Below, piece by piece: positions 1-31,572 of a DNA stretch of 31,572 nucleotides. How positions within the stretch are numbered: the first letter of the stretch is position 1; the number at the start of each line of letters is the position of its first letter. Location of the stretch: NCBI GenBank assembly GCA_947630315.1, contig CANRHA010000001.1:1-31572 (forward strand). Reading direction: 5' to 3'. The DNA is from an uncultured Clostridia bacterium (GTDB lineage: Bacteria; Bacillota; Clostridia; Oscillospirales; Ruminococcaceae). The notes below the pieces were generated by a model. It was not told where the DNA came from, did no database searches, and saw nothing but the letters and a program-made list of their open reading frames with translations. Position numbers and translations under genes: made by a program.

Positions 1-48
1 CTTTGAAAAAGCTCCGGAGGGACTATTGATATTTTGCCTTTCAACTTT

Positions 49-198
49 TTTAAAGGGCTCTTATGGAATTCCGGTGGCTTAAAAAGCATTGTATGACTTT
101 TTACCTCCCAATCTAACATATATTTCTCCTTAAAATATTGTGTTGACTACGTAAAGACCATAACAAAGTCATTGTAATCTCCATAAAAGTCCTTTAAA
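49..198 (+). promoter_or_regulatory. Long imperfect inverted repeat / predicted structured leader upstream of the first late gene
   Basis: 49-67 (TTTAAAGGGCTCTTATGGA) pairs with 180-198 (one G-U, one mismatch); 93-100 ATGACTTT pairs with 165-172 AAAGTCAT. Confidence 0.5.
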
Positions 199-232
199 GG
201 TGTTGACAAGTAGAAGTAAGGGAGGTAATTCT

Positions 233-559
233 ATGGCAAACAAGGCTAGAACACCAGAAGCTATGGAGGGATATTTAGTAAACCTGGCAATGAAGAACGC
301 AGAACGACAACTTGAAAGCGGAAAAGCTTCATCACAACTCATTTGTCATTTCTTAAAACTTGGAACTGAGCGAGAAAGGCTCAATAACGAGAAGCTTAGA
401 AGTGACTTGAAGGTTGCAGAAGCAAAAATTAAGACAATGGAGTCAGCAGAGCGTTCAGCAAAGCTATACGAGGAAGCAATACAGGCTTTCAAGTCATACT
501 CAGGCTCAAGAGAACCAGAGGAGTACTACGACGATGAGACACACCAGAACTTACAATGA
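233..559 (+). CDS. Putative terminase small subunit (108 aa)
   Basis: SD GGAGG at 221-225 favours ATG 233 over the track start at 200. Helical protein (LAMKNAERQLESGKASSQLICHFLKLG) upstream of HNH and terL. Assignment is mostly positional. Confidence 0.55.
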   Translation: MANKARTPEAMEGYLVNLAMKNAERQLESGKASSQLICHFLKLGTERERLNNEKLRSDLKVAEAKIKTMESAERSAKLYEEAIQAFKSYSGSREPEEYYDDETHQNLQ

Positions 560-944
560 ACTTATTACCATTGACGACTACTATGAACGACTAGAATACC
601 TGATGCTTAAAGGTAGAGTGTCCGAAGCAACATTCGGAGGGCACCGTTACCTTAATCAAGTTTTATATTCTTCAAGTGAATGGCAGAAGGTTCGAAGGGA
701 AGTAATTGTTCGAGACAATGGATGTGATCTAGCACATAAGGATCATCCCATATTTGGAGTAGTTTACATCCATCACTTAGAACCAATAACGCTTGAAGAT
801 ATTCAGGAAAGAAAGTCTATAGTGTTTGACTTGAACAACCTGGTTTGCGTTTCGTTTGACACACATCAATGCATTCATTACGGAACGGAACCAAAAAGAG
901 AATGGAAACCAAGAACAGAGGATGACACAATACCTTGGAGGTGA
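534..944 (+). CDS. HNH endonuclease, packaging-associated
   Basis: SD GAGGAG at 518-523, ATG 534. Motifs VIVRDNGCDL, YIHHLEP, NLVCVSFDTHQCIHY fit an HNH fold; lies next to the terminase genes. Confidence 0.85.
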   Translation: MRHTRTYNELITIDDYYERLEYLMLKGRVSEATFGGHRYLNQVLYSSSEWQKVRREVIVRDNGCDLAHKDHPIFGVVYIHHLEPITLEDIQERKSIVFDLNNLVCVSFDTHQCIHYGTEPKREWKPRTEDDTIPWR

Positions 945-950
945 GCAGCT

Positions 951-1112
951 ATGAAAAACAGAAAAAGAAATGACTCTTGGAAAGATTTTAAAGACAACAA
1001 AAGGAGCCGCACACCTTCAACGGCAGCTGTGTTTACTGATGATATTTTGTCCTGGCTTCCAAAGGGAATACTAGAGGAGTGCACAGCGGAGGTGAGGCCA
1101 TATGGACAATAG
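951..1112 (+). CDS. Small hypothetical protein (53 aa, MKNRKRNDSW...VRPYGQ), absent from the ORF track
   Basis: GGAGGTGA at 937-944 then ATG 951; fills the gap between HNH and the next gene and overlaps its start. Confidence 0.55.
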   Translation: MKNRKRNDSWKDFKDNKRSRTPSTAAVFTDDILSWLPKGILEECTAEVRPYGQ

Positions 1113-1497
1113 AGACGTAAGCTTGAGTATACTGCAATGCACAAAGAAAATGCTAGGACTTCTACCGGAGATGAAAGAATTCGACGTAGATATCTTAGCA
1201 TTAATTAATTCTGCAATGTTCGCATTGTTTGAGATCGGAGTCATACCAAATGGAGTTGATTATTCTGTAAAAGACGAAGATACACAATACACTGACATAT
1301 TCAGTGGTAAGAATTCAGACAAGATCATCTCGGCCGTTAAGACTTACATTTTTATTAAGGTAAAACTGGGATTTGACATAACGACAACACCAAGTTCCGT
1401 TATAGAAGTTTACAAAGAACAAGAAAAAGAATTGGAATGGCGGTTAAGTGTTCTTGTCGACCATAATGATACGTTTGATGAGGAGGAGAGTAAATGA
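1102..1497 (+). CDS. Head-tail adaptor/connector protein
   Basis: SILQCTKKMLG...FDVDILALINSAMFAL...VKTYIFIKVKLGFD...KELEWRL pattern of gp6/gp15-like adaptors; SD GGAGGTG upstream. Confidence 0.65.
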   Translation: MDNRDVSLSILQCTKKMLGLLPEMKEFDVDILALINSAMFALFEIGVIPNGVDYSVKDEDTQYTDIFSGKNSDKIISAVKTYIFIKVKLGFDITTTPSSVIEVYKEQEKELEWRLSVLVDHNDTFDEEESK

Positions 1498-2000
1498 ATC
1501 AGTTTGAAAATTTTTACGAAAACTTAAACACTCCTTTGTCAAATGAACAAACCACTTATTTACCGTGTGTACTCGCATCAGAACTCTACCACCACGGAAT
1601 CCTTGGACAAAAATGGGGAGTAAGAAGATACCAGAATAAAGATGGAAGTCTTACTGAAAAAGGACGTAAGAGATACGTAAAAATGCGTAGTCAAGGTAAG
1701 AAATTGACGGAAGAAGACGCAGAGGCTTACAAGAAGTCTATGGTCAAAGCATTGAAATCCGGGAATGCGAAAGAAATAAAAAAATTTAAGTACGATCTTG
1801 ACAGACCAGAGATAGAAGAAGCTATAAACAGAATAAATACATACGTTAAACTAGAAGATACTGAGAGATGGCAGACTTCTGGTTTAAGAAAATTGGAAAG
1901 GGCTACGAAATCACTAAATATAATAAATGATGCGACATCAGCAGGTCTTACAACATACGACAATTACAAAAAGATAAGAAAGATCTTATTTAAAGAGTAA
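1494..2000 (+). CDS. Basic protein with SELYHHGILGQKWGVRRYQNKDGSLT leader (DUF7211-like as recalled); putative virion-internal protein
   Basis: Motif seen directly; Lys/Arg-rich; overlaps the upstream stop. Confidence 0.75.
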   Translation: MNQFENFYENLNTPLSNEQTTYLPCVLASELYHHGILGQKWGVRRYQNKDGSLTEKGRKRYVKMRSQGKKLTEEDAEAYKKSMVKALKSGNAKEIKKFKYDLDRPEIEEAINRINTYVKLEDTERWQTSGLRKLERATKSLNIINDATSAGLTTYDNYKKIRKILFKE

Positions 2001-2015
2001 AAAGAGGATGATAGT

Positions 2016-3758
2016 ATGCCACTTTCAAATACTGCCGTGCCGAAATACTACGGTCAATTTAGAGACGCTGTTATAAGAGGTGAAATTCCAGTATGCTCCA
2101 CAATTTCAATGGAGATGAACAGAATCGACGATCTTATACGGAATCCAGGTGTATGGTACGACGAAGACGCAGTCGAAGGATACATTCGTTTCTGTGAAAA
2201 TGAGCTTACTCTTACTGATGGAAGTGACTTGCATCTTTTGGACAGCTTTAAACTATGGGCTGAGGAAATTTATGGTTGGTATTACTTCGTAAATCGTAGT
2301 GTGTACGTGCCTAACAAAAAAGGCGGAGGAAGATACGTAAGAAAGAGTATCAAAAAACGTCTTGTCAATAAACAGTATTTAATAGTAGCAAGAGGCGCTG
2401 CAAAATCTTTGTATGCTTCTTCTCATCACGGCTACGGGTTAACCGTTGACACGTCTTCGACCCACCAAGTTTGCACAGCACCAACTATGGATATGGCTGA
2501 AGAGACTATGAATCCACTTAGGACTGCCATAGCAAGATCCAGAGGTCCTTTCTTTAAATTTTTGACAGAAGGTTCTTTACACAATACAACTGGCGATAGG
2601 TCTTTAAGACAAAAATTGGCGTCCACAAAGAAGGGAATAGAATGCACGATCACAAATTCGCTTCTTGAGGTTCGTCCAATGTCAATAAACAAACTTCAGG
2701 GTTTAAGAAACAAGTACTCATCTGTTGACGAGTGGCTGTCAGGAGATACAAGAGAAGACGTTGTCGGCGCCTTGGAACAGGGAGCTTCAAAAATTGACGA
2801 CTACTTAATCTTGGCTACTTCATCAGAAGGAACTTTAAGAAACGGTATCGGCGATGCTATGAAAATTGAGCTTATGCAAATTCTTAGAGGGGAATACATA
2901 GCTCCTAATGTTTCTATATGGTGGTATAAGCTTGACGACGTGAAGGAAGTTCCAGATCCTGAGATGTGGGCTAAGGCAAATCCAAATATTGGTATAACAG
3001 TTAGCTACGAAACTTACCAGTTGGATGTTGAAAGAGCGGAGCATTCACCAGCGTCAAGGAATGATATTTTGGCAAAGAGATTCGGAATACCGATGGAGGG
3101 CTACACGTACTTCTTTACTTATGACGAGACGAAACCGCACAAGGAAAGAAGCTATTGGCAGATGCCTTGTTCACTCGGAATAGACCTTTCTCAGGGAGAT
3201 GACTTCTGTGCTTTTACTTTTATGTTCCCTTTACCAAGGGAGTGCTTCGGTATAAAGGTACGGTCTTATATTTCTGAGAGGACTATGATGAATCTTCAGC
3301 CTGCAATGAGATTGAAGTATCAGGAGTTCATAGATGAGGGGAGTTTAATAGTTCTTCCGGGGACCATTCTGGATATGAATGATGTTTACGACGATCTTGA
3401 CAATATGATTGTAAATTTTGGCTATGATGTCAGATGTGTTGGATATGACCCGTACAATGCAAAAGATTTCATAGCAAGATGGTCTAGCGAGAATGGGCCT
3501 TTCGGAATCGAGAAAGTAATTCAAGGAGCAAAAACAGAATCGGTTCCCTTGGGCGAACTTAAAAAAATGGCAGCAGACAGACTTCTGTTATTTGACGAAG
3601 CTCTTATGTCTTTTGCTATGGGAAACTGTGTCGTTCTCGAAGACACAAACGGTAACAGGAAACTATTTAAGCTACGGTCAGACCAGAAGATAGACAATGT
3701 ATCAGCGATGATGGACGCTTTCGTAGCTTACAAACTTAATAAGGATGCTTTTGAATAG
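2016..3758 (+). CDS. terL: Terminase large subunit
   Basis: 580 aa; Walker A-like VARGAAKS, Walker B-like SSVDE, nuclease motifs GIDLSQGDDF, VGYDPYNA and KIDNVSAMMDA. Confidence 0.95.
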   Translation: MPLSNTAVPKYYGQFRDAVIRGEIPVCSTISMEMNRIDDLIRNPGVWYDEDAVEGYIRFCENELTLTDGSDLHLLDSFKLWAEEIYGWYYFVNRSVYVPNKKGGGRYVRKSIKKRLVNKQYLIVARGAAKSLYASSHHGYGLTVDTSSTHQVCTAPTMDMAEETMNPLRTAIARSRGPFFKFLTEGSLHNTTGDRSLRQKLASTKKGIECTITNSLLEVRPMSINKLQGLRNKYSSVDEWLSGDTREDVVGALEQGASKIDDYLILATSSEGTLRNGIGDAMKIELMQILRGEYIAPNVSIWWYKLDDVKEVPDPEMWAKANPNIGITVSYETYQLDVERAEHSPASRNDILAKRFGIPMEGYTYFFTYDETKPHKERSYWQMPCSLGIDLSQGDDFCAFTFMFPLPRECFGIKVRSYISERTMMNLQPAMRLKYQEFIDEGSLIVLPGTILDMNDVYDDLDNMIVNFGYDVRCVGYDPYNAKDFIARWSSENGPFGIEKVIQGAKTESVPLGELKKMAADRLLLFDEALMSFAMGNCVVLEDTNGNRKLFKLRSDQKIDNVSAMMDAFVAYKLNKDAFE

Positions 3759-3767
3759 GTGATATTT

Positions 3768-4565
3768 ATGTATGAACTAAAACATTCAGCCAAGGGAACG
3801 CATTGGTCGAAGAAAGACCATAAGTATGTTAAAAAAGAGAACGGAAGATATTATTACAAAGATGATATGAAACAGAAGCAGATAGATGAGAAAGATCAGC
3901 GTTCGGAAGCAGAGATGCTGGAAGCTCAAGCTACAAAAGAAACTGAAGATTTTTTTAAATATATGGGGATTTCACCTGACGACCCTTTAAGAGACGAAGT
4001 CTTTAATCATTATAAAGAAGGTAATCTTAATAAGCTATACGAAATGAGAGGTAAAATCAGTCCAAAAGAAGCAGAACGACAGAAAGAAGCTAATAAGGAA
4101 AAAACTCAACACAACCGATTAAGAGCCGCGGACCAAGATCCGGCGGTTACAGGTAGAAATAAGTCTAAAGGATCATCGGCAGACGCGAAAAGGTGGTCTG
4201 AGTTTTTAGTAAAAAAAGAACAGCAGAAAAAAACCGTTGACAGTGCAATAACAAAAGCAAAAGATGCACTAAATAGCAGTAAAGCCGTTAAAGCAGCTAA
4301 ATCGGTAGCTAAGGCTTATGCGGAAGTTAAAAATGAAAAAGTAAAAGAACACAATCAAAAAGAGTTGCAATACAGTCATATGAATGAAGCGACTAAGAAA
4401 GTCGGAGAGACAAAAATAATGGGTAGTACGAAACAACACACTGCTGGAGAGTTGACAACAAAAGTGAATGCATCAGCTCAAAAAGCAAGACTTAACCGAG
4501 CAAATTCAAAAAAATGGGACGATAAAGGTTACAGGAATCCATCAGACAAAAGATATTACGAATAA
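3768..4565 (+). CDS. Lys-rich protein with ELKHSAKGTHWSKKDHKYVKK leader
   Basis: Long ORF, SD in junction repeat; first ~25 codons nearly identical to those of 5100-5564. Confidence 0.75.
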   Translation: MYELKHSAKGTHWSKKDHKYVKKENGRYYYKDDMKQKQIDEKDQRSEAEMLEAQATKETEDFFKYMGISPDDPLRDEVFNHYKEGNLNKLYEMRGKISPKEAERQKEANKEKTQHNRLRAADQDPAVTGRNKSKGSSADAKRWSEFLVKKEQQKKTVDSAITKAKDALNSSKAVKAAKSVAKAYAEVKNEKVKEHNQKELQYSHMNEATKKVGETKIMGSTKQHTAGELTTKVNASAQKARLNRANSKKWDDKGYRNPSDKRYYE

Positions 4566-4580
4566 AAAAGGTGATAGCTT

Positions 4581-5090
4581 ATGAATTATGAATCAGAACT
4601 TTACCACCACGGTGTTATAGGAATGAAGTGGGGTCTAAGAAGATACCAGCCATATCCTAGTGGTAAAAAGGGAAAAGAAATAGGAGAAGCCGCCTTAGCA
4701 GAACAGCGTAGAAAAATAGCACAGCGAAATATAAAGAAAGCTGCCTTTTCTTATGAGTCTATGGATACCACAAAAAAGAAAGAAGCTCAGAGGCAAATTC
4801 GTAAAGCTATGAAGTATCTCGGCGAAAAAGAAGTTGACCGAATAATGAAAATGGAAAAATCCAAAGACATTATTTACACTACTATGCTGACAAGAGCTAT
4901 GATAGTAGCAGGTTCAACAGCTATTGGAAGTGCTATTGGAACTTGCGGCGGTAAGCTTATAGGTACGGCTTTGGCTAGTTCTACAGCATTAAAAATTCCC
5001 GTAAGAGCAGCTTCTATGAAAGTGATTACACAGGCTAATTACATAACCAGGCCGTATAGAGATACTATAAACTTTTTAAGAAATCAATAG
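4581..5090 (+). CDS. Protein with SELYHHGVIGMKWGLRRYQPYP leader and a small-residue hydrophobic segment (AMIVAGSTAIGSAIGTCGG)
   Basis: AAGGTGA SD, ATG 4581; motif seen directly. Confidence 0.75.
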   Translation: MNYESELYHHGVIGMKWGLRRYQPYPSGKKGKEIGEAALAEQRRKIAQRNIKKAAFSYESMDTTKKKEAQRQIRKAMKYLGEKEVDRIMKMEKSKDIIYTTMLTRAMIVAGSTAIGSAIGTCGGKLIGTALASSTALKIPVRAASMKVITQANYITRPYRDTINFLRNQ

Positions 5091-5099
5091 GTGATATTT

Positions 5100-5564
5100 A
5101 TGCAAGAATTACAACATTCAGCCAAGGGAACTTCTTGGTCTAAGAAAGACCATAAGTATGTTAAAAAAGAAGGTACTAAGTACTGGTATCCAACTCCTAA
5201 AAAACAGACCAAATCTGAAAGTTTTGCTAAAAGAGCCGTAGACTACGGAAAAGACCAGAGTGCCCCTCCTATGGCTGGTTTTGCTGCTAGAGCGTTAAAA
5301 AGAGGAGAAGAAAAAAAAGGAACTCGTGGATTTGCGTCGTCAGCTGTTAACTACGGAAAAATGAAAGTTACAGAGAAAGCTATTAAAGATTCTTTCGAGA
5401 AAGTCAAGAATAAAATTGTAAGCAAAAACGAAAAGAAGCAGTCGTTTACCGATAAAATCAGCAACGCATTACAGAAGGTTGGAAAACAGAAAGTAACGAA
5501 ATCTGATAAGAAAGAATCGTTAATGGATAAGATTGGCAATGCTATAAAGAATATTATTAGGTGA
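5100..5564 (+). CDS. Lys-rich protein with ELQHSAKGTSWSKKDHKYVKK leader and short internal repeats
   Basis: Junction repeat SD; repeats FAKRAVDYGK/FASSAVNYGK and SFTDKISNAL/SLMDKIGNAI. Confidence 0.75.
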   Translation: MQELQHSAKGTSWSKKDHKYVKKEGTKYWYPTPKKQTKSESFAKRAVDYGKDQSAPPMAGFAARALKRGEEKKGTRGFASSAVNYGKMKVTEKAIKDSFEKVKNKIVSKNEKKQSFTDKISNALQKVGKQKVTKSDKKESLMDKIGNAIKNIIR

Positions 5565-5569
5565 TATTT

Positions 5570-6505
5570 ATGTACACTTCAGAACTTTATCATTATGGAA
5601 TCATCGGTCAAAAATGGTACGTTCGACGTTTTCAGCCATATCCAGATAATTATTCAGGAAAAGGAGTATTTAAGGGGAAGAAATATCCGGATCAAGATCT
5701 TAGAAAAGACCATACTGTAAAATCCGGAACTAAAATCTATACCGTAACAACAAATCCAAATCAGAGAAACAAGGATTTTATATATGTATCATATACTCCT
5801 CCCGATAGAGACCATTACAAAGCTGGATATATAAGAACCAGAGACAAAGCAAAAAAAGCGTATGAACAGTAATACCAATTGACAAAAGATCTAAAAGTTG
5901 CTGGCGAAAAAACCGTCACGGATACTTTTAATAAATATTGCAGTAGAAAAACGTATACTGAAGAAATTAACCAATCTATATTAAAATTTGCTAAAATAAA
6001 TACAAAATACGACACTAAGTTAAGTGCGGTTGAGTATCAAGAATTAGTTGCCAAATTAAGCAATAGATTACACGATAAAATAGAATATACTCTTAAGGGA
6101 GAAACGAAGACTGGAACTTATGGAAATTACCTGAAAGAGTATAAAGAAGCTCTTAAGGATATGGTTATTGACTACGCTGCTGAGTTAACGATGCCGTTGT
6201 CGAAAGCCGAGATGGGGTTAATAGCTTTAGGATATGCACCAAAGACAAAAGAAAAACTAATAAAAGAACTAAAAAAGCAAGGCTATAATTCTATGACCGA
6301 CGTTGCAAGTGTTGGCGGAAAAAAGAATCTGCAAATAGAAGGATACGACCCATTGATAGTGTTTGACAAGGATGCATATCAATTCAATAAAAACAAAACA
6401 GTAAGCGCACAAGAAGAAAACCGGTCAGGATATAGATATACGAAATGGCGTGGAGATGTACAAAGACTTAAGAATAGGGAAAAAGATAAGTTTGAGTGGA
6501 GGTAA
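5570..6505 (+). pseudogene. ELYH-leader gene split by one in-frame TAA (5870-5872); possibly ADP-ribosyltransferase-like fold
   Basis: Track ORFs 5561-5872 and 5879-6505 are in the same frame, separated by TAA TAC CAA, with no SD before TTG 5879. Fold call is a weak motif inference. Confidence 0.6.
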
Positions 6506-6511
6506 AACATC

Positions 6512-6831
6512 GTGAACACTTCAGAACTTTACCACTACGGCCGAAAAGGTATGAAATGGTATCAGCATATTTATGGAGAAGCAGATTCAAGAGCTAAGTA
6601 TAACAATGACAAAGACAAAAAAAACAGTCGTCTTCTTATAAACTTTATAAACGCGGTTTGGAAATATTAAAAAAGTACAATCTAACTTTATTTCCAAGTC
6701 GCAAAGCAGTTATTAGAAGTATGATAGTGAATGAGCAAATGGGTTTAATTTGGCGTCTAAATGCTGCTAATTATAACAACTTCATTCAGCAAACGAACTT
6801 TAATGCTATGCGTATGACTATGCCTATGTAA
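6512..6831 (+). CDS. ELYH-leader gene absent from the track: 52 aa as written (6512-6670), 106 aa via a -1 shift in the A8 run (6617-6624)
   Basis: GGAGG at 6498-6502, GTG 6512, MNTSELYHYGRKGMKWYQHIYG. The -1 frame is open 6610-6831 and fills the gap to the portal RBS. Confidence 0.65.
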
Positions 6832-6857
6832 TAAAAAAATAATAGGAGAAATTCAAA

Positions 6858-8108
6858 ATGGCGATAATATTTAACAGGTTTAAGAATGCTATAAGTGCAT
6901 TTATGGGCAGAGATCCAACAACGGTGCCTTACTATGAATACGGATCGGGTTCTGCATATAGGCCGGCACCTAGACTTTCGACGAATACACTTCGTTCAAT
7001 TGTTACCTCTGTCTATAACCAGATAGCTGTAGACGCAGCTGCTATAGACATAAAGCACGTTAGACTTGAAGAAGAAAAATACAAGGAAACCATATATGAC
7101 TCGCTAAACAGAGTTCTATCAAAAGAAGCCAACATCGACCAAACAGGAAGGAAGCTCATACAGTATGCTGTACTGTCTATGCTCGACGAGGGTGTTGTAG
7201 CATTGATACCGACATTAGCCGATGTATCTGATATTTTCAATGAGCATCCAAATAAAATTTATGAGGTCAGAGTTGCAAAAATAGTAGAATGGTTTCCTAG
7301 ACATATACGTGTTGAAGTTTATAATGACTTAACTGGACAGCCAGTTCAATTGGTTTATAAGAAAGAAATTTGTCCAATTATTGAAAATCCATTTTATAAC
7401 ATTATGAACGAACCTAACTCAACAGCAAAAAGATTGATGAAGGTTCTGGGACAATTGGATAAAACAAACGAGTCTAACAGTGCTGGAAAACTGGATTTAA
7501 TTATTCAATTACCGTACACAATTAAGTCCGAAGCGCGGCGTAAACAAGCAGAAATGCGTCGTACGGAAATAGAAAAGCAACTTACGGGGTCTCAGTATGG
7601 TATCGCATATACAGATGCCACTGAGCATATAGTTCAGCTTAATAGAAGTCTAGAGAACAACCTCTGGGAACAAGCAGAGAAGTTAAAAGACGATCTATTC
7701 AACCAATTAGGTTTCTCACAGTCTATCTTCGACGGAACAGCCGACGAAAAGACTATGCTGAACTACTATAATAGAACTATAGAGCCTATCCTCACAACGA
7801 TAACCGAGGAGATTGAGCGTAAATGGCTCACAACAACAGCAACGTCACAAGGCCAGGCTATTAAGTTCTTTAGAGATCCGTTTAAGTTAGTTCCTGTAGC
7901 TCAAATAGCTGAGATAGCAGATAAGTTTACAAGGAACGAGATAATGACGTCTAACGAAATGAGATCTGTGATGGGATTAAGACCCGCCAACGATCCCAAG
8001 GCAGACGAATTACGCAATAGTAATTTAAATCATCCAGATGAGAAGTTAGAGTTACAGCAACAAAATTCAAAATCAACAAATAATTTAGAAAAGGAGGAGA
8101 CCGAATAA
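6858..8108 (+). CDS. Portal protein
   Basis: 416 aa between terL and protease/capsid; SIVTSVYNQIAVDAAAIDIKHVRL, GKLDLIIQLPY, DKFTRNEIMTSNEMRSVMG. Confidence 0.9.
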   Translation: MAIIFNRFKNAISAFMGRDPTTVPYYEYGSGSAYRPAPRLSTNTLRSIVTSVYNQIAVDAAAIDIKHVRLEEEKYKETIYDSLNRVLSKEANIDQTGRKLIQYAVLSMLDEGVVALIPTLADVSDIFNEHPNKIYEVRVAKIVEWFPRHIRVEVYNDLTGQPVQLVYKKEICPIIENPFYNIMNEPNSTAKRLMKVLGQLDKTNESNSAGKLDLIIQLPYTIKSEARRKQAEMRRTEIEKQLTGSQYGIAYTDATEHIVQLNRSLENNLWEQAEKLKDDLFNQLGFSQSIFDGTADEKTMLNYYNRTIEPILTTITEEIERKWLTTTATSQGQAIKFFRDPFKLVPVAQIAEIADKFTRNEIMTSNEMRSVMGLRPANDPKADELRNSNLNHPDEKLELQQQNSKSTNNLEKEETE

Positions 8109-9919
8109 TGGAATGGGATTTTTGTGGTTATGCTACTAAGAATGACCTTCGATGCGATGATGGTAGAATAATTCGTAAAGATGCCTTTAAACCACAGGAT
8201 GGAACGAAAGTCCCGCTATGCTGGAATCATCAGCATAATAGTCCGCAAGATGTGCTCGGACACGCAGTTCTTGAAAATCGCGATGACGGTGTATACGCTT
8301 ATTGCAAGTTTAATAATACGCCCAGCGGTCAGGATGCAAAAGAGCAGGTTAAGAATGGCGATATAGAGTCACTTAGCATCTGGGCTAATAACTTAGTTCA
8401 TAAGGGACGAGACGTTGTTCACGGTGTTATACGTGAGGTTAGCTTGGTTTTTGCCGGAGCGAATCCAGGGGCATTTATAGAATCTGTAATGGCTCACTCA
8501 GAGCCTATGGATGAAGGCGATGACGAAGGGATATTCTACGCTGGTGAAGGTATAGAGCTCTACCACGCAGCGGAGGAAACCAAAAGCGAAAATAGCAAGA
8601 AGGAGGAATCAGACGTGGCAGACAAAAATGATAGCGGTGAAAAGACCGTTCAGGAAGTAATGGATACCCTGAACGAGGATCAGAAAACAGCAGTTGCAAT
8701 TGTCATAGCGCAGGCAGTAGCGGACGCAACGGACGGAGATGAAGATGAGGAGGGAGAAGAAATGACGCACAGTGCTTTTGAAAAAGGCGCACAGATGAGT
8801 TATGATAACTCATACGCAGCAGCGAAAGAAGCTTTTGCGGATTTGCTTGACACAGCAAAGAAAAATAAGGTTAGTTCATTAAGGGAGCTTGTTCATTCGG
8901 CTTTCGAAGAGGAAGAAGAATTGATGCACGCTCTCGATCTTAAGGGAATGGAGCAACCGACTATAAGAACAAATCAGAATTATGGCTTTAGGGATCCTGA
9001 GATGCTCTTCCCTGATTACAAAGCAACAAGTACAACACCCGAGTGGATCTCAAGGGATATGGCTTGGGTTACGAGAGTTCTTGGCGGTGTTAAGCACGTT
9101 CCGTTTACAAGAATTAAGTCACTTTATGCTAACATTACAGAAGATGAGGCGAGGGCTAGGGGATACATTCGCGGCAAACAGAAGAAGGAAGAGTTCTTCA
9201 AAGTTATCAAGAGGACAACAGATCCTCAGACGATTTACAAACTTCAGAAGCTGGATCGTGACGACATAATCGATATTACAGACTTCGACGTTGTAATGTG
9301 GATTAAGGGTGAGATGCGTGTAATGCTTAATGAGGAAATTGCAAGAGCGATTCTTCTTGGTGACGGCAGGACAGACGAGGACGAGAGTAAGATCAAAGAA
9401 GATCATATCAGGCCTGTAGTAAAGGACGTTCCTTTATTCAATGTTATAGTTCCTGTTACAGTTGCGGCAGACGCAGATGCTATGGATATTTCCAAGGCGT
9501 TCATCCGCGCGGTTATTAAGTCACGTAAGGACTACAAGGGCTCAGGCAATCCCACACTTTGGACAAACGATGACGTTCTTAGTGACGCGCTTCTTCTTGA
9601 GGATGCTATTGATCATCGTCTCTACAAGACAGAAGCAGAGTTGGCAACAGCATTAAGAGTTAAGGATATCGTTACTGTTGAACCTATGGAGGGTTATCAG
9701 ATCGAGGACGATAAGAAAACTAAGAGAGATCTTCTTGGCGTTGTATGGAATCCTGTTGACTATACAGTTGGTACAAACAAGGGCGGTCAGATAACGACAT
9801 TCGATGACTTCGATATCGACTTCAACCAGTATAAGTATTTGATTGAGACGAGGATGTCAGGTGCTCTAACTAAGCCGTTCTCAGCAATGACATATTACCT
9901 GGTGAAATCGGGGGAATAA
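8108..9919 (+). CDS. Prohead protease-scaffold-major capsid protein fusion (HK97-like)
   Basis: N-terminal HK97-type protease (VPLCWNHQH, SLSIWA, IREVSLVFAGANPGA), acidic scaffold-like middle, capsid domain (LNEEIARAILLGDG, FDDFDIDFNQYKYLIETRMSGAL). Confidence 0.9.
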   Translation: MEWDFCGYATKNDLRCDDGRIIRKDAFKPQDGTKVPLCWNHQHNSPQDVLGHAVLENRDDGVYAYCKFNNTPSGQDAKEQVKNGDIESLSIWANNLVHKGRDVVHGVIREVSLVFAGANPGAFIESVMAHSEPMDEGDDEGIFYAGEGIELYHAAEETKSENSKKEESDVADKNDSGEKTVQEVMDTLNEDQKTAVAIVIAQAVADATDGDEDEEGEEMTHSAFEKGAQMSYDNSYAAAKEAFADLLDTAKKNKVSSLRELVHSAFEEEEELMHALDLKGMEQPTIRTNQNYGFRDPEMLFPDYKATSTTPEWISRDMAWVTRVLGGVKHVPFTRIKSLYANITEDEARARGYIRGKQKKEEFFKVIKRTTDPQTIYKLQKLDRDDIIDITDFDVVMWIKGEMRVMLNEEIARAILLGDGRTDEDESKIKEDHIRPVVKDVPLFNVIVPVTVAADADAMDISKAFIRAVIKSRKDYKGSGNPTLWTNDDVLSDALLLEDAIDHRLYKTEAELATALRVKDIVTVEPMEGYQIEDDKKTKRDLLGVVWNPVDYTVGTNKGGQITTFDDFDIDFNQYKYLIETRMSGALTKPFSAMTYYLVKSGE

Positions 9920-9972
9920 GGCCCCTGGCTATATCGCCTAAAGTAGCTGGGGGAAGTAGTACTTTCTTAGGC
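9910..9972 (+). promoter_or_regulatory. Predicted -1 programmed ribosomal frameshift signal: G GGG GAA plus H-type pseudoknot
   Basis: Heptamer 9910-9916 directly before the TAA; stem 9922-9931/9944-9953 (10 bp, two G-U); loop 9936-9941 GCCTAA complementary to 9967-9972 TTAGGC. Confidence 0.75.
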
Positions 9973-10305
9973 AAATCAGTATCAGAGTTACAGGATGATG
10001 TTAAGATAAAAGACAAGAAGGTGACCGGTACTCTTAATTACGTTGAGAACTTCGACAAGTTTGATAAGGGCGCAGAAGGCAACTTCTTAGCTCTTACATT
10101 TGACGTTGCGGACGACGAAACACTTACATTTACATCCGCGACAGACGGTGTACCTGTTGAGATTACAGATGACTACTTAATCTATAAGGTTCCTTCAGGG
10201 AAACCGGAGATGAAGTTCAAACTTGAAAGAGAAGGACAGTCTACTGAATTAACTCTTAACATATCTGAACTCGTGCTTACACCAAAAAGTGGGATAAAAG
10301 GCTGA
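9913..10305 (+). CDS. Frameshift-accessed C-terminal extension of the capsid protein (~130 aa, Ig-like); the track annotates only 10021-10305
   Basis: Frame open from 9874; no good SD before GTG 10021; similar to the major tail protein C-terminus (TFLGKSVSELQDDVKI/VTGTLNYVENF/GNFLAL vs TFLKKAASDLQENIKI/VTGTLKKVDNF/GHYLAI). Confidence 0.75.
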   Translation, partial: GIRPLAISPKVAGGSSTFLGKSVSELQDDVKIKDKKVTGTLNYVENFDKFDKGAEGNFLALTFDVADDETLTFTSATDGVPVEITDDYLIYKVPSGKPEMKFKLEREGQSTELTLNISELVLTPKSGIKG

Positions 10306-10339
10306 TACTTACAAAATTCATAATGGGGAGGTGATTTTG

Positions 10340-10675
10340 ATGAAGTTTGCTGGTAAGGTTGGTTTTTGGATTGATGACGTTGAAAATGCTCCTAGTGTCT
10401 ACGAGCCAAAGATTATTGAAAAGCCCTATGTAGGCGATGTAACCCGTAACTATAGACGCAATCAGCAGGACAGCGGACAACAAAACAAGAATCTAACACT
10501 TAACAACCAAATTGATATTTTGGCTGACGCATATCTTCAACAAAATTACCAAACCGTTAGATACATTGTTTGGAACGGTGTTAAATGGGAAGTCACATCA
10601 GTCGAGGTCAACTATCCTAAAATAAGATTAGAAATCGGAGGTGCATACAGTGGAATCACAGCCGACGAAGAGTGA
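10340..10675 (+). CDS. Head closure / head-tail stopper protein
   Basis: GGGGAGG SD, ATG 10340; MKFAGKVGF...LNNQIDILADAY...RYIVWNGVKWEVTSVEVNYPKIRLEIGGAY; position after capsid. Confidence 0.7.
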   Translation: MKFAGKVGFWIDDVENAPSVYEPKIIEKPYVGDVTRNYRRNQQDSGQQNKNLTLNNQIDILADAYLQQNYQTVRYIVWNGVKWEVTSVEVNYPKIRLEIGGAYSGITADEE

Positions 10676-10994
10676 ACGACTTCTATTAGATGAAGTTCTT
10701 CGTGATATTTTGGGAGAGCACAGAGACAACTGCTACTTCTCACCACCTGACAAAATGAAGTTGAAGTACCCTTGCATTGTTTACAGATTGTCTAGCATAA
10801 ATTCAATAAATGCTGACAATATTAAGTACAAAACATTAGAGGGATACGACGTAACTGTTATGGACCATAACCCAGATAGTGAGCTTTACAAAAAAGTCTT
10901 CAATTTGCCTTATTCGGCATTTAACAGAAACTTTACAAGTGGCGGTTTAAATAACTGGGTTTTTAAAGTTTATTATGGCAGAAAACAAGATTAA
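10650..10994 (+). CDS. Tail terminator / tail completion protein
   Basis: GGAGG at 10637-10641, GTG 10650; YFSPPDKMKLKYPCIVY motif; directly before the major tail gene. Confidence 0.7.
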   Translation: MESQPTKSERLLLDEVLRDILGEHRDNCYFSPPDKMKLKYPCIVYRLSSINSINADNIKYKTLEGYDVTVMDHNPDSELYKKVFNLPYSAFNRNFTSGGLNNWVFKVYYGRKQD

Positions 10995-11009
10995 AAGGAG
11001 GAAACAATT

Positions 11010-12092
11010 ATGGCTAGATTAGAGTGGGATAAAATTGGCGAGCACTTTATGGAGCTCGGTACTGACCACGGCGTTCTTTATGTTCAAGACCCTGACAAAG
11101 ACCCTATAAAGGACGATATGAAATACCATTACGGCAAAGGCGTTGTATGGAACGGCTTAACCTCAGTTACACTTTCACCTGAGGGAGCTGAACCGTCAGA
11201 CATCTATGCCGACAATATTAAGTATGCAACGATTCGTTCAGCTGAGACGTTTGGCGCTACGATTGAGGCATACACATTCCCTGACGAATTCTATGAGTGC
11301 GATGGATCAGTAGTTGTAGCAAAAGGTATCGTACTTCACGGTCAGAAGAGAAATCAGTTTGGCTTCTCTTACCGTTCGAGAGTTATAAACGACACAAATC
11401 CTGATTCAGATGATACATATAAGCTTCATCTGATTTACGGTGCAACAGCATCACCGTCAGAGCAGACAACGGAAACTATTAATGACTCTCCCGATCCTGG
11501 TACATTTAGCTGGGAGATAGCTACAACACCTATAGCAGTAAAGGGATTCAAGCCTGTAGCTCATATCGAGATTCTTTCAAGGAACTATCCTGCCGCTGTT
11601 ATGCAGAAGATTGAAGACATTCTTTATGGTTCTGAGACAACAGATCCCAGAATGCCTCTTCCCGACGAGCTTATTGAGATCCTTAGCTTACCAGAAGGCA
11701 TACTGGCTACACAGATAAGTGCTCCTAAGCCAACAGAGACATTCTTAAAAAAGGCTGCTTCTGATCTTCAGGAAAACATCAAAATCAACGAGAAAAGTTT
11801 GACAGATGTTGCAGTAACAGGCACTCTTAAGAAAGTAGATAACTTTACAGAGTTTGGCGATGTTGATAATGGATCTGGACACTACCTTGCAATAAATGTG
11901 GACGTTCCAGAAGGCGCAGAAGCTGATTTAATTGGTGTTAAATATACCGAGCCCAAGAAGATTACTGACGGCTACGTATTGTTTAAAGTTACAGACAAGA
12001 GCAAGCCGTTTACAATTCGCGTAACAGATGACGAGACGGTTATTGACAAGGTTTATGACTTAACTGGTCTTGAGCTGAAAGACGGAGACTGA
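11010..12092 (+). CDS. Major tail (tube) protein with in-frame C-terminal Ig-like domain (~11706-12089)
   Basis: GTDHGVLY, GVVWNGLTSVTLSPEGAE, YADNIKY, IEAYTFPDEF, ETINDSP motifs of siphovirus tube proteins; SD AAGGAGG. Confidence 0.9.
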   Translation: MARLEWDKIGEHFMELGTDHGVLYVQDPDKDPIKDDMKYHYGKGVVWNGLTSVTLSPEGAEPSDIYADNIKYATIRSAETFGATIEAYTFPDEFYECDGSVVVAKGIVLHGQKRNQFGFSYRSRVINDTNPDSDDTYKLHLIYGATASPSEQTTETINDSPDPGTFSWEIATTPIAVKGFKPVAHIEILSRNYPAAVMQKIEDILYGSETTDPRMPLPDELIEILSLPEGILATQISAPKPTETFLKKAASDLQENIKINEKSLTDVAVTGTLKKVDNFTEFGDVDNGSGHYLAINVDVPEGAEADLIGVKYTEPKKITDGYVLFKVTDKSKPFTIRVTDDETVIDKVYDLTGLELKDGD

Positions 12093-12125
12093 TCAAAAAA
12101 TATATTTTAGGAGGTAAAAAGCCAT

Positions 12126-12608
12126 ATGATTAAGCAAATAGTAGAATACAAAGATTACAATGGGGAACAGAGGAAGGAAGAATTATATTTTGACCTTTCA
12201 GAAGCCGAAGTTGTAGAAATGCAGTTCTCTGAAAAAGGGGGTATTGTTTCTTATCTTAGAAAGATTCTTATCGAAAAAGATGAAGGAAACATACTTAAAT
12301 ATTTTAAAGATCTCATCGTTACGGCTTATGGCGAGAAGACTCCGGATGGAAAATATTTCGTAAAAGACGAAGAGACGAAAAAGCATCTCATTTATTCTCC
12401 GGCGTATTCTCAGTTATTTATGAAATTCGCCAGAGATCCAAAAGCAGGATTCGAATTCATCAAAGGTGTCATTCCTGAGCAGTACAGAGCTCAACTTAAC
12501 AATGACGCCATAGATGACAACAAAGTGTTTGATCCGATATCTATGGAATACATAGATAAGAGCTCTGGGGATGGTGCTAATGCTAAGATTGAAGATACCA
12601 AGAAATGA
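12126..12608 (+). CDS. Tail assembly chaperone
   Basis: Position after the tube gene; EYKDYNGEQRKEELYFDL, AYGEKTPDGKYFVK, SPAYSQLFMKF. Confidence 0.75.
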   Translation: MIKQIVEYKDYNGEQRKEELYFDLSEAEVVEMQFSEKGGIVSYLRKILIEKDEGNILKYFKDLIVTAYGEKTPDGKYFVKDEETKKHLIYSPAYSQLFMKFARDPKAGFEFIKGVIPEQYRAQLNNDAIDDNKVFDPISMEYIDKSSGDGANAKIEDTKK

Positions 12609-13125
12609 GTTTTGGGATCCAGAGACTAGGCAATTTATTTACACTCCAGAAACGGAGCTTATACTTGAACACTCGCTGGTTTCATTGACGAAATGGGAAC
12701 AAAAATACCACAAACCGTTCTTGACCAGCGAGAAATCTATTGATGAGACTCTGGACTACATAAGGTGTATGATGCTTAACGAAGACGAAAATTTCGATTC
12801 AAATGCATTGAAAAACCTTACTCCAGAGGACATTAATAAGATACACGATTATATGAACGATCCAATGACAGCAACCACGATAAAAGAGAAAAAGAAAGGC
12901 AGAATAGATAGGACTATAGTTACTTCGGAGATTATCTACTATTGGATGACAGCTCTTCAAATACCACTTGACTTTGAAAATCGTCATCTTAATACCCTAC
13001 TAACTCTTATTCGTGTATGTAGTATAAAGAACTCGCCACCAGAAAAGATGAGTAAAAAAGATATTTATGAGCGAAATCGTGCTGTTAACGAAGCTCGTAA
13101 AGCCAAAATGCACACAAAGGGGTGA
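12580..13125 (+). CDS. Second tail assembly chaperone-like protein
   Basis: LILEHSLVSLTKWEQKYHKPFL, TSEIIYYWMTALQIP, HLNTLLTLIRVC; start at 12571 or 12580. Confidence 0.65.
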   Translation: MLRLKIPRNEFWDPETRQFIYTPETELILEHSLVSLTKWEQKYHKPFLTSEKSIDETLDYIRCMMLNEDENFDSNALKNLTPEDINKIHDYMNDPMTATTIKEKKKGRIDRTIVTSEIIYYWMTALQIPLDFENRHLNTLLTLIRVCSIKNSPPEKMSKKDIYERNRAVNEARKAKMHTKG

Positions 13126-13132
13126 CAATTAT

Positions 13133-14149
13133 ATGAAAGGTATAGATATATCTTACCATCAGGGTAATGTTAACTTTGCAGAGGTAGCTAAGGACGGTAT
13201 TGAATTTGTAATACTCAGAGACGGATATGGTTCGCATACAGATAAGAAGTTCTTCGAGTATGCAACGCAGGCAAAAGCAATTGGACTGCCGATACTTGGT
13301 ATATACCACTTCTCGTATGCTCTCAATGCAGTAGGCGCTAAGAAAGAAGCACTTTATGCGGTATCTTGCGCTAAGCAGGCATCGCTTCCGTCGTCGACTG
13401 TCATCTTCTATGATTATGAGTATGATACCGTTAACAACGCGAAGAAGAACGGCGTTAACCTGACAAAAGCAGACTTTAATGAGTTTGCTAAGACGTTCTG
13501 CGAGACCGTTAGAGAAGAAGGCTACGTTCCAGGCATCTATGTTAATAAAGACTATTACAAGAACTATGCAGATGACGATCTCAAGAGCAGAGGTTATGTA
13601 ATGTGGCTTGCTGACTACAGTGGCAAACCTGACTATCCTTGCGACTTACAACAGCAAACAGGAAGCAGCGGAAAGGTGAACGGCATAGCTGGAAACGTTG
13701 ATACAGATGAGCTCTTTACAGTTGATCTACTCAATAATCAAAATCAGCCCGTAAATACGCCAACAACTTCGGCTCCATCTGCAACAAAGACTGTTGATGA
13801 ACTCGCACAGGAAGTAATCGACGGTAAATGGGGCGTTGCTCCAGAGAGACAGAAGAAGATCGAGGCTGCTGGTTACAACTATTCAGAGATTCAGAGCCGA
13901 GTAAACAGTATGCTCAAGGAAGAAGACCATAAGACTGCTCGCTACGAGGCAACAGGAAATGTATGGATTCGCAGCGGCGCAGGAACCAACAAAACTAGGC
14001 TTGCAGTCGTTGAGAAGGGTATGGTCGTTCTCGCAGACGAGTCTAAGTCCATCAATAAAAATGGAACAATCTGGATGTATATTTCCGTTACAATAAACGG
14101 CAAGCAGTTAAACGGATATTCTTCAAAGAAGTACTACAAGAAGCTGTAG
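13133..14149 (+). CDS. Endolysin: GH25 muramidase + CW_7 (Cpl-7) repeat + SH3b-like domain
   Basis: ATG 13133 after AAGGGGTG; GIDISYHQG, FYDYEY, VNGIAGNVDTD (GH25); TVDELAQEVIDGKWG...GYNYSEIQSRVN (CW_7); NVWIRSGAGT (SH3b). Confidence 0.92.
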   Translation: MKGIDISYHQGNVNFAEVAKDGIEFVILRDGYGSHTDKKFFEYATQAKAIGLPILGIYHFSYALNAVGAKKEALYAVSCAKQASLPSSTVIFYDYEYDTVNNAKKNGVNLTKADFNEFAKTFCETVREEGYVPGIYVNKDYYKNYADDDLKSRGYVMWLADYSGKPDYPCDLQQQTGSSGKVNGIAGNVDTDELFTVDLLNNQNQPVNTPTTSAPSATKTVDELAQEVIDGKWGVAPERQKKIEAAGYNYSEIQSRVNSMLKEEDHKTARYEATGNVWIRSGAGTNKTRLAVVEKGMVVLADESKSINKNGTIWMYISVTINGKQLNGYSSKKYYKKL

Positions 14150-14170
14150 TGCGGTGAAGGAGTAGCGGAT

Positions 14171-14548
14171 ATGAAAGTAAAATTTAAAAGCAGAGGAGAC
14201 TGGACAAAGACAAAAGAGTTTCTTAAGATGGATCCATCAAAGAAATTTAGAAGCATAATCGAAAGATATGCACAGCTTGGCGTTCAAGCTCTTACTGCCG
14301 CTACTCCTGTTGATACCGGAAAGACAGCTGATTCTTGGGGGTACGAAATAGAGTATGGCGATGGAAAAACTACTATATGGTGGACAAACTCCAATGTAAA
14401 TGATGGTTTCTCCATTGCTATACTTATACAATATGGACACGGTTTGGCCGACGGAACTTATGTTGAGGGGAGAGATTACATAAATCCGGCCATTAAGCCA
14501 ATTTTCGATGGCATTGCCAAAGACATCTGGAAGGAGGTTTTTAGATGA
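14171..14548 (+). CDS. HK97 gp10-like tail component
   Basis: ALTAATPVDTGKTADSW, IAILIQYGHG, GRDYINPAI motifs. Confidence 0.75.
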   Translation: MKVKFKSRGDWTKTKEFLKMDPSKKFRSIIERYAQLGVQALTAATPVDTGKTADSWGYEIEYGDGKTTIWWTNSNVNDGFSIAILIQYGHGLADGTYVEGRDYINPAIKPIFDGIAKDIWKEVFR

Positions 14549-17500
14549 GCGAAGTTGTTGATAGAAGAGTCGTCTCTATGGAGATGAACAACGAACAGTT
14601 TAAAAGAGAAGCAGAAGCAACAATAAAAGAGCTCGAAAAATTGGAGAAAAGTGTAGACACCAAGGGAATGGAGAAAAACTTATCTTCACTTGAGAAAGTC
14701 ACATCTTCAATAAGCCTCGATGGATTGGCAAAAGCTGTCGATAAGATTAATTATCGTTTCTCGGCTTTAGGAACCGTGACCGATCAGATTTTTCGTAACA
14801 TAACAAATTCTGCAATATTAGCAGGAAAGAGAATGATCAAAGCTTTGTCTACAGACCCTCTTATGGATGGGTTATCAGAATACGAGACAGAGATAAACGC
14901 TGTTAAGGTAATAATGGCAAACCTTCCAGGAGTAACACAAGAAGAAGTGAATGATACACTTGCGGAACTGAATGAATACGCAGACTTAACTGTTTATAAT
15001 TTTGGTCAGATGACAGATGCAATAGGTAAGTTCACAGCAGCTGGTGTAGATTTAAAAACATCAACGGCAACAATAAAAGGTTTGGCGAACGTTGCAGCTG
15101 GTGCAGGTGTAAGTAACACACGATTAGCGGGAGCATACATACAGGTTTCCCAAGCTCTTCAAGCAGGAGTATTCAAACTACAAGATTGGAACTCTATGCA
15201 ACAGGCTGGTCTTGCTAACGAGGAATTTAGAAATAGGTTACAAGATACAGCAATAGAGATGGGCATACTTACAGGCAGGGTCGATAACTTCAGAGATTCA
15301 TTGAAAGACGGTTGGCTAACAACAGAGGTATTTACGAAAACTCTTGAAAAAGCAGCAAGCACAGACAACGAATGGGGTAAAAGACTTACGGCAGCAGCAA
15401 CCGAGGTAACCACTCTGACTCAGTTAATCGGTGTGCTTAAGGAAGCTTTAGGAACTGCTTGGGCCACTAGCATAAAGTATGTCATAGGTGACTTCACAGA
15501 GGCAAAGGCTTTGTTTACTGGTATAAGTGACATACTTTCAGGTATTATTAGCGGCTCTGCTGAAGCCAGGAACATAGCGCTAAAAGAGTGGCACGATATG
15601 GGCGGTCGTGAGGAGTTACTTAAATCGTTAGCTAACTTATTCGCGGCCATATACTCTATCATATACCCAATAAAGAAAGCTTTTAACGACACATTTCAGT
15701 CCATAACAGGAACTGGTTTGCTCGGACTAACTCGTTCGTTTTCAGCATTTACTAAAAGTCTAATACAGAATGAAGATGTAATGAACGGAATCTACAGCAT
15801 AGCTAAGGTACTCGCAACCGCATTGAAAGCAGTCTTTACAGTAATCAAAATGGGACTAGGAGTATTGGGAACGGTTCTAAAAGTAGCAGGAAGTCTCCTT
15901 CAAGCTCTTGTGATTATAGTAGGAAACCTCGCAGCTTTGGTAATACCTTTAACGCAAGCAATAAAACAATCGAAGATATTTCAGAGATTAATGGCGGCAT
16001 TCAACAAAATAGGAAACAGAGTTGTTAATACTCTTACTAACATAGTGTCTGCTATAGCTGGCTTTGTAGCATATGTATTACAACTTCCAATTCTTGGGGA
16101 TATTTTCAATTTGCTGTACAGCCTGATTTACAAGGTAGCCGATGCAATAGTTACAATAGTGGAAGCTATCGCGGATTTCGATATTCATAACATTGGCGGA
16201 TGGTTTAATGATCTTGTAAATAAACTGTCTCAGATATTTAGCTTTTCTAAGGAGTTCAAGACTCTTGAGAATATTATAAAAGGGTTCGGAACCGTTGTTA
16301 GTGGGGTAATAGGAGGAATTATAGGACTTTTAGGAACTCTAATTTCAACGATATTTAACGTTGGAAGCGAGTTCAAAACTTCGTTTTCATTTTTTGATAT
16401 AGGAAATTCAATTGGTGGTGCTTTCGTTTCCGCTATAAGCTTTATCATACAGAGCTTCAGAAATTTAGGAGCTGGGATAAAGAGTGCGTTTTCTTCTGAT
16501 AAAACGGGACAGATACAATGGGTTATTGACAAAATTATAGGTCTCAAAGATACGATCGTCGACGTCGTAAAGTCGATAGTTAATACAATAAAGAAGATAA
16601 ATTGGAATAAGTTATTTGCTTTTACGATTTCTATGGGATTGGTTATATCATTGTATCAATTGTCTAGTGGTCTGAGATCAATCGGAGAAGGTATTGAGAG
16701 TTTATCTGACGCAGCAAAAATATTGTCAAAGGCACTTAAAAAGAAGTTTTCAAGAACTCAGAGCACCATACGAAGTATAGCTATTCTTATCGGAACTTTG
16801 ACAGCTTCAATAAAAGTGTTATCGACAATACCGGCTGAAGACTTGAAGAAAGCTACTATTAGTTTAGCAACGATAATGGGAATATTCCTAGTATTTGAAG
16901 CGATACTGGTAGTAATGGAACTGATAGTCAAAAAATTAAAGCTGGGCGTTAGAATGCAGATGGCAACAAAAAGTATAGCTGCTATAGGAATAGCTGTTGC
17001 TGCTATGGCTGCTTCTTTGTATATACTCAAAGATGTTCCTGCTGGTTGGGATTTAGTTGGAAAGATGACTGCTCTTCTGACTTTGATGGTCGTGTTTGGA
17101 GGAGTTATAACGGTTGCATCTCGGTTCGGAGGAAATAAACTTACGAATTTCTTATCAATACTTGCTATGGCTTTTGCCATCGACAAGATTGTGGATGTGT
17201 TTGCAAAATTTGCTGATGTTCCATTAGATGACATAAAAGACAACATTAAAAATTTCATAGGACTTATGGCTGGTCTTGCTGTATTATTCCTTGGCATAGG
17301 TCAGATAAAAATAAGAGGCGTAGTTGGTTTAATAGCTATGGCTTATAGCATAGATGCAATAATAGAAGCATTGGAAGCATTTGGCAAAGCTGATTTATCA
17401 GGACTTAGAAAACAGTTATTGCTTCTTTCTCCGTTACTAATAGCTTTGGGTGCTTTCTGTTTAGCTGCTCTCAGTATTACCAAAAACGTAAAATTTGGTG

Positions 17501-20500
17501 GGGGATTAGCTACAGTTGGTGCTGGAGTAATGGGAATAGCTGTTGGAGTAGCGGTACTCATTGCGGCTCTTAATCTGTTTCCGAAAGAAGGCTTTGACGT
17601 TGGACCTTTCGCGGAGCTTATAACGTCCTTAATAGTTATATTTGGTGCGATAGGCGTACTAATTGGTGTTATTGGAAGCTTCAATAAAGCAGCAGACGGT
17701 AAAGCCTTGAAGGGTGCCGCAGGTACGTTGCTAACGATGGCTGTACTTGTAGGTTCTATAGCATTGTCGCTGGCAGTATTTGCTTTGATAAAAGATCCAG
17801 CTGATATTTTAGCAGGTATGGTTGCCATTAGCACTATACTGATTTCATTTAAGTATTTACTTAAAGAAATAAACGGTATGACATCTGCAAAGCGAGCAGT
17901 TTTGGTATTAGTTCTTATGATTGCTGAGCTTGCAGCAATTACGATATCTTTGTCAGCTCTTATGGCGTTTGATTGGGGACAATTGGCTTTACGAGCAGTT
18001 GTAATTGCTTCTACAATTGCTGCTTTGGCGACAATCGCTACGATATTTGCTAAGAAGTTTAATTTTCCAACAGGACAAATAGTTAAGTCGTTAGCTACTT
18101 TAGGCATTATGACCGCGATATTTGCAATTCTTGGGGTTGTTCTTGGAGCTCTAAACAGGTTAGCTCCGGATGCTACGTTATTTATGGTGCAAGCCGGAAG
18201 TATTGTTGTAGCCATAGGTATGATGGCATTAATTATAGGTCTTCTGTCACAATTTGGAGGAGATAACGTAGCTGTAGCTGGTAGTGCTCTTATGAAAGTG
18301 TCAATAGGTATTGCTGCTTTAGCTGCTGGTATGGCTTTATTGGGTGCTGTTGATATTCGTACGGGAACAATATGGGCTTTCGTAGGAGCTGTAACGGTTT
18401 TAACAGCTGTCTTTGGGGTTTTATTAGCAGTTATACAATACGCTAATTTGGAACCAGCTTTACTTTCGTTAAGTGCATTCGTTAACGGAATTTCTGAAGC
18501 TTTATTAAATTTTGGAAAGAGCGCCGCATTATTTGGTGTTGCAGTATTGGCGTTTGCCAAAGCTTTACAAATGATAAGTCAGATTGGTCAGGAGGAACAG
18601 CAGAACATAATAAATACTTTTACAGCACTTGGTACTGGTATAATAAGCGCTGTGGGTGTAATAATTATTGGGCTTGTTGATTTACTTACGATGGGATTAT
18701 ATACTCTGGTTTACAACGCGGTAGAGACTATAAAACACATATTCTCTCCCGAAGATGCTCAACTTATCACGATGAACATTAACAACGGCGTCATTTCGAT
18801 AATAGATAGTGCAGGAAACGCTATAGCTTCTGCTTCTTTAAAAGCAGGTCAACAGGCAAAAGAATCACTTGAACAAAATATGCCGGGGGAGAAAGAGGGA
18901 AAGGAGCAAGCCAAAAGTTATACGAATTCATTTACTTCAGGAACTCAGTTCTCAACAACACAAAGGTCAGAAATTGCTAAAAACGCAGGAGCTGGAACTG
19001 GATATTTTGTAAACACAGTTGAAAAGGATGTCGCTCCAAAGGCTAGAGTGGTTGAAGAAGAAGCTAGTAAATTACCAGAGGCTCAAGTAGAAGGTCTTAC
19101 AAAAATTTCAGCAACAGATACAGCGGAAGTACGAGAAGCAGCTGCTCAAGAGGTAAATGCTTGGTACGCATCTGCTGAACAGTCTTTAAATGATACAGAA
19201 ATATCAATGGTTAAGGACTGGAAGAAACTTGATGACGTTACCAGTACTAATATGCTGTATGTTCTTAAGCACATATACGAGGACGGAAACCAGATTCTAA
19301 TAGACGCGAATGGCGAAATGCAAGTAGTATCAAGAGAAACTGGCGAATCAGCTAAGCAAACAATACAAGATTACTTTGGAGTCGTTGATGCCAATATGGT
19401 ATTCTATTCCGAGGAAGCAAAACAGAACGCTAAAGAGGCAGGAAAGAAACCTTGGGATGGCTTCGTTGAGGGATTCGTAGATCAGGGGAATCAGATAATT
19501 AATCAGTTAAATTCTCAACTTGGTAGTGCTGGAATTGATCTGAGCAAAGGTATAGACCTTGGAAGTGGTGACAAAGTAGCTGAGACATTCTATAATAAGT
19601 TCCTGCCGAAGGATGAAGATAAAGATGGAGCGGAATCTTTCGTTGATGATTTACAGCAGAAGATAGAAGACATTACTAATAGTTTTGGTGATCTTGGATC
19701 ATCGTCCGGTGCAGGCGGAGCAACTAAAGCTGTAAAAGAATTCGAAGACACCATCGTTGAAATACCCGACATAAATGACACGGTTAATTCGTCGATGGAA
19801 AAATTCATAATAAGCTTCGCAAAAGCCCAAGAGACCATAGCTAATCCAGATTTACTTCCTGCTTTGCAATCAGGTTACAACGAATTCATCGAAATGCAAT
19901 ACAATACGTGGGCTGCAACGGATGACGGAATACAAACGATAAAAGAAGAGGAAGAGGAAATAGCAAGATTGACAGAAGAAGCTCTAGAAGCAGGTGTTGA
20001 CTTCGACGCTGAAGCTAAGAGAACACAATACAGACTTAGAGATATGGCTAATGCTTGGAATGAATTACGCAATACTCTTGTGGATACTGTTCAAGGACAA
20101 ATTGATATTTTCTCGGAATTCGACAAAAAGACAGAATTGTCTTCAGAACAGCTTATAAACAATATGAGGTCACAAATCGAAGGCGTTAAAGAATGGGCTG
20201 ACAATCTTACTATCTTGACGCAAAGAGGTTTGAGTGAAGGCCTGTTACAAAAATTGTCTGAGATGGGTCCTCAGGGTTATGAGTATGTTCACGCTTTTGT
20301 AGAAATGACAGCAGATCAGTTAAATCAGGCAAATCAGCTATTTGCTCAATCTACAACATTATCTGATGAAACAGCGGATCAATTACTTGCAAATTATGTT
20401 TATGCTGGTGCTATGACATCAGCAGGATTTATGCAAGGAATAGTTGACGGACAAACAGACGTTAATGCCGCTTGTGAGAATATGGGTTTGAGCGGTTTAG

Positions 20501-21336
20501 CAGCTTTGAAGAGTGTTCTTCAGATTCAGTCACCATCTCAAGAGACTTATGCCGTAGGTTCTTACTTGATTCAAGGTCTTGTCAATGGCATTACGGATTT
20601 CCAAGAGTCAGCTCTTACAACTATGAGAGAACTAGGTAAGGCATTAATCGAGAGTATGATTGAAGGAATGAAGTACGAAAGATTGTTTGTTAAGACTACA
20701 GCTGAAGAACTTGCTAAGAATGGTTACGACAGCATAAGAGGCAAATGGCAAGGGTACTATGATGCTGGTGTTTACGTAATTCAAAGATTCATAGATGGTA
20801 TGAATTCCAAGTACGATGATTTAGCTGCGGCAGCTTCAGCGTTGTCATCTTTAACTCTTGGAACTATGAGTGGTGTCTTAGAGGAAGCTTCTCCGTCACG
20901 TGCAACATTCAAAATAGGTGCATATGCAACAGAAGGCTTCATACTTGGTGTTAACAGTTATGCTGATCAGGTAAATGAGTCGACATCAAACTTAGGGTAC
21001 ATAGCAGCTAACAACTTAAGAAATGCCATACTTGCAATAAGTGAAGGTGTTGAAACTGACTTGAATATGGACCCTACGATAAGACCAGTTCTTGATTTGT
21101 CGAGAGTTACGCCACAAGCACAAAGAATAAATGCAATGTTCAGTAGAAATTTAGCAATAAAGGCTAATGCAGATGTTCAGCGTGCAGGTATAATTACAGA
21201 TTCGAACGGAACAACAGTAGCAGGCTCTCAGTATGTATTCAACCAATACAACACATCTCCGAGAGCTCTTGATAGAGTGGAAATCTACAGGCAGACTAGA
21301 AATCAGTTTGCTTCTTTTAGGGGGATGACAGAATGA
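14545..21336 (+). CDS. Tail tape measure protein (2263 aa)
   Basis: Tape-measure domain LNEYADLTVYNFGQMTDAIGKFTAAGV, long Ala/Gly/Ile/Leu hydrophobic repeats, two SPS...G...G motifs near the C-terminus. Confidence 0.95.
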   Translation: MSEVVDRRVVSMEMNNEQFKREAEATIKELEKLEKSVDTKGMEKNLSSLEKVTSSISLDGLAKAVDKINYRFSALGTVTDQIFRNITNSAILAGKRMIKALSTDPLMDGLSEYETEINAVKVIMANLPGVTQEEVNDTLAELNEYADLTVYNFGQMTDAIGKFTAAGVDLKTSTATIKGLANVAAGAGVSNTRLAGAYIQVSQALQAGVFKLQDWNSMQQAGLANEEFRNRLQDTAIEMGILTGRVDNFRDSLKDGWLTTEVFTKTLEKAASTDNEWGKRLTAAATEVTTLTQLIGVLKEALGTAWATSIKYVIGDFTEAKALFTGISDILSGIISGSAEARNIALKEWHDMGGREELLKSLANLFAAIYSIIYPIKKAFNDTFQSITGTGLLGLTRSFSAFTKSLIQNEDVMNGIYSIAKVLATALKAVFTVIKMGLGVLGTVLKVAGSLLQALVIIVGNLAALVIPLTQAIKQSKIFQRLMAAFNKIGNRVVNTLTNIVSAIAGFVAYVLQLPILGDIFNLLYSLIYKVADAIVTIVEAIADFDIHNIGGWFNDLVNKLSQIFSFSKEFKTLENIIKGFGTVVSGVIGGIIGLLGTLISTIFNVGSEFKTSFSFFDIGNSIGGAFVSAISFIIQSFRNLGAGIKSAFSSDKTGQIQWVIDKIIGLKDTIVDVVKSIVNTIKKINWNKLFAFTISMGLVISLYQLSSGLRSIGEGIESLSDAAKILSKALKKKFSRTQSTIRSIAILIGTLTASIKVLSTIPAEDLKKATISLATIMGIFLVFEAILVVMELIVKKLKLGVRMQMATKSIAAIGIAVAAMAASLYILKDVPAGWDLVGKMTALLTLMVVFGGVITVASRFGGNKLTNFLSILAMAFAIDKIVDVFAKFADVPLDDIKDNIKNFIGLMAGLAVLFLGIGQIKIRGVVGLIAMAYSIDAIIEALEAFGKADLSGLRKQLLLLSPLLIALGAFCLAALSITKNVKFGGGLATVGAGVMGIAVGVAVLIAALNLFPKEGFDVGPFAELITSLIVIFGAIGVLIGVIGSFNKAADGKALKGAAGTLLTMAVLVGSIALSLAVFALIKDPADILAGMVAISTILISFKYLLKEINGMTSAKRAVLVLVLMIAELAAITISLSALMAFDWGQLALRAVVIASTIAALATIATIFAKKFNFPTGQIVKSLATLGIMTAIFAILGVVLGALNRLAPDATLFMVQAGSIVVAIGMMALIIGLLSQFGGDNVAVAGSALMKVSIGIAALAAGMALLGAVDIRTGTIWAFVGAVTVLTAVFGVLLAVIQYANLEPALLSLSAFVNGISEALLNFGKSAALFGVAVLAFAKALQMISQIGQEEQQNIINTFTALGTGIISAVGVIIIGLVDLLTMGLYTLVYNAVETIKHIFSPEDAQLITMNINNGVISIIDSAGNAIASASLKAGQQAKESLEQNMPGEKEGKEQAKSYTNSFTSGTQFSTTQRSEIAKNAGAGTGYFVNTVEKDVAPKARVVEEEASKLPEAQVEGLTKISATDTAEVREAAAQEVNAWYASAEQSLNDTEISMVKDWKKLDDVTSTNMLYVLKHIYEDGNQILIDANGEMQVVSRETGESAKQTIQDYFGVVDANMVFYSEEAKQNAKEAGKKPWDGFVEGFVDQGNQIINQLNSQLGSAGIDLSKGIDLGSGDKVAETFYNKFLPKDEDKDGAESFVDDLQQKIEDITNSFGDLGSSSGAGGATKAVKEFEDTIVEIPDINDTVNSSMEKFIISFAKAQETIANPDLLPALQSGYNEFIEMQYNTWAATDDGIQTIKEEEEEIARLTEEALEAGVDFDAEAKRTQYRLRDMANAWNELRNTLVDTVQGQIDIFSEFDKKTELSSEQLINNMRSQIEGVKEWADNLTILTQRGLSEGLLQKLSEMGPQGYEYVHAFVEMTADQLNQANQLFAQSTTLSDETADQLLANYVYAGAMTSAGFMQGIVDGQTDVNAACENMGLSGLAALKSVLQIQSPSQETYAVGSYLIQGLVNGITDFQESALTTMRELGKALIESMIEGMKYERLFVKTTAEELAKNGYDSIRGKWQGYYDAGVYVIQRFIDGMNSKYDDLAAAASALSSLTLGTMSGVLEEASPSRATFKIGAYATEGFILGVNSYADQVNESTSNLGYIAANNLRNAILAISEGVETDLNMDPTIRPVLDLSRVTPQAQRINAMFSRNLAIKANADVQRAGIITDSNGTTVAGSQYVFNQYNTSPRALDRVEIYRQTRNQFASFRGMTE

Positions 21337-22361
21337 TTTATAGTATAACAGCTACAAATTATCTTGGAGAGTCAGTAGCACTTGAACTAGCGAGGCCAGA
21401 GACTTCTGGCTTCCTAGTTAAAAGTGTAACAGGTGCTGGACCGCCTCAAGCGGCAGTTAATATTACAGAAATAGCAACGGTTGACGGTGGAATATTTAAT
21501 TCATCAAGAGCAAAGACTAAAAACATAGTACTGCAATTGATATTTTGGCCTAAGGATAATGCAGAGACAATCGAAGAGATACGCCATAGGTCATATAAGT
21601 ACTTTCCGCTAAAGAAAAATCTAACTCTATTATTCAAAACTGATTTCAGAACAAGCTATATTGTTGGTTACGTTGAAAAAAATGAACCCAACATATGGGA
21701 CAAGCAAGAAGGATGCCAGATAAGTATTATTTGTGATACACCTTGGCTAAAAGACATAAAGCAAGACGAAACAGCTTTCTCTGGAGTTCGCCCTATGCTG
21801 TTCTTCCCTTTCTACAATAATCTTGTTGAGTATTCAAAGACTCGTTCAGCATTGACAGACAATAAGAAAGACAAGGTCAAAGATTCTGATATGGATGACA
21901 TAATTGCAAGGACTTACACTAGTACTTCGTGGCCCGAACGTCATATAATAATGGGTGAAATTGTAAAGAAATATTATTATACTGTGAACTACTCAGGAGA
22001 AGTCGAAACAGGAATTAACATTCTCATTCACTTAACCGGTCCTGTTGACAGTATAAATATTTACAACGTAACAACCAATGAAAAAATGACAGTAGACGGG
22101 GCTAAGATTGAAGAGTTTACAGGAACTGCTTTGAGAAAGAACGACGAGATTGTAATATGTACAGTTCAAGGTCAACGTTCGGCTAAGTTACTTAGAAGCG
22201 GAAAATACACGAATATATTTAATTGCATAACTAAAGAATCTGATTGGTTCCAGTTAGTTAAAGGTGTAAACGAATTTGCTTATACAACACCAAATGACAA
22301 AGACCAAGCAGATTTAGTTCGTTTCCAAATTGTAAATGATATTTTGTATACAGGTATTTAA
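21333..22361 (+). CDS. Distal tail protein (Dit)
   Basis: Follows the TMP with ATGA overlap; TIEEIRHRSYKYFPLKK, GYVEKNEPNIW, WFQLVKGVNEF. Confidence 0.85.
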   Translation: MIYSITATNYLGESVALELARPETSGFLVKSVTGAGPPQAAVNITEIATVDGGIFNSSRAKTKNIVLQLIFWPKDNAETIEEIRHRSYKYFPLKKNLTLLFKTDFRTSYIVGYVEKNEPNIWDKQEGCQISIICDTPWLKDIKQDETAFSGVRPMLFFPFYNNLVEYSKTRSALTDNKKDKVKDSDMDDIIARTYTSTSWPERHIIMGEIVKKYYYTVNYSGEVETGINILIHLTGPVDSINIYNVTTNEKMTVDGAKIEEFTGTALRKNDEIVICTVQGQRSAKLLRSGKYTNIFNCITKESDWFQLVKGVNEFAYTTPNDKDQADLVRFQIVNDILYTGI

Positions 22362-22378
22362 AAAAGGAGGCGATTTAT

Positions 22379-22591
22379 ATGAAACTCACAAATGCACAGT
22401 ACGACGTCATCAAATGGATTGCTCAGTATCTTCTTCCTGCTCTTGGCACTTTATATTTTGCCTTAGCAAGTATATGGGGCTTGCCTTATGGAGAGGAAAT
22501 TGTAGGTACTATAACTGCTCTTGATACTTTCTTAGCAGTTATTATGGGTATAAGTACCAACACGTATAAGAAAGCTGGAGGTGACAAGTAA
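22379..22591 (+). CDS. Holin (Dp-1-type)
   Basis: 70 aa, two hydrophobic helices; YDVIKWIAQYLLPALGTLYFALASIWGLPYGEEIVGTITALDTFL; SD AAGGAGG. Confidence 0.88.
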   Translation: MKLTNAQYDVIKWIAQYLLPALGTLYFALASIWGLPYGEEIVGTITALDTFLAVIMGISTNTYKKAGGDK

Positions 22592-22797
22592 TGAAATTCT
22601 TACAGTATAATGAAGTAGTTACAAGAATCGAAAGCAAGCAGGACTTGAATAAGATATTTATGGCTGCAAAACCTACTGATGTCGGGGAGACTTGTTGCTC
22701 TAACATACCAAACATTATATTCAAGCCGCTTGGCACCAAGACGATATGCGAGATCACAAAGGACGACTCCATATTCATTGATATTTCAGAGGAGTGA
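22591..22797 (+). CDS. Hypothetical protein (68 aa)
   Basis: GGAGG SD, overlaps the holin stop; no recognised motif. Confidence 0.55.
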   Translation: MKFLQYNEVVTRIESKQDLNKIFMAAKPTDVGETCCSNIPNIIFKPLGTKTICEITKDDSIFIDISEE

Positions 22798-22802
22798 CTT
22801 AA

Positions 22803-23132
22803 ATGATCTCATTAGAAGCAATAATAACTATCGTGTGCTCTGTTTTGGCTTCTAGTGGATTATGGACATTTATTCTAAAAATTCACGACAAGAAGGATGC
22901 CAAGACAAAAATGACTTTAGGAATCGGTCACGACAGAATAGTAAAGATCGGAACCGATATTCTTGAACGGGGAGATTATATAAGTGAGGATGAGTATGAA
23001 AACTTACACGACTACTTATATTTACCTTACAAGGCATTAGGCGGTAATGGGTCTGCTGAGAAGATAATGCAGCAAATCGATCAGCTAAGAATTGTAAAGA
23101 CTCCTCATCCCGGTTCCAAACAAAAGGAATGA
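22803..23132 (+). CDS. N-terminally membrane-anchored lysis-cassette protein
   Basis: One TM helix (AIITIVCSVLASSGLWTFIL) and LYLPYKALGGNGSA motif typical of small genes beside Gram-positive phage holins. Confidence 0.65.
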   Translation: MISLEAIITIVCSVLASSGLWTFILKIHDKKDAKTKMTLGIGHDRIVKIGTDILERGDYISEDEYENLHDYLYLPYKALGGNGSAEKIMQQIDQLRIVKTPHPGSKQKE

Positions 23133-23160
23133 TAAGAGCTGATACCACAGCTTTTTATCA
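23130..23160 (+). terminator. Hairpin / possible intrinsic terminator after the lysis genes
   Basis: TGATAAGAGCTG-ATACCA-CAGCTTTTTATCA; core stem AGCTG/CAGCT followed by T residues. Confidence 0.45.
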
Positions 23161-23171
23161 GATATTGCACC

Positions 23172-23200
23172 TTGACAATTTAATAAAGTAATGATATTTT
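23172..23200 (+). promoter_or_regulatory. Candidate sigma-A promoter for the accessory cassette
   Basis: TTGACA (23172-23177), 17 nt, TATTTT (23195-23200) preceded by TG. Caveat: the predicted start site (~23207) would clip the SD of 23216. Confidence 0.4.
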
Positions 23201-23215
23201 TGGGAGGTAATCATT

Positions 23216-23737
23216 ATGCAAGGAAATCCACAAAATCAATTCAATAACAATCAGCAGTTCTCGAATTGGAACTACGATATGAGCTATCCAACACAGGGAT
23301 CTCAGCAGAACCAAGTAAATACACAGCAACCATTTTCTCACACTGCGACACAGCAACAGAACTGGTTAAATAATCAGCAATCTGTCGGCTTTACTCAACC
23401 AAGCACTCAACAACAAAGATTTGTACTTCCTGGTCATTTAGTAAATGATATTTCGGAGGTGCAGATCAACGAGGTGCCTATGGATGGGAGCTATAACGTA
23501 TTTCCTCTTCGCGACCTGTCTGCAATTTATTTAAAATTTTGGGATAATGACGGACGGTTTAAAACCAGACGTTATGTCCTTGTAGATGATACGCAATCTC
23601 AGAATGTCGAAAATCAAAATCAGACCCAAATGGACGAAGTTATGTCCAAAATCACATCACTAGAAAGTATGGTGAAGAAGATTCTTAGAAAGTCATATAA
23701 AAATGAATCAAAAGGAGGAAATAACGATGCAAAATAA
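23216..23737 (+). CDS. Cassette gene 1: Q/N-rich low-complexity N-terminus plus small globular domain (EVPMDGSYNVFP)
   Basis: SD GGGAGG; composition seen directly. Confidence 0.8.
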   Translation: MQGNPQNQFNNNQQFSNWNYDMSYPTQGSQQNQVNTQQPFSHTATQQQNWLNNQQSVGFTQPSTQQQRFVLPGHLVNDISEVQINEVPMDGSYNVFPLRDLSAIYLKFWDNDGRFKTRRYVLVDDTQSQNVENQNQTQMDEVMSKITSLESMVKKILRKSYKNESKGGNNDAK

Positions 23738-23930
23738 TTTCAGTATGCAAGTGCAGCAATTAATGCAAAGACCAGAGTTTCAAGATTCATTTGCTCAAAG
23801 TGGTTTGTCCGCGATTAGAGATATGGACGTAGCTCGTGGAGTAGAAATAGCTGATAATATTTGCAGAAGTTATGGACTATCTCGAGAGCAAATGATGCAA
23901 GGAATCGCTCGAACCATACAGAATAGATAA
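23727..23930 (+). CDS. Cassette gene 2: small helical protein (GVEIADNICRSYGLSREQ)
   Basis: AAGGAGG at 23712-23718 favours ATG 23727. Confidence 0.75.
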   Translation: MQNNFSMQVQQLMQRPEFQDSFAQSGLSAIRDMDVARGVEIADNICRSYGLSREQMMQGIARTIQNR

Positions 23931-23952
23931 AGAAAAGGAGGTAGAGAAATTT

Positions 23953-24753
23953 ATGTTAGGAGGAAATTCAGGAGCTTTCGGATTAGACCTCGGTGCATTG
24001 CTTGGTAACGCTCTTAGCAGAAGCGGTAGTGGCAATAATGGCGACTGGGGTGGAAACGGAGCTTGGTGGATCATCGTTATCTTATTTGCTCTTTGGGGCA
24101 GAAATGGTAACGGTCTGTTTGGCGGTGACAATGGAACCAACACACAGACAATTCCTGCAACAGCTGGAGACCTTCAGAGAGGCTTTGATACCCAGACAGT
24201 CGTTAACAAGCTTAACGGTCTTGAGAACGGCATCTGTAACTTAGGCTATGATCAGCTTTCTCAGATGAATGGTCTTACGAATACTGTTACTCAGACAGGT
24301 TGGGGTATTCAGCAGTCGCTTCAGAACCTTATGGTTTCGCTTATGCAGCAGGGATTCAATCAGTCTGCTCAGACGAAGGATTGTTGCTGTACAGTAGAGA
24401 ACTTGCTTCAGCAGGCTAACTACAACCGCCAGCAGGATACTTGCGCGATTACTACAGCTATTGACAGAATGGCTCAGAACATCATTGCTAACGACAATGC
24501 GAACTATCGTCAGTTGCACGATGAGAATGTTCAGCTTCAGATGCAGAACAAGGATGCTCAGATTGCAGCATTGACACAGCAGCTTAACCGTTGCTACGAT
24601 GACAATACAGCAAATAGTGTTGTTGCAAGATTGACGAACGTAATTAATCCGCCTGTTACACCGGCGTACATTGTACAGAATCCCAATGGTTGCAACTGCA
24701 ACAACAATAACGGATGCTGCAATAATAACTGGGGCAATGTAGCGTGGGGATAA
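23953..24753 (+). CDS. Cassette gene 3: Gly/Asn-rich N-terminus, hydrophobic WWIIVILFALWG segment, Q/N coiled coil with CCC, Cys/Asn-rich tail
   Basis: 266 aa, 10 Cys, tail CNCNNNNGCCNNNW; SD GGAGGT. Confidence 0.85.
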   Translation: MLGGNSGAFGLDLGALLGNALSRSGSGNNGDWGGNGAWWIIVILFALWGRNGNGLFGGDNGTNTQTIPATAGDLQRGFDTQTVVNKLNGLENGICNLGYDQLSQMNGLTNTVTQTGWGIQQSLQNLMVSLMQQGFNQSAQTKDCCCTVENLLQQANYNRQQDTCAITTAIDRMAQNIIANDNANYRQLHDENVQLQMQNKDAQIAALTQQLNRCYDDNTANSVVARLTNVINPPVTPAYIVQNPNGCNCNNNNGCCNNNWGNVAWG

Positions 24754-24879
24754 TTCAAAATGAGTAACCAATAATTGCGTTGAAACTTTATAGAAAGGAG
24801 TAGACCATCGGTTTGAACTAACGTTTTTCATTAAATTTTGTATGATTTGTTTTTCGTGTCTAATTCCTATTTAGAAGAG

Positions 24880-24920
24880 GCGGGCTCACTTCACTGGTTG
24901 TTGTGGGCTCGTTTTCTTTT
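24880..24920 (+). terminator. Rho-independent terminator-like hairpin between cassette genes 3 and 4
   Basis: GCGGGCTCAC (24880-24889) pairs with GTGGGCTCGT (24903-24912, several G-U) followed by TTTCTTTT. Confidence 0.65.
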
Positions 24921-24945
24921 ATATTTTCAGTAAGGAGGTATTTTT

Positions 24946-25356
24946 ATGATTATCGTATCTAATACGGCGGCTCAGACTTTACAGCCGGGCCAGGCGATTA
25001 CCTTTAATGAGGTACGTTTGAAAACTGGATGCGGAGAAGCGTTCAGAATGCAGACAGGTACCATTGGCTTAAGAAATAATGCAGCTTACAGAATCACATT
25101 CCACGCAAATGTAGGAGGTACTGTTGCTGCGGCTCCCGTTCAGCTTAACATACAGCTTGGGGGAGCATCTGACTTGACAACAACTATGATATCTACACCA
25201 ACAACAGCAGATACAGAGCTTAACAATGTTTCAGCCTCAACAGGTATTCTTACGGGTTGTAATGGACTTCCGAATACTGTAACTGTTGTAAATACGGGTG
25301 TTAATCCAATAATCATAGGTGCGAATCCGTCACTTATGGTTAATAGAGTAGGTTAA
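24946..25356 (+). CDS. Cassette gene 4: predicted beta-sandwich, BclA C-terminal/C1q-like
   Basis: 136 aa; QTLQPGQAITF, YRITFHANV, LTVVNTG-like VTVVNTG, ANPSLMVNRV strand pattern. Family call from memory of the pattern. Confidence 0.6.
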   Translation: MIIVSNTAAQTLQPGQAITFNEVRLKTGCGEAFRMQTGTIGLRNNAAYRITFHANVGGTVAAAPVQLNIQLGGASDLTTTMISTPTTADTELNNVSASTGILTGCNGLPNTVTVVNTGVNPIIIGANPSLMVNRVG

Positions 25357-25369
25357 GGAGGTGGACAGT

Positions 25370-26053
25370 ATGGGAGATATGAAAGAAACAGAATTCGGTC
25401 TTGAGGAGATTAAAGACCTTAAGAAAACATTAACGACTTGGCTCAGAGAAGAGATTAACTGTGGTAAGGATAATGTCCGTAACTGTGACATTGATACTCT
25501 TGCAAATGCTGTTCATCATCTTGCAGAAACGGAACGCAATTGCTATGAAGCTCTTTACTATAAAACAGTAACGGAGCAGATGGAGAACGCAGAAGAATCC
25601 CTTAGAATGGGTGCATCAAGAAGCAGAGATTCAATGGGACGATACACTTCAAGAGGATATACAACTTATCCTTATGACCAGATGGACTATGTTGATGCTT
25701 ATATCCACGATCCCAACCAGTTTATTGACGATATGATGCCTATGGGATACAGAAGTGGCAATCGTGGACGAAACAGCGGCGGTATGTCAAATAGGTCTGG
25801 GAATAATTCAAAATCAAGCAGCTATGGGTATCGTCCAATGGAAACAGAGTGGGATCAATACAGAATGGCAAAGAGGCACTATACTGAAAATGGGGATTCG
25901 GAATCAAGAAAAGAAATGAATAGCCACGCTATGAATCATTTCAAGGATTCTATCGGCACTTTCAAAGATATTTGGGAAGATGCAGATCCCTCTTTGAAGA
26001 TGGAAATGAAGAAGGATCTTCAGAATTTAGTTGCGGATATGCCAGTTAATTAA
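25370..26053 (+). CDS. Cassette gene 5: helical ends flanking a Met/Tyr/Arg/Gly/Ser-rich disordered middle
   Basis: AAGGAGG SD, ATG 25370; RSGNRGRNSGGMSNRSGNNSKSSSYGYR. Confidence 0.8.
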   Translation: MGDMKETEFGLEEIKDLKKTLTTWLREEINCGKDNVRNCDIDTLANAVHHLAETERNCYEALYYKTVTEQMENAEESLRMGASRSRDSMGRYTSRGYTTYPYDQMDYVDAYIHDPNQFIDDMMPMGYRSGNRGRNSGGMSNRSGNNSKSSSYGYRPMETEWDQYRMAKRHYTENGDSESRKEMNSHAMNHFKDSIGTFKDIWEDADPSLKMEMKKDLQNLVADMPVN

Positions 26054-26069
26054 AAGGCGGTGATGCTTT

Positions 26070-27083
26070 ATGGTTAGTTATGGTTTTTACAACTCCATAA
26101 ACTATGATCGACTATATGATGCAATGCAAATGGGAGAGATATTTGACGGTATAATTAATGATGGTATACTGTCACATTATGGGGAGGCTTTTGAGGTCTC
26201 CCCTGGCGGTGGTTTGTCAATAATTGTCGGCATCGGACGTTGCTGGTTTGATCACACCTGGACTCTTAATGATGCTGATCTCCCTATGGTACTTGAGCCT
26301 GCCGAGTTGGTACTTGACAGGATAGACGCCGTAGTTATCGAAGTTGATGCAAGAGACGAGGCAAGAAAAAACAGCATAAAAATTATCAAAGGAACGCCTG
26401 GAGATCCTGCTCAAAGACCCGAACTTACAAACACAGAATTAGTTCATCAGCACGCCATTGCTTATATTTCAGTGCCTGCTGAATGCAGAGAAATTAATCA
26501 AGGCCATATAACAGACAACAGAGGACAGGAAGATTGTCACTTTGCTGATGCTTTGCTTGATGTTATTGATGTAACTGAGTTAATGAAACAATGGCTGTAT
26601 CAATTCAATGAGTGGTTCAATGGAATCCAAAATACTGTCGAAAGATACTTAGCTATATTTAAAGGCTCGTTAATAGCTGGCGATACTGAAATCGTCATAA
26701 CTGACTTACCGCAAGTGACTAAGACTTTAGGAAATACGATGCCTGACCACGAATATATCATTACAAATAAAATAGGTCAAACAATTCACATAAGTATCGG
26801 TGACTATTGGATTAGCAAAGGTAAAATTTATAAAAGACTAAAAGAAGAGATTGACTGGAAAGTTGAAAAACAACATAACAGCCTTAGTGAATATCCTAGT
26901 GATTTATGGCAACTCGTAGACGACCCTCAAGACACAATGATAACAAAATACAGTGTATTATCTTTTTATACCTCAGTATGGGGTGTGGCTCCTAAGGAAG
27001 TTGAAGTCTTAAAAGGTGCTGTTAGGCTAAGATTCGAAAAATATACTTTTAACATTGATGTAGCGGTGAGTGTGGATGGCTAA
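26070..27083 (+). CDS. Baseplate upper (BppU-like) / receptor-binding adaptor protein
   Basis: GFYNSINYDRLYDA, IIVGIGRCWF, LDRIDAVVIEVD, SIKIIKGTP pattern of siphovirus baseplate proteins. Confidence 0.7.
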   Translation: MVSYGFYNSINYDRLYDAMQMGEIFDGIINDGILSHYGEAFEVSPGGGLSIIVGIGRCWFDHTWTLNDADLPMVLEPAELVLDRIDAVVIEVDARDEARKNSIKIIKGTPGDPAQRPELTNTELVHQHAIAYISVPAECREINQGHITDNRGQEDCHFADALLDVIDVTELMKQWLYQFNEWFNGIQNTVERYLAIFKGSLIAGDTEIVITDLPQVTKTLGNTMPDHEYIITNKIGQTIHISIGDYWISKGKIYKRLKEEIDWKVEKQHNSLSEYPSDLWQLVDDPQDTMITKYSVLSFYTSVWGVAPKEVEVLKGAVRLRFEKYTFNIDVAVSVDG

Positions 27084-27432
27084 GTATATAACCATAAACA
27101 ATTATATTTGGAAATTTCAGTTTACAAGACCGACAGATTATGTATTAATTGATAGAACAGGTTCTTTGTGCTATGCTACAACAGATCCAGTAACTAAGAA
27201 TGTTTATATTTCCAATGACATAATAAACAGAGACTTTTTACAAAGGGTTATATCTCACGAAATAGGGCATTGTGTGATATTTAGTTATAATCTTCTGCCA
27301 GTTATTCATAGGATGGTAATACCAGAATATTGGATCGAGGCAGAAGAATGGATCTGTAATTTTGTGGCTGACTACGGACCCGAAATACTTACAAAAATGA
27401 AGGAGGTAATCGAAAGTGGCCAATTTATTTAG
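27076..27432 (+). CDS. Small zincin-like metallopeptidase (HExxH)
   Basis: VISHEIGHCVIF plus downstream EAEEWIC. Confidence 0.7.
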   Translation: MAKYITINNYIWKFQFTRPTDYVLIDRTGSLCYATTDPVTKNVYISNDIINRDFLQRVISHEIGHCVIFSYNLLPVIHRMVIPEYWIEAEEWICNFVADYGPEILTKMKEVIESGQFI

Positions 27433-28003
27433 AGTTTCTAGCACCGCAATTCTTGACTACGTAATTGACAACATAGCAGAACCTTTTGATGCAGAAACGC
27501 CATTCGTAAAAGGCGACTATGTTATATATAATGACTTGTTATACGTATGCACTGCCGAAAAAGGTCATCTTGGTGTATGGAACGATTCAAACTGGAAGCG
27601 TACATATCTCAGCGAAATAAGCGACCTATTGAATGATATTGAACCTACACAAAACGGTATTAAAAAAGAGGAACAAAATCAGGCAACTGACAATCCTCGA
27701 ATTACCAATATAGCAGCTTTAATTCCGTATTTATTCCGTCGTTTAACGAAAGACGAAATATATATAAATGTTACTGGTAATAATGGAAAAACTACTGGTT
27801 ACGGTGGGGCTTCTAGTCCAGAAGAAAAATATGAAGGCAACGTCAGGTTACCTAGTAGAGTGGATTATGATTCAACAAATGGAACTCTAACGGCATATAT
27901 GACTGTCTCTGGTGCTGGGGACGGAAGCAAACTACACAATAACAATATGACTGCCTACTTCATACCTGGTGGGGCTAAGGATATAAGTGACCAATTCAAA
28001 TAG
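27416..28003 (+). CDS. Tail-associated protein with N-terminal CBM5/12-like motif
   Basis: FVKGDYVIYNDLLYVC...GVWNDSNW aromatic pattern. Confidence 0.6.
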   Translation: MANLFRVSSTAILDYVIDNIAEPFDAETPFVKGDYVIYNDLLYVCTAEKGHLGVWNDSNWKRTYLSEISDLLNDIEPTQNGIKKEEQNQATDNPRITNIAALIPYLFRRLTKDEIYINVTGNNGKTTGYGGASSPEEKYEGNVRLPSRVDYDSTNGTLTAYMTVSGAGDGSKLHNNNMTAYFIPGGAKDISDQFK

Positions 28004-28023
28004 TTTTAAGGACTGATATTTGT

Positions 28024-31000
28024 ATGAAAATTTGTATAGTTGAAAAAGATTTCTCGATGCTCTATCCTGTAGAACATCACAAGTCGTTCATTTGGACTGA
28101 CCGATACGATACACCCGGCGATTTCGAAATCTATATTCCAATAGCAGCTGTATCAAGAGAGCATCTAAAAATTGACAATTACATAAGTTGTGATATGTCA
28201 GAGCATCTTATGATTATTGAAGACATCAAGACCGAATCTGATTTGGACAATGGAAATTTCTTGATAGTTACAGGAAAATCACTAGAATCAATACCATCAA
28301 GAAGAATAGTCTGGTATCCCATAACTTTCACAGATGAACCTCTTCAGAATGTAATAAAGACATTGCTTGAGAAGAACATAATAAGTCCTGAGGACACATC
28401 AAGAGCTATACCAAATTTTATATTTGAAGAAAGCACTGACGAAAGGATAACAAGCATAGACAAAGTAACTGTCTCGTATGCTATTGGAGATAACCTTGGT
28501 GATATTATTGAAGATATTTGCAAGACTTATCAATTAGGCTACAAAATCATTCCAAACGACGACAACCAATTTATATTTTCATTATTTGCTGGAACGGATA
28601 GGTCGTATGCTCAAGAAACGAATCCCTGGATTATATTTTCACCAAATCAGGACAACATTATATCTTCAAGGTTCAACGAGTCAACAAGCAATTATAAGAA
28701 TGTTACGCTTGTTATCAATGAAAAGACAACATATGACGAAGCTAATCCAGAAGGTGTCACTGAAAGGTCAGGATTAGTTCTTGGTTCAACAGCAGGTCTA
28801 TCTCGTCGTGAGACATTCACTGATGCTAGTGGGATTGATACAGACGAAGAAACCACACAACACGATTTACTAGCTAATATGCGAGTGGAAGGGTACAAGA
28901 CGTTAGCAGAATACAAATATGATAAGGATTTCGATGGAGAAATAGATTATATTCGTAGCTACCAATACGGAACAGACTTTTATATCGGCGATATTGTCGA
29001 GATACAAGATTTGTTCGGAAATGAAGGTAGAGAAAGGGTGACAGAGTATATGATTAAGGAGGACACAAACGGATTTGCTGCCTATCCGACTCTAACGTCA
29101 GTCGTAGAAGATACTGCTGGCGGTGGATATTCTTATGAGCTTAAGTTGGGCACCGAGCACGAGAATGCATTTTATGGTGATTGGGGATATGAAGCTTATA
29201 ACCACGCACATACAACAGGAAATCCTCATAACACAACTTGGTCAGATGTTGGAGCAGACGAACTCGGAGCAGCAGATAAGGCATATGAACGTGCTAAATC
29301 TGATGCTCAGACAATAGGAAATTCAGCTCTTAGAAACGCCAATACTTATACTAATAATCAGATCAAAAAATTAAAAGACTTAACTGCCAAAGACTGGCAA
29401 CCAGGGATTGATAGTGCTGTATTAGCAGGTGTTACAGAAGCTAAGACTTATACAGATGCTAAAAGTGCAGAGAATGAGGTATATACAGACCAAGAAGTTG
29501 AAAAAGCCAAGAATGAATTAACTGATTATACGGATTCCAAAAGTTCTGACGATAGAAAGTATGCAGACAGTCTTATAAAAGATTTGGTCGGACAAGCACC
29601 CGAAGAATTAAATACCATATATGAGTTGGCTCAAGCAATAAGAAATACGAGTGTAACTGATGCCTTGACGAGCAGAATTACTAGTTTGGAGAGTAGAAGA
29701 ACTTACTATGGAGATGTTTCATCTGGAAAAAATGGATGGGATCTTGTTACATTTCTAGGCCTCGATCCAAATACCCCAGTTCCCATAGCAGACATACTAA
29801 AAAAAATCTCAGAAAAAAGTCGTGGAGCAGCCATATGGGTAATAGGAAACAATTCTCAACCACCAAATGCTTATACAAATAGTCTTTTTGAATCTGGTAA
29901 CGCTGGTATATTATTTATGTATTCTGATTCTAATACTAAGACATCTCGATGGTTTTTAACATACGTCTTACTCACTAGCGGAAATAAATACACAAATGTA
30001 TATCGAGACGGTACTTTTAACACTTGGCGTTTGTTCACCGGCGGGTCCACTTTATTTAACCGCTATCCGTTCATAGATTCTAACGGTGTTATGGAAGTAG
30101 GCCGATATTTGGATTTTCATTATACTAGTGGAGAAACAAATGACAATTCAGCAAGACTTGAAGTCTCTGGGCAAGGGTTAGTATCAAGTGTAAATTTTGT
30201 TGCAAGATACGGCTCGACAGTTTGGCAGGAAAACGGCGCACGTCAGAACGGATATGTAAGATTGCTTACAATAACTATTAAAGATATTTATATGAATATG
30301 CCAATAGTCATAGAGCTTGCAAGACGAGCTGCACAGACGACTTGCACACTCTATATTGTTTATGCCAACGTAAAAAGCACTGACCCAGAACTCGGAACAT
30401 TTGTATATGAAGGAACTGACTATAATGCGCGTTTAGTCAAAACTGGAAGCGGAATTTGGGATTTGTATGCTTATAGGTCTGAATCATCAGACCATATAAA
30501 TATTGTAAGGCTGCACAAGCCACAGTTTATGAACGGAGTTACAATAACGTACAAAGGAAACGCCACTGGAACTGACGACCCGGGAGGAACTCACGCCACA
30601 TTTGGCGGACAAGCCGCAACCGAGATAAACTCACTAAAAAACTCTGTAAGTAATGGCAAGACATTAGTAGCCAATGCCATTACTAAAAAAGGAGTTTCAA
30701 CGGCTACAACAGCAGACTTTGCAACTATGGCAGAGAATATTGGAAAAATACAAGGTTCGTCATTAATGTTACTTCAAAGCGTTGATATATCTACTAAATT
30801 TACAGGATTAAGTAGTGATGTGCTTTTTAAAAACACTAGTTCTGAAAAAATGTTCATACTTATAGAATTGAAGGTAACCTGTAAGGAAGGTAATCATATA
30901 GAATATCTTAGAACTGAAAGCGAGTCGTTGACGTTAAATAATAAATATTTCACTATTGACGGTGTAGACGCCAAAGCCGAAATCACTTCAGCTTGGGGGC

Positions 31001-31101
31001 AATTTGTGAATGTGAATGAACAAATAAAAATTATTATTCAATCCTATAAAAGATTATATACAGGTACCATTACAGGAACAATAAAAAAAATCAATTTATA
31101 G
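28024..31101 (+). CDS. ReqiPepy6 Gp37-like baseplate hub (Tal) fused to a tail-fibre stalk and tip
   Basis: SFIWTDRYDTPGDFEIY, YQYGTDFYIGDIV, ERVTEY (Gp37-like); then HAHTTGNPHNTTWSDVGA, YTD repeats, APEELNTIYELAQAI, GVMEVGRYLDFH, NGKTLVANAITKKGV (fibre motifs). Confidence 0.82.
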   Translation: MKICIVEKDFSMLYPVEHHKSFIWTDRYDTPGDFEIYIPIAAVSREHLKIDNYISCDMSEHLMIIEDIKTESDLDNGNFLIVTGKSLESIPSRRIVWYPITFTDEPLQNVIKTLLEKNIISPEDTSRAIPNFIFEESTDERITSIDKVTVSYAIGDNLGDIIEDICKTYQLGYKIIPNDDNQFIFSLFAGTDRSYAQETNPWIIFSPNQDNIISSRFNESTSNYKNVTLVINEKTTYDEANPEGVTERSGLVLGSTAGLSRRETFTDASGIDTDEETTQHDLLANMRVEGYKTLAEYKYDKDFDGEIDYIRSYQYGTDFYIGDIVEIQDLFGNEGRERVTEYMIKEDTNGFAAYPTLTSVVEDTAGGGYSYELKLGTEHENAFYGDWGYEAYNHAHTTGNPHNTTWSDVGADELGAADKAYERAKSDAQTIGNSALRNANTYTNNQIKKLKDLTAKDWQPGIDSAVLAGVTEAKTYTDAKSAENEVYTDQEVEKAKNELTDYTDSKSSDDRKYADSLIKDLVGQAPEELNTIYELAQAIRNTSVTDALTSRITSLESRRTYYGDVSSGKNGWDLVTFLGLDPNTPVPIADILKKISEKSRGAAIWVIGNNSQPPNAYTNSLFESGNAGILFMYSDSNTKTSRWFLTYVLLTSGNKYTNVYRDGTFNTWRLFTGGSTLFNRYPFIDSNGVMEVGRYLDFHYTSGETNDNSARLEVSGQGLVSSVNFVARYGSTVWQENGARQNGYVRLLTITIKDIYMNMPIVIELARRAAQTTCTLYIVYANVKSTDPELGTFVYEGTDYNARLVKTGSGIWDLYAYRSESSDHINIVRLHKPQFMNGVTITYKGNATGTDDPGGTHATFGGQAATEINSLKNSVSNGKTLVANAITKKGVSTATTADFATMAENIGKIQGSSLMLLQSVDISTKFTGLSSDVLFKNTSSEKMFILIELKVTCKEGNHIEYLRTESESLTLNNKYFTIDGVDAKAEITSAWGQFVNVNEQIKIIIQSYKRLYTGTITGTIKKINL

Positions 31102-31153
31102 ATATGTCTCTGTATTTTTATCGCTGTTTAAAAAGATAAAAGGTGATATTTTT

Positions 31154-31572
31154 ATGAGAATAACTGATTATAAAAGAATCTCTGATTTAAAACCTTCGGA
31201 CCTAATCTTATTAGACTCGGACACAGAAGGCACAAGGGCTATAACAGCTCTTGAATTATCAAAACAACTGAATAAAGTTCTAACAAATTCATCCTCAACG
31301 ACTATGCCTTTGCCTGTTAGAAGGATGACTTACAGAGGAAAGAATTTAGGTAATGTATATACAACAAAGCAAAAAGAGGCGGTAGCTAATGGGTCATTTG
31401 ATGATTTGTTCATAGGCGACTACTGGGTTGCTCCAAACGGCCATACGTGGATTATTGTGGATTTTGATAGCTTCTTGAATACACCTATAGATAGTAAGGA
31501 TACTTTATTGACGAGGCATCACGTAGTTTGTATTTCTCTCGATAGTTTTCCGGACGCGATGATTCACTCAGC
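31154..31572 (+). CDS. Tail-associated protein, truncated by the window end; absent from the track
   Basis: AGGTGA SD, ATG 31154, open to the end; MRITDYKRI...YRGKNLG...GSFDDLFIGDYW...WIIVDFD. Confidence 0.7.
   Translation, partial: MRITDYKRISDLKPSDLILLDSDTEGTRAITALELSKQLNKVLTNSSSTTMPLPVRRMTYRGKNLGNVYTTKQKEAVANGSFDDLFIGDYWVAPNGHTWIIVDFDSFLNTPIDSKDTLLTRHHVVCISLDSFPDAMIHS

Follow-up and report, generated by a model that had tools for sequence, protein, structure and literature searches.

The linker between an S78 prohead protease and an HK97-fold capsid protein, encoded as one fusion in a 31,572-nucleotide stretch of DNA from an uncultured Clostridia bacterium (Ruminococcaceae; contig CANRHA010000001.1, hereafter the window), carries repeated copies of a motif made of a hydrophobic residue, any residue and a histidine, followed by a small residue. 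The hydrophobic-x-His part of this motif also opens a tag on variable small basic proteins encoded upstream, and because of this common element the tag most likely marks proteins that would be loaded into the head. We give slightly better than even credence to a reading in which the linker sites would be cut after His and the tagged basic proteins would be brought into the procapsid by the tag module and ejected with the DNA.

Gene organisation of the head-assembly region

All the features described here lie on the + strand. A context gene encoding a head-tail connector-like virion protein (1102..1497; PF24829, 81 bits; phrog_4247) flanks the first tagged gene on its left. This arrangement is conserved and recurs for Mudcat gp6, 1706 orf6 and the related loci L088 and L089. 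The first tagged protein, p168 (1494..2000, pI 9.5), has ELYH at residues 30-33 (nt 1581-1592), followed by a DUF7211 module. The terminase large subunit (2016..3758), assigned from its ORF translation and a DNA match to annotated terminase genes, has tagged genes on both sides, and its homologues in L088 and L089 match PF20441; a near-identity DNA search of phage records returned a short terminase match only. Further downstream are the class B protein p268 (3768..4565, pI 9.6; ELKH at nt 3774-3785, then SAKGTHW), the DUF7211-tagged p169 (4581..5090, pI 10.1; ELYH at nt 4596-4607), the class B protein p157 (5100..5564, pI 10.1; ELQH at nt 5106-5117), the DUF7211-like p103 (5570..5872; ELYH at nt 5582-5593) and the short DUF7211-like ORF p52 (6512..6670; ELYH at nt 6524-6535). 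The true starts of p268, p157 and p103 are likely the ATGs at 3768, 5100 and 5570, as the coordinates of the preliminary description had implied, and an AGGTGA box precedes each of them. The reading frame of p103 may continue into 5879-6505 past an in-frame TAA.

The portal gene (6858..8108; PF04860, 63 bits; phrog_12) encodes a protein with zero hydrophobic-x-His-small sites. It is followed by the fusion, which is composed of the S78 protease domain (residues 1-130, 8108..8497; PF04586) terminated by VMAH|S (nt 8486-8497), an acidic scaffold-like linker (residues 131-274, 8498..8929) with the putative cleavage sites ELYH|A (8555-8566), EMTH|S (8759-8770), ELVH|S (8885-8896) and ELMH|A (8918-8929), and a predicted mature HK97-fold major capsid protein of 329 aa (residues 275-603, 8930..9919; phrog_3270, 677 bits), which in the window is devoid of such sites.

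The histidine motif is not a chance product

All ten E-[LM]-x-H motifs listed in the preliminary description were recovered by a six-frame scan. The Glu codons of the six small proteins lie at 1581, 3774, 4596, 5106, 5582 and 6524, and those of the linker at 8555, 8759, 8885 and 8918; the VMAH-S that this description had placed directly after the protease domain corresponds to fusion residues 127-131. When residues were shuffled within each protein, the 11 motifs found inside genes compared with a mean of 0.91 expected, and none of 5000 shuffles reached 11. Similarly, six proteins carry the motif within their first 36 residues against 0.12 expected (0/5000 shuffles), and the four E[LM]xH copies of the linker alone were not matched in 20000 shuffles. 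Shuffling thus rejects a chance origin. Moreover, a hydrophobic residue occupies position -2 of all five linker histidines (p ~0.0009).

The small proteins, first described as mostly very basic, are all basic (pI 9.3-10.1), and a motif near the start was borne out for five of the six; in p168 it begins at residue 30 and is not at the extreme N-terminus. The similarity goes beyond the tetrapeptide: a module of about 30 residues is common to four of the proteins and one of about 50 residues to the other two.

Conservation of the linker sites in protease-capsid fusions

The protease domain belongs to peptidase family S78 (PF04586, 33.4 bits; cut-off 21). The capsid domain scored 18.3 bits against PF05065, below the cut-off of 24.2, and its HK97 fold was established by Foldseek, which matched it to GTA, Gordonia phage, HK97 and T5 capsids and to encapsulins (probability 1.00, E down to 3e-9); a sequence search of the fusion against solved structures gave no match. 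Alignment of 52 sequences showed that H41, S90, H105, H130 and H274 are invariant and that H153 is conserved in more than 90%. The conserved catalytic His and Ser are thus found at H41, S90 and H105; His130 lies just past the protease and His274 just ahead of the capsid N-arm, so that an invariant copy of the motif stands exactly at the expected release point of the capsid protein. In the structural model of the fusion, pLDDT exceeds 90 for residues 1-129 and falls below 50 at 130-180, 208-236 and 268-296; VMAH and all the E[LM]xH sites but one are in these stretches of predicted disorder between confident domains, and the remaining site, ELVH (260-263), is at the end of a modelled helix (258-265).

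Enrichment of the motif in homologous scaffolds, a check proposed in the preliminary description, was confirmed on 60 fusions. Their linkers contain 256 full sites against 22.5 expected, and their mature capsid domains only 5 against 13.4 expected, a depletion; as the sequences are kin to each other, these counts are not independent. Homologous linker sites were found in 60/60 relatives. The linker of the window fusion carries four to five copies. At the 369 linker histidines, P3 is L, M, I, V, F or Y in 91% and P1' is S, A, G or N in 84%, against a background of 24% for each class, whereas the capsid-domain histidines of the same homologues show 28% hydrophobic P3 and 11% small P1'. The eight commonest P1' residues, among which there is neither an aromatic residue nor His, cover 357/369 linker sites. 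Judged from these sequences, E-[LM]-x-H is the local form of a wider rule, hydrophobic-x-His then a small residue; the Glu at P4, initially taken as part of the general motif, proved to be a local habit. Assemblin-fold proteases cut at hydrophobic-x-P1|small sites, as exemplified by V/L/I-x-A|S in herpesviruses, L/I-x-E| in T4 and F-N-K|S in HK97. The data support reading the linker motif as a short linear motif under strong conservation and shaped like an assemblin-type protease site, and cleavage of the linker after His is likely.

Protease-capsid fusions have already been described (PMC5513430; bioRxiv 10.1101/842583), and are represented by 244 phage records. The Arthrobacter and Giantsbane phage papers mention the fusion and say nothing of the His motif. 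A literature search that covered the GMKWG-type core, prohead-protease cleavage motifs and the virus genera turned up nothing published on DUF7211 or the His motif.

Anatomy of the tags

The DUF7211 module (Pfam PF23847, about 30 residues) is common to p168, p169, p103 and p52. With a gathering cut-off of 27 bits, p169 is a clear member (32.4 bits, and 35.1 bits in the genome search), p168 falls short by hmmscan (25.4 bits) and passes in the genome search (28.0 bits), and p103 (16.4-17.7 bits) and p52 (22.5-22.7 bits) remain under the cut-off and match a lineage-specific leader HMM (E 1.3e-10 and 6e-7, respectively). The class B variant, a module of about 50 residues, is shared by p268 and p157 (59% identity over 49 residues), neither of which matches the DUF7211 profile, and it is also present in the relatives L005-L013. 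The tag logo that we derived is consistent with the 25-residue Pfam family. The search with p168 returned 5669 database homologue clusters at E <= 0.001, none of them named.

In 105 of 105 distinct tag cores, hydrophobic-x-His stands directly ahead of the core. The residue after this His is His (68%), Tyr (17%) or else Phe or Trp in DUF7211 tags, and Ser in class B tags, as in the linker sites. As P1' is thus His or Tyr in DUF7211 tags and small in the linker, cleavage of the tags after His is uncertain: it is likely for class B (ELxH|S) and less sure for DUF7211 (ELYH|H/Y). An alternative register, H-[H/Y]|G, would place a small residue at P1' as the rule demands, but at the cost of the hydrophobic P3, and is not preferred. 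The idea of a removable leader did not hold: the stretch ahead of the His is only 5-8 residues long in five of the six window proteins (32 in p168), too short for a targeting leader later removed, and the conserved module is mostly C-terminal to the His. In the AF2 model of p168, pLDDT is about 50 for residues 1-35 and 55-83 for the module and the helices. Some proteins carry two or three tags in a polyprotein-like arrangement. Complex prediction for the protease domain (1-135) with the p169 tag (1-45) gave a score of 0.02, which carries no weight for or against binding. P4 and P2 did not covary within genomes when tags were compared with linker sites (p = 0.48).

Co-occurrence of tags and fusion in related phages

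The tagged proteins co-occur with the fusion across phyla. Of 42 related loci that offer 4 kb or more of flank, 39 have tagged ORFs (1-7 per locus) upstream of the fusion on the same strand, and the linkage was found in both search directions. Arthrobacter, Lactococcus and Faecalibacterium phages are among them. Gene order and motifs are the same in Arthrobacter phage Mudcat, FP_oengus, phage 1706 and L089, and in L088 they match as far as the contig end, which is reached before the portal. The best explanation is that the module belongs to a siphophage whose lineage crosses phyla and takes in Lactococcus phage 1706, Faecalibacterium phage FP_oengus and Arthrobacter, Gordonia and Streptomyces phages. 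Phages 1706 and FP_oengus and hundreds of SEA-PHAGES isolates are cultured relatives.

The tagged proteins are diverse. The two-tag product of orf7 of Lactococcus phage 1706 is labelled 'structural protein' in its annotation. Effector-like domains found in relatives include a glutamine-deamidase toxin fold together with an HTH, and a GNAT acetyltransferase. A Gly/Ala-rich membrane-like segment is present in 25 of 113 tagged proteins, and hydropathy places such a hydrophobic stretch near residues 97-140 of p169. The RNA-polymerase-like protein of the lineage bears a degenerate form of the tag, as it starts with DILEH|YG in FP_oengus, DILMH|YG in L089 and NELMH|VG on contig C3 of the bin.

Proposed mechanism and alternatives

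In the favoured reading, each subunit would be synthesised as S78 protease, acidic scaffold linker and HK97-fold capsid protein. Once the shell has assembled, the protease would cut after the linker histidines, thereby freeing a 329-residue capsid protein beginning at Ala275 and chopping the scaffold into small acidic pieces. The module would take the basic proteins into the procapsid by docking either on the acidic scaffold or in the substrate groove of the protease domains, of which roughly 400 line the shell, and the cargo would stay with the DNA and exit with it at infection.

A rather unlikely but substantial competitor retains cleavage of the linker and supposes that the DUF7211 module acts as a cargo-loading peptide and is kept uncut on the packaged protein, bound to the protease groove as a poor substrate or non-substrate, to the shell interior or to the acidic scaffold, on the model of encapsulin cargo peptides or of the C-terminal tail of the HK97 protease. 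The bulky P1' residues of the tags (His, Tyr, Phe or Trp, against small ones in the linker) speak for such docking, as do the position of the conserved module after the His, which would leave it on the protein anyway, the mostly 5-8 residues ahead of the His and the moderate order of the module in the AF2 model. Tags that merely dock do not, however, readily account for the invariance of the hydrophobic-x-His start, for the linker-like Ser of class B or for internal second and third copies that resemble polyprotein junctions. We regard as improbable that the likeness to the linker sites is fortuitous and that the tags serve another role, for instance as a mark for a modifying enzyme, as a signal for secretion or membrane insertion, or in contacts with portal or terminase. 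The common element does consist of three constrained positions only, P4/P2 covariation is absent and some tagged proteins have membrane-like segments; yet the tight linkage of tags to head genes and to the fusion in both search directions, the structural label of the tagged 1706 protein and the pairing of basic cargo with an acidic linker argue against it, and no candidate modifying enzyme was seen in the module with Pfam or PHROG.

It is very improbable that the His sites are cut by the host protease Prp and not by the phage protease. Prp trims ribosomal protein L27 and processes the capsid and scaffold proteins of Staphylococcus phage 80alpha. The bin encodes Prp beside an L27 with an N-terminal extension, and the SAKG after the class B His loosely resembles the ASKKG of L27. 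However, the L27 of the bin starts with MLRISMQFF|AHKKG, in which Phe-Phe and not x-His precedes the cut; phages of Actinobacteria, hosts that are not known to encode Prp, retain the His motif; and the phage itself encodes an S78 domain whose catalytic residues are invariant. Processing of the 80alpha type was rejected, since the phage sites have x-His ahead of the cut, unlike ..QFF|A.

Comparison with known systems

The favoured reading, in which tagged proteins are loaded and the linker is cut after His, has its closest parallel in phage T4, where internal proteins IPI-III and Alt carry a capsid-targeting sequence (CTS) and are processed by the gp21 prohead protease. As in T4, an N-terminal signal on mostly basic, otherwise unrelated proteins contains the motif that is also found in the scaffold/capsid precursor; polymorphic cargo ejected with the DNA and a hydrophobic-x-P1 site shape would be further analogies. 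By contrast, the T4 protease is of family S77 with Glu at P1, whereas here an S78 protease is fused to the capsid protein and His is the proposed P1, most of the ~30-residue module follows the putative cut, and the phages are siphophages of Gram-positive hosts. Phages phiKZ and SPN3US, whose head proteins are cut at S/A/G-x-E, are a related case. HK97 resembles the present system in its S78 protease family, its HK97-fold capsid and its scaffold fused to the capsid protein; cleavage in HK97 follows Lys (F-N-K|S), and the delta domain is not known to contain His. The His motif in the linker and its link to tagged proteins are absent from the literature searched. The MuF/SPP1 gp7 polymorphic-toxin minor head proteins and the encapsulin cargo-loading peptides may be analogous in combining a constant targeting part with variable payloads and an HK97-fold shell. 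They differ in that the tagged proteins have no MuF-like N-terminal domain detectable by Pfam or PHROG match, and in that encapsulin peptides are usually C-terminal and shell-binding. Pfam gives no function for PF23847, which is here tied to one head module and extended by class B and the RNA-polymerase tag.

Significance

A broader and more tentative proposal, which we place somewhat below even chances, is that DUF7211 may be a universal head-loading tag of a Firmicutes and Actinobacteria siphophage lineage. In this proposal the tag would be recognised by an S78 protease that is fused to the capsid protein and specific for His at P1, a preference not described before, and would load an exchangeable injected arsenal: an RNA polymerase, effectors of the toxin-fold and acetyltransferase kinds, and basic proteins that are membrane-active or bind DNA. 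If true, the finding would provide a function for a very large unnamed family, to judge by the 5669 clusters matching one tagged protein, and a new cleavage rule for HK97-type head proteases, in which P1 is His. A variable set of proteins, possibly including the phage RNA polymerase, would then be injected by common siphophages of gut, dairy and soil, and the tag could be reused for loading foreign proteins into these capsids.

Organization of the phage module

The window, which is the entire contig C1 of a 1.88-Mb bin of 290 contigs, carries the virion module of a phage with all genes on one strand. An HNH-like ORF (414-944, read from translation only) and a connector-like virion protein (1102-1497, PF24829) are followed by p168 (1494-2000), the large terminase (2016-3758), p268, p169, p157, p103 with p208 and p52 with p57 (3759-6831), the portal (6858-8108) and a single chain of 603 residues joining an S78 prohead protease, an acidic linker and the major capsid protein (8108-9919; PF04586, 33.4 bits; phrog_3270, 677 bits), hereafter the fusion, with tail genes downstream. 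An identical junction, TAG GTGATATTTATG (stop, AGGTGA box, ATG), stands ahead of p268, p157 and p103 (3756-3770, 5088-5102 and 5558-5572), a sign that cassettes may have been duplicated or exchanged at the DNA level. One in-frame TAA divides p103 from p208 (5570-6505) and p52 overlaps p57 at an A-run (6512-6831); each pair could represent a single gene, whether broken, frameshifted or read through.

A six-frame scan recovered E[LM]xH at every site named in the preliminary description, confirming its observation of a shared motif. Eleven occurrences were found compared to a mean of 0.91 after within-protein residue shuffling, and six proteins carried the motif within their first 36 residues compared to 0.12; neither value was reached in 5000 shuffles. 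The connector-like protein contains VDH|N (the bar marks a putative cut after His) at residues 118-121 (1453-1464), ten residues before its C-terminus, a site that is probably due to chance since it is not conserved in Mudcat gp6 or phage 1706 orf6.

Histidine sites in the linker of the fusion

In the window linker, the residue two before His (P3, His being P1) is hydrophobic at five of five histidines and Glu stands three before (P4) at four of them; the Met codon of the EMTH site is ATG 8762. The fusion was present in 244 phage records (tblastn), and its lineage is common to phages of Actinobacteria and Firmicutes (bioRxiv 10.1101/842583). From 80 IMG/VR loci, 60 distinct fusions of full length, which share 42-62% identity with that of the window, were aligned, and all 60 linkers contain multiple hydrophobic-x-His sites followed by a small residue. 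One lies directly after the protease domain (VMAH|S in the window), a second about 20 residues further on (IELYH|A/S) and at least one ahead of the conserved scaffold helix; "EMKH|NVF" (EMTH|SAF in the window), "VLSH|A/S" (not in the window) and, right before the capsid N-arm, "VLAH|S/A/G" (ELMH|A in the window) follow. L/M/I/V/F/Y occupy P3 at 91% of the 369 linker histidines versus 28% of the 178 in the capsid domain (background 24%), and S/A/G/N the next residue, P1', at 84% versus 11% (background 24%). The enrichment foreseen for homologous scaffolds was thus observed, with 256 full sites in the linkers against a shuffled mean of 22.5 and 5 against 13.4 in the capsid domain (P ≤ 0.002), counts that overstate independence because the sequences are related. 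Many site positions vary between clades and the hydrophobic-x-His rule is kept; H130, H274 and the presumed catalytic H41 and S90 are invariant in 52 sequences.

In the AF2 model of the window fusion, the protease domain (residues 1-129) is predicted with confidence (pLDDT >90), helices of the linker span 181-208, 232-253 and 258-265, and confidence is regained in the capsid domain from about residue 297, the C-terminal part having the HK97 fold (Foldseek). VMAH, ELYH, EMTH and ELMH fall inside the stretches of pLDDT <50 (130-180, 208-236 and 268-296), and ELVH is at the end of helix 258-265. A cut after His274 would leave a 329-residue capsid protein with an N-arm of about 20 residues, a normal size for this fold. 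Known assemblin-fold head proteases read hydrophobic-x-P1|small, as illustrated by the sites of the herpesvirus protease (V/L/I-x-A|S), T4 gp21 (L/I-x-E|) and HK97 (F-N-K|S), so the shape of the linker motif is as expected, His being the putative new P1 residue. Cleavage of the linker after His is considered likely, though inferred.

Tagged proteins upstream of the fusion

The six small window proteins share a longer N-terminal sequence than the four-residue motif. p168, p169, p103 and p52 belong to the DUF7211 family (PF23847), with scores at or close to the cut-off for p169 and p168 and below it for p103 and p52, and p268 and p157 have another common N-terminus of about 50 residues, ELxH-SAKGTxW...KYVKKE.G.Y (class B), which also occurs in the closest relatives (MLAH|SAKGSTW, YLEH|SAKGSTW). 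AGGTGA boxes place the starts of p268, p157 and p103 at ATG 3768, 5100 and 5570. The tagged window proteins are basic (pI 9.3-10.1) and the fusion is acidic (pI 4.75).

An HMM derived from the tags detected tagged ORFs (1-7 per locus) upstream of the fusion and on the same strand in 39 of the 42 loci with at least 4 kb of upstream sequence, a co-occurrence of tags and fusion that extends to relatives. The logo of 125 distinct tags reads Y/E/F at P4, L (86%) or I (12%) at P3 and His at P1, then H/Y, G, I/V, K/L, G, M/Q, K/R/H, W, G, V/I, R, R, Y/F, Q, N, x, D, G, S/T, L, T, with G and basic residues further on. Hydrophobic-x-His precedes all 105 distinct G..G[MQ][KRH]W[GY] cores, and the tag His is at residue 6-34, mostly 7-17, in 118/120 database homologues.

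Several phages share the order connector - tagged gene - terminase - tagged gene(s) - portal - fusion. In Arthrobacter phage Mudcat, tags are present in gp7 (two, VLAH|YG and DLAH|YG) and gp9 (ILAH|YG), and the sites YIKH|S, PLEH|S, DLEH|A, VLSH|A and VLAH|A stand in the linker of gp12. FP_oengus has a tagged gene between terminase and portal; in Lactococcus phage 1706, the tagged gene upstream of the terminase is orf7, with ILQH|RG at His34 and ILLH|KG at His183, and six sites are found in the linker of orf10. Contig L089, found from the tag side, encodes a 587-residue protein 49% identical to the window fusion, and the left part of the order is identical in L088, a contig that stops just after the tagged genes. 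As all sufficiently long phage records found with p168 hold the fusion, the link runs in both directions across two phyla.

Among the payloads of relatives are a GNAT acetyltransferase (P0088; L088, 6958-7524), a CW_7 repeat and, in a 911-residue protein with two tags (L069, 1149-3881), a papain-fold glutamine-deamidase toxin domain with an HTH. Several proteins bear two or three tags, like polyproteins. A Gly/Ala-rich hydrophobic, membrane-like segment in 25/113 tagged ORFs of related loci suggests membrane-active ejection proteins; a weaker such stretch occurs at residues ~97-140 of p169 (4869-5000). RNA-polymerase-like proteins also start with a tag, ..DILEH|YGT..GRYPWGSG in FP_oengus and ..DILMH|YGM in L089. 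Their homologue on bin contig C3 (L092, 2-1846, minus strand) shares 48% identity with the L089 gene and begins MYYENELMH|VGV..GRGSGRFGYGTG. Synteny with FP_oengus and L089 makes it probable that C3 directly precedes the window in the phage genome, and the C3 protein is probably a seventh tagged protein of the same phage. Phage 1706 orf7 is annotated "structural protein", a label reportedly assigned in that phage by SDS-PAGE and LC-MS/MS. Basic pI, payloads, hydrophobic segments, multiple tags, the RNA-polymerase tag and this label fit, without proving, that the tagged proteins would be packaged and injected.

Fate of the tag

The tags had been proposed to be removable targeting leaders, a view that did not hold: with starts at the AGGTGA-box ATGs, only 5-8 residues, which are variable, precede His in five of the six window proteins, and the conserved 30 follow it. 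In >90% of DUF7211 tags, P1' is taken by His, Tyr, Phe or Trp, none of them among the eight commonest linker P1' residues, which cover 357/369 sites; class B tags have Ser, as in the linker. P4 and P2 of tags and linker do not covary within genomes (observed 1.49, permuted 1.49, p = 0.48), so the Glu-Leu flavour of the window is not a general rule. Cleavage after His is therefore somewhat doubtful for DUF7211 tags and more credible for class B. Alternatively, the tag would dock uncut, perhaps on the acidic scaffold or in the protease groove, where it would be a poor substrate. Confidence in the AF2 model of p168 is low as far as residue ~35 and moderate (75-81) from residue ~41; its tag His would be accessible but the DUF7211 module may be a small folded element, and both versions are kept for this reason.

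The host protease Prp, used by phage 80alpha, was considered as the cutter, and the bin does encode Prp beside L27, in an L21 - Prp - L27 operon (L090, contig C248, 1486-2390, minus strand) that is typical of Firmicutes and agrees with a Firmicutes host, provided the binning is correct. However, the L27 extension, MLRISMQFF|AHKKG, has the site MQFF|AHKKG, and phages of Actinobacteria keep the His motif; Prp was rejected. A role of the tags apart from the head is disfavoured by their tight linkage to head genes and by the orf7 annotation.

The fusion and its cross-phylum lineage are already published (PMC5513430; 10.1101/842583). Pfam gives no function for DUF7211, and our literature search found no paper on this family, its motif core or a His-specific head protease; what is new here is the link between the DUF7211 tag and the linker His sites. 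The earlier interpretation is partly supported. By its mechanism, as deduced from sequences, the system would be a variant of the capsid-targeting and prohead-protease theme of T4, set apart by its protease family, its P1 residue and a tag that lies mostly after the cut. The case merits a direct mass-spectrometry test in a cultured relative.

Follow-up and report, generated by a model that had tools for sequence, protein, structure and literature searches.

Frameshifted extensions at the 3′ end of phage capsid genes have been described before. In Lactobacillus phage A2 (gp5A/gp5B) and Listeria phages A118 and A500 (Cps), a −1 shift takes place at the 3′ end of the capsid gene (PMC5009743), and the resulting extensions are described as Ig-like (PMC5009743, citing Garcia 2004 and Dorscht 2009). 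A tail protein is extended as well: A2 uses a second −1 shift, and A118/A500 shift by +1 within the gene of the major tail protein (PMC5009743). Genes 10A/10B of T3 and T7 give rise to a minor capsid species by a −1 shift near the end of the capsid gene, with an Ig-like extension in T3, and cps of Listeria phage PSA as well as tsh of PSA, A118 and A500 use +1 shifts at CCC_UGA or ACA_CCC (PMC5009743). The heptamer GGGGGAA is found in approximately 1000 annotated chaperone frameshifts of actinobacteriophages, where re-pairing of tRNA-Glu on GGA via a G-U pair has been noted (PMC10885494).

We analyzed a stretch of 31,572 nucleotides from an uncultured Clostridia bacterium (GenBank assembly GCA_947630315.1, contig CANRHA010000001.1), referred to as the window. 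It very probably encodes a −1 frameshift at the stop codon of the major capsid gene that would append a domain of approximately 130 residues to a fraction of the coat proteins. Frameshifted capsid extensions as such are already known from T3, A2, A118/A500 and PSA; what is added here is an undescribed domain together with a conserved RNA hairpin. The original prediction had proposed this frameshift, with the appended domain truncated by gene callers to a 94-aa ORF, and had named frameshifted Ig-like capsid extensions in other phages as precedent; the former is supported by sequence comparison and the latter is borne out by the review cited above (PMC5009743).

The window resembles A2 and A118/A500 in the predicted −1 shift within the final codons of its major capsid gene, which would yield a C-terminally extended second capsid species. 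It differs from them in the slippery site G_GGG_GAA, in the protease-capsid fusion, in a tail copy that is fused in frame instead of frameshifted, in a domain for which no similar sequence was detected among annotated phage records, and in being known from sequence alone. T3 and T7, in turn, belong to the podoviruses; the context of their capsid gene is unrelated, and they use other slippery sequences and another domain family. Mycobacteriophage L5 gp24/gp25 shares the identical heptamer in the identical phase: as stated in the original prediction, GGGGGAA is the −1 site of the L5 chaperone, with gene 24 reading CTG GGG GAA and gene 25 annotated as a joined CDS. There, the heptamer lies in a chaperone gene 18 nt before the stop, whereas in the window it lies in a capsid gene directly against the stop.

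A putative slippery site directly before the capsid stop codon

The product of the capsid gene (Table 1) matched Pfam families Peptidase_S78 and Phage_capsid as well as phrog_3270 (E 4e-203), and it shares 46-48% identity with Gordonia and Arthrobacter phage proteins annotated as "major capsid and protease fusion". A megablast search of 8108-12092 against the phage collection revealed no close DNA relative, and scanning of 9600-10500 gave neither a promoter-like site nor an Rfam match. The ORF indeed terminates with TCG GGG GAA TAA, and the putative recoding site falls on its final two sense codons. Re-pairing in the −1 frame is perfect for GGG on GGG and requires a central G-U pair for GAA on GGA; because of this G-U pair in the A site, G_GGG_GAA is not a strict X_XXY_YYZ motif.

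In the proposed mechanism, a programmed −1 ribosomal frameshift, ribosomes would pause on the heptamer at the 11-bp hairpin located 5 nt downstream, and perhaps also at the adjoining stop codon. A fraction of them would slip back by one base, with tRNA-Gly moving from GGG to GGG and tRNA-Glu from GAA to GGA, bypass the TAA and read the −1 frame to 10305. The product would be a capsid subunit followed by a 16-residue linker and a C-terminal β-sandwich domain of approximately 115 residues, presumably shown on the head surface. Slippage itself, its efficiency and the display on the surface are inferences. Because the tail tube has a paralogous in-frame copy of the domain, head and tail would be decorated with the same kind of module.

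Table 1. Features of the capsid-tail region of the window that bear on the proposed frameshift
Feature	Position	Strand	Remark
Major capsid gene, prohead protease-scaffold-capsid fusion, 603 aa	8108..9919	+	zero frame of the proposed recoding event
Slippery heptamer G_GGG_GAA, phase (TC)G GGG GAA (putative)	9910..9916	+	
−1 frame extension, 130 codons and TGA; linker GIRPLAISPKVAGGSS, then domain (predicted)	9913..10305	+	translation
Capsid stop codon TAA, abuts the heptamer and counts within the 5-nt spacer	9917..9919	+	
Probable stimulatory hairpin, stem of 10-11 bp (9922-9932/9943-9953), loop of 10-12 nt	9922..9953	+	
Possible second pseudoknot stem, loop GCCUAA (9936-9941) with UUAGGC (9967-9972)	9936..9972	+	candidate
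Conserved all-β domain, uncharacterized family	9955..10302	+	alignments A1 and A2; weak phrog_31690 match
94-aa ORF reported by gene callers	10021..10305	+	probable N-terminally truncated artefact
Major tail (tube) protein with paralogous domain copy, in frame and C-terminal (residues ~242-360, nt ~11733-12089)	11010..12092	+	phrog_2645 and phrog_31690

The predicted −1 frame extension starts upstream of the annotated ORF

The −1 frame was confirmed to be open from 9874 to 10305 and continues uninterrupted through the whole domain, for which reason a split-domain "tag and catcher" arrangement was rejected. Its first ATG, GTG or TTG codon is GTG 10021, which is preceded by 147 nt free of all three. 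Reading TCG GGG and then GGA ATA AGG results in the junction peptide ...VKSGGIRPLAISPK. Tandem slippage would give ...SGEIRPL in place of ...SGGIRPL, both being equally possible (predicted junction sequences ...YYLVKSGEIRPLAISPK for the tandem slip and ...YYLVKSGGIRPLAISPK for the P-site slip; candidate junction peptides ...VKSGEIRPLAISPK or ...VKSGGIRPLAISPK).

Gene finders call the 94-aa ORF in all relatives (P0001, P0002), as would be expected for a genuine gene with GTG 10021 as start codon. Such a gene is extremely unlikely, given that the ORF starts inside the domain. It begins at residue 24 of the structural model, past a short helix and the first modeled strand (residues 10-20, pLDDT ~91), and the residues S24, L26 and I32 that are invariant in the family alignment are all encoded upstream of it. 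As predicted, it has no properly spaced Shine-Dalgarno (SD) sequence: AAGAAGG abuts GTG 10021 with zero spacing, whereas the neighboring gene at 10340 is preceded by the SD sequence GGGGAGGTGA. The similarity to the tail tube (38% identity, E 8e-13 in BLASTP), anticipated to begin upstream of the ORF, sets in at residue 15 of the extension (~nt 9955), 66 nt before GTG 10021, and the similarity to all other family members likewise starts from ~9955. In the linker, similarity (LAISPKVAGGSSTFLGK versus LSVDADISASENLLGK) is seen from approximately three codons past the shift site. Over the 108 nt upstream of the GTG (9913-10020), a dN/dS of 0.16-0.2 was determined in the −1 frame for the window and its relatives, indicating that this stretch is under purifying selection in that frame.

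A stable hairpin is located 5 nt downstream of the heptamer

The predicted 10-bp stem (9922-9931/9944-9953) is present, with two G-U pairs and a 5-nt spacer to the heptamer; RNAfold extends it by U9932-A9943 to 11 bp with −17.3 kcal/mol. In agreement with the earlier view that the hairpin is not a terminator, no terminator-like site was found in 9600-10500. It is the joint second most stable of approximately 31,500 36-nt segments of the contig, with only 0.03% of the sampled segments folding as stably, and among synonymous recodings of the peptide, 3.3% reach this stability. In a dinucleotide shuffle of the local 61 nt, which are rich in G- and C-runs, the hairpin was unremarkable (z −0.38). 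We regard this shuffle as an inappropriate null model, since the signal consists of these very C- and G-runs, and used the contig-wide and synonymous-recoding controls instead. An alternative CGGGGG/CCCCUG hairpin competes when no ribosome holds the heptamer.

None of the four substitutions found in the close relatives within 9917-9972 affects a paired position, and an extra pair arises from two of them; this 12th pair, 9921/9954, is G-U in L092 and A-U in L087 and L096. The covariation that the original prediction pointed to was determined for the analogous hairpin of 21 related junctions, the close relatives of the window being too similar to covary. Compensatory changes were observed in six of the nine pairs, and the covariation value of 0.399 compared with 0.178 in shuffles, none of which (0/500) was as high. 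Half of the junctions (30/60) beat 95% of their own synonymous recodings. A function of the hairpin as frameshift stimulator appears well supported by these comparisons.

The original prediction went further and assumed a pseudoknot as stimulator. Its hairpin part is borne out by the findings above. For the second stem, the loop sequence GCCTAA is the exact complement of TTAGGC, as claimed; the duplex of loop and downstream sequence amounts to −8.9 kcal/mol, a value reached by 2.7% of shuffles, and the resulting loop lengths (L1 = 4, L2 = 2, L3 = 13) are geometrically plausible. The candidate stem is unchanged in the close relatives, but the codons for the conserved L-G (FLGK motif) lie in its 3′ arm. 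Among 34 related junctions, eight gave a second-stem score ≤0.05, with partner sites that differ from one junction to another. The second stem is just a 6-bp complement with no consistent counterpart in the relatives, and it is regarded as unproven.

The junction is conserved in relatives and recurs in other lineages

The conceptual trans-frame fusion of capsid and extension aligned with P0079 (764 aa) and P0113 (685 aa) in one HSP (residues 4-724/732, 40% identity) that spans the junction. P0079 matched Peptidase_S78 and Phage_capsid, P0113 Peptidase_S78 only, and profile placement locates the domain at the C-terminal end of a single ORF in both. A second capsid type, P0144 (526 aa), also carries the domain in frame, as does the window's own tail tube.

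One added G would join the two frames in the window, and in-frame fusions are known in other phages; the real or ancestral gene might have been in frame with a G6 run, in which case the frame break would stem from misassembly of the G5 run or from a deletion that recently inactivated the gene. This is most improbable. Four assemblies that differ in sample and project share the identical GGGGGAATAA: the window, L087, L092 and L096 were assembled independently, are separated by dS values of 0.2-0.3 and all kept heptamer, adjacent stop and open −1 frame. The more distant L100 (57% capsid identity, divergent extension) shares the run within different flanks and reads CAG GGG GAA TGA. The purifying selection on the extension, and dozens of other lineages that are out of frame behind other slippery motifs, likewise argue against a sequencing or mutational origin of the break. 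In L100, the −1 frame opens just two codons upstream, which pins the shift to the heptamer. L004 (46% capsid identity) has a canonical C_CCA_AAA two codons before the stop, followed by a different −1 ORF of 103 codons. Taken across phrog_3270 capsids, at least five different slippery motifs are found at the stop, with the hairpin at the same position.

Of 79 IMG/VR loci containing the domain, 66 have it out of frame (64 in −1, two in +1) relative to a long ORF whose stop codon is at the junction. Since separately called ORFs served as seeds for the survey, this out-of-frame excess overstates the share in the whole family. In a sample of ten loci, PHROG assigned the upstream ORFs to major head (5), protease-capsid fusion (2), major tail (2) and head-decoration (1) proteins, with one having no match. 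A recognizable slippery motif at the stop or one codon before it was found in 56 of 60 unique junctions (T_TTT_T, A_AAC_CCN, T_TTA_AAA, A_AAA_AAA and G_GGG_GAA; CCC_TAG for +1). L093, L094, L131 and L153 attach the same domain family via +1 at CCC_TAG followed by a hairpin; these junctions mirror CCC_UGA of the Listeria tsh genes, whereas the window uses −1.

In principle, RNA polymerase could supply the extra base by slipping on the G5 run (transcriptional realignment). This would yield an identical protein product and could likewise operate on the T5 runs of other junctions. We consider this exceedingly improbable. Known productive cases (Atkins et al. 2016, PMC5009743) depend on A/T stretches that are longer, usually ≥9. 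At other junctions, the motif is A_AAC_CCT or T_TTA_AAA, in each case a ribosomal heptamer instead of a homopolymer, and a hairpin 5-8 nt downstream fits ribosomal frameshifting.

A further possibility is that the domain is made as a free protein, via termination-reinitiation or from a non-AUG start (ATA 9916-9918, CTG 9925 or ATA 9931), and binds the capsid noncovalently. In L100, L099, L114, L129, L146, L162 and L171, an ATG overlaps the stop (TAATG/GAATGA); a free domain made by reinitiation is possible in these seven lineages, and the domain may also act in trans. The ATA of the window sits exactly where L100 has this ATG, and 11 loci of the survey encode a stand-alone two-domain protein bearing the domain. 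For the window, a free domain is nonetheless very unlikely. ATA and CTG are very poor start codons in bacteria, and the window and three close relatives have no ATG, GTG or TTG in 147 nt of open −1 frame. Any start codon before the conserved motif is absent in 25 of the 66 out-of-frame loci. Reinitiation would also leave the slippery motifs and the covarying junction hairpins unexplained, and covalent in-frame fusions exist.

A −1 ribosomal frameshift is the reading we prefer. Three features of −1 signals, a phased heptamer, a structure 5-9 nt downstream and a long conserved −1 ORF without its own start codon, are present in the window, and so are two features of frameshift-appended capsid decoration domains, namely a putative recoding site in the last capsid codons and a domain that is fused in frame elsewhere.

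Fold and family of the domain in the −1 frame

The AF2 model of the domain (pLDDT 81) is all-β with seven strands. The original prediction had called the domain Ig-like; a generic β-sandwich resemblance holds, whereas the fold match is weak and a Pfam family is lacking. The best PDB matches in Foldseek were Ig domains of titin and NCAM with E ~1e-2 and TM 0.40-0.46, VIA comparison with Ig-type chains gave Z ≤ 4.8, and weak BIG2 and cadherin-like rows appeared in the AFDB search. At E ≤ 0.01, no Pfam family was found for the extension or the tail tube, and a profile search of PDB sequences with the domain gave noise only. The sole family match, to phrog_31690 (function not assigned), had an E of 6e-4 in the extension and of 1e-6 in the tail tube.

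A tblastn search of the domain against 50,697 phage records gave a single, unannotated match. With a single extension protein as query, the search for related loci returned none in viral or metagenome contigs and one MAG contig among genome contigs; a closer alignment (A3) was used for the later search. The domain profile matched 1284 clusters, many of which are in-frame fusions. The domain was also seen arrayed inside giant cadherin/Big-domain proteins.

Ig-like domains on phage structural proteins were reportedly surveyed by Fraser, Yu, Maxwell and Davidson in 2006. Like the domains surveyed there, the module of the window is promiscuous, occurring on head, tail and decoration proteins, in frame or behind +1 or −1 shifts. 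Unlike them, it lies outside the Pfam Ig families I-set, Big_2 and FN3, with a weak Ig fold match. To our knowledge, a linker-encoded hairpin that travels with the domain was not described in that survey.

A possible mobile recoding cassette

Tentatively, and with some doubt, the β-sandwich module may be regarded as a mobile "recoding cassette" whose own 5′ linker encodes the stimulating hairpin. The linker consensus is ...SLSVDADISxS..LLGK; the window has PLAISPKVAGG. A cassette of this kind would explain the varied slippery motifs but constant hairpin position in phrog_3270 capsids as well as the frequent out-of-frame attachment. If so, a module placed behind the stop of any head, tail or decoration gene would need merely a slippery run in the last codons of the host gene for substoichiometric display, and the view of frameshifted Ig-like domains as chance landings would give way to that of a selected, portable signal.

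For annotation, the 94-aa fragment in the window would be meaningless, and the ~125-aa "hypothetical proteins" called in hundreds of related phage contigs probably correspond to extended capsid, tail or decoration proteins. The virion of this uncultivated gut phage would show one uncharacterized module on both head and tail. Weak attachment to glycans or to cell surfaces is a candidate function of modules of this type, and the domain may have an adhesive or glycan-binding role here. The family also supplies many natural variants of slippery site, stop and hairpin, including G_GGG_GAA outside tail-chaperone genes, and is suited to study how an adjacent stop and a coding-region hairpin set frameshift efficiency.

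A second frameshift was considered at the tail-chaperone overlap (12126-12608/12571-13125) and rejected. The downstream frame is +1 and the homologues start with a conserved ML..(V/I)P, which makes an independent start at ATG 12580 more likely.

A slippery heptamer and an open −1 frame at the capsid stop

The window is the entire 31.6-kb contig of a MAG (76% complete) and carries a phage structural module in the order portal, protease-scaffold-capsid fusion, DUF7253 protein, tail-terminator-like protein, major tail protein, tail assembly chaperone, lysin and tape measure. The closest annotated capsids are 'major capsid and protease fusion' proteins of Gordonia, Arthrobacter and Rhodococcus phages (46-48% identity). 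As originally described, the capsid ORF ends in TCG GGG GAA TAA and is overlapped by an open −1 frame.

Features of the window around the capsid stop and in the structural module
Feature	Position	Description
Portal	6858-8108	
Protease-scaffold-capsid fusion	8108-9919	Pfam Peptidase_S78 and Phage_capsid; phrog_3270 (E 4e-203)
Open −1 frame	9874-10305	TGA 10303-10305; no ATG, GTG or TTG up to 10021
Slippery heptamer	9910-9916	GGGGGAA
Hairpin stem	9922-9932 / 9943-9953	CCCCUGGCUA(U) with (A)UAGCUGGGGG; −17.3 kcal/mol
Conserved part of the domain	9955-10302	
94-aa ORF	10021-10305	from GTG 10021
DUF7253 protein		after the capsid fusion in module order
Tail-terminator-like protein		between DUF7253 protein and major tail protein
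Major tail protein	11010-12092	
Tail assembly chaperone	12126-12608	Phage_TAC_17
phrog_4338 ORF	12571-13125	overlaps the chaperone, +1 frame

G_GGG_GAA is not a strict X_XXY_YYZ motif. As stated originally, it is the site of mycobacteriophage L5: gene 24 of that phage carries it as CTG GGG GAA, identically phased and 18 nt short of the stop codon, and the annotation gives gene 25 as a join. GGGGGAA occurs across ~1000 annotated actinobacteriophage chaperone frameshifts, and tRNA-Glu is able to re-pair on GGA via G-U (PMC10885494). Both the slippage event and the fusion product are predicted from sequence comparison and rated very probable. P-site-only slippage would yield the junction ...SGG/IRPL, the one originally proposed, and tandem slippage would yield ...SGE/IRPL, an alternative then omitted.

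Further downstream, homologues of the phrog_4338 ORF in other phages share a conserved ML..(V/I)P start, and their frame relative to the chaperone varies. An own start at ATG 12580 seems likelier than a G/GT-type frameshift at this overlap.

Evidence for translation of the domain from upstream of GTG 10021

The extension aligns with the C-terminal end of this phage's tail protein (38% identity, E 8e-13) from 22 residues before GTG 10021, in line with the original observation. Residues S24, L26 and I32, invariant in the domain family alignment, likewise lie upstream of this codon, as do a short helix and the first confident strand (model residues 10-20) of the all-beta AlphaFold model (pLDDT 81). 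Across four independent assemblies differing at dS 0.2-0.3, the 108 nt before GTG 10021, read in the −1 frame, have a dN/dS of ~0.16-0.2, equal to that of the remaining domain sequence. Therefore, the 94-aa ORF of gene callers (P0001, P0002) is a truncation artefact, and initiation of the domain at GTG 10021 is highly improbable.

Fold of the domain and in-frame fusions in relatives

Pfam returned no family for the domain, a sequence search for a relative of solved structure found none, and phrog_31690 (function unknown) matched weakly. The best PDB fold matches were titin and NCAM Ig domains (E ~1e-2, TM 0.40-0.46), VIA matches had Z ≤ 4.8, and the best BFVD matches were uncharacterised phage proteins (TM 0.8). 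With these weak fold matches, the Ig-like assignment made originally is reasonable in the sense of an Ig-like beta sandwich; it does not place the domain in a named Ig family.

A profile search with the domain gave 1284 clusters at 50% identity, comprising stand-alone calls (~125-135 aa), C-terminal domains of proteins sized like tail tubes, giant proteins that contain it as tandem arrays alongside cadherin/Big-type domains, and capsids with the domain fused in frame at the C-terminus. The latter include P0079 (764 aa, Pfam Peptidase_S78 and Phage_capsid, domain at residues 651-763 by profile), P0113 (685 aa, Peptidase_S78 only, 569-683) and P0144 (526 aa, Phage_capsid, 409-524). Against either P0079 or P0113, a conceptual trans-frame product (capsid up to GGG 9913, −1 frame thereafter) gave one uninterrupted HSP that spans the junction (residues 4-724/732, 40% identity). 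Hence, these relatives encode in one frame what the window phage reaches only via a frame change.

Among the profile matches P0005-P0009, P0010 and P0078, giant proteins of 1800-2700 aa carry up to nine tandem domain copies. In the two shorter proteins, P0010 (687 aa) and P0078 (886 aa), the domain has weak matches to cadherin, PKD, Big_13 and SprB-type families beside it. These contexts suggest an adhesin-like use outside virions.

Recurrence across viral contigs

Among 79 IMG/VR loci carrying the domain, 64 have it in the −1 frame relative to a long upstream ORF that terminates at the junction, two have it in the +1 frame of such an ORF, two have it in frame, and in 11 it belongs to a stand-alone two-domain protein. 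These loci were retrieved with an alignment built from separately called ORFs, which biases the out-of-frame share upward; the profile matches include many in-frame fusions. No start codon precedes the conserved motif in 25 of the 66 out-of-frame loci. In ten of these loci that were sampled, the upstream ORFs matched major head (phrog_544, phrog_10), protease-capsid fusion (phrog_3270), major tail (phrog_2645) or head decoration (phrog_49) proteins, and one had no PHROG match.

The proposed check of heptamer conservation gave a slippery motif at the stop or one codon before it in 56 of 60 unique junctions: T_TTT_T (19), A_AAC_CCN (15), T_TTA_AAA (4) and G_GGG_GAA (4) next to the stop, A_AAC_CCT (5), GAC_CCY (4) and A_AAA_AAA (1) one codon before it, and the +1 motif CCC_TAG (4). 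The G_GGG_GAA junctions are those of the window, its close relatives L087 and L092 (with the near-identical L096), and the more distant L100, whose capsid C-terminus is 57% identical and whose extension is divergent. In L100 (CAG GGG GAA TGA) the −1 frame opens just two codons before the junction, which leaves the heptamer as the place where any shift has to occur. An assembly error or decay as the source of the frame break is very unlikely, given that the G5 run is common to four assemblies and L100; transcriptional slippage on this run is rated equally low.

Other arrangements were seen beside these. In the human faecal phage L004 (MT836057.1, region 4252-4575), whose capsid is 46% identical to that of the window, the capsid gene ends in TCC CCA AAA GCG TGA, with a canonical C_CCA_AAA two codons before the stop. 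A 103-codon −1 ORF follows and encodes a different, beta-rich domain with a weak, sub-threshold Pfam S-l_SbsC_C match; apparently, a frameshift at a capsid stop has here been acquired independently, with another module. Seven IMG/VR loci (L139, L145, L157, L164-L166, L174) encode a stand-alone ~230-aa protein, without a Pfam match anywhere, that joins a ~100-aa N-terminal domain (...VNVEGVEFFVKD...) to the same beta-sandwich domain; here the module may form part of a genuinely free decoration protein. L096 (CANQQE010000013.1, 63.6 kb) comes from a MAG labelled uncultured Muribaculaceae and carries a 93%-identical extension copy at the very contig end. This host assignment is doubtful: strong Shine-Dalgarno sites in this phage and lysin genes of relatives matching Glyco_hydro_25 and CW_7 would fit a Gram-positive host.

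A hairpin downstream of the proposed slip site

The stem described originally is present 5 nt past the heptamer, and scanning of the region gave no terminator-like, promoter-like or Rfam element, in agreement with the earlier view that it is not a terminator. Local 61-nt shuffling left the hairpin unimpressive (z −0.38) because C- and G-runs survive shuffling. It ties for the second most stable 36-nt window of the contig (0.03% of sampled windows), and its stability is reached by just 3.3% of synonymous recodings that keep the peptide. All four substitutions among relatives in 9917-9972 fall at unpaired positions; G9921A and A9954U add a twelfth pair (G-U in L092, A-U in L087/L096).

Across junctions, 30 of 60 beat 95% of synonymous recodings (~3 expected), and the spacer between slip site and stem is 5-8 nt in all. 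For the 21 junctions with a 'SLSVDADIS'-type linker that could be aligned, the suggested covariation analysis (RNAalifold) revealed compensatory changes in six pairs of a 9-bp stem just past the stop, with 88% paired cells versus 75% in shuffles and a covariation of 0.399 versus 0.178 (0/500 shuffles as high; slid registers never above 0.138). Thus, support for a hairpin stimulator is good at the level of the class and reasonable for the window's own instance. Reinitiation or non-AUG initiation beside the capsid stop could draw on an ATG overlapping the stop in seven other lineages; however, it leaves the slippery motifs, hairpins and start-less loci unexplained and is improbable.

Frameshifted C-terminal capsid extensions are established, as stated originally: PMC5009743 lists them for T3/T7, A2, A118/A500 and PSA, and reviews Fraser et al. 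2006, according to whom such domains occur promiscuously on head as well as tail proteins, either in frame or through a +1/−1 shift. The CCC_TAG junctions carrying the window's domain parallel the Listeria phage tsh +1 CCC_UGA sites described there. What appears to be new is the domain family itself, the placement of an L5-type heptamer against a capsid stop, and a stimulatory hairpin that is part of the linker belonging to the domain and shows covariation in many phages. Such a linker-encoded hairpin tentatively suggests that domain and hairpin might form a portable recoding cassette.

The second stem of the proposed pseudoknot fared less well. Its loop hexamer GCCUAA exactly complements UUAGGC (9967-9972), a duplex matched by 2.7% of shuffles. 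Of 34 junctions, 8 score ≤0.05, but their partner sites are inconsistent. Since the 3' arm encodes the conserved L-G of FLGK, its conservation is uninformative, and we consider a real second stem rather unlikely. In L141, L146, L148 and L149, major head or tail genes end in GAA AAC CCT TAA, and the loop CCCGAA (CCUGAA in L146) complements UUCGGG (UUUGGG) in the LFGK codons, at the codon position that UUAGGC occupies in the window; this correspondence is a hint of a possible loop-to-LGK pseudoknot common to two lineages.

Follow-up and report, generated by a model that had tools for sequence, protein, structure and literature searches.

The window, by which we mean the whole stretch of 31,572 nucleotides analysed here, carries five co-oriented open reading frames, O1 to O5, at positions 23216-26053 of the plus strand, with coordinates and compositions as the initial annotation had given them. 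Upstream on the same strand lies a stretch (22379-23132) of frequent neighbours outside the core, made up of a holin gene (22379-22591), a small ORF, and U1 (22803-23132), whose product has an N-terminal membrane segment and matches phrog_4105. The placement of the block between lysis and baseplate genes needs amending, as the holin gene is the sole lysis gene directly upstream and the endolysin gene is far off at 13067-14149. The hairpin and TTGACA box described ahead of O1 are both present, the hairpin being a weak putative terminator from a terminator scan (23137-23157, plus strand; 5-bp stem AGCTG/CAGCT followed by a T-run, directly after U1). The sigma-70-like promoter match (23172-23200, plus strand; TTGACA-17 nt-TATTTT with TG ahead of the -10, 10 of 12 matches) is suggestive only, because 17 such matches were observed across the region versus 11.2 expected by chance. 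O2 and O3 are separated by 22 nt with a plain ribosome-binding site. The 192-nt spacer between O3 and O4, a feature that recurs at other loci, has no ORF running on into O4 and contains a terminator-like hairpin in the computed fold (24880-24927, plus strand; 10-bp stem with G-U pairs, 13-nt loop, U-rich tail), upstream of the O4 ribosome-binding site (24932-24938); the stability of the spacer as a whole is unremarkable (z = -0.89). Rfam searches of 22300-27500 gave no match. The five genes are real, but the usual sixth member of the block, a putative zincin gene (N2, 27070-27432), lies beyond the range first proposed, displaced by a fibre-like gene (26070-27083) that sits between O5 and N2. 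A small sigma-region-4/GerE-like regulator and other accessory families that neighbour the block elsewhere are absent from the window.

O1 (23216-23737, plus strand, 173 aa) has a Q/N-rich disordered N-terminus (47% Gln+Asn over residues 1-68), a conserved small beta domain with the motif VPMDGS...FP...IY.K.W..DG, a coiled coil and a basic tail. Profile searches over the ORFs of 52 loci recovered O1 in 47, upstream of O3 every time, and O1 is an obligate partner of O3. Its best family match is a weak one to phrog_21718, a PHROG lacking an assigned function, and a profile search against PDB sequences returned nothing beyond coiled-coil noise. O2 (23703-23930, plus strand) is a small helical Gln/Met-rich protein of 75 aa as listed; its true start is probably the ATG at 23727, giving 67 aa, because a better ribosome-binding site (AGGAGG) stands ahead of it. 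O2 was found between O1 and O3 in 27 of the 52 loci, and elsewhere its slot is occupied by a second family (f8).

The core protein is O3 (23953-24753, plus strand, 266 aa), which was recovered in 51 of the 52 loci and matches phrog_16490 at E 2.7e-25. Its composition is 16% Asn and 12% Gly, and it consists, in order, of an acidic Gly/Asn-rich N-tail, a hydrophobic segment, a Q/N-rich helical domain, a coiled coil, after which come a PxPxPAY..NP motif and the Cys/Gly-rich C-terminus. As claimed, it has the CCC and, at its C-terminus, CNCNNNNGCC. Cysteines occur at positions 95, 144-146, 164, 214, 247, 249, 255 and 256, and five of them, C95, C144-146 and C164 in the Q/N-rich helical domain, are invariant in the alignment; the Cys-rich termini are universally conserved according to tail statistics over the family. 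The hydrophobic stretch spans residues ~37-50 in the window copy, and since its core is just 13-17 residues long and the flanking charges are weakly informative, membrane anchoring and topology are uncertain. The family is large, with 873 clusters at 90% identity and 2115 representatives at 50% identity (E<=1e-3). An AlphaFold2 (AF2) model from a 26-sequence alignment was not confident (pLDDT 43), and the profile gave coiled-coil noise and no match against PDB sequences.

O4 (24946-25356, plus strand, 136 aa) is a beta protein with a confident AF2 model (pLDDT 93.5), a predicted ten-strand jelly roll that superposes on the BclA C-terminal domain and thereby bears out the BclA-CTD/C1q/TNF fold proposed for it. 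Foldseek placed it closest to F-BclA (9H38, TM 0.80, E 2e-9), followed by 9H3D and 8D02 (both TM 0.76) and 1WCK (TM 0.75), and its profile matches 9H38 at E 1e-3 and phrog_20016 at E 1.8e-11. The jelly roll begins at residue 1, with neither a collagen-like GXX stalk nor an exosporium-targeting N-terminus. The window copy had no Pfam match at E<=0.1 and does not reach the gathering threshold of BclA_C (PF18573), a model matched weakly by 6 of 29 O4 relatives (best E 2.2e-4); the best variant, from locus L022, reaches 27.8 bits, short of the cut-off of 38. O4 occurs in 29 of the 52 loci, and because it is missing or replaced in ~40% of them, the knob is not essential to the block. An alternative Cys-rich beta protein was considered as an O4 relative and rejected, as hhalign gave no relation.

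O5 (25361-26053, plus strand, 230 aa) has two conserved helical end domains joined by a disordered Arg/Gly/Tyr/Ser/Met-rich linker, the middle third of the protein being rich in Ser, Tyr, Gly, Arg and Met. It directly follows O4 in 33 of the 52 loci and had no family or PDB match; Pfam searches of all O5 relatives gave nothing recurrent. N2 (plus strand, 120 aa) is a probable small zincin metallopeptidase on the strength of an HExxH (here HEIGH) and a downstream acidic third ligand (EE) conserved across the family, with H63, E64, H67, E92 and E93 invariant in 15 sequences. No curated model matched the window copy, and among its 15 relatives 11 match SprT-like (best E 6e-6) and 10 match Peptidase_M78; weak matches to the minigluzincins 4QHJ and 4JIX were also obtained. 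N2 is present in 20 loci and directly follows O5 in most of them.

The order O1-O2-O3-O4-O5, usually with the zincin next, is kept across about 60 fetched loci, and gene order and strand are constant throughout the 52 loci searched. Dozens of unrelated contigs carry this arrangement, with identities of 25-60%, a recurrence far beyond chance, and the genes form the co-conserved unit that the initial annotation had presupposed. The invariant core is O1 plus O3, with O2, O4, O5 and the zincin as common yet replaceable add-ons. The stretch 23216-26053 together with its displaced zincin is the copy that this phage has of a portable accessory cassette of tailed phages of gut anaerobes, and the cassette changes its place as a unit among phages that are otherwise syntenic. 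Locus L056, for instance, is syntenic with the window (capsid fusion 59% identical, tail tube 43%, Dit 39%) and carries the cassette between endolysin and tape measure, whereas in the window it lies between Dit/holin and fibre genes. Other contexts are a fibre-to-holin interval, the neighbourhood of an integrase and the interior of a head module, such that the cassette occupies at least five different sites in phage genomes, often beside holin/endolysin genes; in L003, L005, L010, L016 and L053 the order is O5-N2-U1-holin. Viral contigs searched for close relatives of the window Dit yielded none. The surmise that none of the five genes is a siphovirus core gene held against PHROG and Pfam: they matched no tail, baseplate or head family, had zero Pfam matches, and the PHROGs involved (16490, 20016, 21718 weakly and 20810 below significance) are of unknown function. 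Signal peptides were likewise absent from the cassette proteins, and zincin matches aside, no enzyme or defence family was hit. Similar uncharacterised clusters, mentioned in the initial annotation, are indeed common in gut phages by family searches, and our literature search found no paper on the cassette or on proteomes of its carriers.

Both temperate and virulent phages carry the cassette, and their hosts belong to Clostridia, Bacilli-class Firmicutes and Bacteroidales. O3-centred cassettes were found in the plaque-isolated Bacteroides uniformis phage C3_41T2LP, where the cassette lies among recombination genes, in Butyrivibrio virus Ceridwen, in at least six crAss-like genomes including cr116_1, and in six C. 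perfringens phages, and the hallmark O3 cysteines and tail motifs are retained in these. Among the loci examined, no cassette was seen outside a phage context in chromosomes, and in Atlas clusters 83-100% of the few members that have a record are viral. O3 is rare in bacterial genomes: it was found in 5 of 301 genomes of Lachnospirales and in none of 60 relatives of the window genome; one 1.2-Mb genome (G717) has three cassette copies.

The best explanation of these observations as a whole, to which we assign a probability of roughly 0.45, is a portable phage cassette that encodes an anchored stalk-and-knob assembly. More tentatively, we suggest that this assembly is structural and, bar the small protease, non-enzymatic, and that it is built late in the lytic cycle for the phage itself and not for the host spore. 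In such an arrangement, the short hydrophobic segment would hold O3 at or in the cytoplasmic membrane, and O3, of which O1 and O2 would be obligate partners, would form a helical stalk studded with cysteines; the term stalk rests on predicted helices and composition because the O3 model is unusable. An O4 trimer could serve as the terminal knob or docking adaptor, O5 as a flexible linker, and the zincin, the one enzyme we would expect, might trim one of the low-complexity parts. Since no cassette protein has a signal peptide, assembly would take place within the cell, with exposure only at lysis. A position adjoining holin and endolysin genes, it should be said against a structural reading, suits a role in lysis equally well.

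A lysis-control or envelope module, in which O3 would act like a class III holin/antiholin or an i-spanin-like protein, its partners would tune when or how the membrane fails, and the conserved cysteines might sense redox state, is an unlikely alternative. Many independent lineages have the cassette adjoining a holin gene, an endolysin gene or both (the window, L003-L007, L010, L016, L053-L057, Ceridwen and cr116_1), U1 with its membrane segment and the holin often come directly after N2, O3 combines a short N-tail and one hydrophobic segment with a large Cys-bearing helical domain, and all known hosts are strict anaerobes. However, accessory genes of any kind commonly land at the ends of late operons, these phages already have a canonical holin and endolysin, and the cassette is also found far from lysis genes, by an integrase, in a head module or among the recombination genes of C3_41T2LP. 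Moreover, there was no match to a PHROG lysis family, and a TNF-fold knob with Gln/Asn- or Arg/Gly-rich partners is foreign to known lysis systems. We regard as similarly unlikely a virion-associated or post-lysis extracellular structure, either fibres or whiskers on the particles or a Cys-rich matrix that is reduced in the anoxic gut, cross-links in air and sticks virions to debris or mucus or encases them. Collagen-like fibres of phages, like spore fibres, usually end in the fold that O4 has, the cassette runs in the same direction as late genes and often adjoins fibre genes, its Cys-rich termini are conserved universally, and every carrier is a phage of gut or rumen anaerobes, but there is neither a fibre repeat nor a collagen stalk, O4 is optional, and the position varies between head, tail, lysis and integrase regions, unlike that of a fixed virion part. 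A related idea, which we consider improbable, is a redox-armed device, confined to phages of strict gut anaerobes, whose invariant O3 cysteine clusters would be reduced in the cell or anoxic lumen and cross-link on meeting oxygen, or would gate lysis by redox state. If true, virions and membrane debris could become locked, for example when shed from an animal into oxygen, in an adhesive protective matrix with TNF/C1q-fold knobs at its tips, which would be the equivalent of the occlusion body among bacterial viruses.

The cassette might also be a moron whose expression in lysogens provides superinfection exclusion or defence. Such a role could be suggested by the promoter-like site and the hairpins found around it in the window, by the proximity to an integrase or attachment site in several prophages and by the membrane-type hydrophobic segment of O3. 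We consider this very improbable, since virulent crAss-like and lytic phages carry it (PMC7372960), many loci are too tightly spaced to neighbouring late genes for a separate promoter, and the PADLOC matches of the cassette proteins, such as a 17-bit coiled-coil-type match of O3 to ZorA and similar noise, are not meaningful. Least credible is the proposal of the initial annotation that the genes modify the host spore surface, as a lysogenic-conversion kit remodelling the coat or exosporium. Their composition does recall coat and exosporium proteins, the best structural matches of O4 are F-BclA, BclA and ExsF/BxpB, proteins without signal peptides would suit assembly in the mother cell, one of the prophages that carry the cassette interrupts sigG, and the window's own genome has SpoIVA. 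SpoIVA was also found in 4 of 5 carriers versus 123 of 399 genomes overall in one class-level sample, a weak enrichment confounded by relatedness, but within Lachnospirales its presence is uninformative because 87% of genomes have it. By contrast, restriction to endospore-forming hosts failed: the cassette is carried by the B. uniformis phage, by crAss-like phages, by Ceridwen, seen growing lytically only (PMC7372960), and in three copies by G717, in which neither SpoIVA nor Spo0A was detectable. Likewise, O1, O3 and O5 showed no homology to CdeC, CdeM, ExsY/CotY or ENA (DUF3992, DUF4183) families in Pfam/NCBIfam. Because phages of Bacteroides and Butyrivibrio, which form no spores, carry it, the outcome named beforehand as refuting a spore link, we conclude that the cassette works for the phage and not as a kit for the spore surface.

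On the basis that its order is kept in thousands of gut phage lineages, the cassette must matter for gut-phage life, and its carriers range from siphophages of Clostridia to Bacteroides and crAss-like phages. As tractable cultured carriers exist, Ceridwen on Butyrivibrio fibrisolvens and C3_41T2LP on Bacteroides uniformis, the question of its role is directly testable. The case also cautions that phage proteins with a BclA fold or a Cys-rich low-complexity composition should not be read as spore biology.

Among known systems, ExsF works with the Cys-rich ExsY/CotY, and O4 is, like ExsF, a stand-alone domain encoded beside a Cys-rich protein. The C-terminal domains of BclA and F-BclA and the ExsF/BxpB proteins of the Bacillus cereus-group exosporium and F-ENA appendages (1WCK, 9H38, 9H3D, 8D02; PMC12357932) share with O4 the same TNF/C1q jelly roll (TM 0.75-0.80) at about equal size. 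O4 departs from them in its 16-22% sequence identity, below the Pfam cut-off, in lacking the collagen-like stalk and exosporium-targeting N-terminus of BclA, and in being phage-encoded, including in Bacteroidales and Butyrivibrio phages, and optional within its cassette. The C1q/BclA knobs of collagen-like phage tail fibres (BFVD 'collagen triple helix repeat'/'C1q domain') have the same fold in tailed phages but form one protein with a long repeat stalk and belong to the tail module, whereas O4 is a protein of its own, 136 aa long, encoded in a mobile block alongside a Cys-rich partner that bears a hydrophobic segment; stand-alone ~135-aa forms of the fold occur in other gut phages (BFVD, top matches TM 0.83-0.91). 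N2 resembles minimal zincins (SprT-like, Peptidase_M78 ImmA/IrrE and the minigluzincins selecase/projannalysin, 4QHJ and 4JIX) in its HExxH, downstream Glu pair and size class of ~110-130 residues, and differs in lying in a late accessory block and not beside a repressor. The closest architectural parallels to O3 are lysis proteins, and its gene often neighbours those for holin and endolysin. The T4 holin T and the lambda i-spanin Rz each combine one membrane segment with a large helical Cys-bearing domain, an overall architecture with which that of O3 is compatible. There is nonetheless no detectable homology, and O3 is set apart by its Gly/Asn-rich flanks, invariant CCC and Cys/Gly tail, by four or five dedicated partners, and by its presence in phages of both monoderm and diderm hosts.

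All five ORFs that we had singled out, O1 (23216-23737), O2 (23703-23930, with the start probably at 23727), O3 (23953-24753), O4 (24946-25356) and O5 (25361-26053), are present on the plus strand, and their compositions are as the initial annotation had described: Gln and Asn make up 47% of the first 68 residues of O1, O3 is rich in Asn and Gly, with a short run of hydrophobic residues and ten Cys, among them CCC and those of a Cys-rich tail, and Ser, Tyr, Gly, Arg and Met are enriched in the middle third of O5. The upstream signals reported with them also exist, as a weak hairpin (23137-23157) and TTGACA-17-TATTTT (23172-23200), and the O3-O4 gap holds a second terminator-like hairpin. The window has neither an RNA leader ahead of O3 nor a small sigma-region-4/GerE-like regulator. 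Family searches with O1-O5 returned no match to structural families, in agreement with the claim that none resembles a siphovirus core gene, nor to lysis, defence or spore families; O3 and O4 each match PHROGs of unknown function.

We assembled some 60 loci, drawn from genomes as well as from phage records and metagenome contigs, and searched their ORFs with iterated profiles. O1 was found in 47 of 52 loci, O2 in 27, O3 in 51, O4 in 29 and O5 in 33, always in the order O1-O2-O3-O4-O5 and on a single strand, revealing a co-conserved gene set with O1 and O3 as its constant core. O3 belongs to a large family, with 873 clusters at 90% identity and 2115 representatives at 50%. In most of 20 loci O5 is followed by a sixth gene, a homologue of 27070-27432, encoding a small zincin with invariant HExxH and EE and weak matches to SprT-like, M78 and minigluzincin families; in the window a fibre-like gene parts it from O5. 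Another small helical family can fill the O2 slot, and an unrelated Cys-rich beta protein can occupy that of O4. This alternative protein (L021:2062-2451, L024:8704-9111, L074:5544-5921 and ten other loci) has about 125 residues, is beta-rich with an N-terminal C..C..C cluster, and could not be related to O4 or to any solved structure. The gene after it often encodes a helical protein that shows a weak rubrerythrin-like match. Often just upstream of one cassette variant lies a protein of about 122 residues with a papain-like pattern, GDC..RA ... GH.V ... D.W.S (L015:3364-3729, L073:3716-4093 and 12 others), for which no family match was found.

The 31.6-kb contig represents the late region of a siphophage. 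Its genes specify, in order, the large terminase (2016-3758), the portal (6858-8108), a fusion of protease and capsid protein (8108-9919), the tail tube (11010-12092), an unusually placed endolysin (13067-14149), the tape measure (14545-21336), Dit (21333-22361), the holin (22379-22591) and a membrane-segment protein of phrog_4105 (22803-23132); then come O1-O5, the fibre-like gene (26070-27083), two genes of 120 and 195 aa, and the gene of a Tal-like minor tail protein (28024-31101). The endolysin gene follows those for tail assembly and precedes that of the tape measure, at a distance from the holin; a CHAP endolysin is in the same odd position in L056, a syntenic relative (identity 59% for the capsid fusion, 43% for the tail tube and 39% for Dit). 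The L056 cassette separates the endolysin gene from that of the tape measure, a position unoccupied in the window, and elsewhere cassettes lie between tail fibres and holin, adjoin an integrase or follow a small HTH gene within the head module. On the basis of these variable positions, the cassette is a portable accessory unit and not a tail component. Homing-endonuclease-like ORFs break it up in two cultured phages, between O4 and O5 in Butyrivibrio virus Ceridwen (L073 6091-6954) and between O2 and O3 in Clostridium phage CPD1 (L074 4185-4835). In L042 (1023-1604 and 2856-3173) it is O3 that is interrupted, by roughly 1.2 kb of inserted sequence.

The window O3 as query retrieved only uncultured gut phages; tblastn with more divergent family members additionally matched Bacteroides phage C3_41T2LP (host B. 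uniformis), Ceridwen, six C. perfringens phages and six crAss-like genomes. Ceridwen was observed growing lytically only (PMC7372960); downstream of the endolysin it has O1, O3, O4 and O5, a gene in the O2 slot and one more of the usual neighbours. In C3_41T2LP and crAss-like cr116_1, O3 shows all the hallmark features. The genes after it encode a beta protein that contains Cys, an O1-like protein made up of a small domain, a coiled coil and a basic tail, a short, charged helical protein with abundant Arg/Asp/Tyr or Glu/Lys, and a protein with an HExxH motif. Assignments in these two phages were made by inspection, except for O3 in both and the C3_41T2LP zincin (E 6e-4). The proposed role at the host spore surface, against which frequent presence in phages of non-sporulating hosts was to count, is thus not sustained, as cassettes occur in Bacteroides, Butyrivibrio and crAss-like phages.

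Genome surveys covered 301 Lachnospirales genomes, of which 5 carry O3, and 60 relatives of the MAG that contains the window, none of which does. SpoIVA carriage among Lachnospirales carriers equals the 87% baseline; in one class-level sample SpoIVA occurred in 4/5 carriers versus 31%, and in the exceptional carrier, which has three cassette copies, neither SpoIVA nor Spo0A was detected. The label of a MAG is a poor guide to the host; a 63.5-kb contig from a rabbit-gut 'Muribaculaceae' bin (CANQQE010000013.1) contains a stretch identical to the window and a cassette-carrying bin titled 'Alistipes sp.' (L029/G364) also encodes SpoIVA. The window itself is an entire contig of a 1.88-Mb MAG that encodes SpoIVA. 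No full-length Spo0A was detected in this MAG, which is only 76% complete; four separate ORFs of about 155 residues (C240:2482-2823, C48:2066-2398, C195:3024-3356 and C152:3369-3701) match only the C-terminal DNA-binding part (model positions 144-257). The sigG gene of Lachnospira intestinalis CLA-AA-H89B, which encodes a sporulation sigma factor, is in two parts 56.6 kb apart on the same strand (G061:C1:254415-254906, model positions 90-253, also L018 6302-6790 on the minus strand; and 311522-311809, positions 2-97), with a cassette-bearing prophage between them whose cassette is at the edge adjoining the 3' part. Moreover, spoIVA is broken near model position 402-412 in at least 7 of 151 sampled Lachnospirales genomes, its final 85-94 codons lying 8-90 kb away on the same contig (G146:C1 74981-76186 and 38852-39133; also G103:C54, G149:C40, G191:C4, G123:C6, G199 and G076); such breaks could reflect candidate intervening elements in spoIVA.

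With the spore role set aside, the cassette is left as a phage-autonomous unit of five to seven genes; the small protease is its only enzyme-like member, and none of its proteins has a signal peptide. O3, the core protein, appears to join a Cys-studded helical domain to a hydrophobic anchor and a Cys/Gly tail. Structure prediction gave no usable model of O3; in 218 relatives the N-tail is acidic (Asp/Glu 2.6 versus Lys/Arg 0.6) and the hydrophobic core spans only 13-17 residues, with slightly more basic residues after it. The alignment has five invariant Cys with LQRGFD-, DTC- and NDNANYR-type motifs, and nearly every homologue ends in PxPxPAY..NP and a Cys/Gly cluster, whether O4 is present or absent. 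We favour a structural stalk-and-knob assembly that would be built inside the cell late in infection and might then become exposed when the cell lyses. Almost as probable is that the cassette controls lysis, or that it forms a matrix on virions or after lysis.

The knob of the favoured stalk-and-knob assembly could be provided by the frequent add-on O4, whose BclA-CTD/C1q-like fold, anticipated from sequence, was borne out by a high-confidence prediction (pLDDT 93.5). Sequence evidence agrees with this fold but stays under the Pfam cut-off, and stand-alone O4-type forms of about 135 residues are common among gut phage structure predictions. The F-ENA and A-ENA papers describe O4's nearest structural relatives and no phage cassette (PMC12357932, PMC13111695). 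The best solved matches are the F-BclA CTD (TM 0.80), ExsF/BxpB (0.76) and the BclA CTD (0.75), then EDA and C1q. The predicted O4 fold is one that serves as a fibre tip or docking adaptor.
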